This document shows positions 1 through 64,000 of a stretch of 64,000 nt of DNA, in pieces (the first letter of the stretch is position 1; each line of letters begins with the position of its first letter). The stretch spans positions 5,081,286 to 5,145,285 of the forward strand of contig AP018178.1 of the NCBI GenBank assembly GCA_002368195.1, in the 5' to 3' direction. Origin of the DNA: Calothrix sp. NIES-2100 (GTDB taxonomy: Bacteria > Cyanobacteriota > Cyanobacteriia > Cyanobacteriales > Nostocaceae). Under the pieces are notes generated by a model. That model worked only from the letters and a program-made list of their open reading frames with translations, was not told where the DNA came from and searched no databases. The translations under genes and the position numbers were made by a program.

Positions 1-1066
1 TTTTGGGAGGGGAATCGCCTTTTTATTTGCCTGGGCGCGGATGACAGTAATTCAAACAGGTTCGATTGCACTGTTGGCATTTGTCTTTGGTGATTATGCT
101 TCTCAGATATGGCGGCTAGGCACATTTTCACCATCGATATATGCAGCAATAGCGATCGCACTTTTGACTGCTTTGAATATTGTCGGTTTGCAACAAGGTA
201 AATGGACGCAAAATTTGCTGACTGCGGCGAAAGTCTTAGGTTTGTTGCTGGTGGTAGTTATCGGGTTAACTGCCATACCGAATACCACCGCCCCTGTAGA
301 ACCTACAGCATCAGGTAACTGGGGACTAGCAATGGTGTTTGTGCTGTTGTCCTACGGTGGGTGGAACGAAGCAGCCTACATTGCGGCAGAAATTCAAAAT
401 AGACGACGCAATATTTTGCGATCGCTTTTATTAAGTATTGGGATTATTACCGCCATTTACTTGCTGATCAATTGGGCTTACCTGCGAGGCTTAGGGTTAG
501 CGAACATGGCTCAATCCGAAGCCGTAGCCGCAGATTTAATGCGATCGCTTTGGGGCGCACCTGGAGCCTTTTTTGTCAGTCTATTGATTGCAATTTGTAC
601 TTTAGGCGCAACCAACGCCACAATTTTTACCGGGGCGCGGACTAATTACGCTTTGGGACAAGATTTCGCGCTGTTTGGTTTTATGGGACATTGGCGACAA
701 CGCCCCAGCACTCCTACCTATGCCTTACTTTTGCAAGGTGCGATCGCAATGGCGCTGGTTGTCTTGGGTACTCTCACCCGCAAAGGCTTTGAAACAATGG
801 TAGATTACACCGCCCCAGTTTTTTGGTTTTTCTTCCTACTTTCAGGGATATCGCTGCTGGTGTTACGACAACGCGATCCCCAAATCACGCGATCGTTTCG
901 TGTCCCTTTATATCCTTTCACACCTTTACTTTTTTGTGCAGTTTGCGCCTATCTGCTTTATTCGAGCTTAGTTTATACCGGTGTCGGAGCAGTTGTCGGC
1001 GTTGTGGTTGTGGTAGCAGGGATACCTCTACTGCTCTGGAATAACTACCGTCAAGGTAGAGCTTAA
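1..1066 (+). CDS. Amino-acid permease (APC superfamily), 5'-truncated by window edge
   Basis: ORF 41..1066 stays open in-frame back to base 2 (no stop), so the gene starts upstream of the window. The product is highly hydrophobic and multi-TM, with G/A/L-rich helices typical of APC transporters. Confidence 0.6.
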   Translation, partial: FGRGIAFLFAWARMTVIQTGSIALLAFVFGDYASQIWRLGTFSPSIYAAIAIALLTALNIVGLQQGKWTQNLLTAAKVLGLLLVVVIGLTAIPNTTAPVEPTASGNWGLAMVFVLLSYGGWNEAAYIAAEIQNRRRNILRSLLLSIGIITAIYLLINWAYLRGLGLANMAQSEAVAADLMRSLWGAPGAFFVSLLIAICTLGATNATIFTGARTNYALGQDFALFGFMGHWRQRPSTPTYALLLQGAIAMALVVLGTLTRKGFETMVDYTAPVFWFFFLLSGISLLVLRQRDPQITRSFRVPLYPFTPLLFCAVCAYLLYSSLVYTGVGAVVGVVVVVAGIPLLLWNNYRQGRA

Positions 1067-1111
1067 TTGATTCAACATACCAAATACCAAATACCAAAAG
1101 GAAGTACAGTG

Positions 1112-1765
1112 ATGAATTTCTCCAAAATTCTGCTTTTACTAACTACAGGGTTTAGTGTTGTCAGCTTCGGAATTACTGGCTGTACAACTCCACAGCAAAA
1201 CTCAGAAGCAGAAACCCAACAACCCGCTGTCATTGTTCAGCAAACCGACACACCAACACCCACAACCACAGCCCAACCCCAAGAACGTCCTGGTGATGTT
1301 CCCTACGTTCCAACGCCACAGTCTGTGGTGGATGCAATGTTGAAAGTCGCCAAAGTTGGCAAAAATGATGTACTTTATGATCTTGGTAGTGGTGATGGCA
1401 GAATTGTAGTTACCGCCGCCCAAAAATTTGGTACACAAGGGGTAGGTGTAGATATCAACCCAGAACGGATTGAAGAAGCTAATCAGAATGCACAAAAAGC
1501 TGGAGTAAGCGATCGCGTCAAGTTTGTCCAGCAAGATTTATTCAACACTGATTTGAGTAAAGCGACGGTAGTCACACTCTACTTGCTACCTGATGTCAAT
1601 CTCAAGCTTCGCCCCAAACTATTTAAAGAACTCAAACCCGGTACTCGGATTGTTTCCCACGCCTTTGATATGGGTGATTGGAAACCCCAACAGACATTAA
1701 ATGTTGATGGCAAAACTATTTATTATTGGGTAGTTCCGGAAAATATTCCCACGAATTTACAATAG
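1112..1765 (+). CDS. Class I SAM-dependent methyltransferase, probable lipoprotein
   Basis: Motif I 'VLYDLGSGDGRIV' and an acidic 'GVDINPERIE' motif II. The N-terminus has a signal peptide ending in the lipobox 'ITGC', followed by a Pro/Thr-rich linker. The start is placed at the ATG at 1112, which has an AAAGGAAG Shine-Dalgarno upstream; the longer ORF begins at 1067. Confidence 0.7.
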   Translation: MNFSKILLLLTTGFSVVSFGITGCTTPQQNSEAETQQPAVIVQQTDTPTPTTTAQPQERPGDVPYVPTPQSVVDAMLKVAKVGKNDVLYDLGSGDGRIVVTAAQKFGTQGVGVDINPERIEEANQNAQKAGVSDRVKFVQQDLFNTDLSKATVVTLYLLPDVNLKLRPKLFKELKPGTRIVSHAFDMGDWKPQQTLNVDGKTIYYWVVPENIPTNLQ

Positions 1766-1766
1766 T

Positions 1767-1803
1767 CATTTGTCATTTGTCATTTGTCATTTGTTATTTG
1801 TTA
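1767..1803. repeat. STRR-type heptamer tandem repeat (CATTTGT)x5
   Basis: Direct read: catttgtcatttgtcatttgtcatttgttatttgtt. Confidence 0.9.
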
Positions 1804-1844
1804 ACGGCTTTTTTCAACTTAAGCTTTCTTTTTGTTGAGAGGTC

Positions 1845-1907
1845 GTAGGGGCTGGTTTACAGATATGATCCAATCATTTACGAATATCTGGGTTAACCCG
1901 CCCCTAC
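1845..1907. mobile_element. MITE-like element with 16-bp terminal inverted repeats GTAGGGGCGGGTTTAC
   Basis: gtaggggctggtttac ... gttaacccgcccctac. The same terminal inverted repeats recur at 3991-4052 and 23956-24043. Confidence 0.6.
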
Positions 1908-2017
1908 CGTTTGTGAGCAATACGAGTAGTAGTCAACCACATCAATTTTCTGGGATACAAGATACCCGACTAGTTTAAAAATTTGGGTATCTCATCCTTC
2001 ACATTGCGCCAAGGTAG

Positions 2018-3400
2018 TTATATTGCTCGTGAGAAGTGTTTTTCTTTGGCTCGAATATGGTTATCGAAGATGACAGCAATATTTCTCACCAACAATCGAC
2101 CAATATCTGTAATTAAGATGTAGTTTTTGGATAAACTCACCAGCCCATCAGCTTCTAGAGGCTTTAAAATCTCTAATTCGTGGGCGAAGTATTCATCAAA
2201 ACAGATTTGATATTTATCAGTGATGTCTTGTTTGTGCAACTGAAAGTGAGACATAATACCCATGATGACATCGCGTCTAATAATGTCATCTTGTGTGAGT
2301 TTAATTCCTTTACTCAAAGGTAAAGTATCCTCAGAAATTGCCTGATAATATTCCTTCAGTTGCTTGTGGTTTTGAAAATAAGCATCTTCTAACATGCTGA
2401 TAGATGTAGCACCAAACCCAAAAAGTTCCGTTTCCGCGTGGGTGGTGTAGCCTTGAAAGTTACGCTTGAGAGTGCCATTGCGTTGCGCGATCGCTAGTTC
2501 ATCATTAGATTTAGCAAAATGATCCATCCCAATAAACATATACTCGTTATTGGTCAGTTCTTCAATGGTCATTTTGAGAATTTCTAACTTTTCCTGTGGT
2601 AGTGGTAAAGCCTCTTCAGGAATATTTTTTTGTGCTGGTTTAATCCAGGGTATATAAGCAAAATTAAAAACAACAATCCTGTCAGGATCTAATTCAATTG
2701 TCTTTTTGATAGTTTCCCGAAAAGTTTGCCGAGTTTGATAAGGTAAACCATAAATCAGGTCTACATTCACACTTTCAAATTGGGCTTCTCTCACCCAACT
2801 CATGACATCAAACAGCATTTCCTCCGGCTGGATGCGATTTATTGCTACTTGAACTTCGTGATTAAAATCTTGAATGCCAAAACTAATGCGATTAAACCCA
2901 ATTTTCCTCAGAAATAAAATGTAGTCTCTATCTACATAGCGGGGATTAATCTCAATCGAAATTTCTGCTTTTGGGTCAATAGTAAAGTGTTGCGTGATGT
3001 GTTTCCAGATAAATTCTACTTGCTCAGGCTCTAAGTAATTAGGAGTACCGCCACCCCAATGGATTTGCAGTACTTTGCGCTCGGAATCGATTAAAGCGGC
3101 GGTTTGCTGAATATCTTTAACCAAATTCTCTAGGTAAGGTTTGGCAATATTCTTGTTGTTAGAAATTACCGTATTACAGCCGCAAAAGTAGCAAGCACTT
3201 TGACAAAAGGGGATGTGGAAATATAAAGATAGGGGCGTTTTTCTTTGATTTGAGGCGGCGATCGCATTTTGTAATTCATCTAAGGTGAATGCTTCGCTTA
3301 ACTCAGTAGCAGGTGGGTAACTGGTGTATCTGGGTGCAGGTGCATCATACTTTTGGATCATTTCCAAATCAAATTTGACACCAGGTAAGAGAAAAACCAT
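2018..3400 (-). CDS. hemN: Oxygen-independent coproporphyrinogen III oxidase (radical SAM HemN)
   Basis: 'CQSACYFCGCN' is the CxxxCxxC radical-SAM cluster motif, and 'MIQKYDAPAPRYTSYPP' is the canonical HemN N-terminus. The likely start is the ATG preceded by GGAGG (around 3400) rather than the ORF maximum at 3646. Confidence 0.85.
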   Translation of the reverse strand: MVFLLPGVKFDLEMIQKYDAPAPRYTSYPPATELSEAFTLDELQNAIAASNQRKTPLSLYFHIPFCQSACYFCGCNTVISNNKNIAKPYLENLVKDIQQTAALIDSERKVLQIHWGGGTPNYLEPEQVEFIWKHITQHFTIDPKAEISIEINPRYVDRDYILFLRKIGFNRISFGIQDFNHEVQVAINRIQPEEMLFDVMSWVREAQFESVNVDLIYGLPYQTRQTFRETIKKTIELDPDRIVVFNFAYIPWIKPAQKNIPEEALPLPQEKLEILKMTIEELTNNEYMFIGMDHFAKSNDELAIAQRNGTLKRNFQGYTTHAETELFGFGATSISMLEDAYFQNHKQLKEYYQAISEDTLPLSKGIKLTQDDIIRRDVIMGIMSHFQLHKQDITDKYQICFDEYFAHELEILKPLEADGLVSLSKNYILITDIGRLLVRNIAVIFDNHIRAKEKHFSRAI

Positions 3401-3920
3401 CAAAACCTCCGAAGTAATGCGACAATGCGACCTTGCGGCTTTTGCTTGTATGGGGATGTGGTACGACTGCGCGGTAGTTGAGCGTAGCCGAAACTCACCA
3501 ACGGGGATATGGGGGGATACCCGGCTGCTGTAGGCGCTCATCTGCTCTTGTGTCCGCATCTTTTCCCATTGGTAATCAGTCTCGAAAAATTTATTGAACT
3601 CAGGACTTACGCAGGTGTTGTGGATTTGTGCTTCCTTCATGTTCAATCGCTAGAACTCTAGGCAAAAGAGCCACAGACTCAGGATGTCTGCTAGTTCACA
3701 GTCAATGCCAGAGTTCGAGAATTGTTATTCTGGGGTTAGGCAAGATTCGCATCACTCTATCCAGCAAGTATTATGCCGATGCGTAGAACCAAAGGTTCTT
3801 ACCCTGGGGTATCGCTGCCATTTTTCTTTCTCCCAAAATTATTTAACTATTTCTATTTGTATAACTATAAAGCTATTAATATTTCTTTATCTTTGTCTGT
3901 GTGTGAAGGCACATATTAAT

Positions 3921-4086
3921 GGGGCATGGGGCATTGGGCATAGGGCATTGGTTAACAGTCAACAGTCAACCGTCAACCGTCAACAGTCTGTAGGGGCGGG
4001 TTTACCGAGATTCGGGTTATAAAAGCGAAGATATTTGTAAACCCGCCCGTACCGCAGTCAACCGTCAACCGTCAACCGTCAACCCT
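3921..4086. repeat. STRR heptamer arrays (GGGCATK, CAACMGT) surrounding a second MITE-like copy (3991-4052)
   Basis: gggcatggggcattgggcatagggcattgg; caacagtcaacagtcaaccgtcaaccgtcaacagtc; gtaggggcgggtttac...gtaaacccgcccgtac; cagtcaaccgtcaaccgtcaaccgtcaaccc. Confidence 0.85.
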
Positions 4087-4167
4087 TCGATTTGCAGAAC
4101 TTAACTATTCAGAACAATATTTTATGCTTATATAACTATTGGGAGATTAACTTACTAAAGGATTCGC

Positions 4168-5244
4168 ATGGTGAAGTCCCTGGAAACGCCGGAGCCTCAG
4201 ATACTGAAGCCAGGTATTAAAGCACCTGTGCAGGAAACATTATTAACACCCCGGTTTTATACTACTGACTTCGACGCGATGGAGAAGTTAGATATTTCCG
4301 CCAATGAGGCTGAGTTATTAGCAATTGTTGAGGAGTTAAGGGCTGATTATAACCGCCATCATTTTGTGCGTGATGATGAATTTAAACAATGTTGGGATCA
4401 CATTGATGGCGAAACGCGGCGTTCGTTTATTGACTTTTTAGAACGTTCTTGTACTTCAGAGTTCTCTGGGTTTTTATTGTTTAAAGAATTGTCGCGCCGC
4501 CTGAAAGAAAAGAACCCAATTTTGGCAGAAGCTTTTCAATTAATGGCAAGAGATGAAGCACGCCATGCAGGTTTTCTCAATAAATCAATGGCTGATTTTA
4601 ATCTTTCCTTAGATTTAAGCTATTTGACCAAAAGTCGTACCTATACATTTTTCCCGCCAGAGTGGATTATTTACACAGTCTACCTATCGGAGAAAATAGG
4701 GTACTGGCGCTATATTTTAATGTATCGCCATTTGCAGAAAAATCCCCAATATCAATTCTATCCCCTCTTCCGAAAATTTGAAAGTTGGTGCCAGGATGAG
4801 AATCGACATGGAGATTTCTTTAAAGCATTGCTCAGGTCACAACCAAAATTATGGAAGAATTGGAAAGCGCGGTTGTGGGTGCGGTTCTTCCTGCTGACGG
4901 TGTTTGTCACCCATACAATTACAGTATTTGAACGCGCCAGTTTCTATGAATCTATTGGCATACATCCGCGCCATTATAATAACAGAGTCATTCAAGAGAC
5001 AAATAACACCGCCGCCAGAGCATTCCCCATCATTTTAGATACCAATCACCCGGCATTTTTCTGGCGATTAGAGCAGTGTTACCAAAATAATCAGAAATTG
5101 GCAGAGATTAACAAGAGCGATCGCTCTAATTTTGTCAAGTTCTGGCTAAAAGTACCAGCGATTACCGCAATTATCTGGCACATGTTGCGGATTTATCTGG
5201 TTAAACCAATTAACGCGGAGTTGACACGGGAAACAGTTCTGTGA
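4168..5244 (+). CDS. acsF: Mg-protoporphyrin IX monomethyl ester oxidative cyclase (aerobic cyclase, diiron)
   Basis: Two E-x-x-H diiron motifs ('DEARHAGF', 'DENRHGDF'). The ~358-aa length and overall composition are typical of AcsF/ChlA/CHL27. Confidence 0.85.
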   Translation: MVKSLETPEPQILKPGIKAPVQETLLTPRFYTTDFDAMEKLDISANEAELLAIVEELRADYNRHHFVRDDEFKQCWDHIDGETRRSFIDFLERSCTSEFSGFLLFKELSRRLKEKNPILAEAFQLMARDEARHAGFLNKSMADFNLSLDLSYLTKSRTYTFFPPEWIIYTVYLSEKIGYWRYILMYRHLQKNPQYQFYPLFRKFESWCQDENRHGDFFKALLRSQPKLWKNWKARLWVRFFLLTVFVTHTITVFERASFYESIGIHPRHYNNRVIQETNNTAARAFPIILDTNHPAFFWRLEQCYQNNQKLAEINKSDRSNFVKFWLKVPAITAIIWHMLRIYLVKPINAELTRETVL

Positions 5245-5330
5245 ACAAAGCAGGAAGCAGAAGAACTTTGACAATGTTACTAACGCCCATTGGTGTCAAC
5301 TTAAGTTAAAAGGCTTATCCCACAAGCGTT

Positions 5331-5405
5331 TTACCCCTCCCCTTAATCCCCTCCCCGTAAACGGGGAGGGGACGTTTTGGCTTTAGACAAAACTGGGGTG
5401 GGGTA
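5331..5405. repeat. Dispersed hairpin repeat (CCCCTTAATCCCCTCCCCGTAAACGGGGAGGGG core with outer GGGGTGGGG inverted repeats)
   Basis: A perfect inverted repeat is visible. A related copy lies at 22609-22683, and a degenerate in-ORF copy at 6400-6545. Confidence 0.8.
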
Positions 5406-5666
5406 ACGCGGATCGTGATGGTAGGCAATTTGATTCTAAATAACGTCTTGGCAAGGGTTTCGCGTTAAGTTGACACCTATGACTAGCGCCGTGCGCCTAC
5501 CGTGTAATCTTTCGCAATTACTAATTACTAGTCTGCCAGGGTTGAAATGAGGGACAGTAGTGTGAGCGTCTCGCTCACGCGGGCAAGATGCCCGCACTAC
5601 CAAAAACCCCTCAAAACAAAATTGACAGACTAAGTAGCTCAACCTAAATAAATATCATATGCTTTT

Positions 5667-5799
5667 GTCATTGCGTAAAGCCTTCTCTACGAGACGCTGC
5701 GCGAACGGCATAGCTTCGCTTAACGCGCAGCGTCTCGAAGAGAGGAACGAAGCAATCCCAGTCCACAGCGATTGCTTCGTCGTTCCTCCTCGCAATGAC
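5667..5799. repeat. Nested inverted-repeat element (about 130 bp, MITE-like)
   Basis: Outer inverted repeat gtcattgcg/cgcaatgac. Inner inverted repeats tctctacgagacgctgcgcg/cgcgcagcgtctcgaagaga and aggaacgaagcaatc/gattgcttcgtcgttcct. A related motif 'tctctgcgagacgctccgcgaacg' occurs at 47005-47170. Confidence 0.7.
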
Positions 5800-5829
5800 A
5801 TCTGACGTTTAATTATGTTGACCTACTTA

Positions 5830-6072
5830 TTACCTTTTCACCTTTGGCTTGCTGTCCTCCTTTTTCGGCGTTTTTTCCTCTAAGCTTTTGACTTTGACCA
5901 ATACTGGAATATATTGTTGAATCAACCATGTTAAAGTCTCAAGAGTTGAGTTACCTTGGTCAATACGGGTTTTGGCTTGTAAGCCAATTAGGAATAGTTG
6001 CATTGCCAGTAACAAAGCAATAGTTTTACCCAGAATATCTTGGCGTTGGCGTTTCATGTGTTTGCCCCTCAA
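5830..6072 (-). CDS. Small Lys-rich hypothetical protein (80 aa) with one predicted TM helix
   Basis: ORF only, no recognisable domain. It is divergent from the NB-ARC gene. Confidence 0.25.
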   Translation of the reverse strand: MRGKHMKRQRQDILGKTIALLLAMQLFLIGLQAKTRIDQGNSTLETLTWLIQQYIPVLVKVKSLEEKTPKKEDSKPKVKR

Positions 6073-6225
6073 AGAGTTGGTAGCTAAAGCATCTCTTTGG
6101 GGTTGTGTCCCTAAGCAAATACCCCAAACTCAGGGAAAATGCTTTAAAATCAGGATTCAATAAGCTTGGGGTAGTAGTTTTAAATTGGGGTAGCCCTCAA
6201 CTTTCTGGTCGATTTTGGCAATGCA

Positions 6226-9200
6226 ATGGCGCGAGAATCTAGTAAAGGCCCTGTAATTCAAAAGCGAGTTAAGCGTCTGTTAGAGGCGTTGCTTTGTTTT
6301 GCAGATGGGGAAGTTGAGGAAGATAAGTTTAAGATTAAGTACCGCTGGACAGAAGAAGACAGCGCTAACCCCAAGCTGACTATTGAAACAACGCTGGTAA
6401 GGTTGGAGGCGTTGACTGGTGCAGTCCGGAACCCCACCCCTAACCCCTCCTCCGAAGTTTGCTCAACGGGGGGAACCCCCGCACGCAACTTCTCTCCGCA
6501 AGCGAGGAGGGGAAAAGATGATGGGGGGGAGAAGTTAACTAAAGCGCAAATTCGAGAAGCGCTGAATTTACTGAAGGATTTTGTGAAAATTCTGGAAGAT
6601 AACCGGATTCATACCCAGGGTTCTGATGACTGGCACTTTACTTTAAAGCTATGGTCAAGGGATAAAGAAAAGAACCTGAAACGGTTTGATGAGGTATGGG
6701 AAAGCAACAAACCAAAGAAATCTAAAGAACTAGAAGCTAATTACACTGAAGATGAGGGTGTTGCTGTTGTACCCCAAACTAAGCTGGCAATATTTCAAGC
6801 GCCACCTTTACCTGCACACTTTGTTGAACGCCCAGAATACAGCGATGAATTAAAGACGCGCTTCCTCACAGAAGATAATCGCACTTTGGTAATTACGGCG
6901 ATTCACGGTTTGGGTTCTGTGGGTAAATCGACCTTAGCCGCAGCTTTAGCAGTAGATGCAGAAGTACAAACGCGGTTTTGTGATGGGATTTTGTGGGCTA
7001 CATTAGGTCAAAAGCCTGATGTGCTGTCTTTAATTAGTGGCTGGGTGCAAGCGTTAGGAGACTATAGCTTTAAACCTACCAGTGTAGAAGCTACTTCTAC
7101 TCATTTACGGACGCTGCTTTATGACAAAGCTGTGTTGTTAGTGGTTGATGATGCATGGAATACGCAAGATGCACAAGCGTTTAATGTGGGTGGGGTGCGG
7201 TGTCAGGTTTTAGTCACAACTCGTGAAGGGGCAATTGCCGAAGCCTTAGCAGCTAGCACGTACAGCCTGGATATCATGAAACCAAGTCAGGCTATGGCAT
7301 TGCTGACGAAGAAATTAAGACGCGAAATTACAGGTGCAGAACGTCAGTCAGCCGAAAATTTAGCTCAAGGCGTTGGTTATCTCCCCCTAGCCTTGGAACT
7401 TGCAGCCGCCGAAGTTGCTAGTGGTACAACTTGGGATGAATTATTGGCGGATATTCGGCAAGAGGTAGCGAGATTAACAAGTTTTGACAGACCGGAAGCG
7501 GAAGAAATTACCGATGAGGCGAGTTTAAAACGCCTGAGTTTAACGGCATCATTAAATTTGAGTGTCAAGCGAATGCCTCAAGAAAAGCAGCAGCATTTTG
7601 CTCGGTTAGGGGTGTTGCCGGAGGATGTCAACATTAATAAGATGATGGCAGGGACGCTGTGGGGAATGGGTGAGCGTGATGCTGCTAAGATGTTGCAATA
7701 TTTACGGAATAAGGCATTGCTATTAACAGGAGTACCCCTTGCTGATGGTACGCCTACCTATCGGTTACATGACTTATTCCATGATTTAGCCTGTAATTTG
7801 TTAACTGCTGCGCCACAGCCAAAGCGGATAGGAGATTTGCCAGGGTTAGGTTTACAACTTGTTGATGCTCACGCTGCTTTTTTGGAGAAATATCGGCAGA
7901 AAATACACAAGAATTTATGGCATACCTTGCCTAATGATGGTTACATTCATCAGCATTTAGTTTGGCATTTGGAGAAAGCGGGACGAGTTGAAGAGATTCA
8001 CTCTTTATTGCGGGAAGAGTCGGCAACTGGTAACAATGGCTGGTATGAAGCACGAGAAAAATTAGCACAAACTGGGGGTTACATTACAGATATATCTCGT
8101 GCTTGGGAATTAGCAGAAGCGAATTGGAATGAATCAACTACGCCGCAAGTGGTGGGTTGGCAATGTCGCTATGCTTTGATTACGGCATCTCTTAATAGTT
8201 TGGCAGCTAATGTACCAATAGAACTGCTGGTTGCGTTGGTCAAAAATAATCTGTGGACTGCTGAACAAGGACTAGCTTACGCTTTGCAAAACCCTGAACC
8301 AAAGCAGAAAGTTGATGCCTTTGCACAACTAGCCAACTATTTGCCGCCAAATTTAGAAAGACTAGCACTGTCAGAAGCACTCGTTACTGCTAGGGCGATT
8401 CATGATGAGTCTGATCGCGCCTCTGCCCTCAGTGTCTTAGCCGACAAACTACCACAAGAGTTGTTGCCAGAAGCACTCAGTGCTGCCAAGTCGATTCAGG
8501 ATGAGTATTCTCGTGCCCTAGCCCTCAGTTCCCTAGCAGAAAAACTGCCAGAGGTATTGCCAGAAGCTCTCAGTGCCGCCAGGGTGATTCAAGATGAGTA
8601 TTCTCGCGCCTTAGCCCTCAGTTCCCTAGCAGAAAAACTGCCAGAGGTATTGCCAGAAGCTCTCAGTGCCGCCAGGGTGATTCAAGATGAGTATTCTTGG
8701 GCACAAGCCCTAAGAGCCTTAGCTAAAAAACTGCCACCAGAATTATTGACAGAAATACTCAGTGCCGCCACATCGATTCAGGATGGGTTTTCTCGCGCCA
8801 ATGCCCTCAGTGCCTTAGCAGAAAAACTGCCACCAGAATTATTGCCAGAAGCACTCGCTGCCGTCAGGCCGATTCAGGATGAGTATTATCGTGCCAATGC
8901 CCTCAGTGCCTTAGCAGAAAAACTGCCACCAGAGTTATTGCCAGAAGCACTCAAAGCCGCCAGGGCGATTCAGGATGAATATTCTCGCGCCTTAGCCCTC
9001 AGTGCCTTAGTAGAAAAACTGCCACAAGAATTATTGCCAGAAGCGCTCGCTGCCGCCAGGGCGATTCAGGATGAGTATTCTCGCGCCTTAGCCCTCAGTG
9101 CCTTAGTAGAAAAACTGCCACAAGAATTATTGCCAGAAGCACTCGCTGCCGCTAGGGCGATTCAGGATAAAAAATATAGTGCTGATGTCCTCAGTGCCCT

Positions 9201-9780
9201 AGCAGAAAAACTGCCAGAAATATTGCCAGAAGCACTCGCTGCCGCTAGGGCGATTCAGGATGAGTCATATCGCGCCTTAACCCTCAGTACCTTAGCAGAA
9301 AAACTGCCAGAGTTATTGCCAGAAGCACTCGCTGCCACTAGGCCGATTCTGAATAAGGAATATCGCGCCTCTGCCCTCAGTGCCTTAGTAGAAAAACTGC
9401 CACCAGAGTTGTTGCCAGAAGCGCTCGCTGCCGCCAGGGCGATTCAGGATGAGTATTTTCGCGCCTTAGCCCTCAGTGCCTTAGCCGATAAACTGCCACC
9501 AGAGTTGTTGCCAGAAGCACTCGCTGCAGTCAGGCCGATTCAGGATGAGTATTATCGCTCCTCTGCCCTCAGTGCCTTAGCTTTGGGGCTGTCACAAATG
9601 CTGAATGCTAAACTTTTCCCTCTGTGGCAAGATACACTTAATGAGTTATCTGCTCGCACTCGTCCCCATTTGCTGCGAGATATCAAAGCATTGTTTCCAG
9701 TTATATTTGCATTAGGTGGCAAAGTTGCAACAGCAGAAGTTGCCCGTGCAATTATGGATGTAGGGCGATGGTGGAAATAA
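6226..9780 (+). CDS. STAND-class NTPase (NB-ARC domain) with a C-terminal array of about 19 ~32-33-aa alpha-helical repeats
   Basis: P-loop 'GLGSVGKSTLA', Walker B 'LLVVDDAWN', 'VLVTTRE', and the GxP motif 'GYLPLALE' together define NB-ARC. From about 8400 to 9590 the DNA is a tandem ~96-99-bp repeat encoding 'LPxELLPEALAAARAIQDEYSRALALSALAEK'. The N-terminal ~225 aa are unassigned and contain a low-complexity insertion. Confidence 0.85.
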   Translation: MARESSKGPVIQKRVKRLLEALLCFADGEVEEDKFKIKYRWTEEDSANPKLTIETTLVRLEALTGAVRNPTPNPSSEVCSTGGTPARNFSPQARRGKDDGGEKLTKAQIREALNLLKDFVKILEDNRIHTQGSDDWHFTLKLWSRDKEKNLKRFDEVWESNKPKKSKELEANYTEDEGVAVVPQTKLAIFQAPPLPAHFVERPEYSDELKTRFLTEDNRTLVITAIHGLGSVGKSTLAAALAVDAEVQTRFCDGILWATLGQKPDVLSLISGWVQALGDYSFKPTSVEATSTHLRTLLYDKAVLLVVDDAWNTQDAQAFNVGGVRCQVLVTTREGAIAEALAASTYSLDIMKPSQAMALLTKKLRREITGAERQSAENLAQGVGYLPLALELAAAEVASGTTWDELLADIRQEVARLTSFDRPEAEEITDEASLKRLSLTASLNLSVKRMPQEKQQHFARLGVLPEDVNINKMMAGTLWGMGERDAAKMLQYLRNKALLLTGVPLADGTPTYRLHDLFHDLACNLLTAAPQPKRIGDLPGLGLQLVDAHAAFLEKYRQKIHKNLWHTLPNDGYIHQHLVWHLEKAGRVEEIHSLLREESATGNNGWYEAREKLAQTGGYITDISRAWELAEANWNESTTPQVVGWQCRYALITASLNSLAANVPIELLVALVKNNLWTAEQGLAYALQNPEPKQKVDAFAQLANYLPPNLERLALSEALVTARAIHDESDRASALSVLADKLPQELLPEALSAAKSIQDEYSRALALSSLAEKLPEVLPEALSAARVIQDEYSRALALSSLAEKLPEVLPEALSAARVIQDEYSWAQALRALAKKLPPELLTEILSAATSIQDGFSRANALSALAEKLPPELLPEALAAVRPIQDEYYRANALSALAEKLPPELLPEALKAARAIQDEYSRALALSALVEKLPQELLPEALAAARAIQDEYSRALALSALVEKLPQELLPEALAAARAIQDKKYSADVLSALAEKLPEILPEALAAARAIQDESYRALTLSTLAEKLPELLPEALAATRPILNKEYRASALSALVEKLPPELLPEALAAARAIQDEYFRALALSALADKLPPELLPEALAAVRPIQDEYYRSSALSALALGLSQMLNAKLFPLWQDTLNELSARTRPHLLRDIKALFPVIFALGGKVATAEVARAIMDVGRWWK
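8400..9590 (+). repeat. Intragenic tandem repeat (about 96-99 bp x about 19) inside the NB-ARC gene
   Basis: Near-identical DNA units are visible, for example 'gattcaggatgagtattctcgcgccttagccctcagt...ctgccagaagc'. Confidence 0.9.
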
Positions 9781-9950
9781 TTTGTAATTCGTAGTACCAT
9801 CCGGGAAGCGCAAAGCGCTACGTAATTCGTAATTTACACCTCAAAAGTATGGAGTGCGATCGCCTTCCTAGCCTCAAAAGTATGGAGTGCGATCGCTGCT
9901 CGACAAAATGCGATCGCGGTTCACTACTCCAGAAAATGCGATCGCTCAAC

Positions 9951-10319
9951 CTATTCTTCAATCCAAGTACTTAAAAATACCACCTGATTCTGCATTTCTG
10001 CTGCTGACTTAGCTGCAATTAACCTCAAAATCCCGCGCATTAATTCGCCCACTGAGTAACGTTGCTGTTGTACTAAAATCATTCCAGCATGGGATTGTTC
10101 TTCGCTCAAAAATTTACTGTGTAAACGGTAGAAATCCCTAATATTAGCACTATATAAAACTAGACCTTGCTCTGTTGCCCATCTCAGTTGTTCTTCATCG
10201 GTATAGCCCAGTCTATTAACACTTAAACTTGTGATTACATCTACACCACGATTTTGTAGAGCCATAACTAAAGAATGTGCCGTAGAATCTTCATCCATGT
10301 ACAATCGAATTTGGCTCAT
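9951..10319 (-). CDS. DUF5615-family PIN-like protein (putative toxin of a DUF433/DUF5615 pair)
   Basis: 122 aa. It starts 4 bp inside the stop of the upstream DUF433 gene (ATGA overlap). The composition is typical of Mut7-C/PIN-like DUF5615 proteins. Confidence 0.6.
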   Translation of the reverse strand: MSQIRLYMDEDSTAHSLVMALQNRGVDVITSLSVNRLGYTDEEQLRWATEQGLVLYSANIRDFYRLHSKFLSEEQSHAGMILVQQQRYSVGELMRGILRLIAAKSAAEMQNQVVFLSTWIEE

Positions 10320-10609
10320 GAAAGTTTTTGAGTCTGATGCAGTTTTTCTAATCTCTCAGCTTCGGCTGCTTCGGCTGCAATATCAGCATCAATTTCTTCA
10401 CGGTTCGCATGATAATAAGCTAAAGCTGCATAAACCTGGGCTAAATTTAGATGATTAATTTGCTCGGCAATTTCTTCTGCACTGTAACCTTGTTTATACC
10501 AAATAGCTATACGCCGGACTGTCACCCCTGTACCAGCAATAATCGGGCAACCTCCGTGTACTTCAGGATTATGATTAATTAGTGTGCCGATATCGGTAAT
10601 AGTTGCCAA
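10316..10609 (-). CDS. DUF433-domain protein (putative antitoxin partner)
   Basis: 97 aa. The 'GGCPIIAGTGVTVRRI' core matches DUF433, and translational coupling to the downstream gene is a hallmark of this TA-like pair. Confidence 0.6.
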   Translation of the reverse strand: MATITDIGTLINHNPEVHGGCPIIAGTGVTVRRIAIWYKQGYSAEEIAEQINHLNLAQVYAALAYYHANREEIDADIAAEAAEAERLEKLHQTQKLS

Positions 10610-10820
10610 AACTTATTCTCCCCATTATTTCACGCTCAATATCATTATTACAAAGTTAGTATTCCAGAAAATGCGATCGCTTCTCGACAAAATGCGATCG
10701 CTTATCACTCAGAGGCGATCGCTTAACCTTGTAAGATTCGCACTCCATCTCTTCGCTGCGATTTTTACCACCAAGCGATGCAGCATCTACACAAAATCAG
10801 CTTTCTTTACCAAAATCACC

Positions 10821-11050
10821 TCATCCATAGAGAACCTCATCGCATTCATGACCAACCAGATCGGGTTGTTTATCAATGAGTACTCATCCATAGAGAAGGC
10901 GATCGCATTCATGACCAACGCGATCGGGTTGTCTATCAACGAGTACTCATCCATAGAGAAGGCGATCGCATTCACAACCAACGAGATCGGGTTGTCTATC
11001 AATGAGTACTCATTCATACAGAACCAGATCTCATTCACAACCAACGAGTT
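10821..11050. repeat. Tandem ~60-bp repeat x4, each unit carrying HIP1
   Basis: Unit: catccatagagaaggcgatcgcattcatgaccaacgcgatcgggttgtctatcaacgagtact. Both strands translate into repetitive ORFs, which makes it unlikely to be coding. Confidence 0.8.
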
Positions 11051-11327
11051 AATTTTCTGCGCCAAAAGGCTGCACCAGGTGATGGGATATGGCGCTGCTC
11101 CAAGTTGGGGAACTCCAAGGAGCGATCGCTATTGATTACGCATAATTACAGAATTATATCCCCAAAATATTGTTAAAAAAAGCCAAATATTTGTGATTTT
11201 CCCTGAGCCGGAAGACTGCTGTTTTAAGACAAGCTAACAGTAGTACTGCGAAGCGGAGTTCAAAATTCAAAATAAAGTTGATTTTTTTACGCCGTGCTGT
11301 CCGAGAAAAGTTCATGAGGAGTAATCT

Positions 11328-11738
11328 ATGACTCTACCCAAACGTTCATCTCGCATTCTCGAAAAAGCTCAACAGAGAGTTTCTGGAATGCAAACTATCG
11401 ATGCAAATCTTGATTTTGGTGATTCTAATAGCTTGCACAACATGCTACAACAAATTGAGCAATTACGCAACAAGCTCAACACCCACAACAATGCTCTGTC
11501 TGTAATTGATGCTTCTAGAACTGATATTGAACAGCTAGAAAAAAGCTTGAGCGTTTTGTGTGAAAATATGCTGATGTCAGTTGCAGGCAAATACGGCAAA
11601 GACAGCGCGGAATATGTCAAGGCTGGTGGTGTGCGTAAAAGCGATCGCATTCGCAAAGGTACTAAAACTCGGATAAAAACTGGTGCAGAGCAAGCGGCTG
11701 TTAAGTCTGATCCAACTACTAGTAGTCCACCACATTAA
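11328..11738 (+). CDS. Hypothetical protein (136 aa), coiled-coil/basic C-terminus
   Basis: GAGGAG Shine-Dalgarno 7 bp upstream of the ATG, and a terminator hairpin downstream. No recognisable domain. Confidence 0.5.
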   Translation: MTLPKRSSRILEKAQQRVSGMQTIDANLDFGDSNSLHNMLQQIEQLRNKLNTHNNALSVIDASRTDIEQLEKSLSVLCENMLMSVAGKYGKDSAEYVKAGGVRKSDRIRKGTKTRIKTGAEQAAVKSDPTTSSPPH

Positions 11739-11760
11739 TTCTGATAGGTGAAGTTGGTTA

Positions 11761-11791
11761 GATCCCCGACTTCTTGGAGAAGTCGGGGATC
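11761..11791. terminator. Perfect 13-bp-stem hairpin between convergent genes (putative bidirectional terminator)
   Basis: gatccccgacttc ttgga gaagtcggggatc. There is no strong U-tract. Confidence 0.45.
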
Positions 11792-11807
11792 TAGCATAAG
11801 AGCAAAG

Positions 11808-14282
11808 TTATCCAACAGTGGGAGTCATTACTTTATCTCCAAAGCTTTGACTTCCTTGCATATACTCCTCTAAACTAAAGGAATCTACTTGAATCGCATC
11901 ATTACGGGCAAACTCTGCTTCACATATAAGTTCAACGTCTTTCTCGCTAATTACCCCAGCTTTCAAGGCTGCGGAAATTAACTCATCGGGTTTTAGGTGT
12001 GGTAGTTTCCCCGCATGGCTAGCATTTTTGATAGTTTTGATGATTGGTTCAGCTTGGGATAACAAGGTGAAAGCTTTTTCCAAGCGTCCCAATGCTTCAT
12101 TGCTGCTGCGGGGAATATGAATACCTGCGGTGAGGCGATCGCGTATTTCTCCTGGAGTTTGTAATTTATGCGCAACTTCAGCACCAAGTTTGTCATCAGG
12201 TAATGAACCAATGGGATTAAGTCGCCACCACCAAGTCAAGAAATTACCTAATACTGGCACAAATAAATTCTGGAAAATCCCCTCAAACGCTAACTGCATC
12301 TGCGCAAAAGCATATTGCATCGCCCAATGCACAAAAGGTAAGTCTTCGGGTTTTCGTCCTTCGGCTTCAAAACGGCGCAGAGTAGCAGTTGCTAGGTACA
12401 TCCAGGTGAGAATATCCGCAAACCTTCCTGTCAGTTTCTCCCGTCGCTTCAAGGTTCCACCGAAGGAGAACATCGCAATATCAGTTAGTAAGGCAAAGGT
12501 AGCCGCAGCCCATTGTAATTTGCGGTAATATTTAGCTGTCGCACCTGACACTGGTGAAGCTGCTAAATTCCCACGGGTAAGATAAAGAAGTTTGGCGCGG
12601 AAACCATTACGCACCGTCAACCCTAAATGATGCCAAAAAGCGCGATCAAAAGCAGTCACATCTGATTGACTTAGGGCTGTAATTTCCTGATAGACGTAAG
12701 GATGACAGCGAATCGCCCCTTGTCCAAAAATCATCAAGGTACGGGTGAGAATATTTGCACCTTCTACGGTAATGGAAATTGGAGTGGCTGTATAAATATT
12801 TGCCAATAAATTTCTGGGGCCTCGGCAAATTCCCGCACCGCCCATAATGTCCATACCGTCGTTGATGATTTTACGGGATAATTCTGTCAAACTGTATTTG
12901 GCGATCGCCGAAATTACCGCAGGTTGTTCGCCTTGATCTACCGCACCGCAGGTATAAGTTCGCGCTGCTTCCATTAAGTAGGTTAAACCGCCAATTCTCG
13001 CTAAAGGTTCTTCTACACCTTCAAACCGACCAATCGCTAAACCAAATTGTTGTCGTACCACAGCATGGGCGCTGGTAACTCTCGCTACTAACTTCGCCAC
13101 GCCCGTACAACTAGCCGGGAAGCTAATTCCCCTACCTGCGGCTAGGCTTTGCATCAACATTTTCCAGCCATTACCAGCCTGTTCCACACCGCCGATAATT
13201 TGCTCAACAGGGATAATAACGTTATGTCCTTCTGTAGGAGAATTGTAAAAAGGTACACCCATTGGGTCATGCCTTCTACCCATAATTACGCCCGGTGTGT
13301 CGGTGGGGATTAAAACGCAGGTAATGCCAACTTCTTTACCTTTGCCTAAGTAATTTTCCGGGTCGCGTAATTTAAAAGCTAGTCCTAAAAGAGAGGCGAT
13401 CGCAGCTAAAGTAATATATCGTTTCTTCCAATTCAACCGCAGATAAAGCTTACCATCTTCACCTCTAAATACCGTTCCTTCTGACTTAATACTAGCTGCA
13501 TCTGACCCAGCCGTCGGTTCTGTCAGCGCAAAACAAGGAATTTCCTCACCCCTGGCGAGGCGGGGTAGGTAATAATTTTTCTGTTCCTCTGTTCCATAGC
13601 GGAGTAATAATTTTGCGGGGCCTAATGAATTTGTTACGCCAACAGTCGCCACATGGGTAAAAGAACGCGATGCTAACTTAGTCATCACATTGCTGTAGGC
13701 GAAATTAGAAAATCCCAAACCGCCATACTCTTGAGGAATCATCATTCCTAAAAAGCGTTCTTGTTTGAGATAGTCCCAAACTTCAGGCGGTAAATCCTTG
13801 CGGCGGTAAATTTCCCAATCACTCACCATGCGACAAACTTGTTCAACGGGACCATCAAGAAAGGCTTGCAATTCTGGTGTAACTAGAGGATATGGTTCTT
13901 GATTAATTCTGTGAAAATTTGGTTTACCTGAGAAGAATTCCCCATCTACCCAAACATTACCCGCTTCAATAGCTGCGCGTTCGGTATCAGAGATTTTGGG
14001 TAATAAATTAAAAGCTTTAATGGCTTTGATTAATGGTGATGTGATGATATTTTGGCGGATAATTGGGATATTGAAAATAAGAGCGATCGCACCAAAAATC
14101 ACCCAAGTCCAAATAGGGGCGTGAACAGTTACTAGTAATGCTGCGAAATATAGCGACCAAACCCATAAAGGAACGCCGATGTAACCAAGAAACAGTATGA
14201 ATAAAATAGACGCGGCGACGCGGAGACTGAGGGACGCGGTGATTATTTGTAAGTAGTTTTGTGAAAAAAAGGAAGTAATCAT
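11808..14282 (-). CDS. fadE: Acyl-CoA dehydrogenase, long membrane-anchored FadE type
   Basis: 824 aa. The N-terminal TM helices are followed by 'SDTERAAIEAGNVWVDGEFFSGKPNF', which resembles the E. coli FadE N-terminal region. The C-terminal part has an acyl-CoA dehydrogenase fold. Confidence 0.75.
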   Translation of the reverse strand: MITSFFSQNYLQIITASLSLRVAASILFILFLGYIGVPLWVWSLYFAALLVTVHAPIWTWVIFGAIALIFNIPIIRQNIITSPLIKAIKAFNLLPKISDTERAAIEAGNVWVDGEFFSGKPNFHRINQEPYPLVTPELQAFLDGPVEQVCRMVSDWEIYRRKDLPPEVWDYLKQERFLGMMIPQEYGGLGFSNFAYSNVMTKLASRSFTHVATVGVTNSLGPAKLLLRYGTEEQKNYYLPRLARGEEIPCFALTEPTAGSDAASIKSEGTVFRGEDGKLYLRLNWKKRYITLAAIASLLGLAFKLRDPENYLGKGKEVGITCVLIPTDTPGVIMGRRHDPMGVPFYNSPTEGHNVIIPVEQIIGGVEQAGNGWKMLMQSLAAGRGISFPASCTGVAKLVARVTSAHAVVRQQFGLAIGRFEGVEEPLARIGGLTYLMEAARTYTCGAVDQGEQPAVISAIAKYSLTELSRKIINDGMDIMGGAGICRGPRNLLANIYTATPISITVEGANILTRTLMIFGQGAIRCHPYVYQEITALSQSDVTAFDRAFWHHLGLTVRNGFRAKLLYLTRGNLAASPVSGATAKYYRKLQWAAATFALLTDIAMFSFGGTLKRREKLTGRFADILTWMYLATATLRRFEAEGRKPEDLPFVHWAMQYAFAQMQLAFEGIFQNLFVPVLGNFLTWWWRLNPIGSLPDDKLGAEVAHKLQTPGEIRDRLTAGIHIPRSSNEALGRLEKAFTLLSQAEPIIKTIKNASHAGKLPHLKPDELISAALKAGVISEKDVELICEAEFARNDAIQVDSFSLEEYMQGSQSFGDKVMTPTVG

Positions 14283-14432
14283 AGCTTTACCTTTTTACTA
14301 ATCCCATGTGCAATTAAATATTTGTCGTGATGACTCAGACAAAGTAATAAGACACGGGGATTGGGAGATATTTTCTTTATGTCTTTCTCTCCGCGTCACC
14401 GCGTCCCTACGTCCCCGCGTCATCTTCAGTCC

Positions 14433-15614
14433 CTAAATCATCAAATTCTCAAACACCGCCGCAGCACCCATTCCCCCGCCTACACACATCGTCACCAAAC
14501 CATAACGGACGCTACGCCGTTTCATTTCGTGGAATAAGGTAGCTGTAAGTTTCGCACCAGTACAACCGAGGGGATGTCCTAAAGCGATCGCACCACCGTT
14601 AACATTGACAATTTCTTCATTAAGTCCAAGTTTGCGAATGACAGCCAAGCTTTGAGCTGCAAAGGCTTCGTTAAGTTCGATTAAACCAATATCGTTTAAA
14701 GTAAGACCAACTTGTTTTAAGACTTTGGGAACAGCTTCCACCGGGCCAATACCCATCACTTCCGGGGCGACACCTGCAACCGCATAGCCTAACATTTTAC
14801 CCATTGGACGGACATCGAGCATATGTACCATGCGATCGCTCATCACGACTGTTGCAGCTGCACCATCGGACATTTGCGATGAATTACCGGCTGTCACCGC
14901 ACCACCCATGCGAAATACAGGCTGCAATTTCATCAAGGCTTCCATACTGGTATCTGGACGCGGCCCTTCATCTACCGTCAATACCTTTTCTATCGGTCTG
15001 GGAGTACCATCAACATAGAGAACTTCCTGAACTTTTAGCGGTACAGTTTCCTCTGCAAACCGCCCTTGTCTAATAGCAACCACAGCCTTTTGGTGTGAAC
15101 GCAGCGCAAAAGCATCCTGTTCTTGACGAGAGATTTCGTAATGCTGCATGACATTTTCGGCTGTAATCCCCATCGTGCAGTAAACCTTGGGTATATCCAC
15201 CATCATGTCTGGATTGGGGGCTAAATAATGCCCGCCCATTGGAATCAAACTCATCGATTCCGCACCACCAGCCACAATTACCTCTGCGTGTCCTGCCATA
15301 ATTGCTTGAGATGCGATCGCAATACTTTGCAATCCCGAAGCACAGAAGCGATTCACAGTCATCCCGGCGACGGAATCAGGTAACCCTGCACGTTGAGCAA
15401 TTAACCGTCCAATATTAAACCCCTGTTCTGCTTCTGGAAAAGCACAACCCATAATGACATCATCAATATATACAGCTTCTAAATCTTTAACTTTTTCAAT
15501 TGCTGCTTTCACAACAACTGCACCCATATCATCAGGACGCATATTATGTAGAGTTCCTCGTGGTGCTTTGCCTACAGGCGTGCGAACGCTACTCACTATA
15601 TACGCTTCTTTCAT
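14433..15614 (-). CDS. fadA: Acetyl-CoA C-acyltransferase (3-ketoacyl-CoA thiolase)
   Basis: '[17 protein letters not shown]' is a thiolase N-terminus, 'NRFCASGLQ' carries the active-site Cys, and the C-terminal 'GCTGA' motif is present. The start is placed at the ATG with a GGGAG Shine-Dalgarno, about 15614. Confidence 0.85.
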
Positions 15615-15774
15615 AAATAACTCCCACCTATTGATAAATAAGGCAAAAGAGATAATTCTCTTCCTCCTCTTCCTTCGTGTTCTTTGCGCCTTTGCGGTTC
15701 GTTTAAAAAAATTCAGAACGAACCGCGAAGACACGAAGGTCGCAAAGGTAAGAGGGATTAAAAGGGTTTTTGCG

Positions 15775-18144
15775 TTAGTTTCTGAGAGGCTTCTTAGTTT
15801 TCAAAGTATGAGCAAATCTTTCTTGCGTTTTTGGTTGGTGTAATAGTGGTAAAAAGGATTCTCTCTCCAATTTTGATAAGTACTCTTCATCAACCAAAGC
15901 AGGCGCAGTTAATTCTCCTCCAGTCATCACATACGCCAAACGACTAGCTAAATAATGGTCATATTCAGAAATATAACCACCCTGCTGCATCACATAAGCT
16001 GCGTGTTCCAACATCGCCCGCGCCGGACGACCTAGCACCATGATGGCGTTACGTTCTACTGGTGGTGTGTAACCAACGTGATCTAAACACAGCACTTCCT
16101 CTTTCGCCACAGATAAAAGCCTGTCGGAATTCATTACAATCTTAGTTGATGGAGAAAGGAAACCTAATTCCTGTCCTTCATGGGCGCTACTGGAAACCTT
16201 CGCCATTCCAACAGTTTCAAATACTTTCCTTAAGAAGGGTTGAATATCTTGTGGTGATTCGCTGGCGGCTTTGTCAACCGCCCAGGTAACCATGCGCATA
16301 ATCCCGCCAGCCCCAGGAATCAAACCTACGCTGAGTTCTACTAATCCGATGTAAGTTTCCGCCGCTGCGACTACATGGGGACAAGCTAAAACTAATTCAC
16401 AACCTCCACCTAACACCCGCCCAACAATTGCAGCCACAATTGGTTTGGGGAAATATTTAATCCGTTGCAGTAATGCTTGGAATTTGACAATTAAATCGGC
16501 AATACCTTTACCGTTATCTGTTTGCGCCAACATGGCCATTTCTGCCAAATTCGCGCCACCAGAGAAGTTTGCACTATCGTTTCCAATGATTAAACCTCGG
16601 TAATCACTGTTTTCAATAATATCTAATACCGCAGCTAATCCTTCTACGACTTTTAAAGTTAGGGTATGTCCTTTGGAATGAAACTCATATAAAACAACTC
16701 CATCACCCAAGTCTAACAAAGAAGCTTCTGAATTTTCCCACAAGATATTTTTGGCATCTTCTTTGATAGCTGGTATATTAATTTCGTCTGTTGGGGCTTT
16801 GGGTTGTTCGCTAATACATACAGCACAGGCTTCAACTACCTTTTGTTCCGCCCAAGATAGTCGGTCTTGGCGATAGAAACTATGCACACCAGAATTGTGC
16901 ATCTTTTCTACCCACTCTGGCACAGATATATCAGCAGCTTTCATGTCTGCTAATACAGTTTCAAAGCCGAGGACATCCCAAATTTCAAAGGGGCCGAGTT
17001 CCCAACCGAAACCCCAACGAATCGCCCTGTCTATATCTGCGGGTTTATCAGCAATTTCGGGGATGCGACGGGCGCTGTAACCTAAGATTTCTAAGGTGGA
17101 TTGGCGGAAGAATTTACCAGCACGACCAGAATCGTGGTAGAGTTTGCGTAGGCGATCGCCTAAATTACCAATTTTCCCAATTCCCTCAATATCCCCTAAA
17201 TCCAGCGGTTTCGCGGCTTCATACCCTAACGTTGTCGGATTAAGAGAAAGAATTTCCTTACCTTGCTTCTTGTAAAATCCTTGACCTGTTTTTGCGCCCA
17301 ATGTCCCAGTTTCTACGAGTTTCTTCATTAACTGCGGAACTCGCAAAACCTCCCGGCTTTCATCTTGAGGAATCGCTGGGTAAAGGTTTTTCGCTACATA
17401 CAGCAATGTATCTAACCCTACTACATCAGCAGTGCGGAATGTAGCTGATTTTGGTCGTCCAGCGATTACTCCAGTTAACGTATCGATTTCTTCAATTGTG
17501 TAACCTTGCTCAGTCACACCCTTAATCCCCAACATCGTTGCATACATCCCGATGCGGTTGGCAATAAAGTTAGGTGTGTCTTTAGCTACTACCACACCTT
17601 TACCCAGATGTATCCTCCCAAACCATTGCATTCTTTCCAGGATTTGCAGATCAGTATCAGGTGTAGGAATTAACTCTAATAATTTAAGATAGCGAGGAGG
17701 GTTAAAAAAGTGAGTACCTAAAAACCGCTGACGAAAAGCTTCCGAACGCCCTTGAGCAATTTCATTGATGGGTAAGCCACTAGTATTAGTAGACACCACA
17801 GCATCATCACGAATTGTACTTTCGATTCGCGCCATCAAATCTTGTTTAATAGCGAGATTTTCGACTACAACTTCAATTACCCAATCAACATTAGCAATGC
17901 GGTGGAAATGTTCGTCAAAATTTCCCAAAATAATCCTGCGCGCTGTTTTTTCTGTAAAGAAAATTGGTGGAGATTGCTTGAGTGCTTTTTTAAAAGCTGT
18001 TTCCACAACCTCGTTTTTATTGTCACCTTTAGCCGCAATATCCAATAAATGAACTGTTAAGCCCGCATTCGCTAAATGTGCGGCGATTTGAGTTCCCATC
18101 ACCCCCGCACCCAATACTGCTGCTGTTCGGAACGGCTTAAACAT
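15775..18144 (-). CDS. fadN: Bifunctional 3-hydroxyacyl-CoA dehydrogenase / enoyl-CoA hydratase (FadN-type domain order)
   Basis: The N-terminal 'AVLGAGVMGTQIAAHLANAG' is a Rossmann fold (3HCDH_N), and the C-terminal half is a crotonase fold. At 789 aa it has the same length and architecture as B. subtilis FadN. Confidence 0.8.
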   Translation of the reverse strand: MFKPFRTAAVLGAGVMGTQIAAHLANAGLTVHLLDIAAKGDNKNEVVETAFKKALKQSPPIFFTEKTARRIILGNFDEHFHRIANVDWVIEVVVENLAIKQDLMARIESTIRDDAVVSTNTSGLPINEIAQGRSEAFRQRFLGTHFFNPPRYLKLLELIPTPDTDLQILERMQWFGRIHLGKGVVVAKDTPNFIANRIGMYATMLGIKGVTEQGYTIEEIDTLTGVIAGRPKSATFRTADVVGLDTLLYVAKNLYPAIPQDESREVLRVPQLMKKLVETGTLGAKTGQGFYKKQGKEILSLNPTTLGYEAAKPLDLGDIEGIGKIGNLGDRLRKLYHDSGRAGKFFRQSTLEILGYSARRIPEIADKPADIDRAIRWGFGWELGPFEIWDVLGFETVLADMKAADISVPEWVEKMHNSGVHSFYRQDRLSWAEQKVVEACAVCISEQPKAPTDEINIPAIKEDAKNILWENSEASLLDLGDGVVLYEFHSKGHTLTLKVVEGLAAVLDIIENSDYRGLIIGNDSANFSGGANLAEMAMLAQTDNGKGIADLIVKFQALLQRIKYFPKPIVAAIVGRVLGGGCELVLACPHVVAAAETYIGLVELSVGLIPGAGGIMRMVTWAVDKAASESPQDIQPFLRKVFETVGMAKVSSSAHEGQELGFLSPSTKIVMNSDRLLSVAKEEVLCLDHVGYTPPVERNAIMVLGRPARAMLEHAAYVMQQGGYISEYDHYLASRLAYVMTGGELTAPALVDEEYLSKLERESFLPLLHQPKTQERFAHTLKTKKPLRN

Positions 18145-18163
18145 ACATCACCCTTCCTTGTTC

Positions 18164-18195
18164 GATTTTAGATTTTAGATTTTAGATTTTGGATT
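18164..18195. repeat. Heptamer tandem repeat (GATTTTA)x4
   Basis: gattttagattttagattttagattttggatt. Confidence 0.9.
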
Positions 18196-18338
18196 AAATT
18201 AACTACCTAACTCGCAAAAAATCACGCTACTGACGCAAAAACTCTTTATAACTCTCTTCCCTCCGCGCCCTCTGCGCCCTCTGCGGTTCGTTTCCTAATT
18301 CTCTTTCACACCTTGAACCTTCCCAGCCAAACTAAATC

Positions 18339-20474
18339 TTACGAATTAAGAGATTGCGCAAACGTAGGACATGAAAAAGTCTGATTTTCTGGACATAAAT
18401 CATTTACTTTTTCTATTGTGACACCTCCCGCCCTTTGTACCCTCTTTTCTTCATACATTGCATTAATTACTTGAGTAAACACCCGTAAAATCTTGCCTCG
18501 ATTTACCTCCTGAGTAGATGTCAACATTCCATTCTCAACAGTCAGGCTATAATTAATAAGCTGAAACCTTTTTACCGTTGACCAATGAGGTAAATGACAA
18601 TTCGCTTCATCCACCAATGCTTGATATAAAGCGATAATACAAGGATGTTGCAGCAAGTCTTCAGTAGGTAAATCAATTCCACTTAATAAAGCCTGCTGAT
18701 GCAAGTTTTCTACATCTGGAAAAATCAGCATAGAACAAAACTTACAATCAGCACCTACAGTAACAGCGTGCGCTATTAAAGGAGATTTTTCCAGCTTGCT
18801 TTCTATCGGTTGTGGCGTGACATACTTTCCAGTGGAGAGTTTAAAGCGGCTTTTCTTCAAACCAGTAATCTTGAGAAAACCCTCAGAGGTAAATTCTCCT
18901 AAATCGCCTGTATGTAACCAACCTTGAGCATCAATTAATTGTTGGGTAGCTGCTGTATTTTTATAATAACCTTGGGTGATGTAGGGACTTCTCGTGAGAA
19001 TTTCCCCATCTTCAGCAAGAGTCACTTCCACCCCAGCAATTGGTACACCTACGGTTCCTGGGCGGTTGAATTGACTGCGATTACAAGCTACGGCTGAACT
19101 GGTTTCAGTTAAACCATAGCCTTGGAGAATTTTTATTCCCGCAGCTGCAAATAAATTCACAATTTCTGGTTTTAAGGCTGCACCTCCACTAAGTAAGTAT
19201 TTAATATTCCCGCCAAAAACAGCACGCCATTGAGAAAAGATGAAACTATCTGCCACTTTCAGCATCAAAGCATCTTGATGTTTTGGTGTTTTACCCAATT
19301 CATATTTTTGGGCTAATTTTACTGCCCACTTCATCATCGATTGGGATAAGGGAAGATAAAATTGTCGGGCGGAAATAGCATTATGCGGAGACAGTAAATG
19401 TGCTTTTAAAGTTCTCCCCGTTCTCGACAATTTGATAGTGGCTTCCCGCAGGGTAGCAAGTGCTGTTTTCCCCTTCCAGGTGCTGGGAAACCTCAAGGGT
19501 AAGCTTACCCGGTTCTCCGTTACTTTTTTACTTTGTGTCTGACTTTTTTCTCCTGCTTCTATCAGCTTGGCATAAACTTTTTCTAACAGCAAAGGGACTG
19601 TAGCAAATATTGTCGGCTTAACTTCTTTCAGGTGTTTTAAAACCCGATTAGAATTACTAAAATAAATGCTGTGTCCATAGTTAATATGACCGTAAATAAA
19701 GACGCGAGCTAAAACATGAGTTAATGGTAGAAATGAAAGAATTACCTCCTGCGATCCAAATCCTAAATTAGGAATTCCTGTAAACATTGCTAGGGCATTT
19801 GCAGAGAGATTTTCATGGGTGAGCATTACCCCTTGAGGTTCGCCTGTAATTCCCGGAATGTAAATAATAGTTGCTAAGTCATCAGCTATTATTTTTGATT
19901 GGAGTTCGTTTACAGTTAATTCAGAATTTTTTGCTCTGCCTTGAGAGCGAATTTCCTCCAAAGAAAATACTTTCATCCCTGTATCATGTTGTTGATGCCA
20001 TTCTTGAGGAACATCAGCAACTATTATTGTTTGGACATGAGTTACATTTTCCAGATAAGGAATAATTTGTGCCAGCAATTCTAGATTAGAAATAATCAGC
20101 GCTTTTGCTTGTGTGTGCTGCAAGATGAAAATAATGTGTTCAATTGTCTGAGTTACATCAATTGGCACATTTACCAAACCTGCGAGTAAAGAACCCATGT
20201 CAGCAATGCAAAAGTTAACATCGCTGTGCATGAGTAAAGCAATACAATCGCCTGCTTCTAGTTCCAAATCCAGCAAGCCTAAGGCTAATTCCGCCGCCGC
20301 TGTGCGCAATTCGTGATTAGATAAAGGTTGCCAGCCTGTATCTGTAAACTGGTTTAAAGCGCGGGGGTTAGGAAAGCGATCGCACGCTTCATCTAATAAG
20401 GTAAGCAAAGTCCGCCCTAAGACTACTTCTCCAGAATTTGGAGGCGCTCTATAAGTCTTATTTGTAGATAACAT
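18339..20474 (-). CDS. Long-chain fatty-acid--CoA ligase (AMP-binding superfamily)
   Basis: 'GYGLTETS', 'TGDLG' and the 'YIPGITGEPQGVMLTH' (AMP) motif. At 711 aa it carries a C-terminal extension. Confidence 0.75.
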   Translation of the reverse strand: MLSTNKTYRAPPNSGEVVLGRTLLTLLDEACDRFPNPRALNQFTDTGWQPLSNHELRTAAAELALGLLDLELEAGDCIALLMHSDVNFCIADMGSLLAGLVNVPIDVTQTIEHIIFILQHTQAKALIISNLELLAQIIPYLENVTHVQTIIVADVPQEWHQQHDTGMKVFSLEEIRSQGRAKNSELTVNELQSKIIADDLATIIYIPGITGEPQGVMLTHENLSANALAMFTGIPNLGFGSQEVILSFLPLTHVLARVFIYGHINYGHSIYFSNSNRVLKHLKEVKPTIFATVPLLLEKVYAKLIEAGEKSQTQSKKVTENRVSLPLRFPSTWKGKTALATLREATIKLSRTGRTLKAHLLSPHNAISARQFYLPLSQSMMKWAVKLAQKYELGKTPKHQDALMLKVADSFIFSQWRAVFGGNIKYLLSGGAALKPEIVNLFAAAGIKILQGYGLTETSSAVACNRSQFNRPGTVGVPIAGVEVTLAEDGEILTRSPYITQGYYKNTAATQQLIDAQGWLHTGDLGEFTSEGFLKITGLKKSRFKLSTGKYVTPQPIESKLEKSPLIAHAVTVGADCKFCSMLIFPDVENLHQQALLSGIDLPTEDLLQHPCIIALYQALVDEANCHLPHWSTVKRFQLINYSLTVENGMLTSTQEVNRGKILRVFTQVINAMYEEKRVQRAGGVTIEKVNDLCPENQTFSCPTFAQSLNS

Positions 20475-20913
20475 TTTATCCCAGAAGATTTTATGACTCT
20501 TCCCCTCGTTATCAGTTATTAATCATCGTTTGCTTCAAGTTCGGTTAATTTCTGCTAATTCAAAACTGTACGCATCCCCCTGTCACAGAGTCTCCGTGTT
20601 AGTTTGAATTACAAGTGTTCATCCTCACTTGATATAAGTCTCTATTGAATAATCAGTTATATTCAGATACTTCAGCGAAACTAAATGCCAGACCAGGTAA
20701 TGTCTAAGATGCCGACTTCTGATACCCAAGTCCTGTTGTTTGCCAAATTTCTCCTCGCGATTTCGGATTTATTAAAGACAGAACAAGTGTTTATTTAAGA
20801 TATAGGTCTATTTCATACCTAATGCCTTAAACGTAGCTTATCTGTACTAATAATAATGTAGATCATGGTGGGGATCAACGACAAGCTTTGTATCTTTTTC
20901 GCAAAGAAACCCT

Positions 20914-21828
20914 TCACATAGTAAAAGTTTCAGTATGTAAACTAGGTATTTTTATCAGACATTTAGATGCAGGATTGTCTATTTCTCCATCTAAATGCTT
21001 TTCTAGCCAATGTTCTAAATCTACAAGTACTTTTTGGTAATTGATATCCTGGTGGAAGTCGTGATAGTCTCCAGGATACTCATAGCTTTCTTTGTCCGGG
21101 AAGCTGACTTTTTGGAAAAATGCCACACTACCTTCTGGCGGTGTAATCCTATCGCCACTGCTATACATAATTAACAAAGGGACTTGTAACTCACTCGCAT
21201 GGTTTTCAACCCATTTTTCAGTCGCGAAAAACTCCGCAGCCAGTCGTGCAGTTCCATACTCGTGACGTAATGGATCTTGGGTGAGAATATAATTCTGACC
21301 GCGTAAACTTGTGCCCTGATCAAGACCGACTTTCAGGCTAAAGTTTGGCCAGACTTGTGAAAGCATTCGCCCCAATGCAACTTTCAGCACAGGAAGGTTA
21401 ACTTTTCCCAAAGCAGGTGCTGTGAGAATTAGCCCTTGCAAACTTTGCGGAAAGCGTAAAGCATAATCAACTGCGATCGCAGCTCCTAAACTATGACCCC
21501 ACAAAAAACATGCACAACTCGGCCCTCGTTCCTGAATCCTGGTTAAAAAGGTATGTAAATCTTCTCGTAACTCTGCCCAGGAATTAATATGTCCTCGTTG
21601 TCCAGGCGATCGCCCATGTCCCCGCAGATCAAAAGCGTAGACAGCATAACCCAAAGGCAGTAAATGCTGCACAGCATCGTTAAACAATCCGCTATGGGCA
21701 CCGAACCCGTGTACCATAGCAATCACTGCCCTTAATTCTCCCTCTGGCTGCCAACTTTGGTAATAAAGATTTAGCCCTCCTGCTCCCGTGAAGGTGCCTT
21801 CAATGTGTGTCATTGCTATACCTACCAA
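20914..21828 (-). CDS. Alpha/beta-hydrolase (lysophospholipase / monoacylglycerol-lipase-like)
   Basis: 'HGFGAHSG' ... nucleophile elbow 'GHSLGA' (GxSxG), 304 aa. Confidence 0.7.
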   Translation of the reverse strand: MVGIAMTHIEGTFTGAGGLNLYYQSWQPEGELRAVIAMVHGFGAHSGLFNDAVQHLLPLGYAVYAFDLRGHGRSPGQRGHINSWAELREDLHTFLTRIQERGPSCACFLWGHSLGAAIAVDYALRFPQSLQGLILTAPALGKVNLPVLKVALGRMLSQVWPNFSLKVGLDQGTSLRGQNYILTQDPLRHEYGTARLAAEFFATEKWVENHASELQVPLLIMYSSGDRITPPEGSVAFFQKVSFPDKESYEYPGDYHDFHQDINYQKVLVDLEHWLEKHLDGEIDNPASKCLIKIPSLHTETFTM

Positions 21829-22067
21829 ATGCGTTTTTCTAGAATTGATGTCTCAAGACGCAATTGGAGATTGTTGGGTTAAGTATAAATGCTGGTATTA
21901 ACAATCTACATCTTGAGACCTTGATCCAAATTGATTGAGAAATTTGTCAGGTCTCAAGACTTAGGTTTCAAAAGTCGTTGTGCATCTTTTTATATTGTAT
22001 TAATTCTATTGAATTCAGTTGGAAGTCTCAACAATTATTAGCGCTAGAATCTACCTTTAGTAATAAG

Positions 22068-22113
22068 GGCATGGGGCATGGGGCATGGGGCATGGGGCAT
22101 GGGGCATTGGGCA
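22068..22113. repeat. Heptamer tandem repeat (GGGCATG)x6
   Basis: gggcatggggcatggggcatggggcatggggcattgggc. Confidence 0.9.
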
Positions 22114-22469
22114 ATAGTTATTTCTATGCGTCCCTATGTCTGTTTATCCCCTTGTCTCACATCTTGCACAAAAGTATTTATACTGAGGAATAAGTTTTTA
22201 ATAAACATTATATTTTAGCAATAAAACGAAAAATCAACTTTATTAGCCTGCCTTTGCAGGCTTTGTTTGTATAGCCTCACCCTTATAGGGTGTAGGTGCA
22301 AGATATCAGTTGTCCTCCTTTCATACATGGCGATGAAAATTTTTTCCTCGGAACTGGGTTCTTTTTCATTAATAAGACTTAGAGCAGTTTTCACGTATTT
22401 GCACCACATCTATCGTAAATTAACAGCATTGTTCCCTACAACCTGGTCTATTTAGCTAAAAATAGCTGT

Positions 22470-22535
22470 AAAGCCTGATTAACGCAGTTCCAAGCCTGAT
22501 TAACGCAGTTCAAAGCCTGATTAATCAGGCTCAAA
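22470..22535. repeat. Tandem ~22-bp repeat x3 (AAGCCTGATTAACGCAGTTC)
   Basis: Direct read. Confidence 0.85.
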
Positions 22536-22608
22536 GACTCCCTGACGAAATTCGCAGACTCAACAATAATATTATGTTCGCTTAATTAGTCGTGATTCCC
22601 ATAGTAAT

Positions 22609-22683
22609 TGCACCCCACCCCTTAATCCCCTCCCCGTTTACGGGGAGGGGAGACAAAGCGTAGCTTTGGCGGGGTGGGGTGCA
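22609..22683. repeat. Second copy of the CCCCTTAATCCCCTCCCC...GGGGAGGGG hairpin repeat
   Basis: tgcaccccaccccttaatcccctccccgtttacggggaggggag...ggcggggtggggtgca. Confidence 0.8.
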
Positions 22684-22756
22684 GCGATAAAATGTTCGTT
22701 TTACCGAAATTTTTGGGATCTGTGCCCCTAGGGCTGATTTATTTTTTGGTATTCTC

Positions 22757-23359
22757 TTAGGCTTTGGCTAAATTTTCAGCAGCAAAGTCCCAGTTAACTA
22801 ACTGCTCAAGGAAGTTCTTGATAAATGCAGGACGAGCATTTCTGTAGTCGATGTAGTAGGCGTGTTCCCAAACATCTAGGGTGAGAAGTGCTTTTTGTCC
22901 ATAAGCTAGGGGGTTCTCTGCATTTGGTGTTTTGATTACTTTCAAAGTACCACCATCATCAATCAGCCAAGCCCATCCACTGCCAAACTGAGTTGTAGCA
23001 GCGTTTGTGAACTCTTCTTTAAATTTATCGAAGCTACCAAAATCTTTATCGATTTTATCGGCTAGTGCGCCTGAAGGTTGACCACCGCCTGCTGGCTTCA
23101 GTGAGTTCCAGAAGAAGGTGTGGTTCCAAACTTGAGCAGCATTGTTAAAGATTCCCGCTTTAGAAGCATCTTTAAAAGAGGTTTTGATTACCTCTTCGAG
23201 TGACTTATCAGCCAGTTCTGTACCTTCGGTAAGCTTATTCAGGTTGTCTACATAAGCTTTGTGGTGTTTGCCATAGTGATACTCGAAAGTCTCACCTTTC
23301 ATGCCATACTGCTCTAGAGCATTAAAGTCGTAGGGTAGGGCGGGCTGTTGAAATGTCAT
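22757..23359 (-). CDS. sodB: Fe/Mn superoxide dismutase
   Basis: 'ALPYDFNALE', 'HHKAYVDNLN' and 'DVWEHAYYIDYRN' are canonical Fe/Mn-SOD motifs. 200 aa. Confidence 0.9.
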   Translation of the reverse strand: MTFQQPALPYDFNALEQYGMKGETFEYHYGKHHKAYVDNLNKLTEGTELADKSLEEVIKTSFKDASKAGIFNNAAQVWNHTFFWNSLKPAGGGQPSGALADKIDKDFGSFDKFKEEFTNAATTQFGSGWAWLIDDGGTLKVIKTPNAENPLAYGQKALLTLDVWEHAYYIDYRNARPAFIKNFLEQLVNWDFAAENLAKA

Positions 23360-23955
23360 TGTGTGAAATCCTCTCTTGACCGGTTTCCAGTTTCAAGCTA
23401 TTGAGAAGCTTAGGAAATTACAGGTTTTGTGGTGATAAGTTTGATGTCCTTTATCCTGGAACATAAAACTTAACATCGTCATTCTACTATTAAAGTGAAA
23501 ATTACAACACAGGACTTTTAAAATTAGTTAAATCCCCACTGGGGCTGGAGGGAATTTCCAAATTCCTCGGGAAAAGTTTGTGACATCAGCAAACCATCAG
23601 CGCCAGTTTTCGCAAAATTCTTTACCCTGATTATAGGTATCGGATCTATTTCCGACTCTAATTTCTGGAACAATAGAAATTTATCTATGTACCTCGCTTT
23701 TAACCTCTTGTTAAGGAGCAGCAAGCGGGATATGCCAAATAAAAAAACATCGGAAATTTTCTTTGAGGATGGGTGTCCCCACCCTTAGAATATTCAGGAC
23801 ATCCCAAAAGAGGTCTAATTTATGGCGCGAAGCTGTGTCAAAAATCAGTTGTTAATTGTCAATTGTTTTGAAGTAGCTTAATAAGCGATCGCTTTATGGG
23901 CGGTTTTAAAATATCTTTGCCACTGACTACTATACGAGCGCCTTCACAGATATCC

Positions 23956-24043
23956 GTACGGGCGGGTTTACACATATCCTCATTCATTAACAAAGATCCA
24001 AATAAACCCGCCCCTACACATGATTTAAATAAACCCGCCCCTA
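23956..24043. mobile_element. Third copy of the GTAGGGGCGGGTTTAC-TIR MITE-like element, with a duplicated right end
   Basis: gtacgggcgggtttac ... taaacccgcccctac ... taaacccgcccctat. Confidence 0.55.
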
Positions 24044-24296
24044 TTGACAAAAAACTCCACTCACAGATTCGGAGCTTTTTTATTTTTTACTATAAATGAA
24101 TCTAAATCTTCTAACCTTGGTAGTAGTAATTCAGATATTTAAAATCAGTCTTAAGCTAGATGAATTAATTGCCAAATTAGTTATTATTCAAATACACAAA
24201 GCTGTATTAAAAAAAGCGAACTCTCTAGATTTTCAGAATGGTGAGTGGGTTCTAGGTCACTCACCTCTGTACATCAAGTCAGCAATTAACAGAAAA

Positions 24297-25910
24297 TTAC
24301 AGGGCTGACCATTGCGGTAACTGTTGTTGACAATAGCTAACAATTTTGTCTGTGACTTCAGATGCGCAAAGACCATCAGTTTGAATTTCAATCGCATCTG
24401 CGGCTTTTTGTAAGGGTGAAACTTTGCGCGTGCTATCTTTCCAGTCACGTTCAGCAATATCCCGCTCCAACTGCTCTAGACTGACTTCAGGCTGGTTTTG
24501 TTTTTTAAAGTCTTGTTGTCTGCGGCGTGCGCGTTCGCTGACAGAGGCGGTTAAGAAGATTTTTACTTCCGCATCGGGGAAGACATGAGTACCAATGTCT
24601 CTACCTTCAGCTACTAAACCACCTCTTTTACCCCAGCTTTGCTGTTGTTTGACTAAGGCTTTACGGACAGCACTTTGTGCAGCGATCGCGGATACTTTTG
24701 ATGTCACTTCCAGAGTGCGAATTGCTTGGGTAACATCAGTACCATTAATCCAAACCTGGACAGGAGATTGTAAATCCTGGCTAGGAGTCAGTTGAATTTC
24801 GCAAGAATTGGCTAATTCAGCGATCGCACATTCATCGTCAAGGGGAATATCCTGTTGCAGTACCAGCCAAGTTACAGCCCGATACATAGATCCGGTGTCT
24901 AAATACACTAGACCTAATTTGGCTGCCACTTGCCGAGCCACTGTAGATTTTCCTGCGCCTGCGGGGCCATCAATGGCGATGATCGGTAGGCGATCGCACA
25001 GGAGAATATTGTCAATTAAGCGTGTAGAACCAAGACGAGCTGCGATCGCGAGCATTCCTTCCTCCTCAACTTTTTCTAAAGTCATTAATGTATTCGGATC
25101 AACCAATTCAATATATTCCACTAAGACAGCACTGACAATTGCTACTTCTTGCTGCACCGCTGCGATTAGCTGACTGCTATCGCGAACCCCTGCTTTGAAA
25201 ATAGCCTCAGCTTGCTGTAAGCCACGATATAAAACCGCAGCCTGCTCTTTTTGAGTTGCAGTCAAATATTGATTGCGAGAACTTAAGGCCAGACCAGACG
25301 CTTCCCGCACCGTTGGACAAGCAACAATCTCTAGGGGAAAATTCAAATCAGCCACTAAGCGTTTAATAATTGCTAGTTGCTGACCATCCTTTTGCCCAAA
25401 GTAGGCTCGGTCAGGCTGTACCAAGTTGAAAAGCTTGGTCACGATCGTGGCCACACCCTGGAAGTGCCCTTGCCGAAACCCACCACACAAGCCTGTTATC
25501 ATAGCAGATGGAGGGATTACTTGTGTAACCTTCGCTTCTTGTATACTCTTCTGGGGAACTCCCATTTCTTCCGGAGTCGGCGCAAAAATTACGTCTACCC
25601 CAGCTTGCTCGCATAGTTGCATGTCTAACTCTAAAGTCCGGGGGTAACGTTGAAAATCCTCCTTGGGGGCAAATTGCAGCGGATTGACAAAAATGCTGAC
25701 AATTACCGTAGAATTTTCTTGCCTAGCTCGTTGAATCAAGCTTAAATGACCTTCATGTAACCCTCCCATTGTCGGCACTAAACCGACAGCAGTTTGGTCA
25801 AAGCTAGTCATTTCATCTAGTACGACATCTTCTAGAACCGCACACTTATTTTCCGCGCGGCTTTTAGTTAAATAGCAGCTTAAAGCTGCAACTGTTCTCA
25901 ACAGGCGCAC
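24297..25910 (-). CDS. panC: Bifunctional pantoate--beta-alanine ligase / cytidylate kinase (PanC-Cmk fusion)
   Basis: The N-terminal 'VPTMGGLHEGHLSLI' is the PanC HIGH motif, and the C-terminal 'IIAIDGPAGAGKSTVAR' is the Cmk P-loop. This fusion is characteristic of cyanobacteria. The true start may be the internal ATG near 25811. Confidence 0.85.
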   Translation of the reverse strand: MRLLRTVAALSCYLTKSRAENKCAVLEDVVLDEMTSFDQTAVGLVPTMGGLHEGHLSLIQRARQENSTVIVSIFVNPLQFAPKEDFQRYPRTLELDMQLCEQAGVDVIFAPTPEEMGVPQKSIQEAKVTQVIPPSAMITGLCGGFRQGHFQGVATIVTKLFNLVQPDRAYFGQKDGQQLAIIKRLVADLNFPLEIVACPTVREASGLALSSRNQYLTATQKEQAAVLYRGLQQAEAIFKAGVRDSSQLIAAVQQEVAIVSAVLVEYIELVDPNTLMTLEKVEEEGMLAIAARLGSTRLIDNILLCDRLPIIAIDGPAGAGKSTVARQVAAKLGLVYLDTGSMYRAVTWLVLQQDIPLDDECAIAELANSCEIQLTPSQDLQSPVQVWINGTDVTQAIRTLEVTSKVSAIAAQSAVRKALVKQQQSWGKRGGLVAEGRDIGTHVFPDAEVKIFLTASVSERARRRQQDFKKQNQPEVSLEQLERDIAERDWKDSTRKVSPLQKAADAIEIQTDGLCASEVTDKIVSYCQQQLPQWSAL

Positions 25911-26093
25911 AAAATACCCCTAGTTTTCTTGATCCCTCCCCCGTTAGTTTATATCTGAAATAGGGGGCAGAGATGCTCAACTAGGGGAATTTAAGTAATA
26001 ACTAACGGAAACTAGAGAAAAGAAGTGTGAAGTTTAAAAGATGAAGTATGAAACTACTTCATACTTCATACTTCATCCTTTAGCCTTGATACT

Positions 26094-27182
26094 TTATCTG
26101 CCTAAGACTTCAATCTTCACTGGAGCAACACCACTACCCATCATTCCTAATATTCGCGCTGCACCAGCAGAAAGGTCAAGAATTCGACCCCGAATGTACG
26201 GACCTCTGTCCGTAATAGACACCACTACAGATCGACCATTGCGGGTGTTAGTCACACGAACTCTTGTACCAAAGGGTAAGCTACGATGGGCGGCAGTCAT
26301 TCCTTCTGGATGAAATCTTTTACCACTGGCAGTACGGCTACCAGAACCATCATATCCATACCAGGAAGCCATGCCATTGAGTGTAATTCGCACTGGGCCA
26401 ATGGCAACTTGTTGTGGCAATTTTGGTATTGATAAGGGGGAACGAACTGGTAAATTAGCAATCTCGCCGATCGGTGAGGCGTTACCAATGAGTCTGCGCA
26501 TCCGATTAGTCGCTTGCAATGCATCTTGCGCCAGATTGTTGGTGGAATTGGCTAGTCGGGTATGATCATTGATTTCCACCAATTCTTCGCCATTTACCTT
26601 GATGGTGTAGCGATCGCCTGATTTTTGCTCTGAGTCAACGGCTTTAGAAAGCGATTCGCCGCCTCCTTTCCAGCTGACACTAATCTGACTGGCATCTACA
26701 TTGTCTCGAAACAGCTCGTTAATTTTCGCTGCTATTATACCAGCTTTTTGTACCGGGTCATTTTGAGCCGCAGTAATTTGGTTACTTACATCCGAAACAT
26801 TGCCAATGCTTGCTACCTTGGTTGAGTTGCTAGCAATAGGGGCGTACATTTGCACGCCCCCAGAATTTCCTATTACGCCGACTTTACTATCAGCACTAGC
26901 TGATGGTAAAGAACTCAAAAAGGTAAGAACAGGAATATTTCGGATAAAAAGTGTTGCCGCCTGACGACCTTCAATGCTGTGAGAATGAATTAGAGCGATC
27001 GCAGCATCAGAGGTAGGTTTCCCTGCTGGGGATTGATACTCTCCTACTTTGACAACATCACCTGCTGGCGATTGTTGGGAAGCAAGCGCAGTTCCCTTGG
27101 TAGTTTGAGTGCGACCGACTGAGGGCATCCCTAAAACAGTCAGAAACAGGGCGACAATAGTCCACAAATGTCTTTGATTCAT
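26094..27182 (-). CDS. RlpA-like (double-psi beta-barrel) secreted lytic-transglycosylase-family protein
   Basis: Signal peptide. The C-terminal 'MASWYGYDG...GKRFHPEGMTAAHRSLPFGTRVRVTN..NGRSVVVSITDRGPY' is the RlpA DPBB signature. Confidence 0.75.
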   Translation of the reverse strand: MNQRHLWTIVALFLTVLGMPSVGRTQTTKGTALASQQSPAGDVVKVGEYQSPAGKPTSDAAIALIHSHSIEGRQAATLFIRNIPVLTFLSSLPSASADSKVGVIGNSGGVQMYAPIASNSTKVASIGNVSDVSNQITAAQNDPVQKAGIIAAKINELFRDNVDASQISVSWKGGGESLSKAVDSEQKSGDRYTIKVNGEELVEINDHTRLANSTNNLAQDALQATNRMRRLIGNASPIGEIANLPVRSPLSIPKLPQQVAIGPVRITLNGMASWYGYDGSGSRTASGKRFHPEGMTAAHRSLPFGTRVRVTNTRNGRSVVVSITDRGPYIRGRILDLSAGAARILGMMGSGVAPVKIEVLGR

Positions 27183-28091
27183 GCGTCCGATTTTAAAGCG
27201 ACTGTAGAACAGAAGTTTTACGGTTCGTGGGATTTTCCACCTGTAAAAGTGACACCCCAGACAACTCGAACTCGTTCCGCTTTCACTTTTTGTTCATAAC
27301 TGCAACAGACTAACACGAACCTTTGAGCTTGGGGATCAGGGTTTTAGCGTAAGTCTTGGTAACTTTAGCAAATTTTTCTGCTGTTTTCAAGCCGCAAACC
27401 TTGCTCAAATGCGGATTTCAACTGTGTAACGTTTTTTTTGATAAGTAAAACTTTTCTTATGAAAAATTAACATTCTCGGAGCATTAAATTGAGCCAGCTA
27501 CCTGCAAATATTTCCCCAAATATTGACTCTATATGTAATTTTTCATTCCCTAATATTTGACTATATAAACTCAATCATATAAAAACTTTATAAATTAAAA
27601 CTTGCGAATAAATACTGAAAGTTATCATTTTTATCAAATCTTTACATTTGTTACTAAACATCCTGTAACAGTAGTTACAGCTTTTTCTTCAGAGGGATGA
27701 CACAAAATTAATTTTGATAAAAAAAGTAACAATCACTACATATTATTTAGCTATGACAAACTCAATAATCATTAAAAATTAGTTATATAAAGCACTAGTA
27801 ATTACCGTATCCCTAACGTCTTAACGGCAAAATAATCATATGTATTATTTTTTACAAAAAAGAAAATATATCAAGATAAATAACACAATAACTTGCCAAC
27901 TGAGAAAATAGAATCACATTGTAGTTCAGCAATTACGCAGGTGTCTTTTAATTTCTAGTTGAGGCGGTCAATGGTCAAGGGTCAATGGTCATTGAGACAA
28001 GGGACAACTGACAACTGACAACTAACTATTGACTGTTGCATAAGTCCTATAGTGGATCGAGTATGATTTTTTAGAACAAGCTGTAAGCCTC
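27183..28091. promoter_or_regulatory. About 900-bp strongly AT-rich non-coding leader upstream of glsA, with heptamer arrays at 27966-28030
   Basis: No ORF. Very low GC compared with its neighbours. Contains the repeats GGTCAAT and GACAACT. Confidence 0.4.
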
Positions 28092-29057
28092 ATGGCAACT
28101 CAAGGAGATTTAGAAACAGTCGCATTGCCTTTTCTAGAAGTTCTCAAGGACTTGCATTCCCAGTACAAGTCACTAAAAGAAGGTGTAGTAGCAAAATACA
28201 TTCCAGAACTAGCAAAGGTAAATCCGGATTTGTTTAGCATCTGCATTGTGACTGTAGATGGCCAGATTTACGAAGTTGGGGATTTTGAGCAACTGTTTAC
28301 CATTCAGTCAATTTCCAAGGTGTTTGCATACGGACTGGCCCTTGAGGATCATGGAAGAGATTATGTTTTGACCAGAGTTGGCGTGGAACCAACGGGAGAT
28401 GCATTCAATGCCATTATCCTTGATGAACAATCAAATCGACCATTAAACCCAATGGTAAATGCTGGGGCGATCGCTACTACTAGTTTAATCAAAGGTACAG
28501 GGGCAAGCGATCGCCTGAACCGGATGCTGGATATGTTTAAACGATACATTGGTCATGATGTATTCGTTGATATTTCCGTATTCACCTCAGAACGCAGTAC
28601 AGGACATCGCAACCGCGCAATGGCACATCTCATGCTCAACTTTGGCATGATTGACCAGAATATAGAAGAGTCCTTGGATCTATACTTCCAGCAGTGTGCG
28701 GTGATGGTAAATTGTCGTGACTTAGCAGTGATGGCGGCGACTTTAGCTAATAAAGGTATCAACCCCATTACTCAAGAACAAGCGGTAAAGAAAAGTTACA
28801 TTAAAGACATTCTGAGTGTGATGTACACTTGCGGGATGTATAACTTTGCAGGTGAATGGGCTTATAAAGTCGGTATTCCTGCGAAAAGTGGAATTTGTGG
28901 GGGAATTCTGGCCGTTGTCCCCCAGCAGATGGGAATTGCAGTATTTTCGCCGCCATTAGATAGACGTGGTAATAGCGTCCGGGGGGTGAAAGTATGTGAG
29001 GAACTTTCCCAGCAGCTTGGGTTACATTTATTTGAGTGTTCAGGCGCTAAGGACTAG
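28092..29057 (+). CDS. glsA: Glutaminase
   Basis: Contains the 'SISKVFAY' S-x-x-K catalytic motif. Its ~320-aa length is typical of the glutaminase A family. Confidence 0.8.
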
Positions 29058-29147
29058 GGGAACCAGGGCTAGGGAAGGATGAGGGGGCTAGGGGGACAAA
29101 GAGGACAAATGACAACCCTATCCCGTATTTTCCTTGCACCCAGCTAC

Positions 29148-31253
29148 TTAAACAAACTGAATATCATTCAGGCTATAGCCATTACCAACGATCGCGACTA
29201 TATCAAAACCAGGGAAAATTAGAGATGAATTGAGACTGTCTTGGGCAATATTTGTTTTGGAAGCATCGTAGACACCATTGTTTTTGACGATCTGATCTAC
29301 AGTTGCTGTCACCTGAGAATCTTTAAAGTCGCTACCAATGGCTATCTCTCCAGTAGTTGAGTCGAATAGGGGGCGGATAGCAATGTAGTTTCGTCCAAAG
29401 ATATAGTTTGCCAGTTTTTTCAATTGGATTTTATCCTGACCAGTCTGGAAATCTTGAGCGAAGGCGAAGTCATTGAGACCAAAAAATCCGCCACCTCCTA
29501 CATAGTAAGAATTTTTTGCATCGCCAACGACAAACTTATCAGCATCAGCACCGCCGCTGAGGATATCTACTTCTTTAATACCTGGGTTAACACTCCCAGG
29601 AGCAACACCGATTAAGGTATCTTGACCACCAAGACCAGAAATGTTGTCATTTCCCTTGTTACCTGTAAGCAGATTATCTTTGCTGTCACCAAAAATGCTG
29701 TCATTTTGGGTAGTACCAGTGACATTGACAAAGTTCTGCACTTGGAATTTAACTGCGCCTAGCAGAGGAATTCCATTCACAACTAGACGGTTGGCTGACA
29801 AATTAACATCTAATGATGTGGTTGTACTCGTACCAGTGGAACCATCAATAGCATTAGCTTGATTTGTCGTCCCAATGATTGATTCTATGTTCCGGATCTG
29901 ATCGATACCAGCTCCGTTTTTATTCACAACACCGACAGCTTCTAGGGTGATAGCATTACGCGAATTACTGTAATCAGCGGTATCGAAATCAGTACCCCCA
30001 TCTAAGATGTCATTGCCAGTGTCACCAATTAAGGTATCATTGCCAGTTCCACCGTTTAAGCTATCGTTCCCGTCACTGCGAGCAAATAAGTTGATACCAC
30101 TTTTGCTACCGCCAGCAATTACATCATTACCACCATCGCCATTGATGGTATCATCGCCATTGAGTCCAAAGATTTGGTCGTTACCGTCTTTGCCAATGAG
30201 TAAGTTACTGCCACCATCGCCGAGAATCTGGTCAGCTTGTGAAGTCCCAGTGACATTGACAAAGTTCTGAACTTGGAATTTGACTGAACCTAGTCCGGGA
30301 ATCCCATTCACAACTAGACTGTTGACTGACAAATTAACATCTAATGATGTGGTTGTACTCGTACCAGTAGAAGCATCAATCGCATTGGTTTTTCCTGTCG
30401 CCCCAATGATTGATTCTATGTTCAGGATCTGATCGATACCAGATGCGCCTTTATTCACAACACCTACAGCTTGTAAGGTGATTGCGTTACCCACATTACT
30501 ATAGTCAACGGTATCGAAATAAGTACCCCCATCTAAGATGTCATTGCCACTGCCACCAATTAAGGTATCATTGCCACTGCCACCGTTTAAGCTATCGTTC
30601 CCGTCACTAGCAGAACCAACGATGGTACTTTTGCTACCGCCACCAATCACATCATTACCACCATCGCCTTTGATGGTATCATTGCCGTTGAGTCCAAAAA
30701 TTTGGTCGTTGCCCTCTTTTCCAGTCAGCAAGTTATTGCCTTGACTACCGATAATTTGGTCGGCTTGTGAAGTCCCAGTTACTCTAGCAAAGTTGAGAAC
30801 TTGAAACTTCAAAGTCCCAATCCCCGGAACTCCGTTCACAACCAGACTGTTAGTTGACAAATTGACATCTAATGATGTGGTTGTGCTGGTACTGGTGGAA
30901 CCATCAATAATATTGGTTTTTCCTTTCGCCCCAATAATCGTCTCAATTCCAAACAGCCGATCTGTACCTTCTGTGCCTTTTTTGACAAACCCGGCAGCTT
31001 CTAAAGTAACGGCTTGACCCAACTCACTATAGTCAACTGTATCCGTGCCAGTATCTCCTATAAAGATATCATTGCCGGTACTACCAATAATGCGATCGTT
31101 TCCGGCTAGGGCAATTACAAGATCGTTCAACGCAGTGGTGGGGAGGATGTCATCCAAGGGAGTTCCGACAATTAGATTATCAATCAGCGATAACTCTTGT
31201 GCAGATACAGCAGCCGGAATATAGGCTTGATATTGGTCAAGTTTTTCTACCAT
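29148..31253 (-). CDS. Secreted Ca2+-binding RTX (hemolysin-type GGxGxD) repeat protein with three near-identical ~230-aa modules
   Basis: Many 'GGSGNDTLIGGSGNDILDGG' nonapeptide repeats. Three long DNA-level repeats span about 29600-30950. The C-terminal ~150 aa differ from the modules. Confidence 0.75.
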   Translation of the reverse strand: MVEKLDQYQAYIPAAVSAQELSLIDNLIVGTPLDDILPTTALNDLVIALAGNDRIIGSTGNDIFIGDTGTDTVDYSELGQAVTLEAAGFVKKGTEGTDRLFGIETIIGAKGKTNIIDGSTSTSTTTSLDVNLSTNSLVVNGVPGIGTLKFQVLNFARVTGTSQADQIIGSQGNNLLTGKEGNDQIFGLNGNDTIKGDGGNDVIGGGSKSTIVGSASDGNDSLNGGSGNDTLIGGSGNDILDGGTYFDTVDYSNVGNAITLQAVGVVNKGASGIDQILNIESIIGATGKTNAIDASTGTSTTTSLDVNLSVNSLVVNGIPGLGSVKFQVQNFVNVTGTSQADQILGDGGSNLLIGKDGNDQIFGLNGDDTINGDGGNDVIAGGSKSGINLFARSDGNDSLNGGTGNDTLIGDTGNDILDGGTDFDTADYSNSRNAITLEAVGVVNKNGAGIDQIRNIESIIGTTNQANAIDGSTGTSTTTSLDVNLSANRLVVNGIPLLGAVKFQVQNFVNVTGTTQNDSIFGDSKDNLLTGNKGNDNISGLGGQDTLIGVAPGSVNPGIKEVDILSGGADADKFVVGDAKNSYYVGGGGFFGLNDFAFAQDFQTGQDKIQLKKLANYIFGRNYIAIRPLFDSTTGEIAIGSDFKDSQVTATVDQIVKNNGVYDASKTNIAQDSLNSSLIFPGFDIVAIVGNGYSLNDIQFV

Positions 31254-31985
31254 TTTTTATTACCTATGATTGGATTTAATGAAAATACTTGTTGGTCAAG
31301 AGTAAAACGTGCAGCAAAAAAACGGCCAAGGGGTAACAAAAAAGAAAAGCAATAAGCTTTAACCCCTTACCCTTTACCCTTTAACCCAAAGCAAATTAAG
31401 AGTTGAAATGTTTGAACCGAAAAGTATTGGATTTAGCCATAGTTATCATAATATTTGTCAATAAATAAATTTAATAAAATATTAAAAGTACTTTTAAGAG
31501 ATTTTTAAAGATTATATAAAGACGTGTTTAGCTTGTGACTAGATGGTGTAAAAGTGCCTTCATGAAGATAGATAATCCAGGATACAAATCTCTATTTTCA
31601 TGGCTAATTTTTCAATGAAAATACCTTGATGCTCTAAATCTGTAAATTCGTTTTACAGAGAAAATTTGATAGCTAAAAAATATTTGTCTACTCGCACCCA
31701 CAAATGTTGTCAAAATACTAAATAATCACAGCTTGATGCATTTAGGACTTACGCAAAAAACCTCTCAAACTCTCATTACCACCGAAGTGCTGATCTAAGG
31801 AAGCCTTATCTGGTGACTTGTGTGTGTATACTCTGTGTCCGTAAGTCCTGGCATTGTGGAGCGTCTTGAATTCCGCTGATGCTTCTAATATTGTGGAATA
31901 CCAACTATTTTCAAAGTTCAGTGCTATTACAGTAGTTATATAAAATACTAAGTGTGAAGCTGAAGAAAATACTTTAACAATAAAT

Positions 31986-32408
31986 ATGTCAATCTTAGTT
32001 TCAATACTCGACTTTCTAGTTTCTATTAATGGAGTAGGTAAGCTATGGGCTGCTGATGGTCAATTTTTGGGAGTGCTATCAAGTGACCGATATGACTCAA
32101 ACTCAATCAACAATCCTGACGGGATGTATGGTGGGACGTATGGAATTTACAGTATCAGCAATCCTTACGGGGTATATGGCGGGACGTATGGAATTTACAG
32201 CCCTTACAATACTTATTGCATAAATCCGCCTTTTGTTGTTTACCAAGGTCAAGTAGTGCTGGTTCTATCAAAAAACGCTAATTTTCAGAGCAATGGTGTA
32301 CCAGTTATTGACCCTGATCTTCTAGTGAGTGTATACGCAAAAATTGGCCAGCCACAAAACCCTTTTTATTCATCTGTAGCTTCCAAGTTCGATTCTGGTT
32401 GGGGTTGA
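31986..32408 (+). CDS. Hypothetical Gly/Tyr-rich small protein (140 aa)
   Basis: The internal repeat 'NPYG(M/V)YGGTYGIYS' occurs twice. No recognisable domain. Confidence 0.35.
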   Translation: MSILVSILDFLVSINGVGKLWAADGQFLGVLSSDRYDSNSINNPDGMYGGTYGIYSISNPYGVYGGTYGIYSPYNTYCINPPFVVYQGQVVLVLSKNANFQSNGVPVIDPDLLVSVYAKIGQPQNPFYSSVASKFDSGWG

Positions 32409-32476
32409 ATTTATAATTTCTCAGCGATCGCTTTACATGGAATGTAACTAAAATTTTTAGTTATATAAAGTACAGA

Positions 32477-33073
32477 TTATTTGCGCTGATTGCGGATAGC
32501 CTGCTCAAATTCAACAACAGCATCGTACTGATCGGGTATGGCGATATAGTGCAGCAGCAATGCACGATCTAATTCGGGAAAAAACCCACTCCGGTTTACT
32601 TCTTGATACTCGCCATCCTCAGTAAGCCGGAATATTTTAATTTCGTTAGATTTCCAAAACCAAACTTCAGGGACTTTTTTGGGTTTGTACAACTCTGTCC
32701 TGTTAATTGTGCCACTGGTGACAATGACTTCAATCACAATGTCAGGAACTTCTTTTTCTGTGCCGATACTATAAGACTCATCTGGTGTACCTGAAGCATA
32801 GCCTGGTGCTTCTAGTGTGAAACCTCCACGTTTGTAAAATCGAATGCCCAACTGTTTCATGTAAGCTTCTAGCAGCAAGCCAAGGGTACTTTTCACTTTC
32901 TCATGTTTTTCACCAATGGGAGCCATAATTTCTAATATCCCTGACAAATAAGACAGTCGGACATTGCGGTTGTCCTCTAACTGTGCCTCAATTCCTTTGA
33001 ATTGCTCCCACGAAACATCCTTGAGAGTTACCAGTCTTTCTTCGGTGAAATACTCTACAACTGGGATGCTCAT
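32477..33073 (-). CDS. Uma2-family (DUF820) PD-(D/E)xK endonuclease-like protein
   Basis: 198 aa. The composition and 'EVIVTSG' PD-ExK-like core are typical of this family, which is abundant in cyanobacteria. Confidence 0.55.
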   Translation of the reverse strand: MSIPVVEYFTEERLVTLKDVSWEQFKGIEAQLEDNRNVRLSYLSGILEIMAPIGEKHEKVKSTLGLLLEAYMKQLGIRFYKRGGFTLEAPGYASGTPDESYSIGTEKEVPDIVIEVIVTSGTINRTELYKPKKVPEVWFWKSNEIKIFRLTEDGEYQEVNRSGFFPELDRALLLHYIAIPDQYDAVVEFEQAIRNQRK

Positions 33074-33325
33074 AACAACACTTTCTGAACAGGAATAATC
33101 TTACGCTCACTAATTTTAGTATAGAACCCTTATTGATTTTTGAATAAACTCATACCAATTCAAATAATGTTTGCGACACATAAATTAATTCATAAGGGCA
33201 TAACAATCTTCCCTACCCATTTGTCAAATTCTTTTTTCAAATTGGTATCAGGTATATATAGCATTCTCAGGGCACAGCATTGCTGTGCCCCTACAAAAAT
33301 TTTATTTTTACTTTGTAAACAACCG

Positions 33326-35224
33326 CTAACGTGTATATTTTATACTTTCAACTTTCCCTAAAAACTTGTCTGTGAAAATGCTCATGACAGTGCGCTTGCG
33401 GACGTTAATATTAGCACTCAAAGACATCCCAGATTGGAGAGGTACGTCTGCACCATTAACATTAAGGGCTTGTTTTTCTAAGCGGATTTCAGCAGCAAAA
33501 CGATAATATGGATGGGTTTGATCGGGAGGTAAAGCATCGGAACCTATACGAACTAAGTGCCCTTTAATATCACTAAATTCAGTGTAAGGAAAAGAGTCAA
33601 TTCTCACATCTACAGGCATTCCAGCTTTGACAAAACCGATATCATTATTGGTGATGAAAACTTGTGCTACAAGGTTTTCTGGAGGGACAATTTTGAGAAT
33701 GGTTTCACTGCTGTTATAAACGTATCCAGAATTGCGAGGTTTTAAATCAAAAATAACACCATCATTTGAGGCTCGCAGTTCTTGATATTTCATATTCAAC
33801 TGAAGTTCGCTGATTTCACTGTTAATTTCTTGGATTTTTTTCTTATTTTCAACAATGACTTTGGTAAGTTGACTATCTATATCAGCGATGCGCTTTTCGT
33901 TATCGGCTATTTTGCTGAGTAAATCTTCTTTGGAAAGGGCGATCGCATTTTGTAGTTTCTTTTCTCCTTGGGCGATCGCTAATTTTAAACGTTCTTCTTC
34001 TTGCACTAGGCGGTTAACTTCAGCTTGGCTAGTGTCTGCGGCTTGTCGTCGTTCTAGGTAGGGTAAACGGGCGAATGCTCCCTTTTTCACCAGCGTTTGG
34101 ATGTTATTGGCAATTTCTAAGTTTGTTGTCAGACTACTTCTAGCACTAATCAGTTGGGCTTGCACTTGATTTAACTGGCGGGTTAATTGTTCCCGATCCA
34201 AGCGCACTGAATCAATCCGAGTTTCTTTTTCTAATTGTCTATTGACTAAGCGTTCTCGAGAACGCGGGTTTAAGTCGCGTATTCCCAAGCCTGCGTTTAA
34301 TTCGGCGCGAAAAAGTTGATTTTCTTGCACCAAAGCTGCACGGTTTTCTGTGAGTGCGGCTAATTCTGGTACTTCCTTTAACTGCTGGGGGCTAGAATTA
34401 GCTGTGAGCGATCGCATCTGCATCTGGTAAAACTGATTTTCTGCCATTAAGCTGGCGCGAACTGCTTGCTGGGAAGTTAATTTCGCCTGACTAGTAGTGC
34501 GATCGAAGCTAACTAATAAGTCGCCTTTTTTGACTCTTTGTCCTTCTTGGACGTGAATTTTAGAAATGACTCCGCCTACTGGTGCTTGGATCTCTTTGAC
34601 AAAACCTTTGGGTTCGAGTTTACCTTGCACGGGAACAGATTCATCAATTTTGGCAGTAGCAGCCCAAATAAGAGAAAAAGTTGTGACTCCAACTATACTC
34701 CAGACAATAGCATGAGACCAAGCACGAGATTGTTTGAGGATGACGGGCTGATCGAACTCTTCTTTCTCTTCAGGTAAAGTCAATCCTGAACCGAAAATAC
34801 CCGTATCCCCTTGCAGGAGAAGTTGCCATTGACGCTGGGCTTGTGGGAAGCGCTTCCAGATTAAAAATATGCCGCCAACGGCAAACAATAATAAAAAACC
34901 GCCCGTAGATAAAAGCATTTCTATCTGTAAAGGACGATATCCCACAGCATCAACATAATTATTGTGATAATCGCTCTTTTGCTGCAATAATGGTTGATTT
35001 TGAGATTGCGTTTGCGCCACTGTTCGCGAATCTTTCGGACTAGTCTCTTGATTAATCGGCGGTGAAAAAGCTAACTCCATGCTTTCTGGTTCACTAACGC
35101 AATTACCAATATCAGATTTTGCTTTTGTTGTCTCATCAGTACGAATTTCTTGACACTGATTAGCCGGTGTTGGCGAAATATTGGAACATTGTGTGCAAGC
35201 TAGCAGTAAAGATAAATCTGGCAT
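33326..35224 (-). CDS. HlyD-family membrane-fusion / secretion protein with a long N-terminal extension
   Basis: A single TM is followed by a coiled-coil-rich periplasmic domain and a C-terminal beta domain. 632 aa, so the true start may be an internal ATG. Confidence 0.7.
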   Translation of the reverse strand: MPDLSLLLACTQCSNISPTPANQCQEIRTDETTKAKSDIGNCVSEPESMELAFSPPINQETSPKDSRTVAQTQSQNQPLLQQKSDYHNNYVDAVGYRPLQIEMLLSTGGFLLLFAVGGIFLIWKRFPQAQRQWQLLLQGDTGIFGSGLTLPEEKEEFDQPVILKQSRAWSHAIVWSIVGVTTFSLIWAATAKIDESVPVQGKLEPKGFVKEIQAPVGGVISKIHVQEGQRVKKGDLLVSFDRTTSQAKLTSQQAVRASLMAENQFYQMQMRSLTANSSPQQLKEVPELAALTENRAALVQENQLFRAELNAGLGIRDLNPRSRERLVNRQLEKETRIDSVRLDREQLTRQLNQVQAQLISARSSLTTNLEIANNIQTLVKKGAFARLPYLERRQAADTSQAEVNRLVQEEERLKLAIAQGEKKLQNAIALSKEDLLSKIADNEKRIADIDSQLTKVIVENKKKIQEINSEISELQLNMKYQELRASNDGVIFDLKPRNSGYVYNSSETILKIVPPENLVAQVFITNNDIGFVKAGMPVDVRIDSFPYTEFSDIKGHLVRIGSDALPPDQTHPYYRFAAEIRLEKQALNVNGADVPLQSGMSLSANINVRKRTVMSIFTDKFLGKVESIKYTR

Positions 35225-35335
35225 GGTTCTACTTGGTAGTTGTCAATAGTCAAGAGTCAATAGTCAGTTGTTATTGGGCATGGGGCATTGGGCATTGGTG
35301 ATTGAGTTTTTTGCTAATTCTGCTTTGTAGCTTTA

Positions 35336-35668
35336 ATTGCTATTTCGGAGTACTCAATTGCTATTTCGGCGATCGCAAAAGCTATTTCGGAGTACTCAAT
35401 TGCTATTTTGGCGAACCCAAAAGCTATTTCGGCGATCGCAAAAGCTATTTCGGAGTACTCAAAAGCTATTTCGGCGAACCCAAAAGCTATTTCGGAGTAC
35501 TCAAAAGCTATTTCGGAGTACTCAAAAGCTATTTCGGCGATCGCAAAAGCTATTTCGGAGTACTCAAAAGCTATTTCGGCGATCGCAAAAGCTATTTCGG
35601 AGAACTCAAAAGCTATTTAAGCGATGCCTGCGGCGGGCTACGCCGGAGCAAAAGCTATTTCCACCTCC
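35336..35668. repeat. 21-bp minisatellite (AAAGCTATTTCGGMGWNCKCA) x about 15 between the ABC and HlyD genes, bracketed by inverted heptamer arrays (35273-35298 GGGCATK; 35667-35696 its reverse complement)
   Basis: Direct read. The units alternate between '...cggagtactca' and '...cggcgatcgca' (HIP1). No start codon in any open frame. Confidence 0.9.
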
Positions 35669-35698
35669 CCATGCCCAATGCCCAATGCCCCATCCCTC

Positions 35699-38620
35699 TC
35701 ATAACTGCGATTCCTGTTGTTGAAACAGACAGTAATACCGCCCTCTCATGGCCATGAGTTCGGCGTGAGTTCCTTGCTCGGCAATTACACCTTGATCCAT
35801 GATGATAATTGTGTCGGCGTTTTTGACGGTGTTAAGTCGGTGGGTAATAAATAAAACTGTTCGTCCATGAAAAAACTCCATGAGATGGCGACAAACTTGT
35901 TGTTCAGATTCGTAATCTAAAGCACTGGTGGCTTCGTCGAGAATCAGTAATCTCGGATTTTGCAACACGGTACGGGCGATCGCAATTCTTTGGCGTTGTC
36001 CCCCAGAAAGGGCGGAACCGCGTTCACCGACAATTGTGTTGTAGCCATCAGGTAAACCCATGATGAAATCATGCGCAGCAGCGGTTTTGGCGGCGGCGAT
36101 AATTTCTTCGGTGGTTGCTTCTGGTCGAATTAAGGCAATATTATCTTGAATTGTACCTTCAAACAAAAGGGTATCTTGTAGCACTATGCCAATCTGCCGG
36201 CGCAGGGAGTTTAATTCTACTTTCCTGATATCATAACCATCTATTTGAATTTTTCCAGCTACAGGTTCGTAGAGCCGGGGTAATAATTTTGTCAATGTGC
36301 TTTTCCCGGAACCGCTTTGTCCGACTATCCCGACAAAGGTTCCTGGGGCAATATCTAAATTGATGTTGATCAGTTTTAAGCTATCTTCTGGGTTAAACCC
36401 AAAGGAAACTCCTGTGTATTTAATTGCACCTGCAATTTCTGGTAGTTGAATATTATGGCGATCGCTGGCTTTGACTTCGGGCGCTGTATCTAAAATGTCA
36501 CCAAGCCGTTCGATGGATAATGCTACTTCTTGGAAGTTTTGGGATAGTTGAATTAACCGCAGCAAGGGACTGGTCACATAACCAGCTATAATCCGAAAGG
36601 CGATTAACTGTCCGACAGTCAATTGATTGGAGATGACTAGATGTGCCCCTACCCACAGCAACACAAAGCTGGAAAATTGATTTAGAAATCCACTGATAGA
36701 GTTAGCGGTGCTAGATGTCAGGACATTCTTAAAGCCGGCGCTGATGTAACGAGTATAGCGATCGCGCCATTGCCAACGAGATTTTAATTCAATATTCTGT
36801 GCTTTGACTGTTTGAATCCCAGTCAGTATTTCAACTAAATAAGATTGAGTATCAGCATAGCGTTCGGCTTTTTTGCGTAACTGTTGCTGGACAATCGGCA
36901 CAACAAAGGTTGTGAGGATGGCAAATAATGGTACAGTCGCTAAAGCCACGAGGGTGAGCATCCAGCTGTAAAACAGCATGATGGCGATATAAATTACAGA
37001 GAACACCGCATCTAGGACTACTGTCAATGCTGTCCCTGTGAGAAATTGGCGGATATTTTCTAGTTCGTTAATCCGTCCAGCTAATTCGCCGACGCGGCGA
37101 CGTTCAAAATAGCTTAGAGGTAGTCGCAGTAAATGTTCAATAACTTCTGAACCTAAACGGATATCGATGCGGTTGGTAGTATCAGCAAATAGATAAATCC
37201 GTAGACTCGTTAAAGCGGCTTCAAATGCGCCAATCACCAGCAAAAAAATGCCCAAAATATCGAGAGTATCCAGGCTTTTCTGGATTAAGACGGTGTCGAT
37301 GATGATTTGGGTAACGATGGGGTTTGCTAATCCAAATATCTGGACAAAAAACGAAGCCACCAAAACTTCAACCAATACTAGACGGTATTTAAAGACGGAA
37401 GGTATGAACCAACGGAGGCTGAATTTTTCGGGGCGATCGCTTTCTGCTATTTCCACCGTCAATACCTGCCCTGATTGTCCCCAAATTTGGGCAAATTCTG
37501 TGGGAGTATATTGACATACTCCTGTTTCGGGAGCAGCCACAACAATTTCCCGCTCTGTAATTTTATACAGCAGGGCGAGATTTTCTTGCCAATAAATTAG
37601 GGCTGGCGCACTCAAGCGGTTGATCACATTAACAGGAACTTTGACTAAATGGGCTTGCAAACCCATCATTTCGATGACTGCGCCTGCTAAAGGTAAGGAA
37701 ATCTGTTTTTGGGATTTCAGGTGATTGGTTAAAAACTTCCGGATTAAATCGCGGCGAAAAGTACCCCCCAATATCTGATTCAACATCTGGAAACAGGCTA
37801 AAGGGGTATCAATTTTGCCCTTCCCCTCTACAAATATAGTTTGTGCTGGGGCGAGATTTTCGGTTATGGGGTCTGGGGGATATTCTGGTGCTGGCGCAAT
37901 TTTTAAACTCGCACCATTTTCCTCAGGAATATTCCACGGAATCCCCAATAAGCGGACTGGGGTTGGGTTTTGCCAAGTTTGGTGAGAGTCACTCAAGGCT
38001 AATCGATAGCCAACAGTCATACCCTCAATGCTACCTGCACTCACTAGCCATAAACGCTGTTGGTCAAAGTCCTGGGAATTCACTGTTCCAGGCGGTAAAT
38101 TTACTACCTGTGTTTCTTGCCAAACTTGGCGTGCTAAATCTTTAGTATCGGTGGTTGCATCGGCGTAACGCTGGATTTCCCGACTTAAGAGTTCAAAAAC
38201 TTCACTAATGTGGGGACGCGATCGCACAGATTCGGCAAATGCTGGCTCTTTGTCCATCAATTGCAGAAATTCTGCTGCTTCTAGAGTAATTGCGATCGCA
38301 TCTGTCGAGGCCATTACCGCCTCGCAACTTATCCCCCGCACCAATCCTAACCACCCCAGAAACTCTCCTTGTTCGACGACAGTTAAACTAATTTGCGAGT
38401 TAGTCCACTGGTCGTCAGCCAATACCCGCGCAGTTCCTTGATAAATCACCATGACATGTGCTGGCATTCTGTCTTTTACCAGCATCCATTGTCCGGTGCG
38501 ATATTGCAACAGTTGGCAGTTATGAGCAACGGTTTTTAAGGTATCAATTTTGAGTGTGTTAAACGGGGGAGTTGCGGCGAGGAATTCGACAATTTCGGTT
38601 TGGGTGATAACTGGCATCAT
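35699..38620 (-). CDS. ABC exporter permease/ATPase with N-terminal cNMP-binding-like and C39-peptidase-like domains (bacteriocin/T1SS type)
   Basis: Walker A 'GQSGSGKSTL', signature 'LSGGQRQRIAIAR', Walker B 'ILDEATSALD'. A six-TM ABC membrane domain sits upstream of the NBD. A C39-like segment carries a Cys in 'TPLACFQ'. The N-terminal ~170 aa look like a beta-roll cNMP-binding fold. The start ATGATG overlaps the stop of the upstream gene (ATGA). Confidence 0.8.
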   Translation of the reverse strand: MMPVITQTEIVEFLAATPPFNTLKIDTLKTVAHNCQLLQYRTGQWMLVKDRMPAHVMVIYQGTARVLADDQWTNSQISLTVVEQGEFLGWLGLVRGISCEAVMASTDAIAITLEAAEFLQLMDKEPAFAESVRSRPHISEVFELLSREIQRYADATTDTKDLARQVWQETQVVNLPPGTVNSQDFDQQRLWLVSAGSIEGMTVGYRLALSDSHQTWQNPTPVRLLGIPWNIPEENGASLKIAPAPEYPPDPITENLAPAQTIFVEGKGKIDTPLACFQMLNQILGGTFRRDLIRKFLTNHLKSQKQISLPLAGAVIEMMGLQAHLVKVPVNVINRLSAPALIYWQENLALLYKITEREIVVAAPETGVCQYTPTEFAQIWGQSGQVLTVEIAESDRPEKFSLRWFIPSVFKYRLVLVEVLVASFFVQIFGLANPIVTQIIIDTVLIQKSLDTLDILGIFLLVIGAFEAALTSLRIYLFADTTNRIDIRLGSEVIEHLLRLPLSYFERRRVGELAGRINELENIRQFLTGTALTVVLDAVFSVIYIAIMLFYSWMLTLVALATVPLFAILTTFVVPIVQQQLRKKAERYADTQSYLVEILTGIQTVKAQNIELKSRWQWRDRYTRYISAGFKNVLTSSTANSISGFLNQFSSFVLLWVGAHLVISNQLTVGQLIAFRIIAGYVTSPLLRLIQLSQNFQEVALSIERLGDILDTAPEVKASDRHNIQLPEIAGAIKYTGVSFGFNPEDSLKLININLDIAPGTFVGIVGQSGSGKSTLTKLLPRLYEPVAGKIQIDGYDIRKVELNSLRRQIGIVLQDTLLFEGTIQDNIALIRPEATTEEIIAAAKTAAAHDFIMGLPDGYNTIVGERGSALSGGQRQRIAIARTVLQNPRLLILDEATSALDYESEQQVCRHLMEFFHGRTVLFITHRLNTVKNADTIIIMDQGVIAEQGTHAELMAMRGRYYCLFQQQESQL

Positions 38621-39369
38621 GCCAAGAGATACTCCACACAATGGTTAGCAGATTCTAAGTGAGTTTGTATTTGTGTTTCTATCCAAGCTTCAAAGAGTTC
38701 ATTTAGCAAATACTGTTGCATATTTTCATCTAACTGGGCTGGTAGTAATTGCTCTAAGCGAATAATTACATACCAATCGGCTATTAAATGCGGTTTCCAA
38801 ATTTGACCTGGTTGACTCACATAGAGAATTTGCTGAATTGTCGGATGAGGTTGAGACAGGGGAACTGGGCCGATAACTCCCCCTGTTTGTGCTTCCGAGC
38901 CTAGGGAATACTGCTGGGCTATGGTTGCGAAAGGATGCTCTCCCTCAACAATCCGAAAATATAGCTCTTGGGCTAAACCTTCATCTTGGGTACGAATCAT
39001 GGAATAGATTACCCGGTCTAAATCTGCTTTGCGGTGCAGAAAATAAGACTCTAGTTTATTACCCCACATTGCAAGTTGGAATTTCTGGATTAATAGCGGA
39101 CGGATTGCTATCTCCTCTAGGATTGCTTCAGTTAGTAGGTTTTTTTGCAACCATGCTTGTTCTACCTCTGGTGAAATAAGTTGGTGACGTTCCCGAAACT
39201 TGGCGATCGCGGCTAGATGTTCTGCTTCGGTGCAAGAGAAAGATGCGATCGCTTCGTCTATCACTTTGGCGCGTAATACCTGTGGTAACAGTTGATAACG
39301 ATTTAGTAAAGACAGTAATTTTTCGCTATGAAGAATTTCGTTACCCACTTGTAATGTTTGTGTCGTCAT
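38617..39369 (-). CDS. Parvulin-like (PpiC-type) peptidyl-prolyl isomerase domain protein, translationally coupled to the ABC exporter
   Basis: 'EHPFATIAQQYSLGSEAQTGGVIGPV' resembles the PpiC/parvulin core. 250 aa. Its stop overlaps the ABC start. Confidence 0.5.
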   Translation of the reverse strand: MTTQTLQVGNEILHSEKLLSLLNRYQLLPQVLRAKVIDEAIASFSCTEAEHLAAIAKFRERHQLISPEVEQAWLQKNLLTEAILEEIAIRPLLIQKFQLAMWGNKLESYFLHRKADLDRVIYSMIRTQDEGLAQELYFRIVEGEHPFATIAQQYSLGSEAQTGGVIGPVPLSQPHPTIQQILYVSQPGQIWKPHLIADWYVIIRLEQLLPAQLDENMQQYLLNELFEAWIETQIQTHLESANHCVEYLLA

Positions 39370-40129
39370 AAGTCCTGACTAGCACGTTTGGCATTCTAAG
39401 GTTGGGGCAGAAATCTGTATATCTCTTGCCTAAGAGTATTTAAAGTTACTAAGGGTTTTACCCCTATCTCTTTTTCTGTTCAGGTATTTTTAACTGCATC
39501 CGGATATTTTTCAATAAGCCTTTGTAAATTTTTTCATCGTTAATCTTACCAAACTTAGCCAAAACTTCAAATTATATATTCTTTTTCAAGTATTTTTTTT
39601 ACAAGGTTATATTAATTACACTGTTTTTTAAAAATATTTAAGTAGTAAAACATACTTTTATTACTTAAATAACAATGGCTTTAAATTAATAAAACCCTTA
39701 CAGGTGAAGATATTTGCAAAAATTATCACTTAAAAAACAAAGTATAAAATATATTTTAAGTACCATGTGACGGTTTATTGACCGACACAAGGTAAGGATC
39801 AATCAAGCTACTGTATCTTTTATGCTGAGGTGAAGCGATTGATGTATTACTACTTACATCTTTTTCCTTTTAACCTACGGGTCTGAATTCAACTACCAGC
39901 GCTGAGGCGTATAAATAGACCCCTAAATATGGAAGTCGCAAGAGAGGAAAAACCCTCTAACATGTAACTTTGAAGTCTCTAGTACAAGATTTTTACCATT
40001 CACAACAGCTTGTGACAGCTTTGCTCTAACTACTCTAATTGACACCTCTTCAGGTTTGCTTCTACCAAAAGTTGCAGCGGAATTGCGATCGCTGTTGAGT
40101 TCATGCGAACAAATCTTTATGAGGATTGA
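39370..40129. promoter_or_regulatory. About 760-bp AT-rich divergent intergenic region
   Basis: No ORFs. Long A/T runs. It lies between the divergently transcribed export operon and the CAP-RTX gene. Confidence 0.35.
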
Positions 40130-42010
40130 TTGATGGCTACAAAAACCTTTGAACAACAAGTTCTCGAACTAACCAACCAAGAACGAGCCAAGCAGGGTCT
40201 TCCAGCACTCAAAGCCAATACAGAACTCAACTATGCGGCGGACAAATATGCAGAGTTGATGGCATCGAAAAATTACTTTAGCCATACAGGCCCGGATGGT
40301 TCCCAACCTAGGGATAGAGCCAAAGCAGTTGGCTTTGAAGCGCAAATAATTGGAGAAAATATCGCTTTTGGTCAAAAAACACCCCAAGAAGTAGTAACAG
40401 CTTGGATGAATAGCCCTGGACACCGAGCCAATATCTTGAATCGCAATTATACTCAACTCGGTGTTGGTTTTGATAAAAAAGATAACGGTTTTTGGGTGCA
40501 AGAGTTTGGTAGTGATGATACTAACCCAGCCAGCAAAATTCCTGGTTCCTCTTCTGGCTCAGGTTCTCAACCCACACCAACACCAACACCAACACCAACA
40601 CCAACACCAACACCAACGAATAATAACGGCACATTTGAACAACAAGTTCTCGAACTAACCAACAAAGAACGCGCCAAGAACGGTTTAGCACCACTCAAAG
40701 GCAATGCAGAACTCAACTATGCAGCGGATAAATATGCAGAGTTGATGGCATCGAAAAATTACTTTAGCCATACAGGCCCGGATGGTTCCCAACCTTGGGA
40801 TAGAATGAGAAAAGTAGGCTTTGATGCTCAAACGATGGGTGAAAACATCGCCGCCGGTCAAAAAACACCCGAAGAAGTGGTGCAAGCTTGGATGAATAGC
40901 CCCGGACACCGAGCTAATATCTTGAATGCCAATTATACCCAACTCGGTGTTGGTTTTGATCACAACTATTGGGTGCAAGACTTTGGTAGTAATGATACTA
41001 ACCCAGCCACCAAAATTCCTGGTTCCTCTTCTGGCTCAGGTTCTCAACCCACACCAACACCAACACCAACACCAACACCAACGCCAACGCCAACACCAAC
41101 ACCAACACCCACTCCAGGCAATAATAATGGTACGTTTGAACAACAAGTTCTCGAACTAACCAACAAAGAACGCGCCAAGAACGGTTTAGCACCACTCAAA
41201 GACAATAAAGAACTTGACTATGCGGCGGACAAATACGCAGAGTTGATGGCATCGAAAAACTACTTTAGTCATACAGGCCCGGATGGTTCTCAACCTTGGG
41301 ATAGAATGAGAAAAGTAGGCTTTGATGCTCAAACGATGGGGGAAAACATCGCCGCCGGTCAAAAAACACCCGAAGAAGTGGTGCAAGCTTGGATGAATAG
41401 CCCTGGACACAGAGCTAATATCCTGAATCGTAATTATACCCAACTCGGTGTTGGTTTTGATCACAACTATTGGGTGCAAGACTTTGGTAGCGATGATACT
41501 AACCCAGACACCAAAATTCCCAATTCCGTATCTAACTCAGGTTCTCAACCCACACCTGATTCTCAAGCTGGTAAGGAACTCAAAGGCACAAACGGTAACG
41601 ATGTCCTCACTGGTGGTACTGGTAATGACAGAATCTGGGGTGGTAAAGGTAACGATACCCTAAATGGAGGTGCTGGAAGCGATCGCCTCATTGGTGGGTT
41701 AGGGCAAGATAAATTAACTGGTGGTGCTGGAAAAGATACCTTTGTCTTTAAACAAGTGCAAGAAAAAGGAGATACTATTACCGATTTTAGCACCAATCAG
41801 GATAAGATTGACTTGCGCGATATTATGGCTGGCCCAGCTTTCACCAGCAAGAACAAATTCTCTGATTACCTGAAATTGCAACAAGTTGGTAGTGATACCG
41901 TTGTTAACTTGGACGTTAATGGTAGTACAAAATCTGGCGGCTTCGAGAAATTAGTTCTCTTGGAAAAAGTTAATGCCTCTAGCTTAAATGCTGGTAACTT
42001 TCTTGTCTAA
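40130..42010 (+). CDS. Secreted protein with three tandem CAP/SCP/PR-1 domains separated by (PT)n linkers, followed by RTX Ca2+-binding repeats
   Basis: The CAP hallmarks 'NYFSHTGPDGS', 'GHRANIL' and 'YTQLGVG' occur three times. Linkers are 'PTPTPTPTPTPTP'. The C-terminus carries 'GGTGNDRIWGGKGNDTLNGGAGSDRLIGGLGQDKLTGGAGKD'. Three ~480-bp DNA repeats are visible. Confidence 0.8.
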   Translation: MMATKTFEQQVLELTNQERAKQGLPALKANTELNYAADKYAELMASKNYFSHTGPDGSQPRDRAKAVGFEAQIIGENIAFGQKTPQEVVTAWMNSPGHRANILNRNYTQLGVGFDKKDNGFWVQEFGSDDTNPASKIPGSSSGSGSQPTPTPTPTPTPTPTPTNNNGTFEQQVLELTNKERAKNGLAPLKGNAELNYAADKYAELMASKNYFSHTGPDGSQPWDRMRKVGFDAQTMGENIAAGQKTPEEVVQAWMNSPGHRANILNANYTQLGVGFDHNYWVQDFGSNDTNPATKIPGSSSGSGSQPTPTPTPTPTPTPTPTPTPTPTPGNNNGTFEQQVLELTNKERAKNGLAPLKDNKELDYAADKYAELMASKNYFSHTGPDGSQPWDRMRKVGFDAQTMGENIAAGQKTPEEVVQAWMNSPGHRANILNRNYTQLGVGFDHNYWVQDFGSDDTNPDTKIPNSVSNSGSQPTPDSQAGKELKGTNGNDVLTGGTGNDRIWGGKGNDTLNGGAGSDRLIGGLGQDKLTGGAGKDTFVFKQVQEKGDTITDFSTNQDKIDLRDIMAGPAFTSKNKFSDYLKLQQVGSDTVVNLDVNGSTKSGGFEKLVLLEKVNASSLNAGNFLV

Positions 42011-42043
42011 TTAATCCAGTTTTTCCGCTCCGTTTGCAGAATC

Positions 42044-42068
42044 GGCGGGGGAAACCCCGCTATTTCTT
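42044..42068 (+). terminator. Rho-independent terminator
   Basis: gcgggg-gaaa-ccccgc followed by TATTTCTT. Confidence 0.6.
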
Positions 42069-42267
42069 AAATTTTGACTCAAACTCGTTCCCTATTAATG
42101 TCAAAGCTCTACAAGCTCTTTTAGATTTTTAGTCTGTGTCGTGTAGCGTTCATCGAAGTTTCGAGCGACGACTTCCGCCGCTCGAACTTTTCTCTATGGT
42201 TGTTAAACTTTCGATAAATGATTTTTTAACCGCAGAGAGCACAGAAAACACAGAGGCTAACTAGCGA

Positions 42268-44136
42268 TTATTTAGCAATATTACCAATCTGATTCCAAGC
42301 ATTCACTACTTCTAAGAGATTTTTCGGCAAGTTCTTTTGAGAAATATCGTTATATCTCACCGTACCTTCTTTACTGGTCAGGGTATAGGTAATATAATCA
42401 GCAGATCCTTGTGGCGCTGGATAACTCAAATTTTGGAATTTGGCAAAGCGCGATCGCTCTAATAACTGCAAAAATTGTTGCACCTGTTGCTGAGAAATCC
42501 GGCGCACACTCCGAGAAGAATCATTAGCATCGCCAATCCGCACTCTAATCAAGGTTCCATCTTTAAGTAAAACAGTTTCATAGGTTCTAGGAGCAAACCC
42601 ACCACTAGAAATCTGCCGAAACACCACATCTCTATCTAACGGTGCTGGGAGTTCATTTGTGGGAATTGGTACTCCACCACCTACTGCACCACCCGTACCG
42701 CTATCAGCAATTGAATTACTCCGCAGCCGATTCCAGCCTTTTAAGACAATTCGTAAATTTTGCGGTAGTTGATATAGAGTAATATTGTTGTACTTGACAG
42801 TACCTTCTGGGCTGGTGAGGGTATAGGTAACGTAATCAGCTGCGCCGCTGGGTGCAGGATAACTTAAATTTTTGAATTCACCAAATTTTTTGCGAGTTAA
42901 TAATTGTTGAAACTGTTGTACCTCTTGGAGAGAAACACGGCGAACTGTACGTTCAGAATCGTTAGCATCACCAACTTTTACCCGAATCAAGCGCCCATCA
43001 TTGAGTAAAACAGTTTCATAGGTTGTACCCGCCAAGCCACCACTAGAGATTTGGCGAAATACGACATTTTGATCTAACGGTGGTGGTAACTCATCTTGAG
43101 GGATTGGTACTGGTGTAACGCTACCAGTATTACCATTTGGCCTATCACTACTAGCAAGCTGGATTTGGGAACCACTTTCATCACTGAGAAATACCCAAGG
43201 ACTGATTCTATTAGCTGATTTTACAAATACTTCCCAGCCAGATACTAGTATTGGATCGCAAAGATTACGAATAGTTGGATTTTCGCAACCCCGAGAAAAT
43301 TGTTTTTGCTTATAAGCAACAATGTTAAGTTCGCTGATAGATAGCTTGGAAACCAGGGAAGCTTGGCGCAAAACTCCATCTTTCACTGTTTGGGGTAATT
43401 TTTGACTAGCAGTTTGGCTAGCTTTTTCATTTAACCTCAGCCCGGAACCTGTTTCATCAGCGTGATATACCAAGCTTTGTCCAACTGCGCCCACAACTAT
43501 CCGCCAACCTGGTACTATAGCTCTGAGACAACCTTCATTAGCATTACCTAATTCTAAACAGCCATCTCTCCAATCTTGTTGTTGAGCTTGAATAATATTT
43601 AGCTGAGAAATCGGTTGTTGCAAACGTGCAGATGCAGCTTGCAAAACTTGATTTTTGACAGATTGTGGTAATTGGGTTGTGGGGTTATTTGTAGGAGTCT
43701 GTGCGGAAGCTAACCGGATGGAACGCCCATTGTTATTAGTGTGATAAACCCAATTTTGTCTACCATCAGATACTACAAATCGCCAACCAGGAACTATGGC
43801 TTGTGTACAGAATTCATCTGGCTGAGATAGTTCTAAGCAACTATTGCGCCAATTTTGTTGGCTGTAATTAATAATTTGCAGTTTTTGTGTTGAGATTCCC
43901 GTTCTCCGAGATAAATCCTGTAGCACCACATTAACTATTGAACGTGGTAATTGGTTTTGGTTTAAATTTTGTGTTAGAACTTCATTTTTTGTGTCTGGTG
44001 AAGTCTCAAGAGCAGCAGCACTACTGTTTTTGATTAATGTCAACCCGCTACCAACTGATAAAATTCCAGTTAACACTAAGGCAGTGAAAATCCGTGCTTG
44101 ATTGCTGGTAGAATAATTACCCAAAGATCCTTTCAT
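42268..44136 (-). CDS. Secreted hypothetical protein with internal duplications (3x ~85-aa N-terminal and 2x ~140-aa C-terminal modules)
   Basis: N-terminal signal peptide. Repeated 'DWR(D/N)(S/G)CLEL...C..AIVPGWR' Cys-pair modules, and a duplicated 'PLD.(N/D)VVFRQISSGG...YETVLL.DG.LIRV..GDANDS.R.VRR' module. Confidence 0.6.
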   Translation of the reverse strand: MKGSLGNYSTSNQARIFTALVLTGILSVGSGLTLIKNSSAAALETSPDTKNEVLTQNLNQNQLPRSIVNVVLQDLSRRTGISTQKLQIINYSQQNWRNSCLELSQPDEFCTQAIVPGWRFVVSDGRQNWVYHTNNNGRSIRLASAQTPTNNPTTQLPQSVKNQVLQAASARLQQPISQLNIIQAQQQDWRDGCLELGNANEGCLRAIVPGWRIVVGAVGQSLVYHADETGSGLRLNEKASQTASQKLPQTVKDGVLRQASLVSKLSISELNIVAYKQKQFSRGCENPTIRNLCDPILVSGWEVFVKSANRISPWVFLSDESGSQIQLASSDRPNGNTGSVTPVPIPQDELPPPLDQNVVFRQISSGGLAGTTYETVLLNDGRLIRVKVGDANDSERTVRRVSLQEVQQFQQLLTRKKFGEFKNLSYPAPSGAADYVTYTLTSPEGTVKYNNITLYQLPQNLRIVLKGWNRLRSNSIADSGTGGAVGGGVPIPTNELPAPLDRDVVFRQISSGGFAPRTYETVLLKDGTLIRVRIGDANDSSRSVRRISQQQVQQFLQLLERSRFAKFQNLSYPAPQGSADYITYTLTSKEGTVRYNDISQKNLPKNLLEVVNAWNQIGNIAK

Positions 44137-44753
44137 ATTCTAGTTATAATCAGTTCCTACTCAAATAATTGCTACTCTGCAAATAAATACCTAAGAGGAT
44201 GTTTGCAACCTCACCCCCTCACCAAATTTTAGATTTTGCGAAAAGTTCGCTCGCCGCAAGCCGACGTTCTGAACTTTTCAAGTTAGATTTTAGATTTTGG
44301 ATTATATTATCCAACTACAATCCTTGCAAGCAAAATTCCAAATTATTTGATCTTCCTTCCCACTTCTTTGTGAGTCAAAACTTTTTTAACTGGAATGGGA
44401 GTTTCAAAGCCTCTATAATCATCAAAGCTGCTCCTACCGCTACTCTTCTCAGAGGAGAGGGGCGCTAGGAGAAGTAGGAGAGAGGTTTTTAGTCAATCTT
44501 GCTACTTGACACACAACAACGCCAAAATCTAAAGCCAAACAGCTGGAAATTAAACAAGCGTCAATCTTCTGATGCAGATGTGAAGATAGACGCTGCTATG
44601 TTGATGATTTGTTCCTAAATTATTAAATGTAGTGTTGCGATCTAAAATTCAGCCGTTCATAAATTTCTACTGAGTGGCTTGAGGTATACCACACCAAAAG
44701 CCCCAGTTAATATCAAACTTAAAATCCACAATAGTATTAAGCACTGAGAAGTA

Positions 44754-45254
44754 TTAAGCACTGAGAACTTGTTGTTCAATCGTCTGATTATTTGGGACAT
44801 CAAATCTAATCGTACTAGCTGCCCAATCTTTTAAATCAGGTGCTAGCCAAACTAGTTTGCGGAGAATTTCATCATTCACCCACAATACTAAAGGGCAATG
44901 AAACTGTTTGCGGAACTCATCTCGCATCAGATTGGTACTAATGATGAGTTCGTTAATATCAATTACAGATTCTAAACCTCTGACCATCAATACATCAGGT
45001 GTGTTAAAACCTACTGTAGTTGAGATGGTTGTATACAGTGTTTCCGTTGCAGGCGGAAGTACAATCTCTTGGATATGGGCCGATGAGAATTCTGTTAACA
45101 GATTTAGTACCTGCTGTTGCCTATTAGCAGAGTTACAAGATACCAAAATTAATGAAAATGCACCAGCAGAAACCATCATCGCTCTTGCGAGTCGTTTGGT
45201 GGCTGCGACAGTATTCCCCATACCGTCTTGTGAATTGTTAAAGCTGCTGATCAT
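44754..45254 (-). CDS. Hypothetical protein (166 aa)
   Basis: ORF only. The N-terminus has a hydrophobic segment followed by Cys ('VSCNS'), a possible lipobox. Confidence 0.35.
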   Translation of the reverse strand: MISSFNNSQDGMGNTVAATKRLARAMMVSAGAFSLILVSCNSANRQQQVLNLLTEFSSAHIQEIVLPPATETLYTTISTTVGFNTPDVLMVRGLESVIDINELIISTNLMRDEFRKQFHCPLVLWVNDEILRKLVWLAPDLKDWAASTIRFDVPNNQTIEQQVLSA

Positions 45255-45743
45255 TATAAAATCCTGCCTTTGGTCTTTAAAAGTACCTTAGCTTTTTCAG
45301 TTTAATTCGTTCACCAAGTAGTTATCCAAAGTATTTTTGGGTAAAATTCGATAACAATTTATTTGATGACCTACAGTAATCTTACGCAAGATTTAATAAT
45401 TGAGGATGGAGTGTGTGACCCCGCATTTACGGTAAATAGATAGAAGGTATGTAATTCAAATAACAACACAGCCAAATTTCCAGGATTGTTGAGTAGTTGA
45501 TACCTAAAAATCACTGTTGGCTACATTACCCTGCCAAAGCGCACAGAGAACAGGAAAGTCAGGGAAAGAAGCTTCAGGTGTCCAGATTTTCTGCAAAACT
45601 CTCCTAGGAGTGGTAAAAATCAGGTTACATCATCGGCGTAAACTCATGACAACAATTGGTATAAATATTTAACCAGCAGGTAACAAAGCAACTTCTGTTG
45701 GGCTATTTAAGTCATGGTTTGTGTTGGAGAACGCCTGTAACAA

Positions 45744-46997
45744 ATGATGAACAAACTGGTGAAGCGGTTAGTGACTGTTGTCAGAGGGAATTTTTACCAA
45801 AGTAGAAAGCGGGCGATATTTGCCATAATATTGACTTTGAGCATGGTAGCTACTGTGATGCTTTCCTTACCCTTAAATGCTCAAAGTCCGCCTTTGCGAT
45901 CGCCTGGAGCGGAATTAAGAGGTGTCTGGTTAACAAATATTGATAGTGATGTGCTATTTGAACAGACTCGCCTCAAAAAATCTTTACAACGGCTGAGTGA
46001 ACTCAATTTTAATACTGTATACCCAACAGTGTGGAACTGGGGCTATACCTTGTATCCTAGCAAAGTTGCTGCCACAGCCATCGGGCGATCGCTCGACCCC
46101 ACCCCCGGACTCCAAGGGCGAGATCTGCTCAAAGAAGTTGTGGAAGAAGGACATAAACAAAATTTAACAGTCATTCCCTGGTTTGAATTTGGTTTTATGG
46201 CGCCGGCTGATTCCGAATTAGCCAAACGTCATCCCCAGTGGCTGACTAATCGCCGAAACGGAGAGCGAATTGTCAAAGAAGGAACCCACGACCGAGTTTG
46301 GCTGAGTCCCTTTCGTCCGGATGTGCAAAAATTTATCCAAGATTTAATCGTTGAAATTGTTAAAAACTATAATATCGACGGTATTCAATTTGATGACCAT
46401 TTTGGCTTACCCTCAGAACTAGGCTACGATCCTTATACAGTAGCGCTCTACAGAAAAGAACACCGTGGTCTTGCGCCTTCGTCTAATCCTAAAGATCCAG
46501 AGTGGGTAAGCTGGAGAGCGAATAAAATTACCGACTATATGAAGCAGGTATTCACAGCCATCAAAGCTGTGAAAAAAGACTGTATAGTATCTGTAGCACC
46601 AAATCCCCAACGTTTTTCCTACGAATTCTTTTTAGCAGACTGGCAGAAATGGGAACGGATGGGACTGGTAGAAGATATAGTTTTGCAGATCTATCGGGAT
46701 GATCTGAATGTATTTGTCAGCGAATTAGAGTATCCAGAAGTAAAAGCTGCCAAGAGCCATATTCCCGTGAGTATCGGCATATTATCTGGATTGAAAGGTA
46801 AATCTATCCCCATGCAACAAATTCAAACACAAGTGCAAAAAGTACGCGATCGCAATTTTGCTGGCGTCGCCTTCTTTTTCTATGAAAGCCTCTGGAACAT
46901 CAGTAAAGAAAAACCCTTAGATCGTCAAACCAGCTTCCAGCAAATTTTCCCCACCCGCACAGCCTACCCGAATCTGCTCACAGGCTGGAAACCTTAG
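45744..46997 (+). CDS. GHL10-type (family-10-like) glycoside hydrolase lipoprotein/secreted protein (YngK-like)
   Basis: Signal peptide. 'RGVWLTN' and a TIM-barrel-like composition, with the conserved 'IDGIQFDDHFG' motif typical of this family. Confidence 0.5.
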   Translation: MMNKLVKRLVTVVRGNFYQSRKRAIFAIILTLSMVATVMLSLPLNAQSPPLRSPGAELRGVWLTNIDSDVLFEQTRLKKSLQRLSELNFNTVYPTVWNWGYTLYPSKVAATAIGRSLDPTPGLQGRDLLKEVVEEGHKQNLTVIPWFEFGFMAPADSELAKRHPQWLTNRRNGERIVKEGTHDRVWLSPFRPDVQKFIQDLIVEIVKNYNIDGIQFDDHFGLPSELGYDPYTVALYRKEHRGLAPSSNPKDPEWVSWRANKITDYMKQVFTAIKAVKKDCIVSVAPNPQRFSYEFFLADWQKWERMGLVEDIVLQIYRDDLNVFVSELEYPEVKAAKSHIPVSIGILSGLKGKSIPMQQIQTQVQKVRDRNFAGVAFFFYESLWNISKEKPLDRQTSFQQIFPTRTAYPNLLTGWKP

Positions 46998-47004
46998 GGG
47001 AAGC

Positions 47005-47170
47005 AGGGGAGCAGCACTTCTCTGCGAGACGCTCCGCGAACGACTACGCTCAGTGACCAGGGAGCAGGGGGAAATGAGCAGGGAGTAAGCAAGCAAAAAA
47101 TTCTTATTCTTTCTTGTCCCTCCGAAGTTCTGAGCGGAGGAAGCCTCCGCTCAGACTTCTCTCCTTGTCT
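47005..47170. repeat. Dispersed repeat related to the 5667-5799 element
   Basis: Shared 'tctctgcgagacgctccgcgaacg'. Local inverted repeat tgagcggagg/cctccgctca. Confidence 0.5.
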
Positions 47171-47208
47171 CCCTTGTCCCATTTCTCCCCACAGTCCCTC
47201 ATCCCCTC

Positions 47209-48708
47209 TTACCCGCCGATTCCCAACCGCCCAGCCAAGCCAGGAGTCAAGGGAAGCAGGGTGCTAATCATTAAAAATAGCGCCAAAAGACCTAAAGCAG
47301 CCCTAGCGTCATCAGGTTCGCTAATTTCATTCAAGCTGGGGCGTTCTAAATCCCGTTGTAAAAACAGAATTAAAATTGCCCAGTACATAGCTAAAGGATT
47401 GGCAAGAGATACAATACCTAGCAAAATTAAAGTTGCCAAGGTTGCTCTTCCTGCGGTTTTGCGTCCATAAATCGCTTGGACAATGCGCCCACCATCTAAT
47501 TGTCCGGCTGGCATTAAGTTTAACGCGGTAATGACTAATCCCAGCCAACCAATGACAACTAAAGGATGAACGTTTACTTGAGGAGACTGTAAAGCCGAAC
47601 CAAGGACAACTCGCGCCAAGCTACCCACCAAAATCGAACCTTGGAAAAACTGATTGGGGATTTGAAATAAACTGCCTGGATGAGAAAGCAACAAGCCGAC
47701 AATCAGCATTAACAAAGAAACTATACCACCAGCCGCAGGCCCCGCCAAAGCCACATCAAATAGTACCGTGCGGTTGGGTAAGAGTGACTCAAAGCGGGTA
47801 ATTGCACCAAAAGAGCCAATTTGCACCGCCGGGAGAAAGAACGGCCAGCTAAGGCGGACTTGGTGACGTTTAGCCATTACCCAATGACCAATTTCATGAG
47901 CCACCAAAATCGTCATTGTCCCAATACCTAGGGGTAAAGTTTCTGGTAAACGTTGTAGTTGTCCCAATAAATCAAAATTCAGCAGTAACCCCGCAGCTTC
48001 CAAACTTGTAGTAATAGTAGCGATGAATAAGATACCCGCAAAAGCTTTTTGGGGTAACGACATCGGGCGCGGGTCATTGCGGCTGGGTAGGACAATTACG
48101 ACAGGCTTACCGTCTGTATTCTCTACTAAAAATAAGCGATAGCGATCGCCTAGACGCTCCTGCAAACTTCCACTCAACCGATTGTGAATTTCCTGCGCTT
48201 CTCCTCGCAGGTTACCTTTAAAAATTACACCTTCCTGGTAGGGGATTGTTTCTGTAGCAAAAAATGTGTCAATGCCAAAAATACCTTTAATTGCATTCAA
48301 ATCATCTTCTGGAATTGAGAGAACCTCAATTTTCAGTTCCCCAACTCCTGGGGAAGACTGGGAATCTGGTGCGGTATTGAGTTCAGGTGAAGCCTCAGCA
48401 GCCAGTCTTTGGGTTGCTCTTTGCTGAAGTAGTGCATCTTGTCCAGCTTTTCGCAACTGCTTCCCTAAGAAAACATACAATCCAGCGGAAGCTACTACCA
48501 AAAACAATATACCCACTATGTTGATGTAAACTCCAGCGGCAAACAAACCAAAGAACAACAGCCAAGGAGCCATCAACACCACCGACTGTAACCAGGCCAA
48601 GATTCCCAGCTTACCAAAAGGTCTGGCGCGATAAAAGCCCCAACCCAAAATGCCAAAAGCTACCAGCACAATTGCTGTAACGATAGAAGTTTCTGATAGA
48701 GTAAACAT
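47209..48708 (-). CDS. Site-2 protease (M50 family) zinc metalloprotease, membrane
   Basis: 'AHEIGHWVMA' HExxH motif within a TM helix. Multi-TM, 499 aa. Confidence 0.75.
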   Translation of the reverse strand: MFTLSETSIVTAIVLVAFGILGWGFYRARPFGKLGILAWLQSVVLMAPWLLFFGLFAAGVYINIVGILFLVVASAGLYVFLGKQLRKAGQDALLQQRATQRLAAEASPELNTAPDSQSSPGVGELKIEVLSIPEDDLNAIKGIFGIDTFFATETIPYQEGVIFKGNLRGEAQEIHNRLSGSLQERLGDRYRLFLVENTDGKPVVIVLPSRNDPRPMSLPQKAFAGILFIATITTSLEAAGLLLNFDLLGQLQRLPETLPLGIGTMTILVAHEIGHWVMAKRHQVRLSWPFFLPAVQIGSFGAITRFESLLPNRTVLFDVALAGPAAGGIVSLLMLIVGLLLSHPGSLFQIPNQFFQGSILVGSLARVVLGSALQSPQVNVHPLVVIGWLGLVITALNLMPAGQLDGGRIVQAIYGRKTAGRATLATLILLGIVSLANPLAMYWAILILFLQRDLERPSLNEISEPDDARAALGLLALFLMISTLLPLTPGLAGRLGIGG

Positions 48709-49180
48709 CTCTAAACCTTTGATTTTGAGACCGAGCTAGTACAGCTGCGGTATTGCAGGTACATTAATTAATCTATAACGTTGCCTGTGGCTTACCCAAA
48801 TTTTCATCATAAATTCTGGCGTTTCACCCGACCTAGCATTTGACCATTTAAACTTTGCGTTCTTCGTAGTCAGTACTTTAGTGCTAACTACGAACTTAAT
48901 TAGGGCGGGTTACGGGTATGTAAGACAAATTCAAAAAATATTTGTTACACATGAATTTATTAAATATAAAAAACTCCACCAACAAAGCGGAGTTTGTGTC
49001 AGTGGTCAGTGAAAAAAAAGATTTAAAAACTGCTCATACTAATTTTCTATGAAGATGCATATAATTAGCCTGCTTAGGCAGGCTTTGTTTGTATAGCCCC
49101 AAACTTGGTGGGTGAGGGCGTTAATGTGCAAACTCACATAGAATTGGGGACATCCAATTTTTTAAATACCCAATAAATTT

Positions 49181-49283
49181 GTAGTGCGAACGCGAGAGCG
49201 TGTCCGTTGGCGCAGCCTCCCGCAAGGAAGGACAAACGTCTCGGAAGCTGATGTTCATTCATCGAGCAAGATGCTCGCACTAC
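49181..49283. ncRNA. About 100-nt structured element (outer 9-bp stem GTAGTGCGA/TCGCACTAC enclosing two internal hairpins). Function unknown.
   Basis: Stems cgagagcgtgtcc/ggacaaacgtctcg and cgagca-aga-tgctcg, seen directly. It overlaps a weak 90-aa ORF. Confidence 0.3.
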
Positions 49284-49481
49284 GGAATATGGGTAATTTA
49301 TTTTTTTTAAATCCCTTGGTATCACAAGGAAGGCATGAAATCCGAGCCAAACACAACTGACAAGTGACACAGCTTCGCGCCCTAAAAAAAAGGCAAAATT
49401 CAGCAATATTGTGTTGAATTTTGCCTTTTTATTTGAGATAATAGATGTGTTACTTAATCTAAAAATATTCTTGATGCAATT

Positions 49482-49874
49482 CTAGAGGGGTAATCCAGGT
49501 AATCCTTGTAAATTGCGATAAGCACTAACGCAAGCAGGGCAATCACAACCAAATAAAGCTATAGCTCCATTACTCTCTGCTTCACTAAATTCGAGTTTGG
49601 CAGCATCGCTAGTTGTTCCTTGGTTTGATGCCACAACTTGTGTTGATTGAGCAGCAACAGCGTTATTTTTACTCCGCCGAATACAGACCAAAGGTGTGGG
49701 ATAAGCACCGTGAGGAGAATGTACACATGCACGACCATCAGCAGTATAAATGACTTCGGTTGAACGAAGAGCTGCATGAGCAGGGTGACCCATCATCACC
49801 ATAGACAGCATCGATGTAAATACTGTAGGAGTGGAGAGCAAATGCAACAGAAATTTTCTATTCATATCAATCAA
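49482..49874 (-). CDS. Small secreted hypothetical protein with a CxCxxC motif
   Basis: Signal peptide 'MLSMVMMGHPAHA'. C-terminal 'FGCDCPACVSAY'. Confidence 0.45.
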   Translation of the reverse strand: MIDMNRKFLLHLLSTPTVFTSMLSMVMMGHPAHAALRSTEVIYTADGRACVHSPHGAYPTPLVCIRRSKNNAVAAQSTQVVASNQGTTSDAAKLEFSEAESNGAIALFGCDCPACVSAYRNLQGLPGLPL

Positions 49875-50040
49875 GAACCTTTTTCAATTCAGTAAAACTA
49901 AATCCGGAAATTTGTTGCCTAATTTTTGTTTAATCTTTTACATTTTCATCCAAAACTTTTTTACATTTGAAAGTAAAACATAAAAGATTAAGAAGCATTT
50001 TAGCAGAAGCAATTTATCAAATATATATCTGTGGAAGTAC

Positions 50041-50086
50041 CATTGATATGTCATTGATATGTCATTGATATGTCATTTATGTGTTA
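50041..50086. repeat. 10-bp tandem repeat (CATTGATATGT)x4
   Basis: Direct read. Confidence 0.9.
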
Positions 50087-50254
50087 CTCATGACACATCT
50101 TTAAACAGGAATTCCGGTAGAGTTATTAACAATTGGACAATATAAAGAAATATTAAGTATGGTGGGCATTGCCCACCATATCCAGAGAAAAAAGCGAATT
50201 TTTTGTGATCCGCAGCTTGAGCGAGATAGCAGATGAACTTAGATAGACTTAATA

Positions 50255-51322
50255 TTATTGCCAAGCTCGGTCATATTGAACCGGCCAGAGTTTATCATGT
50301 CCCAGCTGTTTAGCTGCTAGGTGCGGCCAGTAAGGATTGCGAAGTAGTTCACGTCCTAACAGCACAATATCAGCGCTTCCTGTACGAATAATTTGGTCTG
50401 CTTGTTCACCAGATGTAATTAAGCCGACTGCGCCTGTATCAATATTTGCTTCCCGGCGGATGCGTTCAGCAAATTGAGTTTGATAGCCTGGTTTCAGTGG
50501 GATGTTAATCCCCGGTATAATGCCACCTGAAGAGCAGTCAATCAAATCTACACCTAAAGACTTGAGTTTGTCACTTAAAGCAACACTTTGCTCTATATCC
50601 CAACCCTTGTCAACCCAGTCAGTAGCAGAAATCCGGACAAATAATGGATGTGTTTGTGGCCAAACTTCTCGCACGCCTTGAACGACTTCCCTTAGCAGAC
50701 GGGTACGGTTTTCAAAGCTACCACCATAATCATCTGTGCGAGTATTAGCCAAGGGTGAGAGGAACTGATGCAGCAAGTAACCATGAGCAGCATGAATTTC
50801 AATTACTTTGAAGCCAGCTGTTAAAGAACGTTTGGCTGCTTGGACAAAAGCATCTGTAACTTGTTGAATACCTTCAATAGTTAGGGCTTCAGGGATGGGG
50901 CTATCTTTACTAAAAGCGATCGCACTACTGGAAACTAAAGGTCGCCAACCCTCCTGATTTTCATCCAAGTATTTTCCGCCCTTGCTTGGTTTAGCCGTGC
51001 TGGCTTTTCTCCCCGCATGAGCGAGTTGAATCCCCGCAACAGCACCAAAATTATGAATTAATTCCACAATTTCGGCTAAATTCTCCACATGTTCATCGGA
51101 CCAAATTCCCAAATCTTGGGGGCTAATGCGTCCCCTAGCCTCTACTGCTGCTGCTTCTGTTAAGACTAAACCAGAACCGCCAACTGCACGAGAAGCTAGA
51201 TGTACCTTGTGCCATTCATTAGCATAACCATTAGTACTGGAATATTGACACATCGGTGAAACCGCAATGCGGTTACGAAAGGTAACTTCACGAATCCTGA
51301 ATGCTTCAAACAGGTGTGCCAT
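50255..51322 (-). CDS. NADH:flavin oxidoreductase, Old Yellow Enzyme family (alkene reductase)
   Basis: 'FRNRIAVSPMCQY', 'HAAHGYLLHQFLSP' and 'RTDDYGGS' are OYE signatures. Confidence 0.85.
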   Translation of the reverse strand: MAHLFEAFRIREVTFRNRIAVSPMCQYSSTNGYANEWHKVHLASRAVGGSGLVLTEAAAVEARGRISPQDLGIWSDEHVENLAEIVELIHNFGAVAGIQLAHAGRKASTAKPSKGGKYLDENQEGWRPLVSSSAIAFSKDSPIPEALTIEGIQQVTDAFVQAAKRSLTAGFKVIEIHAAHGYLLHQFLSPLANTRTDDYGGSFENRTRLLREVVQGVREVWPQTHPLFVRISATDWVDKGWDIEQSVALSDKLKSLGVDLIDCSSGGIIPGINIPLKPGYQTQFAERIRREANIDTGAVGLITSGEQADQIIRTGSADIVLLGRELLRNPYWPHLAAKQLGHDKLWPVQYDRAWQ

Positions 51323-51901
51323 TGTTATAGATTCCTTCTCTTGGTAGGTGAAAGAAATTAGTAATAGAGTTACGCAGTAAATTCACATTAGCTGAAACGT
51401 CTATAGATAGATGTTTTCCTAAACACACTGAAGTTGGGAAGCAAAGCAACAATCAACAGGATCGCATTGCTACATTCCACAGTTGTAAGTGCCAAGAAAA
51501 TCATCAATTACATCACATGTGTAGTTAGTAGTTATGTCAGCCAGACTCAAACAGCTTTCGATATTTGATACCAAGTTGAAGATGCAGATTTGGTTTAAGA
51601 GGTCAGCTATGTGCCTGTCTAAATCAAGAATCAGCATCCCTGCTAATAAACTCATCAAATGAGTTTCATATATTCAAAGTATGACAAAAGCAAAGAGGAA
51701 CAGACAATTAGAAAGACAAAATTGCGATCGCGCCAGTAAGATGATATTGACCGCATTTTGTCACATGAGAGTGGGCACTTAAGCAAAGTTAAACTCGTCA
51801 CCATTACACATCATAGATACATCTGGGTTAACAGTGCTGTAAAACCAGGAAGATTCTCAAAAAAACAATTAAAATGTGCCACTTAATTTGAGGAGAGTAA
51901 C

Positions 51902-52291
51902 GTGAAAACAGCAGTAATTGTCAAAACATTAATTGCATCGCTAGGTTTTTTGAGTTTGTTTACCCCAAATCAGGCTGGGGCGCAACTAATACCACAACCT
52001 TGGGTGTCAGTGGGTGGGAATGATGGCGATGTCACCTATGCGGTGGGAGCTAGAGCTTTAAATTTAGGTGTGGAAGTAGGCGCAGGCCCCAACGGTTCTA
52101 CAGGAGTAGATGTTTTGAAATTTCTCAATTTACCAGTTATATCACCTTATGTGGGACTAGGATATTACTCAGAAGATAAAGGTGTTGCGGTTTCTGGTGG
52201 TGTTCAGGTGGGTGCTACCGATCATGTTTTTGTTGGTGCAGGTTACAATTCTGTTCGTGGTTTCAATGGACAACTAGGAGTAAGATTCTAA
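51902..52291 (+). CDS. Small secreted Gly-rich hypothetical protein (possible small beta-barrel)
   Basis: Signal peptide 'SLFTPNQAGAQ'. Alternating G/V-rich beta-strand-like segments. The C-terminal residue is F. Confidence 0.45.
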   Translation: MKTAVIVKTLIASLGFLSLFTPNQAGAQLIPQPWVSVGGNDGDVTYAVGARALNLGVEVGAGPNGSTGVDVLKFLNLPVISPYVGLGYYSEDKGVAVSGGVQVGATDHVFVGAGYNSVRGFNGQLGVRF

Positions 52292-52402
52292 TTTCTACAA
52301 CAAAAGTATTCTGGAAGTGGAAAGCATGTTACAAGCGATCGCTAATCTCAACCCCCTAGCAAGTCGAAAATTTGCCACCCTCTGTGTACCTGAAAATTAA
52401 TG

Positions 52403-52645
52403 CTATCTTTCGAGTTGTTCAATGCCAATGATTTCGCGATCGCCTGCAATTTCTTTGTGGGTATGAAATGTGAAATGTCGATGCTGTCCGACTTTTTGCC
52501 ACTCTTGTTGTAACGCTGCGTGCGGATATTTGCCACTGTTGAGCATTTCCAACATTCGCGGCCAATTTAGTTGAATACTGTGGATATCTCCAATAAAAAC
52601 TTTCAAGCGACCAATGTTAGCGATCGCGTAAATCCCAGAAGCCAT
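52403..52645 (-). CDS. Stand-alone GIY-YIG nuclease-family small protein
   Basis: N-terminal 'GIYAIANI...KVFIGDI' GIY...(Y/F)IG motif. 80 aa. Confidence 0.5.
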   Translation of the reverse strand: MASGIYAIANIGRLKVFIGDIHSIQLNWPRMLEMLNSGKYPHAALQQEWQKVGQHRHFTFHTHKEIAGDREIIGIEQLER

Positions 52646-52794
52646 GAATACATCTCTCTTGAAAATAGGGGCTAGGGGAACCAGGACTAGGGAAGAAAGA
52701 TTTTCCTACCCTCGTTGTCTGATTGATCACATGACCATCTAACTTGAAAATAGGGATTAGGGGGGCAATCAGGACAAATGCCCCATTCCCAAAG

Positions 52795-54864
52795 CTACCC
52801 TTCTAGCGATCGCTTATATACTGGTTTTCTTTGGGAATCATAGATAGCCAAGGACAAGTTCGCATTGTCACTGATGACTCCTAGAGCTTGCTGCAAAAGT
52901 TCCAAGTGCTTATTCCCGTTAGTAATTATGTTTGGTTTTCCTGGTAGATTAGGAGGTAAATTACTTTGCCGTGCTAGGTCATATTCACGGGTTAATTGCA
53001 CAGTAATCTCTTGATTATTGATGATAAAAGTACAAATCCGCATTCCCTCAGTGCAAACTTTATTCAGATCTGTACGGGTTTGTTGCAACCTATTCGCAAT
53101 TTCTAGTTTTGCTTGTGCTTGTTTGAGTGTGGCAGAGTATGGTTCTATTAAAGATTGAGCCTGACGGTATTGAAAGCTATTCTCGGCAATTTGTTTGGCA
53201 GACTGTACAGCTAATTCCCATTGGGCTACAGCCGCCTGCCATTGTTGCTTTTGCTCATATGTCTTGGCAAGCTTTGCAGCGTTGATTGCTTGTTGGTAAG
53301 TTTTGCTAGCTAATAGTTCTTTTGTGGCGCGATTGGTTGCTGCTGCCAGTTTTGGTTTGTATTCTATCAACAGTTGTTGTGCTTCTGGGTATGCAGAGCT
53401 AGTCTGGGGTACGATATTCAAAGCATTAACTGCTACCTGCCAAGTAGACTGAACTTTTTGTAAGTCCTTTAAGGATTTGGTTGTTGTTTCTTGCCCTGAG
53501 GCGGCATTGGCTACAGCTTTAGCAGCTTCGACTTTCTTTAACCATTTTTCTGCTACGAGTAATTGCTGGTTAATACTGTTTAATCCGGCACGATAAACCA
53601 GTAATTGTCCTTGTGCTAGATTGTACAATTCGCTATTGGCTGCGATCGCTTCTAATGGTGCGATCGCCCGTCGCCACAGTTTTTGTCTAGCTTGCAATTC
53701 CTCTAAGTTAGTAGTAGGCAATTTAGATTTCCTCATCGCCAAAGATCCTGCTTGCAAAGCCTTGACTACCTGATCGATTTTTTCCACCGTTCCAGATAAA
53801 CTTGCTTGTAGCTCCTCGATTTTTTGGTGATGAATAGACCAAGGTGGGATCTGTGATAATTCTAAAGTTGATGCTTCTATTTGCTGTTGCACCGATAATA
53901 ATTGTTTTTCCGATTTAGCTTGGTGCATCAATCGTCTAGATTCTGTTTTCAATTGCTCAGCATTTTGTATTGCCTGACACTGTGATATTAAACAAGGATT
54001 AGTCAGTAAATAAGTTCCGGAACCTAACAAAACAATTCCGACACACACTACACCCAACAAAATCGCTTTAATTGGTTTTGCTGGCTTAGAAATCAACAAA
54101 TCTGGCCCGCCTGCGAAGGGGTCAAAGGCTTCTTCTTCAGAGTCATCGCTCTTTGGAGTTGTGGAGACACCAGGCGTGAATGCTGAATCAGTCTCATCGA
54201 TAAATGAATTTGTGGAGACAGCAGGGGCGAATGGTGAATCATTCTCATCAATGAATGAATTTGTGGAGACACCAGGCGTAAATGGTGAATCATTTTCATC
54301 AATGAATGAATTTGTGGAGATACCAGGCGTGAATGCTGAATCATTCTCATCGATTGTAGCTGCTCTCATGGGGTCAGAGAATGAAGGGAAGATTAATCGA
54401 TTACCAAAGGAGTTACCCTTTGACTCGTCCAAATCACTCGCTTGTAGAGTCGGGTAGGCATTTATCTTATCGATTTCCACCCTCTGCTTAATATAGAGGG
54501 AACGTTTGCTATAAGGACGTTGTTCACCCAATACTCTCAGAAAGCATTGTACAATTTGTTCTTCTTGATCGCTTGTTAGTGACTGGATGACATCCTCAAC
54601 CAGTTGAAACAGTGTTGGAGTGTCAACTGTCAAACCTACTGGATGTTGAATGAGAATCATCAGTTCGTCATTAGTGACGGCACACTTTACTTGGAAGACT
54701 CCGCCAGATGAAACTTCGGACAGGAAGAGTTCCTGCAAAGTTTTGGTTAGCAGCTGTAAGTCATCCGGCTGAACTGCTACTTTCATAGAGGGTTCTTCTA
54801 TATTGTGTTTCTTATCTTTGAGGGTGGGAAAGGAAGGACTTTCGTTTGTTGAATGCAGATGCAC
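52795..54864 (-). CDS. Hypothetical membrane-anchored coiled-coil protein with 4x 'DENDSPFTPGVSTNSFI' repeats
   Basis: A central single TM ('AILLGVVCVGIVLLGSGTYLL'). The C-terminal ~400 aa are Q/A/L-rich and coiled-coil. Tandem 17-aa acidic repeats precede the TM. Confidence 0.5.
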   Translation of the reverse strand: MHLHSTNESPSFPTLKDKKHNIEEPSMKVAVQPDDLQLLTKTLQELFLSEVSSGGVFQVKCAVTNDELMILIQHPVGLTVDTPTLFQLVEDVIQSLTSDQEEQIVQCFLRVLGEQRPYSKRSLYIKQRVEIDKINAYPTLQASDLDESKGNSFGNRLIFPSFSDPMRAATIDENDSAFTPGISTNSFIDENDSPFTPGVSTNSFIDENDSPFAPAVSTNSFIDETDSAFTPGVSTTPKSDDSEEEAFDPFAGGPDLLISKPAKPIKAILLGVVCVGIVLLGSGTYLLTNPCLISQCQAIQNAEQLKTESRRLMHQAKSEKQLLSVQQQIEASTLELSQIPPWSIHHQKIEELQASLSGTVEKIDQVVKALQAGSLAMRKSKLPTTNLEELQARQKLWRRAIAPLEAIAANSELYNLAQGQLLVYRAGLNSINQQLLVAEKWLKKVEAAKAVANAASGQETTTKSLKDLQKVQSTWQVAVNALNIVPQTSSAYPEAQQLLIEYKPKLAAATNRATKELLASKTYQQAINAAKLAKTYEQKQQWQAAVAQWELAVQSAKQIAENSFQYRQAQSLIEPYSATLKQAQAKLEIANRLQQTRTDLNKVCTEGMRICTFIINNQEITVQLTREYDLARQSNLPPNLPGKPNIITNGNKHLELLQQALGVISDNANLSLAIYDSQRKPVYKRSLEG

Positions 54865-55397
54865 AGTTTAAGCAACCAGAGCCAGATAATCAGATTGACC
54901 AACTTTCTAACACAACTTCTGACTTTTGAGCAAAAATCCACCGGACTGGAATTATCTGCGGCTGCTAAGTTGGCTACTGCTAAAAGTAATATTTGACAAT
55001 CGTGCTTAAAGTAGAAATTACAGCAGAAAAATGGGCATAATAAAATTTTTGGACATTCTCCCTCACTGCGCGGGTCATTTGTAGGGCAAAACCATTGCTA
55101 AACCTCTACTACTAACAAAATCTCCACCCACAAGGGAATGGAGATTTTTCCAGTAGACTGAAAATAATCATAAATATGGTGGTTCGCTGACAACCTAGAA
55201 AATTTACTGAGGAGATTGATGACATCTTGTTGAGTGACCACCGAATTTTTGGTTGGGAAATTTAATTTACCTTACTGGCTGAATTAGATAAAATTGAACG
55301 ATGAAAAATAAATTTTTATAGCTTAGGACTTAAGCCAGAACTTTATTCACAACAATACTCACAGCAATACTTTGCAAATAATGTCGCTACCAGGTGC

Positions 55398-56630
55398 GTG
55401 TTCATGGATTTATTAGAATACCAAGTTAAAGAATGGTTTGGGAAAATAGGCATTCCTGTATTACCCTCTCAACGAATTGACCATCCCACAGATCTCAAGC
55501 GGTTAAAAATTCGCTATCCCGTAGTCCTCAAATCCCAAGTCCATGCAGCTGAACGGGCTAAAGCTGGTGGAGTTAGGATTGTCGAAACAACAATTGATGC
55601 GATCGCCGCTGCACAATCAATCTTCAATTTGCCAATTTGGGGCGAGTTACCAGAGGTTGTGCTGGCAGAATCAAAATATGATGCTAAGCAAGAATTATAT
55701 TTAGCAGTGGTTTTAGATACCGCTGTTTGCCGACCAGTACTTTTAGGCTGCAAGGAAGCAGATATTGATTGGGAATCGGCAGGAGAAAAAATGCAGTATG
55801 TTGTTGTCAAACAGGAATTTTCTCCATTTTATGCCCGCCGACTAGCTTTGAAACTAGGTTTAGAGGGCACGCTAATGCAATCGATTAGCGATGTTATAGA
55901 AAAGATGTATCAGCTATTTATGCAAAAAGACTTAGACTTAGTAGAAATTAATCCCCTAGCAATCAGTGCCTCCGGTCAAGTCATGGCGCTGAATGGTAAA
56001 GTGAGAGTCAATCAACGGGCGATTGGTCGTCATCCAGAAATCGCCCAAATGGCAGCAAAAATAGTCAAAACTAATGGTCATAGTCAGACTAATGGGCATT
56101 TGGGCAAATGGGATAACTTAGAAATGCACGGTAAAATCGGCATTCTGGGTAATGGTACTGGTTCGGTATTGGCAACTTTAGATTTAGTCGTCAATGCTGG
56201 AGGTAAGCCTGGTCTGTGCTTGAATTTACGCCATGCTTTTTTAAGTGATACTGCCCAGACTACATTCTGCGATCGCTTAGATACAAGTTTGAAAATCTTG
56301 GCTGCTGATAAAACTGTACAAGTGATCTTGATCAATCTCTTGGGTAGTATTCCCGAATCTACAGAATTTGCGGAAATTCTCAGCAGATTTCTCCAACAAG
56401 ACAAAAGTGCAGTTCAACCGCAGGCTGTACGTACAAATGGTAACAAAAACCGTCGTGAAGGCGGTTTCCCGCGCTTAGTAGTTCGTCTTGCTGGTTCTGA
56501 GTTCAACGCCGCTAGAAAATATTTAGCCACACTTAAAAGCCAAGGCGATACCCTGATATTAGTAGAAAATTTAGATGAGGCAGTGGCCGAATCAGTCCGT
56601 CTGGCAAAGTTAACTACTTATAAAAGGTAA
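55398..56630 (+). CDS. sucC: Succinyl-CoA synthetase beta subunit (ATP-grasp)
   Basis: 'LLEYQVKEWFGKIGIPV' resembles the SucC N-terminus, and 'KSQVHAAERAKAGGVRIV' resembles 'KCQVHAGGRGKAGGVKVV'. The ~400-aa length is typical of SucC. Confidence 0.7.
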   Translation: MFMDLLEYQVKEWFGKIGIPVLPSQRIDHPTDLKRLKIRYPVVLKSQVHAAERAKAGGVRIVETTIDAIAAAQSIFNLPIWGELPEVVLAESKYDAKQELYLAVVLDTAVCRPVLLGCKEADIDWESAGEKMQYVVVKQEFSPFYARRLALKLGLEGTLMQSISDVIEKMYQLFMQKDLDLVEINPLAISASGQVMALNGKVRVNQRAIGRHPEIAQMAAKIVKTNGHSQTNGHLGKWDNLEMHGKIGILGNGTGSVLATLDLVVNAGGKPGLCLNLRHAFLSDTAQTTFCDRLDTSLKILAADKTVQVILINLLGSIPESTEFAEILSRFLQQDKSAVQPQAVRTNGNKNRREGGFPRLVVRLAGSEFNAARKYLATLKSQGDTLILVENLDEAVAESVRLAKLTTYKR

Positions 56631-56977
56631 TAAAATTTTACCTTGCAAGTAAAAATCCCCGAAATGAATACAGGCGTTCAAATGTTGGTTGAATAAGTAT
56701 TGCGATCGCAAATAATCTGTATAGATTTCTGCCTCAGCACTGTGGGAAAAGAGGCGGAAAATTTCCCAATTATTGAGCGACTTGAAAAGTAGTGGCAATA
56801 AGTTAATGTGATCTACAATACTTATTTGACATTTTCCCAGCATAAACTAGATTTAATCAGTTTTTTCTGACAATATTTGTAAAATATAGTCAAAATTGCA
56901 TCATGTAACACTATGCATATCTCAATCTCTTCCCTGTAACTTATGGTACAGGGATGCCAAAATTACCTTAATTTTTT

Positions 56978-57859
56978 ATGAACTTAACGACAGACAGTAA
57001 AGTGTTAATCCAAGGGTTCAGTGAATTTATCTCAGCAACTCATATTACGCAAATGAAAGCTTATGGTACTAATTTAGTTGCTGGTGTAAATCCTGGATTT
57101 GGTGGACAACAACTGTACGATCTTCCAGTCTTCGATTTGGTTGAGGAAGTGGTAGCACAGTTTGGGACAATTGACACAACAATTATATGTGTCAACCCTT
57201 ACCAAGTGCTAGATGCAGCATTGGAAGCGATCGCCTCTAATATTCGCCAGATTATCATCATTTCCGCTGGCGTGCCTCCTTTAGATATGGTGCAATTACT
57301 GCGTAAAGCCGAGGCTTGTGAAACGCTGGTGGTCGGCCCTAATAGTCCGGGGATCATTGTTCCTGGGAAAATTCTCTTAGGTACTCATCCTGGTGAATTT
57401 TATACCCCTGGTAATGTGGGTATTGTCAGTCGCAGCAGTACTCTCACCTACGAAGTTGCTTGGGAATTAACCAAAGCTGGTTTAGGGCAATCAATTAGTG
57501 TGAGTATTGGTAGTGACACGATTGTTGGTTCCTCGTTTTTGCAATGGCTGCAAATTCTTGATGAGGATGAAACTACACAAGCAATTGTCTTAGTAGGTCA
57601 ACCAGGTGGCGGTAGTGAAGAAGCGGCGGCGCGCTACATTACCGAAGCCATTGATAAACCAGTAATTGCCTATATTGCAGGTAAACATGCACCACCAGGA
57701 AAACATTGGCGGCAAACTGGCACTTTAGCAACCATTATCGGCCGCGATCCTAACTTTGGTACAGCACAAAATAAATTAGTTGCTTTCCAAGAAGCACAAG
57801 TTCCAGTAGCCGAACGTCCTTCCCAAATTCCCGAATTGGTGAAAAAAGGAATGATATAA
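56978..57859 (+). CDS. sucD: Succinyl-CoA synthetase alpha subunit (CoA-binding)
   Basis: 'KVLIQGFSEFISATHITQMKAYGTNLVAGVNPGFGGQ' matches the SucD N-terminus. 293 aa. Confidence 0.7.
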   Translation: MNLTTDSKVLIQGFSEFISATHITQMKAYGTNLVAGVNPGFGGQQLYDLPVFDLVEEVVAQFGTIDTTIICVNPYQVLDAALEAIASNIRQIIIISAGVPPLDMVQLLRKAEACETLVVGPNSPGIIVPGKILLGTHPGEFYTPGNVGIVSRSSTLTYEVAWELTKAGLGQSISVSIGSDTIVGSSFLQWLQILDEDETTQAIVLVGQPGGGSEEAAARYITEAIDKPVIAYIAGKHAPPGKHWRQTGTLATIIGRDPNFGTAQNKLVAFQEAQVPVAERPSQIPELVKKGMI

Positions 57860-57939
57860 TATCATGTCAATGGTCAATGGTAAACCTTTCTGGTGCGTCG
57901 GCTGCGCTCAGGGTACATGGTCAAGAAATTTTAGACTAT

Positions 57940-57971
57940 GGACTGTTGACTGTTGACTGTTGACTGTTGAC
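57940..57971. repeat. Heptamer tandem repeat (GACTGTT)x4 immediately downstream of the rel/spoT stop
   Basis: gactgttgactgttgactgttgactgttgacc. Confidence 0.9.
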
Positions 57972-60242
57972 CTACTCGTCAATCTGACCAACACGACGAA
58001 TATTGAGAATGTCGCTCATTTTTTTGATTTGGATAAACACTTGTTCTAGTTGTGGGCGATCGCGTATATCTATACCCAAGTCCATTAACGCTGGTTGTCC
58101 AATCGCTGTTTTCACTTGCGCATAGCGAACATTGATCCCCTGGTCGCTTAACCGAGATAAAATATCTTTTAAAACGCCTACGCGGTCAAGTGCTTCAATC
58201 TGAATATTCACCGGGTAAGTATGAGGACGGGAACTATGTTCGGCTGCTGGGTTCCAGCGTACTGGTACTAGGCGTTCATACTCTACACTTTCGAGATTAT
58301 GACACCCTTGGCGGTGAATGGAAATTCCCTTGCCGCGTGTGACTACACCAATGATCGGTTCACCAGGAATTGGGGTACAACACCCAGCCAGATGATACAC
58401 CAAACCTTCTACCCCAACAATTGGCGAATCACTAGCGCGGGAAGTTGTCGGCGCTTCTCGTAAAGCTTTTGCTGCTGCTGCTGACTCTTTTGGTAGAAAT
58501 GGCTGGACGACAGCAAGCGGTTGTTGGCCTTTGACTACCTCTCGCCAACGGTTCAGCACCAAATTCAGGGTGATTTCACCGTAACCTAAACCGCCGAGTA
58601 AATCTTCCACACTATGGTAATTACATTTTTCGGCGACACTCTGCATTGCATCTGATTTCAGCAGACTATCAAAACCAGTTTTACCCAGTTCTTTTTCTAG
58701 TAATTCCCGACCACGGGCAATATTTTCTTCCCGGCGCGATCGCTTGTACCATTGTTTAATCCGATATTTGGCGGCGGAGGTTCTGACAAAGTTCAACCAA
58801 TCCAAACTGGGATGGCTGTTCTTTTGGGTCATAATTTCCACAATATCCCCATTTTGCAATCGGGTTGATAGTGGAACCATGCGCCCATTTACTTTGGTTC
58901 CTGCACAGTGGTTTCCTACTTCTGTATGAATGCGATAAGCAAAATCTATACTAGTAGAACCGGGACTTAAAGGGACAACATCTCCTTTCGGGGTGAAGAC
59001 ATAAACATCATCTTCAAATAAATTATCTTTGACGCTATCTAAATACTCTTGCGCATCTTTTAAGTCACTTTGCCATTCTAGTAACTGGCGTAACCAAGTA
59101 AATTTTTCATCTGTTGTCGTTAAATGGCTAGTGTTAGAACCACCAGTTTCTTTATATTTCCAATGAGCTGCAATTCCGTACTCCGCAATATGGTGCATTT
59201 CCATTGTGCGAATTTGCACTTCTAAAGGACGACCAGTCAGCCCAATTACGCCAGTATGTAATGATTGGTAACGGTTCGGTTTTGGTAGACCAATGTAATC
59301 TTTGAATCTACCAGGAATTGGGCGAAAGGCATCATGAACCACTGCTAAAGCACGGTAGCATTCCTCATTAGTCTCAACAATAATCCGCAACGCTGCTAAA
59401 TCATAAATTTCATGAAATTCTTTTTGCTGTCGTTGCATTTTCTGGTAAATACTATATAGGTGCTTGGGACGGCCGCTAATATCGAGGCATTTAATCCCAG
59501 CTTGTTGCAAGCGATCGCGCAAAATTGCTGTAGCCTTTGCCAATTTTTCTTCCCGCGATGTTCTTTTTTCTGAAACATGCTGTTGAATTTGGCGAAAAGC
59601 ATCTGGCTCTAAATACTTAAACGATAAATCTTCTAGTTCCCATTTTAAATGCCAGATCCCCAAACGATTTGCTAAGGGAGCAAAAATATCTCGTGTTTCT
59701 TGAGCAATACGGCGGCGTTTTTCCTCTGGCATAAATTGTAAAGTTCGCATATTATGCAAACGGTCTGCCAACTTCACTACAATGACTCGAATATCCTGTG
59801 CCATTGCTAAAAACATCCGCCGAAAGTTTTCTGCTTGACTTTCAGTTTTACTTTTGAAATTTATTTTAGAAAGCTTGGTAACACCTTCAACTAATTGCCT
59901 GACTTCTGCTCCAAAAAGCTCTTCTATTTGTTCAATTGTGATATCTGTATCTTCGACTACATCATGGAGAAATCCAGCTGCTATCATAGCAGGACTACCG
60001 CCTAAATCACGCAGTAATCCAGCTACGGCGACAGGATGACAAATGTATGGTTCGCCGGATTTCCGGTATTGTCCTTGATGCAGTTGATAAGCAAATTCAA
60101 ATGCTCGACAGATTAAATTTGCATCATGATACCTTCGGTCATTTTCTGCTTCGCTGCTACTTACCGAAGATTGGATTAAGCATTTCTTAAGCCACTCCGG
60201 AAGTGGAACATCAATTGCGGTATTGAGAACTATGGTGCTCAT
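57972..60242 (-). CDS. spoT: Bifunctional (p)ppGpp synthetase/hydrolase (RelA/SpoT homologue)
   Basis: HD hydrolase 'HDVVEDT', a synthetase domain, TGS, and a C-terminal ACT. 756 aa. Confidence 0.9.
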   Translation of the reverse strand: MSTIVLNTAIDVPLPEWLKKCLIQSSVSSSEAENDRRYHDANLICRAFEFAYQLHQGQYRKSGEPYICHPVAVAGLLRDLGGSPAMIAAGFLHDVVEDTDITIEQIEELFGAEVRQLVEGVTKLSKINFKSKTESQAENFRRMFLAMAQDIRVIVVKLADRLHNMRTLQFMPEEKRRRIAQETRDIFAPLANRLGIWHLKWELEDLSFKYLEPDAFRQIQQHVSEKRTSREEKLAKATAILRDRLQQAGIKCLDISGRPKHLYSIYQKMQRQQKEFHEIYDLAALRIIVETNEECYRALAVVHDAFRPIPGRFKDYIGLPKPNRYQSLHTGVIGLTGRPLEVQIRTMEMHHIAEYGIAAHWKYKETGGSNTSHLTTTDEKFTWLRQLLEWQSDLKDAQEYLDSVKDNLFEDDVYVFTPKGDVVPLSPGSTSIDFAYRIHTEVGNHCAGTKVNGRMVPLSTRLQNGDIVEIMTQKNSHPSLDWLNFVRTSAAKYRIKQWYKRSRREENIARGRELLEKELGKTGFDSLLKSDAMQSVAEKCNYHSVEDLLGGLGYGEITLNLVLNRWREVVKGQQPLAVVQPFLPKESAAAAKALREAPTTSRASDSPIVGVEGLVYHLAGCCTPIPGEPIIGVVTRGKGISIHRQGCHNLESVEYERLVPVRWNPAAEHSSRPHTYPVNIQIEALDRVGVLKDILSRLSDQGINVRYAQVKTAIGQPALMDLGIDIRDRPQLEQVFIQIKKMSDILNIRRVGQIDE

Positions 60243-60538
60243 ACAAAGGGGACTAGAGGTGATCTGTGGATAAGTTCAAATATGGACAAAAATCACAGCA
60301 TCGCCGATAGCAAATGCTGTTGCCCAAAGGCTAGTTAATCAAGTCAGATGAATTTGATGCCTGTATTGCCTATGGTAATCATCCAGTGCTTGTTTCTCGG
60401 TTCATCATCCCAAAAATATATTGCTGGCAAATGAAGCCTCAAAGCATGATTTGAGGCTTCTAGTTCTAAAAAGAGCTTAAGAAAGTTTATTGTAGAAAAA
60501 AAATTGCTTGACATTAATACTATCTTAACTAGCACTGG

Positions 60539-60892
60539 ATGTCTCTAAATACAGATAAATATCAGGTATTGGCTAGCTTTCTAGAGGAATTCCGCTCTGA
60601 TGCTACAAACACCCAACTTGATGGCAATCAACTGCGACAGCGTTTAGCCTCCTTAAAACAATTGTTTGTACAGCAGATTGTACCTTTAACTGAGGCAGAC
60701 TCGCGGGAGCAGTCTTATCGGACAGAGATGAGTAAGCAGCTGCGGCTGTTGGAAATTGACGTTATGTTTTTCCAAGGTGCAAGGCAGGTATCAACTGCAC
60801 AAGCTAGGCTGCAAACAATTAGCGATCGCTTGACGACTCTCATCCGATATTGTGATGCTATCCTGCGACGAGAAGAAATGGGGGAACAATAA
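60539..60892 (+). CDS. Hypothetical small protein (117 aa); possibly the PatD-like family of heterocystous cyanobacteria
   Basis: ORF with good coding composition. The family assignment rests only on recollection of the size and context of PatD-like proteins, not on motif recognition. Confidence 0.35.
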   Translation: MSLNTDKYQVLASFLEEFRSDATNTQLDGNQLRQRLASLKQLFVQQIVPLTEADSREQSYRTEMSKQLRLLEIDVMFFQGARQVSTAQARLQTISDRLTTLIRYCDAILRREEMGEQ

Positions 60893-61244
60893 TTATTAAT
60901 CCCTTGTTTCTGTGTTTCTTTATCATCCCACCTAAATCTGATTGTTGACAGCTATTTTCGCAACAAGTTCTACAATCATTTATCTTCTAGCTGAACTTGT
61001 GCGATCCCAACGCTTCCCTTGGCAGAGTCCCGAATGAGAACAGCGGCAAAAATTACCCAAAATTTTGATCCCCAAAGATATGATTTTCTGATGCTCAAAA
61101 TCGGAAATTCTTATGCGCAAAGGTTTTAATCAATTGCACACCTCACTCAAAAAAACTTCTTTGGGCAGATAATATTTTTCTCTGTTCAGAGATATTATAT
61201 AAAACTAAATTTTATTGGACTTTCGCAAAAAACCTCTCCAACTC

Positions 61245-61871
61245 TTATTCTTCTTGATGGCCAATACCTTGAAGTAAAAGCTGAGTAATCCGGCGCATAT
61301 AGGTTTCTACCGGCTCATCTGTGGGTTTAAATATAATTGCGTAATATAGCGACCCACTCAGCAGATCAAAGATCAGATCGACATCGGCATTTTCCTGAAT
61401 TTCTCCTCTAGACTTTGCTCTTTGCAGGACTATGGCAAAGGCCTCACGGCGGGGCATAGTGTATTTTGTCCAATAAACTTGGGCAAATTGAGGATTGCTA
61501 GATGCGGTGCTGATAATTAAGGCGAGTGTTTGACGACCAAGGGGACTGAGGATTTTTTTCGCCGCATTCTCGATCGCAATATCCATATCTCCCCAGAAAC
61601 TTCCTGTATCAGGGATCGTTAAATCCGCCCTGAGACTTTCAATCGCATCTGCAACTAGTTCTTCTTTAGAAGAATAACGGCGATAGATGGTAGTTTTGCC
61701 AACTCCAGCGCGAGAGGCGATCGCTTCTATACTCATACTTTGATATCCCACCTCTGCCAGTAAATCCAAGGTTGCTTGGAGAATAGCCTGGTCAGCATGG
61801 GTGCTACGTGGTCGTCCAGTAGGGCTATTTATCTGCTTACTCATAAACGCATCTTCTCTCAGCAATAACAT
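61245..61871 (-). CDS. TetR/AcrR-family transcriptional regulator
   Basis: HTH 'SIEAIASRAGVGKTTIYRRYSSKEEL'. Divergent from the MFS exporter. The start is probably the internal ATG (MSKQIN...). Confidence 0.8.
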   Translation of the reverse strand: MLLLREDAFMSKQINSPTGRPRSTHADQAILQATLDLLAEVGYQSMSIEAIASRAGVGKTTIYRRYSSKEELVADAIESLRADLTIPDTGSFWGDMDIAIENAAKKILSPLGRQTLALIISTASSNPQFAQVYWTKYTMPRREAFAIVLQRAKSRGEIQENADVDLIFDLLSGSLYYAIIFKPTDEPVETYMRRITQLLLQGIGHQEE

Positions 61872-61997
61872 CTTGGCAATTTAACGCCCAGTTTCTTAAC
61901 CTTCAGTGCCCTTGACTAATTATATACGATACGCTACCGTAGCGTATGGGTAAGAGAGGGGACAAGAAGGACAAGGAACCAGAGAAGAAATAACTTA

Positions 61998-62046
61998 TGC
62001 CCAATGCCCAATGCCCAATGACAAATGACAAATGACAAATGACAAC
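61998..62046. repeat. Heptamer arrays (CCCAATG)x3 + (ACAAATG)x3 running into the MFS start codon
   Basis: cccaatgcccaatgcccaatgacaaatgacaaatgacaaatgacaactc. Confidence 0.9.
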
Positions 62047-63613
62047 TCATGTAAATCAAGGTGGTTATATTCAGGGGCCGCTGAAATGGGCGATCGCCTT
62101 TTCTGCTGCCCTAGGCGCAATTCTAGAGGTAATTGATACCAGCATTGTCAACGTGGCGCTGACCTCGATGCAAGCCAGCCTAGGGGCAACTGTGAGTGAA
62201 ATTGCCTGGGTAGTTACCGGATATGCGATCGCTAACGTTGTTTTAATTCCCTTATCTGCTTGGTTGGGAGATTACTTTGGTAAAAAAACCTATTTTATTT
62301 TTTCGCTGATTGGCTTCACCATCGCCTCAGTCATCTGTGGGCTATCAATTAATCTCCCAATGCTGATTATTTCCCGTATCGCCCAAGGATTATTTGGTGG
62401 GGGACTACTAGCCAAAGCCCAAGCCATTTTATTTGAAACCTTTCCTCCTGCTGAACAAGGTTTAGCCCAAGCAGTCTTTGGGGTAGGAGTAATTTCCGGC
62501 CCAGCAATTGGCCCAACTTTAGGCGGCTACCTCACCGACGCTTTAGGTTGGCGCTGGATTTTCTTTATTAATATTCCTTTTGGGATCTTGGCTGTGGTGA
62601 TGTGTTGGATGTTCTTACCCAAAGATAAAGACAAAAGTCGGACACAAAGCCAAGCTGTCGATTGGTTGGGGATCGGGTTTTTGGTAATTGCGATTGGCTG
62701 TATGCAGACTTTCTTAGAAGAAGGGGAAAAAGAAGACTGGTTTTCTTCTGGCTTCATCACCAGTTTAGCGATCGCCAGCGTTGTCGGATTGGTACTGTTT
62801 ATTTGGCAAGAATTGAAAACGCCTCATCCTGCTGTCGATTTAAGAGTATTACATCACCGTTCCTTAGCTGCGGGGAGTGTTTTATCTGCGATCGTCGGGA
62901 TGGGATTGTATGGCGCACTATTTGCTGTGCCGATTTTTGCTCAGAGTATTCTGCACTTTACCGCCAGCCAGACAGGACTTTTACTCGCCCCTGGTGCTTT
63001 AGCTTCAGCAATTGTCATGGTGATGTTAGGTAAATTGTCCACCAAAATCGATGCCAGAATTTTAATTGCGATCGGTGGTGTGGGAACAGCTATGGTGATG
63101 TTTGATTTATCAAAACTCACTTCCCAAACTGGAGCCGACGATTTATTTTGGCCTTTGGTATGGCGTGGGGCTTTTACCGTACTCATGTTTTTACCTCTGA
63201 GTCTAGCAACATTGGGATCGCTGCCCAAAAAAGATATTTCAGCAGGCTCAGGCTTTTACAACCTCACCCGACAATTGGGTGGTAGCGTTGGTATTGCTAT
63301 TCTCACTACCTTACTGGACAAACGCGAAGCTTTTCATCGAGCTATGTTGTTAACAAACCTTAGCCCTTATAATCCAGAAACAACTCAGCGTCTTGAGTTA
63401 CTAATTGGGGCGATGCAAAGCCAAGGTATGGACGCAACCACAGCACAGCAACAAGCACTAGCTATACTCAGTCAAACAGTAAATGTCCAAGCAGCAGTTT
63501 TATCTTTTGCAGATATATTTCGAGTAGTGGGTGTAGCGTTTCTTTGCTCATTGCCTTTGTTGCTGTTTTTAGGTAAAGGTGGAGCAGGAGCAAAAGCACC
63601 AGTGGGTCATTAA
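62039..63613 (+). CDS. MFS multidrug efflux transporter, DHA2 (14-TMS EmrB/QacA) family
   Basis: 524 aa, 14 predicted TMs. The 'GDYFGKK' motif A-like loop lies between TM2 and TM3. Divergent TetR partner. Confidence 0.8.
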   Translation: MTTHVNQGGYIQGPLKWAIAFSAALGAILEVIDTSIVNVALTSMQASLGATVSEIAWVVTGYAIANVVLIPLSAWLGDYFGKKTYFIFSLIGFTIASVICGLSINLPMLIISRIAQGLFGGGLLAKAQAILFETFPPAEQGLAQAVFGVGVISGPAIGPTLGGYLTDALGWRWIFFINIPFGILAVVMCWMFLPKDKDKSRTQSQAVDWLGIGFLVIAIGCMQTFLEEGEKEDWFSSGFITSLAIASVVGLVLFIWQELKTPHPAVDLRVLHHRSLAAGSVLSAIVGMGLYGALFAVPIFAQSILHFTASQTGLLLAPGALASAIVMVMLGKLSTKIDARILIAIGGVGTAMVMFDLSKLTSQTGADDLFWPLVWRGAFTVLMFLPLSLATLGSLPKKDISAGSGFYNLTRQLGGSVGIAILTTLLDKREAFHRAMLLTNLSPYNPETTQRLELLIGAMQSQGMDATTAQQQALAILSQTVNVQAAVLSFADIFRVVGVAFLCSLPLLLFLGKGGAGAKAPVGH

Positions 63614-64000
63614 GAGGATGTTTGAAAAGTTTTGAAAGGTTACATTTTAGGTCAATCGCCTCACCATGATCCGAATCATGGCAAGGTAGATGAACGTCTT
63701 TGATGTTTCCAGCAATAAGCGTGTTCGTAGGTCTCCACAAAATTCCTAAGAAGCTTATAGAATGTACATTCTCCGGACGGAAAAACTCCTATCCAAACCT
63801 CAGCCTAATGCACCAATATCTACTACTCATAGTTTTTTGCAGGTACTCTAAAAGCTGCATATTTCCATTCATCACCCTCTAAATATTCAATTTTAAATTC
63901 CCCTTTAGTTACTAAATTCATATCTTGAAGTTTTACTATTCCATTTTCTCCTAAGACAACGCATTCTGAATTAACAGTGGCATTTGGGCTGGGATTTATA

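What the first reader, a model, noticed from the sequence alone, without database searches (positions are those of the whole stretch)
6226..11135. STAND/NB-ARC NTPase with a novel ~32-aa repeat sensor, adjacent to a repeat-flanked DUF433/DUF5615 TA pair: candidate defence/conflict island
The 1184-aa protein has a clear NB-ARC core (P-loop, hhhhDD, GxP). It is flanked by an unassigned ~225-aa N-terminal domain and, C-terminally, by about 19 nearly identical 32-33-aa units (LPxELLPEALAAARAIQDEYSRALALSALAEK). These units do not match TPR (34 aa), WD40, ankyrin or canonical HEAT spacing. STAND NTPases with C-terminal repeat sensors and N-terminal effectors are the architecture of Avs/NLR-like antiphage proteins. 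A DUF433/DUF5615 toxin-antitoxin-like pair with a 4-bp overlap sits immediately downstream, bounded by direct repeats, and a 60-bp tandem array follows. Together this looks like an accessory conflict locus rather than housekeeping signalling.
Basis: partly seen in the sequence, partly recalled or inferred. Interest (0 to 1): 0.7.

Follow-up and report, generated by a model that had tools for sequence, protein, structure and literature searches.

The report
EAD4–NB-ARC–HEAT-like NLR islet in Calothrix
This is an intact NLR-like "STAND" ATPase of a type already catalogued by computer analysis in filamentous cyanobacteria, carried on a ~6-kb accessory islet with a toxin-antitoxin pair and two small unstudied companion genes; it is probably an immune or conflict sensor, but nobody has tested one.

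Summary
The 1184-aa ORF (6226-9780) is real and intact, from Calothrix sp. NIES-2100. Its N-terminus is not unassigned: it is Pfam EAD4 (E=2e-36), a published adaptor domain of prokaryotic conflict systems, and it models as a winged helix. Next come a complete NB-ARC/WHD core and 13 (not about 19) units of 31-32 aa. These units model confidently as a short HEAT-like solenoid, closest in sequence to alphaRep/PBS-type repeats.

Very similar NB-ARC/solenoid bodies elsewhere carry TIR, CHAT, caspase, trypsin or EAD1 in place of EAD4. Unit number runs from 7 to 29, and variation sits on one helix face.

The locus behaves as an islet. It is present between acsF and fadE in three close relatives, that site is empty in Nostoc sp. 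106C, and homologues occupy at least five other contexts, including a mobilizable plasmid.

- A conserved 75-aa membrane-type gene lies divergently upstream.
- A conserved 136-aa gene lies downstream.
- The DUF433/DUF5615 TA pair recurs at the same spot in three independent loci.
- No second EAD4 gene lies nearby.

Verdict: a new member of a known, untested kind. A defence role is plausible but not shown.

The parts
5249..11807 (.). Variable islet between the acsF stop codon and the fadE stop codon (6.56 kb)
   Evidence: In Nostoc sp. 106C (L060), similarity to the window stops at 5248 and resumes at 11808, with only 206 unrelated nt between. Similarity to the non-syntenic NIES-2098 locus L001 spans 5830-11724.
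5830..6072 (-). orf75: small protein (75 aa counted from Met6 of the 80-aa ORF) with one TM-like hydrophobic segment and a Lys-rich tail; transcribed divergently from the STAND gene
   Evidence: It is 89% identical next to the STAND homologue in the unrelated context L001 and 97.5% identical in L007. Nucleotide differences by codon position are [2,5,18]. It has 76 homologues, all in Nostocales. 24 of them share a draft contig with a STAND or EAD4 homologue listed, and 5 of those pairs have consecutive locus tags. Adjacency was verified in L086, L087, L088 and L090. There is no Pfam or PHROG match.
6073..6225 (.). 153-nt divergent intergenic region between orf75 and the STAND gene
   Evidence: It is conserved together with the module: 89-96% identity in L001, L006 and L007. 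No function was tested.
6226..9780 (+). STAND NTPase gene, 1184 aa: EAD4, NB-ARC, WHD/helical region, 13 HEAT-like units, C-terminal cap
   Evidence: It is 100% identical to P0001 of Calothrix sp. NIES-2100.
6247..6702 (+). EAD4 adaptor domain (aa 8-159), modelled as a winged-helix-like alpha+beta fold
6424..6540 (+). Strain-specific in-frame insertion of about 39 aa inside EAD4; the DNA forms a strong hairpin
   Evidence: It is absent from all 21 aligned EAD4 homologues and from the L006 orthologue sequence, and the nucleotide alignments to L001, L086 and L087 all break between 6416 and 6532. It folds at -46.9 kcal/mol over 116 nt, and fragments of it occur in other loci. It is disordered in the model.
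6844..7440 (+). NB-ARC nucleotide-binding domain (aa 207-405) with Walker A, Walker B, sensor-1 TTR and GxP motifs
   Evidence: Pfam PF00931, E=1e-19.
7441..8340 (+). Winged-helix and helical (HD2-like) region with an LHD motif, then two or three degenerate pre-repeat helices
   Evidence: APAF1_C PF17908 covers aa 546-595 at E=1.5e-5, and there is a weak APAF-1-like WHD hit. LHD lies at aa 514-516. The model is helical.
8341..9588 (+). 13 tandem units of 31-36 aa (aa 706-1121) forming a short HEAT-like alpha-solenoid; the presumed ligand sensor
   Evidence: TRF finds a 96-nt period x 12.7 copies. Unit list. The AF2 model has pLDDT 88.5 and paired 12-residue helices. Foldseek matches PP2A-A (TM about 0.5), karyopherins and CAND1. 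phmmer matches alphaRep at E=0.002. Hypervariable positions are 20, 21, 24, 27/28, 31 and 11, 15, 17.
9589..9780 (+). Conserved C-terminal helical cap (aa 1122-1184) and stop codon
   Evidence: It is 73-83% identical in close relatives whatever the repeat number, including the CHAT- and TIR-headed proteins. It is helical in the model.
9839..9953 (.). HIP1-rich short direct repeats; left border of the TA cassette
   Evidence: Repeat families D2-D4. The L006 alignment breaks at 9950/9951.
9951..10319 (-). DUF5615 protein (122 aa), putative PIN-like toxin
   Evidence: Pfam PF18480, E=4.9e-12. It is 86-87% identical to the copies next to the STAND homologues in L087 and L088.
10316..10609 (-). DUF433 protein (97 aa), putative antitoxin; its stop codon overlaps the toxin's start codon by 4 bp
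   Evidence: Pfam PF04255, E=9e-19. The overlap is ATGA. DUF433/COG2442 antitoxins paired with PIN-like toxins are described in PMC5499597 and PMC4963859.
10660..10730 (.). Right-border direct repeats of the TA cassette
   Evidence: TATTCCAGAAAATGCGATCGCT at 10660-10681 against TACTCCAGAAAATGCGATCGCT at 9925-9946. L006 holds a single copy at the junction.
10820..11048 (.). 63-nt x 3.6 tandem array with internal inverted repeats, upstream of orf136
   Evidence: It is conserved with the module in L006 (about 90%) and L001 (88%). L090 has a different tandem array at the same position.
11328..11738 (+). orf136: 136-aa protein of unknown function, on the same strand as the STAND gene
   Evidence: Homologues lie downstream of STAND homologues in L006 (95% aa), L001 (80% aa), L087 (55% aa), L088 (79% nt) and L090 (69% nt). 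There is no significant Pfam, NCBIfam, PHROG or PADLOC match.

Best explanation
Window 6226-9780 encodes an intact NLR-like STAND NTPase with the architecture EAD4 adaptor, NB-ARC, WHD/helical region, short HEAT-like solenoid and C-terminal cap. It belongs to a large, paralogue-rich Nostocales family.

Most likely mechanism (inferred, not shown):
1. The solenoid is the sensor. It binds a foreign or danger-associated ligand on the variable face of helix B.
2. Binding releases autoinhibition of the NB-ARC module, which exchanges nucleotide and oligomerises.
3. Oligomerisation clusters the N-terminal EAD4 domains.
4. The clustered EAD4 domains, acting as protein-protein adaptors, engage other EAD4-bearing proteins encoded elsewhere in the genome and so couple sensing to a growth-arrest or cell-death output.

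The gene sits on a ~6-kb accessory islet between housekeeping genes. It travels with a small membrane-type gene (orf75), a 136-aa gene (orf136) and, in some lineages, a DUF433/PIN-like toxin-antitoxin pair. The TA pair most simply acts as an addiction module that stabilises the islet.
For: Shown:
- Domain calls and intact motifs.
- The solenoid fold, with pLDDT 88.5 and HEAT-type structural neighbours.
- The N-terminal slot is interchangeable on very similar bodies. TIR-headed P0017 and P0035 share 85% NB-ARC and 85-89% WHD identity with this protein. CHAT, caspase, trypsin and EAD1 heads also occur.
- Repeat number is 13, 18 and 29 in the three syntenic orthologues and 7-29 overall. Entropy peaks at unit positions 20, 21, 24, 27/28 and 31, which lie on one helix face, against an invariant framework.
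- EAD4 evolves faster than the NTPase core and out of step with it. Against the syntenic orthologues, EAD4 is about 70% identical and NB-ARC 93-95%. Against the in-genome paralogue P0006, EAD4 is 83% identical. Against the plasmid copy, EAD4 is 56% and NB-ARC 94%. This fits the published observation that EADs of one genome resemble each other (PMC7159879).
- Islet behaviour: an empty site, multiple genomic contexts and a plasmid copy.
- Family-wide HIP1 depletion: 7 sites against about 45 expected.
- The EAD4 helix-plus-wing segment is neutral to acidic, which fits a protein-binding domain and not a DNA-binding one.

From the literature:
- EAD4 is proposed to be a homotypic adaptor that recruits effectors (PMC7159879 and PMC8195603).
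Against: - No second EAD4 gene lies in the 64-kb window or within 8-10 kb of seven homologous loci.
- In 83 + 10 EAD4 representatives, the partners seen were NTPases, VMAP, TPR or WD40. No enzymatic effector was seen, although only the 25 commonest families of the census were visible.
- No PADLOC or PHROG model matches, and there is no phage-borne homologue.
- No member of this clade has been tested experimentally, as far as the searched literature shows.
- This copy has a 39-aa insertion in EAD4 that could impair it.
- The ligand, the oligomerisation and the output are all inferred.
Confidence: 0.6

Rival explanations
1. The protein is a STAND-type transcriptional regulator, as in the MalT or AfsR logic. 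The N-terminal winged-helix EAD4 binds DNA once ligand has driven oligomerisation, and it controls the linked genes orf75 (divergent) and/or orf136.
For: - The divergent small gene and the 153-nt intergenic region are conserved with the STAND gene across contexts.
- No EAD4 partner is encoded nearby.
- GenBank calls the protein a 'regulatory protein'.
- There is a sub-threshold NCBIfam AfsR match.
Against: - The helix-plus-wing segment has a net charge of about -1 (range -6 to +2), which is unlike DNA-binding winged helices.
- The AfsR match covers only the NB-ARC region and scores 95 bits against a cut-off of 1430.
- On near-identical bodies, the same slot carries TIR, CHAT or caspase.
- EAD4 also heads VMAP proteins and NTPase-less TPR/WD40 proteins.
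- The plasmid copy has neither orf75 nor orf136.
Confidence: 0.12
2. It is the same molecular machine, but its biological role is not antiphage. It would instead serve self/non-self recognition or regulated cell death within or between filaments, analogous to fungal heterokaryon-incompatibility NLRs.
For: - The family is restricted to filamentous, multicellular cyanobacteria, mostly Nostocales, with many paralogues per genome.
- Highly conserved internal repeats, copy-number variation and hypervariable surface positions mirror fungal NLRs (the papers listed, PMC4986451 and PMC13449251, judged from their abstracts only).
- Kaur et al. link these systems to multicellularity.
- There are no matches to phage-defence HMM libraries.
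Against: No direct evidence either way. Characterised bacterial STANDs with this layout sense phage proteins (PMC13581612). The plasmid carriage and islet behaviour are typical of defence genes.
Confidence: 0.15
3. This particular copy is a decaying, non-functional member. The in-frame hairpin element inserted into EAD4 has crippled the adaptor, and the repeat array has contracted.
For: - The 39-aa insertion is unique to this strain and disordered in the model.
- This copy has the fewest repeats among the three syntenic orthologues: 13 against 18 and 29.
- orf75 is truncated in the sister locus L006, so decay does occur at this site.
Against: - The reading frame is open over 1184 codons and every NTPase motif is intact.
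- The insertion lies in a loop between helices of the winged helix, and the core is still modelled at pLDDT 74-88.
- Relatives with only 7 units exist.
Confidence: 0.08
4. The DUF433/DUF5615 pair is a working part of the STAND system, for example its executioner nuclease, and not an independent addiction module.
For: - The same cassette (86-90% nt identity) sits convergently, directly after the STAND stop codon, in three unrelated genomic contexts: the window, L087 and L088.
- Its identity tracks STAND identity.
- In 1.53 Mb of fetched loci it was found nowhere else.
Against: - It is absent from 5 of 8 chromosomal loci and from the plasmid copy.
- It is a clean indel between direct repeats relative to L006, and it is missing from L090, which is syntenic with L087.
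- It carries no EAD4.
- It has its own promoter-like site.
- TA modules commonly stabilise islands (PMC4963859).
Confidence: 0.15

Closest known systems
EAD-coupled NTP-dependent conflict systems of multicellular prokaryotes (Kaur, Burroughs, Iyer, Aravind; eLife 2020 PMC7159879 and 2021 PMC8195603), in particular EAD4+AP-ATPase(NB-ARC)+repeat proteins
   Same: - There is an N-terminal EAD4. The 2021 supplement records EAD4 at the N-terminus in 18 of 18 architectures.
- There is a STAND/AP-ATPase core and a C-terminal superstructure-forming repeat.
- The host is a cyanobacterium.
- EAD4 copies within one genome resemble each other.
   Different: - The published examples carry beta-propeller, TPR or TRADD-N partners. 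Here the sensor is a 32-aa HEAT-like array.
- No adjacent EAD4-effector gene and no vWA-MoxR-VMAP core lies nearby.
- The orf75, orf136 and TA companions are not mentioned in the passages read.
Avs / bacterial NLR-like antiviral STAND proteins (PADLOC Avs models; PMC13581612)
   Same: The three-part layout is the same: an N-terminal output module, a STAND NTPase and a C-terminal helical-repeat sensor. The N-terminal modules are swapped on a conserved body, and the genes are carried on islands or plasmids.
   Different: - No PADLOC model matches.
- The N-terminus is an adaptor, not an enzyme.
- The NTPase is of the NB-ARC/Apaf-1 type.
- No phage trigger is known.
Apaf-1 / CED-4 apoptosome
   Same: It has an NB-ARC domain with an APAF1_C helical-domain hit. 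A non-enzymatic N-terminal adaptor is presumed to recruit the executioner after oligomerisation, and a repeat sensor sits at the C-terminus.
   Different: The adaptor is a winged-helix-like EAD4 and not a CARD/Death fold (in the 2021 supplement, EAD4 matches only itself in profile-profile searches). The sensor is a HEAT-like solenoid and not WD40.
Fungal NLRs with highly conserved internal repeats (PMC4986451, PMC13449251)
   Same: Tandem units are 72-93% identical at the DNA level. Copy number varies strongly between orthologues. Variation is focused on a few surface positions.
   Different: The repeat type differs (fungi use WD40, ANK or TPR), and so does the kingdom. No positive-selection test was run here.
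PBS-lyase-type (E/Z) HEAT-like repeats and the alphaRep scaffold derived from them
   Same: - The period is 31-32 aa.
- Each unit is two 12-residue helices.
- The fold is an alpha-solenoid.
- The best sequence matches in the PDB are alphaRep proteins (E=0.002) and 31-residue designed toroids.
- Variability sits on helix B, as in alphaRep libraries (this last point is from my own knowledge, not checked here).
   Different: This protein matches no Pfam HEAT, HEAT_2 or HEAT_PBS model, even at E<=10. Only 2 of its 120 listed homologues carry a precomputed HEAT_2 hit. The consensus, LPxELLPEALAAARAIQDEYxRAxALSALAEK, is distinct.
DUF433 (COG2442) antitoxin with a PIN-like Mut7-C-group toxin: type II TA systems (PMC5499597, PMC4963859, PMC2701414)
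   Same: There are two small overlapping genes with the antitoxin first, Pfam DUF433 and DUF5615 hits above threshold, and a cyanobacterial host in which such pairs are common.
   Different: The equivalence of DUF5615 with COG4634/PIN_10 was not tested here. This particular subfamily recurs next to one STAND family.

Membership tests
STAND NTPase, NB-ARC (AP-ATPase) clade | Pfam NB-ARC match above the gathering score | tested here: met
   PF00931 at 71.3 bits against a cut-off of 23.5, aa 207-405.
STAND NTPase, NB-ARC (AP-ATPase) clade | Walker A, Walker B hhhhDD, sensor-1 TTR, GxP and an MHD-like motif after the winged helix | tested here: met
   GLGSVGKS 228-235, LLVVDD 304-309, TTR 331-333, GYLPLA 384-389, LHD 514-516. 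APAF1_C helical domain at E=1.5e-5.
STAND NTPase, NB-ARC (AP-ATPase) clade | Nucleotide-dependent oligomerisation | not testable with these tools
   This needs biochemistry.
EAD-coupled conflict systems (Kaur et al.) | An EAD fused to the terminus of a core component | tested here: met
   EAD4 PF19959 at 125.5 bits against a cut-off of 27, at the N-terminus.
EAD-coupled conflict systems (Kaur et al.) | [quoted passage not shown] | tested here: not met
   An EAD4 HMM searched against six-frame translations of the whole window and of seven homologous loci found only the STAND genes themselves.
EAD-coupled conflict systems (Kaur et al.) | [quoted passage not shown] | tested here: inconclusive
   One in-genome paralogue with EAD4 exists (P0006), but it is another STAND.
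EAD-coupled conflict systems (Kaur et al.) | EADs of one genome are closer to each other than to orthologues elsewhere | tested here: met
   EAD4 is 83% identical to the in-genome paralogue and 69-70% identical to the syntenic orthologues, whose NB-ARC domains are 93-95% identical.
Avs antiviral STAND families | Match to a family HMM (PADLOC) | tested here: not met
   No PADLOC family at E<=0.01.
Avs antiviral STAND families | Enzymatic N-terminal effector on the same polypeptide | tested here: not met
   The N-terminus is the non-enzymatic EAD4. Relatives with TIR, CHAT or caspase heads do meet this feature.
Avs antiviral STAND families | Activation by a phage protein, and protection from phage | not testable with these tools
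   This needs experiments.
HEAT-like alpha-solenoid repeats | Helix-turn-helix units stacked into a solenoid | tested here: met
   The AF2 model has pLDDT 88.5. Foldseek matches PP2A-A, importin-beta and CAND1 at probability 1.00 and TM up to 0.54.
HEAT-like alpha-solenoid repeats | Sequence-profile match to a HEAT family | tested here: not met
   No Pfam HEAT model at E<=10 on the repeat region. There are only weak alphaRep matches in the PDB, at E=0.002.
DUF433/PIN-like type II toxin-antitoxin | Two adjacent small genes, antitoxin first, both with family matches | tested here: met
   DUF433 at 67.5 bits against 23.6 and DUF5615 at 46.1 bits against 23.8, with a 4-bp overlap.
DUF433/PIN-like type II toxin-antitoxin | Toxicity of the second gene, neutralised by the first | not testable with these tools
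   This needs experiments.
AfsR/SARP or MalT-type STAND transcription factors | A recognised DNA-binding domain and a full-length family match | tested here: not met
   NCBIfam AfsR scores 95 bits against a cut-off of 1430 and covers only the NB-ARC region. No SARP, BTAD or LuxR Pfam domain was found.
NLR / small-partner amyloid signalling pairs (Bell/BASS type) | A short motif shared between the NLR N-terminus and the adjacent small protein | tested here: not met
   BLASTP of orf75 and of orf136 against STAND aa 1-230 gave only chance matches (E=4.4 and 7.9). EAD4 starts at residue 8, which leaves no room for an N-terminal motif.

The most novel reading that the evidence does not exclude
In this Nostocales clade the EAD4-STAND does not use an EAD4-enzyme partner. 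It would instead work as a self-contained multi-gene module. The conserved 75-aa membrane protein (orf75) and/or the 136-aa protein (orf136) would be its effector or regulator. The recurrent PIN-like TA cassette would be an optional executioner. That would make it a previously undescribed multi-gene NLR system of filamentous cyanobacteria.
Probability: 0.15. Interest if true: 0.65.

Novelty: new member of a known kind. Interest (0 to 1): 0.42.

Why it matters
EAD-coupled STAND proteins are abundant in multicellular bacteria. They are the proposed prokaryotic counterparts of the apoptosome and of NLR signalling. As far as the searched literature shows, none has been tested.

This locus offers a compact and well-delimited test case:
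- The islet has defined borders and a natural empty site.
- There are natural variants with and without the TA cassette.
- Orthologues carry 13, 18 and 29 sensor repeats.
- Near-identical bodies carry TIR or CHAT in place of EAD4.
- Two conserved companion genes are candidates for the missing output.

Showing what EAD4 binds would test the "EAD principle" directly.

Tried and rejected
- PADLOC, PHROGs and NCBIfam gave no useful family for the STAND protein, orf75 or orf136. The ZorA hit to orf136 (E=0.0027) is coiled-coil noise.
- An Rfam search of 5200-11900 gave only chance hits.
- Promoter and terminator scans were at background level.
- Exact-sequence look-ups of AcsF and DUF433 returned only short read-assembly contigs, and P0003 and P0006 were not on record.
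- The word-indexed search with EAD4 alone reached only 21 proteins, mostly fragments. It was replaced by the full profile search.
- The 2020 paper's supplement held as text contained no EAD4 entries.
- My first regex-based extraction of repeat units mixed two registers. I redid it with a unit HMM.
- The spurious Pfam hits on the repeat region (Nterm_IS4, RhoGAP, DciA, EAD2) have no stretch, or only one, that passes on its own, and I discarded them as summed repeat noise.
- The ORFs 10584..11135 (+) and 10787..11065 (-) run across the tandem array and the HIP1 repeats, and I treat them as artefacts.
- I considered an amyloid-motif pairing with the neighbouring genes and found none.
- I considered DNA binding by EAD4 and think it unlikely on charge grounds.
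- I considered a recent one-off insertion of the TA cassette. It is less likely than co-inheritance with repeated loss, because the same cassette sits at the same position in L087 and L088.

Full report
**1. What is at the coordinates.**

ORF 6226..9780 (+) encodes 1184 aa. It is 100% identical to a protein of Calothrix sp. NIES-2100, from a 9.9-Mb chromosome, annotated 'regulatory protein / NB-ARC domain-containing protein'.

Pfam gives three hits:
- EAD4 (PF19959) at aa 8-159, E=2.2e-36.
- NB-ARC at aa 207-405, E=1e-19.
- The APAF-1 helical domain at aa 546-595, E=1.5e-5.

Every NTPase motif is intact: Walker A at 228-235, LLVVDD at 304-309, TTR at 331-333, GYLPLA at 384-389 and LHD at 514-516.

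Kaur et al. defined the effector-associated domains as small non-catalytic adaptors that couple core components to effectors by homotypic contacts. They describe EAD4 as mixed alpha+beta and as one of the EADs that 'primarily recruit other effectors' (PMC7159879). In their 2021 data EAD4 is N-terminal in 18 of 18 architectures. The examples include EAD4+AP-ATPase+beta-propeller, EAD4+nSTAND1+beta-propeller and EAD4+TRADD-N+STAND (PMC8195603).

**2. The repeats.**

Tandem Repeats Finder reports a 96-nt period with 12.7 copies and 83% matches. At the protein level there are 13 units, at aa 706-1121, with a period of 31-36 aa. That is not about 19. Pairwise unit identity at the DNA level is 72-93%.

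No Pfam repeat model matches, even at E<=10. The hits listed there have no stretch, or only one, that passes on its own, and I treat them as summed repeat noise.

An AlphaFold2 model of aa 640-1184 is confident (pLDDT 88.5) and consists entirely of paired 12-residue helices. Its closest solved folds are HEAT solenoids: the PP2A A subunit (TM about 0.5), karyopherins, CAND1 and SF3B1. By sequence, the best PDB matches are alphaRep proteins (E=0.002) and designed 31-residue toroids. So the unit is a short HEAT-like repeat of the PBS/alphaRep length class with its own consensus. It is not a new fold.

I extracted 404 units from 20 relatives with a unit HMM. The framework positions are nearly invariant. 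Entropy peaks at positions 24, 20, 21, 15, 17, 31, 27/28 and 11, which is mainly an i, i+1, i+4, i+7/8, i+11 stripe along helix B.

Unit number is 13, 18 and 29 in the three syntenic orthologues and 7-29 overall. This pattern is what one expects of a binding surface that diversifies by point change and by unequal recombination. I did not run a selection test.

**3. EAD4.**

A full profile search found 1,355 representative proteins. In 83 of them scanned with Pfam, EAD4 co-occurs with NB-ARC (31), NACHT (19), nSTAND5 (6), AAA_35 (4), TPR and HEAT_2. Ten atypical ones added VMAP, TPR-only and WD40-only partners. I saw no enzymatic effector fused to EAD4, but only the 25 commonest families of the census were visible.

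This strain's EAD4 carries a unique in-frame insertion of about 39 aa. It is absent from all 21 aligned homologues. Its DNA folds into a -46.9 kcal/mol hairpin, and it is disordered in the model.

**4. The family is modular.**

829 proteins match at E<=1e-10. The NB-ARC/solenoid/cap body recurs with alternative N-termini: EAD4 (most), CHAT, TIR_2, EAD1, caspase, trypsin and PP2C.

Domain-wise identities show how recent these swaps are. The TIR-headed proteins P0017 and P0035 share 85% NB-ARC and 85-89% WHD identity with this protein.

EAD4 itself evolves out of step with the core:

| Comparison | EAD4 identity | NB-ARC identity |
|---|---|---|
| Syntenic orthologues (L006, L007) | 69-70% | 93-95% |
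| In-genome paralogue P0006 | 83% | 90% |
| Plasmid copy (L091) | 56% | 94% |

**5. Island behaviour.**

I anchored on the downstream FadE gene and recovered 80 loci. Mapping the window's genes onto them gave the following:
- Tolypothrix sp. FACHB-123 (L006) and Calothrix brevissima NIES-22 (L007) have the STAND gene at the same acsF-fadE site.
- Nostoc sp. 106C (L060) has acsF directly next to fadE.
- Nostoc sp. T09 and Mojavia pulchra have neither the STAND gene nor an intact acsF.

In L060, similarity stops at the acsF stop codon (5248) and resumes at the fadE stop codon (11808). L060 has 206 nt where the window has 6.56 kb.

Close homologues lie in unrelated contexts in Calothrix NIES-2098, Nostoc piscinale, N. 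flagelliforme/UHCC 0302 and Nostoc HK-01. One is on a 37-kb MOBP mobilizable plasmid of Tolypothrix PCC 7601. None is in phages.

The flanks are tetrapyrrole genes (HemN-like, AcsF) and beta-oxidation genes, followed by SOD and PanC-Cmk. This is therefore an isolated islet, not a multi-system defence island.

The STAND genes are also strongly depleted in the cyanobacterial HIP1 octamer. Nine loci hold 7 sites in 37.2 kb, against about 45 expected from their flanks (Poisson P about 2e-12).

**6.

(a) orf75, at 5830..6072 (-).
- It is 89% identical next to the STAND gene in the non-syntenic L001, and DNA similarity between the two loci begins exactly at its stop codon.
- Differences fall at codon positions [2,5,18], so it is coding.
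- It has a TM-like segment and a Lys-rich tail, and no family match.
- All 76 of its homologues are from Nostocales.
- 24 of them share a draft contig with a STAND or EAD4 homologue, 5 of these with consecutive locus tags.
- Four adjacencies were verified directly.

(b) orf136, at 11328..11738 (+).
- It lies downstream of the STAND gene in L006, L001, L087, L088 and L090.

(c) The TA pair.
- Relative to L006, window ~9951-10659 is a clean indel. 22-29 nt are duplicated at its ends, and L006 holds a single copy.
- The same cassette, at 86-90% nt identity, sits convergently right after the STAND stop codon in N. flagelliforme and in Nostoc HK-01.
- Its identity tracks STAND identity.
- In 1.53 Mb of fetched loci it occurs nowhere else.
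- L090, which is syntenic with L087, lacks it.
- Co-inheritance with repeated loss through the flanking repeats is the simplest reading.

DUF433/COG2442 antitoxins paired with PIN-like toxins are a recognised type II family (PMC5499597 and PMC4963859).

The plasmid copy lacks all three companions, so they are frequent but dispensable.

**7. What is missing.**

The 'EAD principle' predicts a second EAD4 fused to an effector, often in the adjacent gene. An EAD4 HMM found no second copy in the 64-kb window or around seven homologous loci. Neither orf75 nor orf136 shares any motif with the STAND N-terminus. I could not scan the rest of the genome.

**8. Mechanism and verdict.**

Shown:
- The architecture and the intact motifs.
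- The solenoid fold.
- Modular exchange of the N-terminal head.
- Focused repeat variability.
- Accessory, mobile behaviour.
- The conserved companion genes.

Inferred:
- Ligand binding on the solenoid.
- NTP-dependent oligomerisation.
- EAD4-mediated recruitment of a downstream effector.
- A defence or cell-death outcome.

The main rivals are these:
- A STAND transcription factor that uses EAD4 as a DNA-binding winged helix.
- A non-antiphage allorecognition or developmental cell-death role.
- Decay of this particular copy.
- A functional, as opposed to a stabilising, role for the TA pair.

The finding is a new member of a computationally known but experimentally untested kind. The modest novelty lies in three things: the 32-aa HEAT-like sensor, the conserved orf75/orf136 companions, and the recurrent TA linkage.

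Noticed in passing
window 6424-6540: An in-frame insertion of about 39 aa in the EAD4 coding region is unique to this strain. Its DNA forms a strong hairpin (-46.9 kcal/mol), and 18-28-nt fragments of it occur in other cyanobacterial loci. It looks like a small dispersed or MITE-like element that landed in a loop without breaking the reading frame.
   Followed up: partly
window 5125-9855, and the STAND genes in L001, L006, L007, L086-L088, L090, L091: The HIP1 octamer GCGATCGC occurs 82 times in the window but not once between 5125 and 9855. Across nine loci the STAND genes hold 7 sites where about 45 are expected (P about 2e-12). The depletion is family-wide. It may reflect mobility, fast turnover or amino-acid composition.
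   Followed up: partly
window 10820-11048; L006 13194-13485; L001 14685-14938; L090 about 1900-2350: A 63-nt tandem array with internal palindromes sits upstream of orf136 and is conserved with the module. L090 has a different tandem array (units of about 21-42 nt) at the same position. The recurrence of some array at this spot is unexplained.
   Followed up: partly
window 6226-6705 compared with 6844-7440: The evolution is mosaic. EAD4 is 56-84% identical to relatives whose NB-ARC is 90-95% identical, and it is closest to the in-genome paralogue and not to the syntenic orthologues. That suggests recombination, gene conversion or diversifying selection on the adaptor.
   Followed up: partly
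window 5245-5830: The ~585 nt between acsF and orf75 is rich in hairpins. One is a terminator-like GGGGAGGGG stem at 5347-5372, and there is a long inverted repeat around 5680-5790. The stretch is only partly conserved in the sister loci, so it is probably a pile-up of small repeat elements at the edge of the islet.
   Followed up: no
L088 2697-3205: In Nostoc sp. HK-01 a second TA pair (an 81-aa gene plus a ParE toxin gene) lies right beside the DUF433/DUF5615 cassette, downstream of the STAND gene. This spot seems to collect TA modules.
   Followed up: no
L009 and L010 (loci anchored on FadE): In Nostoc sp. T09 acsF is absent, and in Mojavia pulchra only a 46-aa remnant is left between fadE and the HemN-like gene. 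So this junction is a rearrangement hotspot even without the STAND islet.
   Followed up: no
window 10584-11135 (+) and 10787-11065 (-): Two ORFs, of 183 and 92 aa, run through the tandem array and the HIP1 repeats. Their repetitive translations indicate that they are artefacts of the repeat and not genes.
   Followed up: partly
L006 17830-17961: The orf75 homologue in Tolypothrix sp. FACHB-123 matches over only 44 aa, so it is truncated, although the STAND gene beside it is intact.
   Followed up: no

Follow-up and report, generated by a model that had tools for sequence, protein, structure and literature searches.

Five ORFs lie on the minus strand between positions 11808 and 21828 of the window, the 64,000-nucleotide stretch of the Calothrix sp. 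NIES-2100 chromosome that was analysed, in agreement with the initial annotation, which had described five co-directional genes at the same coordinates (table 1). A PanC-Cmk fusion gene adjoins the cassette and, together with the HIP1 sites of the window, identifies the DNA as cyanobacterial; a promoter and terminator scan of the cassette itself returned nothing exceeding chance.

Table 1. Genes of the cassette, with positions in the window.
Gene product	Positions	Strand	Length and remarks
FadE	11808-14282	-	824 aa
FadA thiolase	14433-15614	-	393 aa likely protein; mechanical ORF 14433-15734
FadN-type dehydrogenase/hydratase	15775-18144	-	789 aa
AMP-binding ligase, divergent ANL-superfamily, ACSL-like ('FadD')	18339-20474	-	711 aa
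alpha/beta hydrolase, monoacylglycerol-lipase family	20914-21828	-	304 aa; likely Met6 start at 21813

The FadE protein contains the Pfam domains Acyl-CoA_dh_N/M/1 and ACDH_C, the latter at residues 524-802 (E = 9e-98), and scores 1049 bits against NF007000 (cutoff 600), 897 bits against the narrow model NF038187 FadE_coli, which is under the 1300-bit cutoff of that model, and only 116 bits against the Bacillus-type model NF058590. It is 46% identical to the FadE of Escherichia coli K-12 (b0221) over 811 columns, N-terminus included. Both proteins combine a hydrophobic N-terminus (residues 22-80 in Calothrix, with Kyte-Doolittle peaks of about 2.1, and residues 1-56 in E. coli) with an ACAD core carrying the catalytic Glu and with the ACDH_C domain; the Calothrix residue, Glu507 (VEGAN), aligns with the catalytic Glu of ACAD9 and VLCAD, and a TEPxxGSD motif is found at 254. 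E. coli differs in that fadE is not clustered with fadBA, and in its use of FadB (hydratase first), in place of which the Calothrix cassette has FadN. In the latter, 3HCDH_N (8-190) and 3HCDH (193-292) are followed by ECH (494-620), which is the FadN domain order, and the protein matches NF052272 Staph_FadB over its full length (residues 6-789 against 4-752 of 752) with 654 bits, less than the 999-bit cutoff. FadN consists of an NAD-dependent 3-hydroxyacyl-CoA dehydrogenase in its N-terminal half (GAGVMG at 12-17, His145/Glu157) and an enoyl-CoA hydratase in its C-terminal half (Glu583 and Glu603); the His-Glu pair and the two hydratase glutamates are conserved in the alignment with E. coli FadB (6tnm). 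The N-terminal dehydrogenase and C-terminal hydratase of FadN, and the gene order fadN-fadA-fadE, are shared with the Bacillus subtilis/Staphylococcus type, from which the Calothrix cassette departs by its FadE (about 820 residues and of the E. coli type with ACDH_C, against about 590 in the Bacillus type) and by having no linked FadR/TetR regulator.

FadA (Pfam Thiolase_N/C) is, to judge from its sequence, a degradative thiolase, scoring 457 bits against TIGR01930 (cutoff 240) and falling just under two equivalog cutoffs (560 versus 633 and 531 versus 567). Cys131, Asn355, His387 and Cys417 are present in the motifs NRFCASG, NEAFA, GHPLG and MCVGGG (ORF numbering, from which 40 is to be subtracted for the likely protein). 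The most likely translation start is Met41 of the ORF (MKEAYIV), since the resulting length is the median of 57 orthologues and the closest relatives begin with the same residues. The hydrolase matches Pfam Hydrolase_4 (E = 1.6e-61); its true start is probably Met6, which brings the end of the ORF to 21813. The predicted triad consists of Ser113 (GHSLG), Asp226 and His256, and the best PDB matches are monoacylglycerol lipases, namely that of Palaeococcus ferrophilus (6qe2, E = 7.5e-41), Rv0183 of M. tuberculosis (6eic) and human MGL; the triad residues align. The P. ferrophilus and M. tuberculosis enzymes likewise belong to Hydrolase_4 and have the GHSLG nucleophile elbow and a triad with Asp and His; what sets the cassette-bearing cyanobacteria apart from the bacterial and archaeal monoacylglycerol lipases is the linkage to a beta-oxidation operon. 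Of 64 cyanobacterial loci, 36 have this gene beside the cassette. Its place is immediately upstream of the ligase in Nostocales, Acaryochloris and Myxacorys; in several others (Xenococcaceae, a Synechococcus MAG) it comes immediately downstream of FadE.

Four of the five proteins (FadE, FadN, FadA and the hydrolase) thus retain their predicted catalytic residues, and purifying selection acts on all five, with dN/dS against nine relatives of 0.05-0.07 for FadA, 0.06-0.09 for FadN, 0.08-0.14 for FadE, 0.08-0.15 for the hydrolase and 0.15-0.22 for the ligase (0.05-0.22 overall). The initial reading of a FadN with the Bacillus domain order, of a FadE with a proteobacterial-like N-terminal region and of a GxSxG hydrolase upstream is borne out by these data. 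It had also been proposed that the cassette encodes everything needed to activate and oxidize fatty acids; the claim of complete activation is not sustained, because catalytic residues that are hallmarks of ANL enzymes are missing from the ligase.

Indeed, the ligase has the Pfam domains AMP-binding (E = 3.7e-60) and AMP-binding_C_3, and shares with canonical ANL long-chain acyl-CoA synthetases (FadD, the COG1022/FAA1-type ACSL and, as a family relative, the acyl-ACP synthetase Aas of cyanobacteria and plants) this domain pair, the ANL fold, the A5 (YGLTE) and A7 (GWLHTGD) motifs and GKYV. It differs from them in the P-loop, where TSGTTGxPKG is changed to IPGITGEPQG (YIPGITGEPQG in full), with loss of the Ser/Thr residues and with Gln214 at the site of the canonical Lys; in Glu656, which occupies the position of the A10 catalytic Lys in the alignment to a carboxylic acid reductase A-domain; in Leu539 at the A8 Arg position; and in an additional, disordered insertion at about 310-373. 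Among the 119 closest homologues, the P-loop Lys position is Gln in 96 and the A10 Lys position Glu or Gln in 103, and 110 have neither Lys nor Arg at either position, whereas YTSGTTGxPKG, TPTLKxKR and ITdRKK persist in 123 canonical representatives of the family. By sequence, the ligase is therefore assigned to a cyanobacteria-specific, cassette-linked subfamily that no longer has the ANL P-loop or the A10 catalytic lysine. As the P-loop Lys, A10 Lys and A8 Arg of canonical acyl-CoA synthetases are missing, the entry step of the pathway is not accounted for.

Conservation in the surroundings of FadE, compared across 64 cyanobacterial loci, extends to FadE itself (64), FadA (57), FadN (52), the ligase (50) and the hydrolase (36), and to no other genes, the absences being mostly at contig ends. 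In 50 of these loci, from several taxonomic orders, the genes follow one another as ligase-FadN-FadA-FadE, an arrangement that nowhere varies, and intergenic spacings of 2-50 bp or overlaps are found in Myxacorys, Elainellales and others, as an operon would show. One such locus, L017 of Chlorogloeopsis fritschii PCC 6912, also places the hydrolase gene upstream of the cluster, and its proteins are identical to those of the Calothrix window at about 80% (FadE), 79% (FadA), 77% (FadN) and 59% (ligase) of positions. The four genes of C. fritschii PCC 9212, in the same order and directly orthologous to the Calothrix cassette, have been listed as fadD/fadN/fadA/fadE under 'b-oxidation' and their induction measured by Ho et al. 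2019 (PMC6424891). The cluster is 9-70-fold induced in far-red light, the wild-type genes UYEDRAFT_05556 to 05553 being 8.6-11.4-fold up in far-red versus white light, while transcripts for fatty-acid and lipid synthesis are simultaneously lower (about 10-60%; PMC6424891). Neither the unusual ligase nor the phylum-wide spread of the cluster is discussed in that study, which concerns another genus; transcript data belong to C. fritschii, whereas the Calothrix copy is known from sequence. In the literature searched, no enzyme assay, labelling or knockout was found for any cluster member in any cyanobacterium. On this evidence the beta-oxidation gene set of this cyanobacterium is genuine and looks intact, and we consider it probable that the cassette is a lipid-catabolism operon that has long resided in the chromosome of Calothrix sp. 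NIES-2100 and has its orthologue in the C. fritschii fadD-fadN-fadA-fadE cluster.

As to substrate, direction of flux, electron acceptor and physiological role, we infer the following scheme. The monoacylglycerol-lipase-type hydrolase would release fatty acids from lyso- or monoacyl-lipids, and the acyl chain would reach CoA, nominally via the adjacent ligase. FadE, anchored in a membrane by its hydrophobic N-terminus, would convert acyl-CoA to enoyl-CoA and send electrons on towards the quinone pool (an ETF gene is not linked to the cassette); FadN would hydrate the enoyl-CoA and carry out the NAD+-dependent oxidation, and FadA would cleave off acetyl-CoA. Membrane lipid would in this way be burned for energy and carbon when photosynthesis is limiting, and by analogy with C. 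fritschii the genes are probably switched on under such conditions (far-red light or shade). Cyanobacterial membrane lipids are largely polyunsaturated, and their breakdown would need auxiliary enzymes; none of the 64 loci has a linked gene for ETF/ETF-QO, dienoyl-CoA reductase, a separate isomerase, a regulator or a transporter.

The initial annotation had instead seen in the Firmicute-like order fadN-fadA-fadE and the proteobacterial FadE a horizontally acquired mosaic, which would have entered Calothrix or its near ancestors. The patchy distribution across the phylum, with model strains devoid of the cassette, the variable flanking genes among distant carriers and a Pseudanabaena MAG that branches among crown groups in the FadE tree could be read in this sense. 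However, the deviation in GC and codon usage expected of such an event is absent: GC and GC3 fall inside the window's range, the RSCU correlation of the four core genes with other window genes (0.76-0.83) is among the window's highest, and HIP1 sites occur at 1.1 per kb against 1.28 per kb in the window (82 sites in 64 kb). No tRNA or Rfam match is found at the locus, and the flanking ORFs that were scanned are free of Pfam integrase and transposase domains. The synteny HemN-like/AcsF...FadE and hydrolase...SodB is partly common to six Nostocales genomes, both sides being kept only in L002, and dS is equal in cassette genes and flanking genes, which include chlorophyll-biosynthesis neighbours. 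In the FadE tree (neighbour-joining, without support values) the cyanobacterial proteins form one clade with sub-clades that track taxonomy (Nostocales; Pleurocapsales; Acaryochloris with Thermosynechococcaceae; Leptolyngbya-like). The closest FadEs outside are those of Balneolales and Rhodothermaceae (55-60% identity) and Bdellovibrionota (52-57%), so that an ancient transfer, with an early cyanobacterium as recipient or donor, is possible. Yet the nearest non-cyanobacterial FadE, FadA and FadN occur together on one Rhodothermaceae contig (58%, 64% and 55% identity), FadN and FadA adjacent and FadE 4 kb off; being similarly close to a single contig, the three genes do not indicate different donor phyla. 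Recent horizontal transfer is largely refuted, and the mosaic is extremely unlikely. The genes do belong to a cyanobacterial clade, for which no role outside beta-oxidation is known, and FadE and FadN have kept their catalytic residues.

A modification of the long-resident catabolic operon, tentative though worth considering, is that the FadE/FadN/FadA cycle is functional while the ligase has been repurposed and has ceased to work as an ATP-dependent acyl-CoA synthetase. It might load CoA with acyl groups taken from acyl-ACP, the product of the cyanobacterial Aas, or from a different donor, serve the thioester-forming half-reaction alone, or act in fatty-acid binding and delivery. The A10 Lys is needed for the adenylation half-reaction in the ANL superfamily, as mutants of acetyl-CoA synthetase, luciferase and others demonstrate, and its replacement, like that of the P-loop, is conserved among the homologues. 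Acaryochloris and Thermosynechococcaceae orthologues even have an insertion of about 32 residues within the P-loop, while A5, A7 and FKLSTGKY stay invariant under purifying selection, and the C. fritschii orthologue is co-induced with fadN, fadA and fadE. The AlphaFold model, which has the ANL fold, superposes better on thioester-conformation structures (TM 0.78 for 4g37_B, 0.74 for 5bsr with AMP and CoA, 0.74 for 8i8d, an acyl-ACP synthetase with ACP) than on ATP-bound ones (0.63-0.67), which is a weak hint. On the other hand, the pLDDT of the model is only 72, and low near A5 and A8; five Pleurocapsales orthologues still have both lysines, which implies that the ancestor was probably a normal ligase; a residue elsewhere may compensate, such as the frequent Lys three residues past a conserved Arg (...NRAK/NRGK), and an acyl-ACP:CoA transacylase with the ANL fold would, to our knowledge, be without biochemical precedent. 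It is very unlikely that the enzymes act on other than ordinary membrane fatty acids (phytol- or hydrocarbon-derived acids, glycolipid hydroxy-fatty acids, polyhydroxyalkanoate or lipopeptide precursors) or run in the synthetic direction. Specificity is not readable from the cassette sequences, the ligase is atypical, the thiolase narrowly misses two equivalog cutoffs and cyanobacteria make many fatty-acid-derived natural products; but PKS, NRPS, PHA synthase and reductase genes are linked in none of the 64 loci, the FAD-dependent E. coli-type FadE is an established catabolic dehydrogenase, and the C. fritschii orthologues rise as fatty-acid synthesis genes fall. Nor is the cassette specific to heterocyst glycolipids, since it is present in heterocystous and non-heterocystous orders alike.

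What the cassette represents is probably an ordinary operon for beta-oxidation, in a phylum where none was expected. Though real and too little appreciated, it is not new, because the same gene set recurs in no fewer than 50 further cyanobacterial genomes and far-red induction has already been seen in one; the divergent ligase subfamily is the one feature that looks new. Beta-oxidation is still called absent from cyanobacteria in reviews and papers of 2021-2025, and these statements are contradicted by the cassette.

The literature up to 2025 describes cyanobacteria as lacking FadB, FadE and FadI, and beta-oxidation genes are said, in a 2023 review and a 2025 paper, never to have been reported in, or to be absent from, these organisms. 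Figueiredo et al. (2021), in a screen of 129 KEGG genomes, found fadB in none of them and reported that 'most' are without fadE, fadN and fadA, concluding that the pathway is absent. Since in the cassette of Calothrix sp. NIES-2100 FadN stands in for FadB, a criterion based on fadB would miss it. The proposal of the initial annotation that beta-oxidation genes are found in a cyanobacterium stands, given the family scores, the domain composition and the intact residues of FadE, FadN and FadA, and its five open reading frames are present exactly where it had placed them, all on the minus strand.

Protein-coding features of the window discussed in the text, with the domains or family models matched
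Feature	Position	Strand	Domains and family models
FadE, E. coli-type long acyl-CoA dehydrogenase	11808-14282	-	PF02771, PF02770, PF00441, PF09317; NF007000
Thiolase FadA	14433-15734 (mechanical ORF)	-	Thiolase_N, Thiolase_C; TIGR01930
FadN-type bifunctional enzyme	15775-18144	-	3HCDH_N, 3HCDH, ECH_1; NF052272
AMP-binding protein, 711 aa	18339-20474	-	PF00501, PF23562
Alpha/beta hydrolase, Hydrolase_4	20914-21828	-	PF12146
STAND/NLR-like protein, 1184 aa	6226-9780	+	EAD4, NB-ARC, APAF-1 helical domain
RTX-repeat protein	29148-31253
HlyD-family adaptor	33326-35224
ABC exporter	35699-38641		C39 peptidase domain; weak below-cutoff N-terminal cyclic-nucleotide-binding match
Protein with three CAP domains and RTX repeats	40130-42010

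In FadE, three acyl-CoA dehydrogenase domains are followed by the bacterial ACDH_C domain (PF09317, E = 9e-98), and the protein scores 1049 bits against NF007000 (PRK09463; cutoff 600). The catalytic base Glu507 is kept, the segment ITVEGANILTR being aligned with IFEGTNEILR of ACAD9/VLCAD. The resemblance of the N-terminal region to that of the E. coli enzyme, already remarked upon in the initial annotation, is borne out by an alignment with E. coli K-12 FadE (46% identity over 811 columns), in which query residue 20 is aligned from residue 4, and by matching hydrophobic windows (residues 22-80 here and 1-56 in E. coli FadE); as judged from hydropathy, the hydrophobic N-terminus supports, but does not prove, a role as membrane anchor. 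FadN exhibits the domain order 3HCDH_N (8-190), 3HCDH (193-292) and ECH_1 (494-620), with the dehydrogenase first, the reverse of FadB. This is the order that had been claimed for it, and it is accompanied by an end-to-end match to NF052272 (Staph FadB) of 654 bits, which is under the 999-bit cutoff of that exception model. The NAD-binding motif GAGVMG is found at residues 12-17, His145 and Glu157 (THFFNP...LLELI) align with GMHFFNP...LVEII of E. coli FadB, and the hydratase residues Glu583 (GGGCE) and Glu603 (LVELSVG) align with its GGGCE and LPETKLG segments. Thus, the absence of catalytic residues from FadE or FadN, which the initial annotation had named as evidence that would tell against the pathway, is seen in neither protein.

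The thiolase scores 457 bits against TIGR01930 (cutoff 240) and keeps Cys131, Asn355, His387 and Cys417, in the numbering of the mechanical ORF, of which Met41 is most likely the true start; the predicted 393-residue protein has the median length of 57 orthologues, the closest of which begin with MKEAYIV. The hydrolase (208 bits against PF12146, cutoff 27) finds its closest solved structures among monoacylglycerol lipases (6qe2, E = 7.5e-41), and its triad Ser113, Asp226 and His256 aligns with those of 6qe2 and of the M. tuberculosis monoacylglycerol lipase. When compared with nine Nostocales relatives, all five cassette genes give dN/dS values of 0.05-0.22.

The ligase gives no support to the initial view that the cassette provides everything needed to activate fatty acids, as the P-loop Lys, the A10 Lys and the A8 Arg are all missing from it. 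The AMP-binding fold is retained, with matches to the AMP-binding domain PF00501 (E = 3.7e-60) and to PF23562, a Foldseek probability of 1.00 to 4CL, luciferase and CAR A-domains, and an AlphaFold model of the ANL fold (pLDDT 72) with a disordered insertion at residues 310-373. The A3 P-loop, however, reads YIPGITGEPQG, with Gln214 at the Lys position, and departs from the consensus (T/S)SG(T/S)TGxPKG; in A10, Glu656 takes the position of the catalytic Lys (TSTQEVNR instead of TPTLKxKR), and in A8 Leu539 replaces the Arg. Because of the departures in A3 and A10, the protein is here termed ACSL-like. The A10 lysine of the ANL superfamily is required for adenylation and, therefore, the ligase is not filed as a confirmed acyl-CoA synthetase. 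Motifs A5 (QGYGLTETS) and A7 (GWLHTGD) are kept, Y453, G454, L455, T456, T522, G523 and D524 being invariant in 46 sequences, as is the FKLSTGKY segment, and the gene is under purifying selection despite the replacement of the other motifs.

The replacements are shared by the relatives of the protein. When 1.84 billion representatives were searched in full with HMMER, the approximately 10 nearest to the ligase were all degenerate, while the three motifs (YTSGTTGxPKG etc.) were almost invariant in 123 canonical representatives with 33-47% identity to it. Among the 119 closest homologues, whose named members are all cyanobacterial, the P-loop Lys position is occupied by Gln in 96 and the A10 Lys position by Glu or Gln in 103, and 110 have Lys or Arg at neither position. 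A descent of the ligase from the cyanobacterial Aas was also considered; the nearest named canonical representatives are Acidobacteriota/Bacteroidota MAGs, most representatives carrying a generic name or none. Within the 44 orthologues derived from the loci described below, only five, from Pleurocapsales, keep both lysines; those of Acaryochloris and Thermosynechococcaceae have an insertion of approximately 32 residues within the P-loop. On these alignments, the ligase belongs to a cyanobacteria-specific subfamily with conserved replacements of the P-loop Lys, the A10 Lys and the A8 Arg. A somewhat better fit of the predicted model to thioester-conformation structures than to ATP-bound ones is treated as a hint. 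That the ligase represents a new functional type of the ANL fold, which would have given up ATP-dependent adenylation and might instead link CoA to the pool of acyl-ACP or to a different activated donor, is an improbable proposal. If it were true, the ligase would be the missing link between a phylum known for activating fatty acids only to acyl-ACP and real beta-oxidation during light limitation. The degenerate ligase is a biochemical puzzle of its own, and that residues of adenylation are lost from it in a conserved manner deserves follow-up.

The initial annotation had further suggested that the cassette was acquired horizontally as a mosaic of a Firmicute-like gene order and a proteobacterial FadE, and had called for a comparison of its GC content and codon usage with the flanks. 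The comparison turned out negative. The GC content of the cassette genes (0.40-0.47) and their GC3 (0.32-0.38) lie within the values spanned by the 26 other genes of the window, and the RSCU correlation of the four core genes with the other window genes (0.76-0.83) is among the best in the window. The HIP1 octamer (GCGATCGC), present in 82 copies in the 64 kb of the window against 0.3 expected, is found 11 times in the 10 kb of the cassette, which is near the window average. The neighbours are typically cyanobacterial, namely a PanC-Cmk fusion, SodB, and AcsF- and HemN-like chlorophyll genes; no match was obtained in a tRNA and Rfam scan near the cassette, and no integrase or transposase Pfam domain was detected in those flanking ORFs that were scanned. 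In six genomes (Tolypothrix FACHB-123, Calothrix brevissima NIES-22, C. anomala, Nostoc T09, Nostoc 106C and Mojavia), the cassette likewise adjoins HemN-like/AcsF at one end or SodB at the opposite end, both ends being shared only with NIES-22. The dS values are 0.26-0.36, 0.53-0.69 and 0.95 for the flanks and 0.22-0.45, 0.52-0.64 and 0.67-0.84 for the cassette genes, so that the two are equal in synonymous divergence. None of the marks of a genomic island (deviant composition, a border tRNA or integrase, HIP1 depletion, absence at the same site in relatives) is present and, with GC profile, GC3, RSCU, HIP1, the tRNA/Rfam scan, flank synteny and dS all negative, recent horizontal transfer is rejected. 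Contamination or misassembly is likewise rejected, as a 9.9-Mb contig of Calothrix carries a protein with 100% identity to FadE and the cassette is rich in HIP1.

As a check for the cassette in other cyanobacteria, also called for at the outset, a scan was made with FadE, using one genome per GTDB species; it yielded 244 relatives, and 64 of the best 80 loci are cyanobacterial. The carriers among these 64 loci include Nostocales, Pleurocapsales/Xenococcaceae, Acaryochloris marina MBIC11017, Thermosynechococcaceae, Phormidesmis, Pseudanabaena and Tumidithrix, along with Leptolyngbya-like groups (Pantanalinema, Scytolyngbya, Elainellales, Kovacikia and Myxacorys), and count among them the sequenced culture-collection strains A. 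marina MBIC11017, Chlorogloeopsis fritschii PCC 6912, Fischerella thermalis PCC 7521 and Xenococcus PCC 7305. When all ORFs of the 64 loci were clustered, only five families were recurrent, FadE (64), FadA (57), FadN (52), the ligase (50) and the hydrolase (36), most of the missing members being explained by contig ends, and no conserved linked gene encoding ETF, FadH or an isomerase was found, nor one for a regulator or transporter. Elsewhere in the window, an OYE-family gene (50255-51322) was considered as FadH and rejected, the 355-residue product having an Oxidored_FMN domain only. The order ligase-FadN-FadA-FadE, on one strand, is unchanged in 50 loci. The genes are separated by 2-50 bp or overlap in several lineages, as opposed to 150-440 bp here, where a search of 10.5-23.5 kb for promoters and terminators gave counts no higher than those of shuffles. 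Taken with the window, the 64 loci show a complete, selectively maintained FadN/FadA/FadE set in a sizeable minority of cyanobacteria.

In a neighbour-joining tree of FadE, built without support values, all cyanobacterial sequences form one clade, within which Nostocales, Pleurocapsales, Acaryochloris with Thermosynechococcaceae, and the Leptolyngbya-like groups cluster separately. The sister of this clade is formed by Balneolales/Rhodothermaceae (55-60% identity), with Bdellovibrionota branching next. On one Rhodothermaceae contig (locus L064, 114-10624), FadN and FadA are adjacent and a long FadE lies 4 kb off, with identities to the window proteins of 55% for FadN, 64% for FadA and 58% for FadE. 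The presence of all three relatives on a single contig indicates one shared affinity of the core genes, rather than the Firmicute and proteobacterial mosaic that had been put forward. An ancient exchange between cyanobacteria and a Rhodothermota lineage is possible; the most economical reading is that of a probable operon of long standing in cyanobacteria, which was lost many times. In the Balneolaceae outgroup (locus L063, 9306-9941), a TetR-family regulator adjoins and precedes FadE. No ligase is linked to FadE in the outgroup loci (Balneolaceae, Rhodothermaceae), so that recruitment of the cassette-linked ligase may have occurred inside the cyanobacterial phylum.

A cassette of this kind is already on record. 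The supplementary table of Ho et al. (2019; PMC6424891) names the C. fritschii PCC 9212 genes fadE, fadA, fadN and fadD, and lists for them transcript ratios, far-red over white light, of 8.6-11.4 (wild type), 14.9-16.7 (rfpB mutant) and 46.5-70.6 (rfpC mutant); transcripts for fatty-acid and lipid synthesis are lower in far-red light. The far-red induction of the cluster in C. fritschii is independent of RfpABC. The sister strain C. fritschii PCC 6912 has the same gene order as Calothrix sp. NIES-2100 and a FadE approximately 80% identical to that of the window. No biochemical or genetic study of the cluster was found in the literature searched. Thus, the cassette itself is not new to the literature, and it is its breadth across the phylum that deserves follow-up.

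Other loci of the window are worth a brief description. The stretches 9856-9945, 10673-10722 and 10820-11048 hold runs of HIP1 (GCGATCGC) with 21-33 bp spacing, just downstream of FadE, and a 63-bp tandem repeat of 3.6 copies with 89% matches. The repeat is contained in an unannotated ORF (10584-11135), which is only 69% identical to its Tolypothrix FACHB-123 counterpart, as compared with 94-97% for the neighbouring genes. The STAND/NLR-like gene, situated between the cassette and the AcsF/HemN-like genes, probably serves in anti-phage defence; it is fast-evolving (69-71% identity and dN of approximately 0.14 with respect to relatives, against approximately 0.03 for their flanks), and next to it a small DUF5615 protein (9951-10319, minus strand) may be a toxin-antitoxin component. 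An RTX/type I secretion-like cluster spans 29148-42010. Finally, at 55398-57859 (plus strand) and 57972-60242 (minus strand), succinyl-CoA synthetase-like genes (ATP-grasp_2 beta, CoA-binding alpha) adjoin a RelA/SpoT homologue, and may bear on the use of acetyl-CoA derived from the cassette.

As to the pathway, the lipase-type hydrolase would free fatty acids from lyso- or monoacyl-lipids, the acyl group would be moved onto CoA, and a membrane-associated FadE would then make the enoyl-CoA, passing electrons towards the quinone pool; FadN would hydrate and then oxidize the intermediate, and FadA would release acetyl-CoA. We infer the flux through this pathway, its substrates and its electron acceptor and, by analogy with the C. 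fritschii orthologue, the cassette may be induced under photosynthetic limitation. Many carriers are users of far-red light, with chlorophyll f or d, or shade, mat or soil dwellers; among these we count C. fritschii PCC 6912, Fischerella thermalis PCC 7521, Acaryochloris marina, Pleurocapsa PCC 7327 and Kovacikia.

Experimental strategies rest on the assumed absence of beta-oxidation, among them the feeding of isotope-labelled fatty acids in natural-product discovery and the design of strains for free-fatty-acid production. The results of labelling and engineering obtained in Synechocystis and Synechococcus should not be extended to the carrier lineages. With a complete and maintained set of genes in known culture-collection strains, whether any cyanobacterium can respire fatty acids becomes a directly testable question, and a further suggestion is that cells acclimating to far-red or low light may draw on lipid catabolism as a fuel.

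Follow-up and report, generated by a model that had tools for sequence, protein, structure and literature searches.

The gene at positions 40133 to 42010 of the analysed DNA of Calothrix sp. NIES-2100 (the window, 64,000 nt in length) probably codes for a substrate of type I secretion in which three tandem bacterial-type CAP domains (SCP/PR-1 fold) form the passenger. The likely exporter is encoded by a divergent rotamase/HlyB/HlyD operon, and the CAP units appear to be shaped by gene conversion and by one gain of a unit. We hold this explanation as a whole, including exporter, function and repeat history, with good confidence, on the basis of sequence comparisons and a structure model.

The protein, hereafter CAP-RTX, has 625 aa, a mass of 67 kDa and no cysteine. 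From the N- to the C-terminus it comprises three CAP domains with two (Pro-Thr)n linkers, six RTX nonapeptides and a VCA0849-type type I secretion C-terminal domain (Table 1). The ATG start at 40133, with a TTG at 40130 as the alternative, is preceded by a GAGGA at 40121-40125. An in-frame TGA at 40127 makes an N-terminal extension of the protein impossible. Neither a signal peptide nor a lipobox was found in CAP-RTX, and its N-terminus is not hydrophobic (maximum KD 0.13). Both the domain architecture and the absence of a Sec signal had been proposed in the original prediction, and both were borne out; in the domain search, PF00188 and PF00353 scored above their cut-offs. The ORFs on the minus strand at 40169-40501, 40685-40978 and 41186-41479 were rejected as genes, being shadows of the repeated CAP units.

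Table 1. Features of the CAP-RTX locus, in window coordinates.
Feature	Coordinates	Strand	Basis and remarks
HlyD-family membrane fusion protein, 632 aa	33326-35224	-	TIGR01843, HlyD_3
HlyB-type T1SS ABC transporter with N-terminal cNMP-binding-like and C39-like domains	35699-38641	-	TIGR01846
SurA-like PpiC rotamase, 250 aa, no signal peptide; stop overlaps HlyB start	38617-39369	-	Profile matches; also in L081-L084 and L089
Conserved promoter-proximal region and long leader of CAP-RTX gene	39741-40132	+	Strong sequence conservation
-10-like TAAAAT in leader region	39745-39750	+	
Conserved leader 19-mer TTCAGGTTTGCTTCTACCA	40049-40067	+	
CAP-RTX gene	40133-42010	+	ORF, Pfam, no signal peptide
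CAP unit 1 (aa 5-146)	40145-40570	+	Pfam CAP; NCBIfam YkwD 131 bits, below cut-off of 171
(Pro-Thr)8 linker, hexanucleotide microsatellite (ACCAAC)8 at 40570-40617	40571-40618	+	
CAP unit 2 (aa 167-305)	40631-41047	+	Sequence; AF2 model with CAP fold, pLDDT 91.3
(Pro-Thr)11 linker, hexanucleotide microsatellite (ACCAAC)10.5 at 41047-41109	41048-41113	+	
CAP unit 3 (aa 334-472)	41132-41548	+	Pfam CAP
Six RTX nonapeptides (aa 485-538), putative Ca2+-binding beta-roll	41585-41746	+	Pfam, motif; strands of full-length model at pLDDT about 84-87
Type I secretion C-terminal target domain (aa 547-619)	41771-41989	+	TIGR03661; protein ends in NAGNFLV
Terminator-like GC-rich hairpin followed by T-rich tail	42044-42061	+	Consensus scan only

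The RTX part is matched by Pfam HemolysinCabind (PF00353) with an E-value of 3e-15 and 56.2 bits (cut-off 23). Its six consecutive nonapeptides follow the GGxGxDxUx pattern and match the beta-rolls of CyaA, lipase and serralysin. The predicted C-terminal targeting signal corresponds to TIGR03661, which scores 48-51 bits against a cut-off of 17.6. The pI of 5.4 is less acidic than that of many RTX proteins and counts against a T1SS substrate. The systems of E. coli HlyA, the serralysins and Synechocystis Sll1951 share with CAP-RTX the GGxGxDxUx repeats, an uncleaved C-terminal targeting domain, the absence of a Sec signal and of cysteine, and linked genes for an ABC transporter and a membrane fusion protein. 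The ABC proteins of HlyA-type systems likewise have a C39-like domain without the catalytic Cys. In contrast to these systems, the passenger of CAP-RTX is a set of three CAP domains and not a toxin, protease, lipase or S-layer module, and the nonapeptides are only six. The locus also differs by an extra N-terminal cNMP-binding-like region of ~250 aa in the ABC protein, by a rotamase gene in the first position of the operon, and by the absence of a nearby TolC gene.

Pfam CAP (PF00188) matches the protein in three stretches (E 2e-79, 264.5 bits, cut-off 21.1), the best of them covering profile positions 1-117 of 117. The domain proper has about 120-140 aa; the size of ~160 aa given in the original prediction holds with the linker counted. 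The single-unit AlphaFold model of unit 2 has the alpha-beta-alpha sandwich of the CAP fold. Its top Foldseek match in PDB is 4IFA (E 1e-11, TM 0.78, rmsd 1.4 A, 38% identity), and further matches are BB0689, SAV1118, GAPR-1, P14a and Pry1. The full-length model, built on a 10-sequence alignment, was too poor for the CAP domains (pLDDT 57.7), and the single-unit model was used instead. Residues H51, E75, H97, R98 and N100 of the CAP unit are invariant across 23 aligned sequences, and the FSH, GEN and GHRxN motifs are conserved. Cys-rich disulfides and an N-terminal signal are typical of eukaryotic CAP members, but the Pfam family requires neither.

The CAP units share the compact fold (TM 0.65-0.78) and the FSH/GEN/GHRxN motifs with 4IFA of B. 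anthracis, BB0689 of Borrelia (4D53), SAV1118 of S. aureus (4H0A) and Rhodobacter DalA. These bacterial single-domain CAP proteins carry Sec or lipoprotein signals and function at the cell surface, in the wall or in the periplasm, whereas in the Calothrix protein the domain is triplicated, Cys-free and predicted to be exported by a T1SS. An assignment to the DalA and YkwD families from whole-protein scores was dropped. The whole protein passes both cut-offs because its three units add up; single units score 131-134 against 171 for YkwD (TIGR02909) and 81-87 against 200 for the DalA equivalog (NF052539).

The CAP-RTX family is common in cyanobacteria and already annotated, and the window protein is a further member. 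The original prediction had called such fusions unusual, but of the 120 best relatives of unit 3 plus tail in the database, 69 contain PF00188 together with PF00353. These CAP-RTX relatives come from Tolypothrix, Aulosira, Fischerella, Halotia, Nodularia, Anabaena, Acaryochloris, Thermocoleostomius and other genera, and are named in NCBI as "CAP domain-containing protein" or [quoted passage not shown]. Database members (e.g. from Tolypothrix sp. FACHB-123, 457 aa, and from Aulosira, Fischerella, Halotia and Nodularia) have the same domain order and C-terminal domain as the window protein and are 70-80% identical to it over unit 3 plus tail; the closest relatives also share synteny and leader sequence with the window gene. 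A search for copy-number variants among the relatives revealed forms with one, two and three units. Most of the relatives listed are single-unit proteins of about 265-360 aa, and a few have two units, as does the Tolypothrix sp. FACHB-123 orthologue. The three-unit form is rare, being confined among the relatives listed to the window protein and a metagenomic protein of 618 aa (P0001). A profile search of genome contigs with the family alignment returned mostly Streptomyces and Bacillota through the generic CAP motif SPGHRANIL, and no close orthologues. No experimental study of CAP-RTX proteins was found in a CAP-directed literature search, and the exoproteome papers on Anabaena that were examined do not mention them. 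To our knowledge, hardly any functions have been assigned to bacterial CAP-domain proteins, and the majority of cyanobacterial RTX proteins lack one. The proposed mechanism and the family both belong to known kinds and do not overturn current understanding.

Direct DNA repeats in the CAP-RTX gene have periods of 486 and 501 nt. For units 2 and 3, identity is 93.5% at the protein level and 92.8% at the DNA level, compared with 83.5% and 88.0% for units 1 and 2, and 81.3% and 84.9% for units 1 and 3. Hence only one pair is near-identical. The predicted identity of more than 85% holds for units 2 and 3 but not for unit 1, which lies just below 85% in protein. With a dS of about 0.21 separating units 2 and 3, the duplication was overstated as "very recent". 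With dN/dS of 0.21-0.45 between units, each CAP unit is under purifying selection.

Unit 2 is mostly unit-3-like but unit-1-like in two tracts, namely columns 141-224 of alignment A2, and the last ~60 nt from 40990 together with the linker. In a two-unit ancestor, one unequal crossover between its units 1 and 2 would be enough to produce a middle unit whose 3' end and linker are of the unit-1 type, as is seen from column 434 on, and units 2 and 3 of the window are sisters in the unit tree with 96% bootstrap. Both observations would fit a recent tandem duplication and normal subsequent divergence without any gene conversion, but this explanation of the unit similarity is unlikely. Site patterns along the unit switch not once but at least four times (23|1, 12|3, 23|1, 12|3), and their clustering is significant (breakpoint Fisher p 2e-5; none of 2000 permutations reaches the observed value).

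Silent sites also speak against duplication alone. The silent-site distance between units of the same gene is 0.18-0.35 in four of six genes, whereas it is at least 0.36 between orthologues of different genomes. Five of the six genes, two-unit genes included, have a within-gene distance lower than that to any orthologue; in the gene of locus L082 it equals the lowest cross-genome value (0.62 vs 0.58-0.59). Amino-acid distances still group the CAP units by position: by dN, units 2 and 3 of the window are closest to unit 2 of the L086 gene (0.07-0.09, vs 0.11 to its unit 1). In the unit tree, the units of P0006 and P0007 partly group by genome, which likewise counts against duplication only. The same tree gives positional orthology of units only 55% bootstrap, which counts against the repeat model proposed here.

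The mosaic sites and the silent-site homogenisation indicate gene conversion plus one lineage-specific gain from two to three copies, so that both parts of the predicted "recent duplication or ongoing gene conversion" have a counterpart in the data. A two-unit gene was probably ancestral in the clade, with the third unit gained in the window lineage. Intragenic gene conversion would then keep the CAP units similar, while the linker microsatellites could change length by slippage. The locus offers a clean small case of concerted evolution inside one bacterial gene.

The export mechanism of HlyA by HlyB, HlyD and TolC is established. By analogy with it, the unfolded CAP-RTX chain would be engaged by the C39-like domain and the nucleotide-binding domains of the ABC protein and passed, starting with its C-terminus, through ABC-HlyD and a TolC-like channel whose gene lies elsewhere. 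Folding of the beta-roll by extracellular Ca2+ would make export irreversible, and the three CAP domains, kept apart by extended Pro-Thr linkers, would fold outside the cell. There, the protein might act as a multivalent, non-enzymatic binder of an envelope or matrix polymer or of a small ligand. This assignment is tentative. We base it on an analogy with DalA and on the invariant residues of a putative His/Glu/His pocket (H51, E75 and H97 in the 23 sequences). The analogy is weak, since single units score below the YkwD and DalA cut-offs. DalA is a peptidoglycan-binding CAP lipoprotein (PMC10470522).

Alternatively, the CAP modules could be PR-1/Pry-like binders of sterols or lipids, and the protein an effector against eukaryotes such as grazers, chytrids or oomycetes. 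The fold does match Pry1 and plant PR-1 proteins (TM 0.55-0.61), and a one-step export route would bypass the periplasm, so that the cell's own peptidoglycan would not be directly reached. However, the closest structures are compact bacterial CAP proteins (4IFA, BB0689 and SAV1118), identity to eukaryotic members is only 14-24%, and no sterol-binding loop was identified in the CAP modules, which makes an anti-eukaryote effector that binds sterols or lipids improbable.

The operon lies head-to-head with the CAP-RTX gene and has the order rotamase, HlyB-type ABC, HlyD; from its sequence, the SurA-like rotamase is cytoplasmic. The ABC protein probably has its true start at an ATG codon (38620), which makes it 973 aa long, the length of its orthologues. 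The protein scores 741.1 bits with TIGR01846 (cut-off 725.55), and its match to cNMP_binding is borderline (26.4 vs 27.5). The HlyD gene follows the ABC gene on the same strand after 474 nt; its product is 1.5 bits short of the TIGR01843 cut-off (207.1 vs 208.65) and above that of Pfam HlyD_3 (80.2 vs 22.2). A Pfam scan found no TolC-like gene among the 33 ORFs of at least 150 aa in the window; it covered all of them except a 183-aa ORF at 10584-11135 and a 151-aa shadow ORF at 35302-35757. The missed HlyD cut-off and the lack of a TolC-like gene in the window both count against the export model. A precedent comes from Synechocystis, where the S-layer protein Sll1951, described as a hemolysin-like RTX protein in a review of the RTX family (PMC3034196), leaves the cell through the HlyB and HlyD analogues Sll1180 and Sll1181 and the TolC homologue Slr1270 (PMC11594277).

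The same exporter composition is known under another name. Wang et al. 2011 (PMC3140520) defined "group I bacteriocin gene clusters" by the combination of a rotamase, a long-type ABC protein with CAP_ED and C39, and HlyD, exactly the composition of the Calothrix cassette with its SurA-like rotamase. The cassette might then process and export double-glycine peptides, its adjacency to CAP-RTX being meaningless and CAP-RTX using another T1SS or staying unexported. The rotamase has a weak match to the peptide-maturation family TIGR04500 (39.5 bits, cut-off 180), and some CAP-RTX genes are located away from any T1SS. Yet a bacteriocin exporter is very unlikely here. In all five orthologues the C39-like domain has Thr or Ala aligned to HlyB Tyr9, where C39 peptidases carry their catalytic Cys, and the alignment shows a gap in the His region, as in HlyB. 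From this alignment the domain cannot be a cysteine protease and is of the HlyB type, predicted to be catalytically dead. Among solved structures, E. coli HlyB (589 bits) is by far the nearest to the ABC protein, ahead of PCAT1 (355) and ComA (282). Instead of a short GG-leader peptide, the gene conserved next to the cassette encodes an RTX protein of 67 kDa. For the Calothrix locus the "bacteriocin" label is probably a misnomer, which suggests that at least some cyanobacterial "bacteriocin" export cassettes are T1SS for RTX proteins with a dead peptidase domain.

The rotamase/HlyB(/HlyD) cassette is divergent to a CAP-RTX gene in six loci (the window, L081, L082, L083, L084 and L089), which carry one, two or three CAP units. 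The pairing is kept in L084 and L089 even though their other flank is unrelated. Three more distant CAP-RTX or CAP loci (L085, L090 and L091) have no adjacent T1SS, so the adjacency is clade-specific. Since the linkage persists in six loci, even where other flanks differ, the divergent operon is very probably the cognate exporter of CAP-RTX. Its original description as a plausible exporter is strengthened by this synteny and by the dead HlyB-type C39-like domain. Such a conserved pair of substrate and exporter provides a simple genetic handle on CAP-RTX export.

That the three-copy arrangement is an assembly artefact hiding another copy number is extremely unlikely: a short-read assembly (DRR315829), 100% identical to window positions 41461-47040, does break inside unit 3 where similarity to unit 2 starts, showing that the repeats defeat short-read assemblers, and the exact protein is absent from a collection of 15 billion sequences, but the units are distinguishable by 7-15% of their bases and by unequal linker lengths, the reading frame is intact over 1.9 kb with purifying selection in each unit, and an independent metagenome contig carries a three-unit orthologue with the same synteny (P0001, locus L081).

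In the conserved leader of the CAP-RTX gene, the SD sequence GAGGA at 40121-40125 is predicted to pair with CCUC at 40046-40049, an RNA structure that lacks statistical support. RNAalifold found no covariation support with either five or eight leaders, and an Rfam search of the leader gave only chance-level matches.

A broader and rather improbable scenario would combine these elements. The cassette, which occurs in nearly all cyanobacteria as the "group I bacteriocin cluster", would be a dedicated T1SS for RTX proteins. Its cargo in one clade of heterocystous cyanobacteria would be a CAP protein with one to three units, tuned by unequal recombination and gene conversion and translated under the control of a conserved SD-sequestering leader of ~95 nt. 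CAP-RTX would then be the first bacterial PR-1-like binder delivered by a T1SS, with a matrix or peptidoglycan polymer or a sterol of eukaryotic antagonists as its defined target outside the cell.

A second RTX gene is present in the window. The leader 19-mer has no second copy upstream of this gene or elsewhere in the window, and a metagenome scan for it gave 13 matches, two of which are real.

The CAP-RTX gene is real and well-formed, and its product adds a new member, of unusually high valency, to an annotated but unstudied family of cyanobacterial type I secretion system (T1SS) substrates. Judging by the sequence, its start codon is more likely ATG 40133 than TTG 40130; GAGGA (40121-40125) precedes the ATG by 7 nt, and an in-frame TGA at 40127 excludes a longer N-terminus. 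The product has 625 aa, a pI of 5.4 and no cysteine. The predicted architecture of three CAP domains, Pro-Thr spacers and an RTX cap is confirmed by the two linkers and a Pfam scan (PF00188 three times, all full-length, E 2e-79; PF00353, E 3e-15). The claimed C-terminal secretion signature corresponds to a VCA0849-class type I secretion C-terminal target domain at aa 547-619 (TIGR03661, 48-51 bits versus a cut-off of 17.6), and the N-terminal sequence has no hydrophobic segment. The AlphaFold model of a single CAP unit is confident (pLDDT 91.3). Its closest structures are the compact bacterial CAP proteins 4IFA (TM 0.78, rmsd 1.4 A), BB0689 and SAV1118; GAPR-1, tomato P14a and yeast Pry1 rank next.

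Features of the CAP-RTX locus and its surroundings (nt, window positions; aa, positions in the CAP-RTX protein; columns, DNA alignment A2 of the three CAP units u1-u3)
Feature	Position	Strand	Description
EAD4/NB-ARC protein	6226-9780	+	1184 aa; N-terminal Effector-associated domain 4 (EAD4), NB-ARC NTPase domain
Beta-oxidation-like cluster	11808-21828	-	FadE-type acyl-CoA dehydrogenase with ACDH_C, thiolase, FadB-like 3-hydroxyacyl-CoA dehydrogenase/enoyl-CoA hydratase, AMP-binding acyl-CoA synthetase, alpha/beta hydrolase
Second RTX protein	29148-31253	-	701 aa; 7 HemolysinCabind stretches; 0 Cys; pI 4.05
Uma2-family putative restriction endonuclease	32477-33073	-	between hlyD and second RTX gene
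HlyD-family adaptor	33326-35224	-	632 aa
ABC-hlyD gap	35225-35698		474 nt
ABC transporter	35699-38641	-	973-980 aa
SurA-like PpiC rotamase	38617-39369	-	250 aa; no signal peptide
CAP-RTX ORF	40130 (TTG) or 40133 (ATG) to 42010	+	uninterrupted
CAP units	aa 5-146; 167-305; 334-472		u1; u2; u3
Linkers			(Pro-Thr)8, (Pro-Thr)11; DNA (ACCAAC)8, (ACCAAC)10.5 microsatellites
GGxGxDxUx nonapeptides	aa 485-538		six, consecutive
Site pattern	columns 99-126		u2 = u3
Site pattern	columns 141-224		u1 = u2
Site pattern	columns 231-319 and 405-425		u2 = u3
Site pattern	columns 434-478 and following linker		u1 = u2
Convergent protein	42268-44136	-	622 aa; signal peptide; three Cys-containing N-terminal repeats; two C-terminal Emfourin/DUF6438-like domains (weak matches)
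GHL10 protein	45744-46997		exact match to BAY24346.1

The rarity of CAP-RTX fusions had been overstated. Among the best 120 proteins found with unit 3 and the tail as query, 69 contain both PF00188 and PF00353. Such proteins come from Tolypothrix, Aulosira, Fischerella, Halotia, Nodularia, Anabaena, Thermocoleostomius, Acaryochloris and other cyanobacteria, and are named 'CAP domain-containing protein' or 'type I secretion C-terminal target domain-containing protein' at NCBI; a literature search found no experimental paper on any of them. Copy number varies in these relatives, as genes with one, two and three units exist: most have one CAP unit, a handful have two, and among the relatives examined only the window protein and P0001 (618 aa, metagenomic) have three. 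Tandem CAP domains as such are frequent in the 119 retrieved relatives with a full-length unit (75 with two, 24 with three); Bacillota or Actinobacteria contribute many of these.

A divergent cassette of three genes (rotamase, ABC transporter, HlyD) lies 763 nt from the CAP-RTX gene. The ABC protein scores 741 bits against the HlyB subfamily model (cut-off 725.55), and among solved structures E. coli HlyB is closest (589 bits; the peptidase-containing PCAT1 and ComA score 355 and 282). Aligned with HlyB, the window protein has Thr where the C39 catalytic cysteine would be (Tyr9 of HlyB) and four orthologues have Ala or Thr there; all five lack the catalytic-His segment of the C39-like domain. 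Work on HlyB has established that an inactive C39-like domain marks the T1SS group handling RTX substrates. TTG 38641 is probably not the true ABC start; ATG 38620 gives 973 aa, matching the orthologues, and overlaps the rotamase stop codon by 2 nt (38619-38620). The ABC-hlyD gap is 531 nt in L084, as against 113-158 nt in L081-L083. No TolC-like gene was found in the 64-kb window; the TolC homologue in cyanobacteria is normally encoded elsewhere, as are Slr1270 (PMC11594277) and HgdD.

The head-to-head arrangement of rotamase-ABC(-HlyD) and CAP-RTX genes recurs in five related loci, namely L081 (three CAP units), L082 from Tolypothrix sp. FACHB-123 (two), L083 (two), L084 from Calothrix sp. 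NIES-4071 (two) and L089 (one). In L084 and L089 the genes flanking the opposite side are unrelated to those of the window; at three more distant loci the adjacent T1SS is absent. The proposal that this operon is a plausible exporter thus gains from both its HlyB-type transporter and the retained arrangement, and within this clade we regard the cassette as the cognate exporter; sequence supports the predicted export route well. The cytoplasmic rotamase, encoded first in the operon, might, speculatively, hold the proline-rich substrate export-competent. Synechocystis Sll1180 is presumably of the same long ABC type as the transporter here. It provides a precedent, since together with its HlyD-type partner Sll1181 and the TolC protein Slr1270 this HlyB-type protein exports Sll1951 (PMC11594277), an S-layer protein described as a hemolysin-like RTX protein (PMC3034196). 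In composition the cassette is exactly like the 'group I bacteriocin gene cluster' (rotamase, long-type ABC, HlyD) present in nearly every cyanobacterial genome (Wang et al. 2011, PMC3140520). With its inactive peptidase domain and conserved RTX neighbour, this cassette probably does not merit the 'bacteriocin' label; one of the most useful by-products is the evidence pointing to this 'bacteriocin-type' cassette as an RTX exporter.

The description of the units as near-identical holds for u2 and u3 (93.5% protein, 92.8% DNA identity) and not for u1 (81-84% and 85-88% to the others). Sites at which two units agree against the third are strongly clustered (best breakpoint, Fisher p 2e-5, reached by 0 of 2000 permutations). 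Part of this mosaic, the unit-1-like 3' end and linker of u2, would follow from a single unequal crossover in which units 1 and 2 of a two-unit ancestor recombined; the further switches require conversion tracts. Within single genes, six of which were compared, units lie at synonymous distances of 0.18-0.35 (window, L081, L084, L086) or 0.59-0.62 (L082, L083). For five genes this distance is below any cross-genome unit value (0.36 to >2); for L082 it equals the lowest. Between genomes, dS over the unique C-terminal 150 codons is 0.33-1.37 (0.36-0.92 for pairs including the window). Nonsynonymous distance still sorts units by position: window u2/u3 are at 0.07-0.09 from L086 u2 versus 0.11 from L086 u1, and L082 u2 at 0.10 versus 0.19. 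The dN/dS of 0.21-0.45 between window units indicates purifying selection on all three. The unit tree pairs window u2 with u3 as sisters (96% bootstrap) and groups both with the second units of the relatives P0002 and P0003 (55%); the three units of P0001 fall together (82%). We read the two-unit gene as probably old in this clade. Intragenic conversion would homogenise the units while selection retains some position-specific residues, and a third unit would have been gained in the window lineage and separately in that of P0001. Of the predicted very recent duplication or ongoing conversion, the conversion is borne out by mosaic sites and silent-site homogenisation; 'very recent' is too strong, since u2/u3 dS is about 0.21.

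One contig of a short-read assembly from a public run matches window 41461-47040 at 100% identity and ends at 41461, the exact start of unit 3 similarity to unit 2; the CAP repeats thus defeat short-read assemblers. Three units are favoured by their distinguishable sequences, the intact frame and the three-unit orthologue P0001 on an independent metagenome contig. Truncation or collapse probably often affects close relatives of this gene when short reads or metagenomes are assembled, which would push copy-number counts down.

Five residues of the CAP unit (His51, Glu75, His97, Arg98 and Asn100) do not vary among 23 sequences, which would fit a conserved binding pocket. The sole functional precedent found for a close bacterial relative is DalA, a CAP-type outer-membrane lipoprotein of Rhodobacter that binds peptidoglycan non-covalently (PMC10470522). 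Membership of DalA or of the YkwD sporulation subfamily was rejected, as each unit alone falls below both curated cut-offs. The leading, though tentative, reading is that three such pockets on extended Pro-Thr spacers, anchored to a Ca2+-folded beta-roll, would bind a polymer of the envelope or matrix in a multivalent manner. PR-1-like sterol or lipid binding with an anti-eukaryote role, for which the more distant structural matches might speak, seems improbable and less likely than polymer binding.

The leader of the CAP-RTX gene is another useful by-product. Region 39741-40132 is conserved far beyond neutral expectation (also in L081-L084, L089, L091 and L100), and five loci have intergenic distances of ~740-770 nt. 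A hairpin-forming block (39762-39792) comes after a -10-like GTATAAA box, and a ~95-nt block runs up to the start codon. The 19-mer TTCAGGTTTGCTTCTACCA lies 81-84 nt upstream of the ATG, also where Brasilonema-like MAGs carry a single-CAP gene. In the RNAalifold prediction, CCUC (40046-40049) is paired with the Shine-Dalgarno GAGG (40122-40125); its covariation was not significant, and no Rfam family was found for the leader.

The second RTX protein, encoded ~2 kb beyond hlyD, has no signal peptide, ends in ...YSLNDIQFV and could be a further substrate of the same T1SS; its gene is without the CAP-gene leader motif and does not occur here in L081-L084. The Uma2 family is typically repeated in cyanobacterial genomes, and the Uma2 gene is probably unrelated to the secretion locus. 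In L081, L082, L083 and L086, and not in L084 or L089, the gene for the convergent 622-aa protein lies in synteny with the CAP-RTX gene; emfourin is a metalloprotease inhibitor. The EAD4/NB-ARC protein has an NLR-like conflict or defence architecture. The 11808-21828 run looks like a complete fatty-acid beta-oxidation set and may merit separate attention because cyanobacteria are usually said to be without this pathway.
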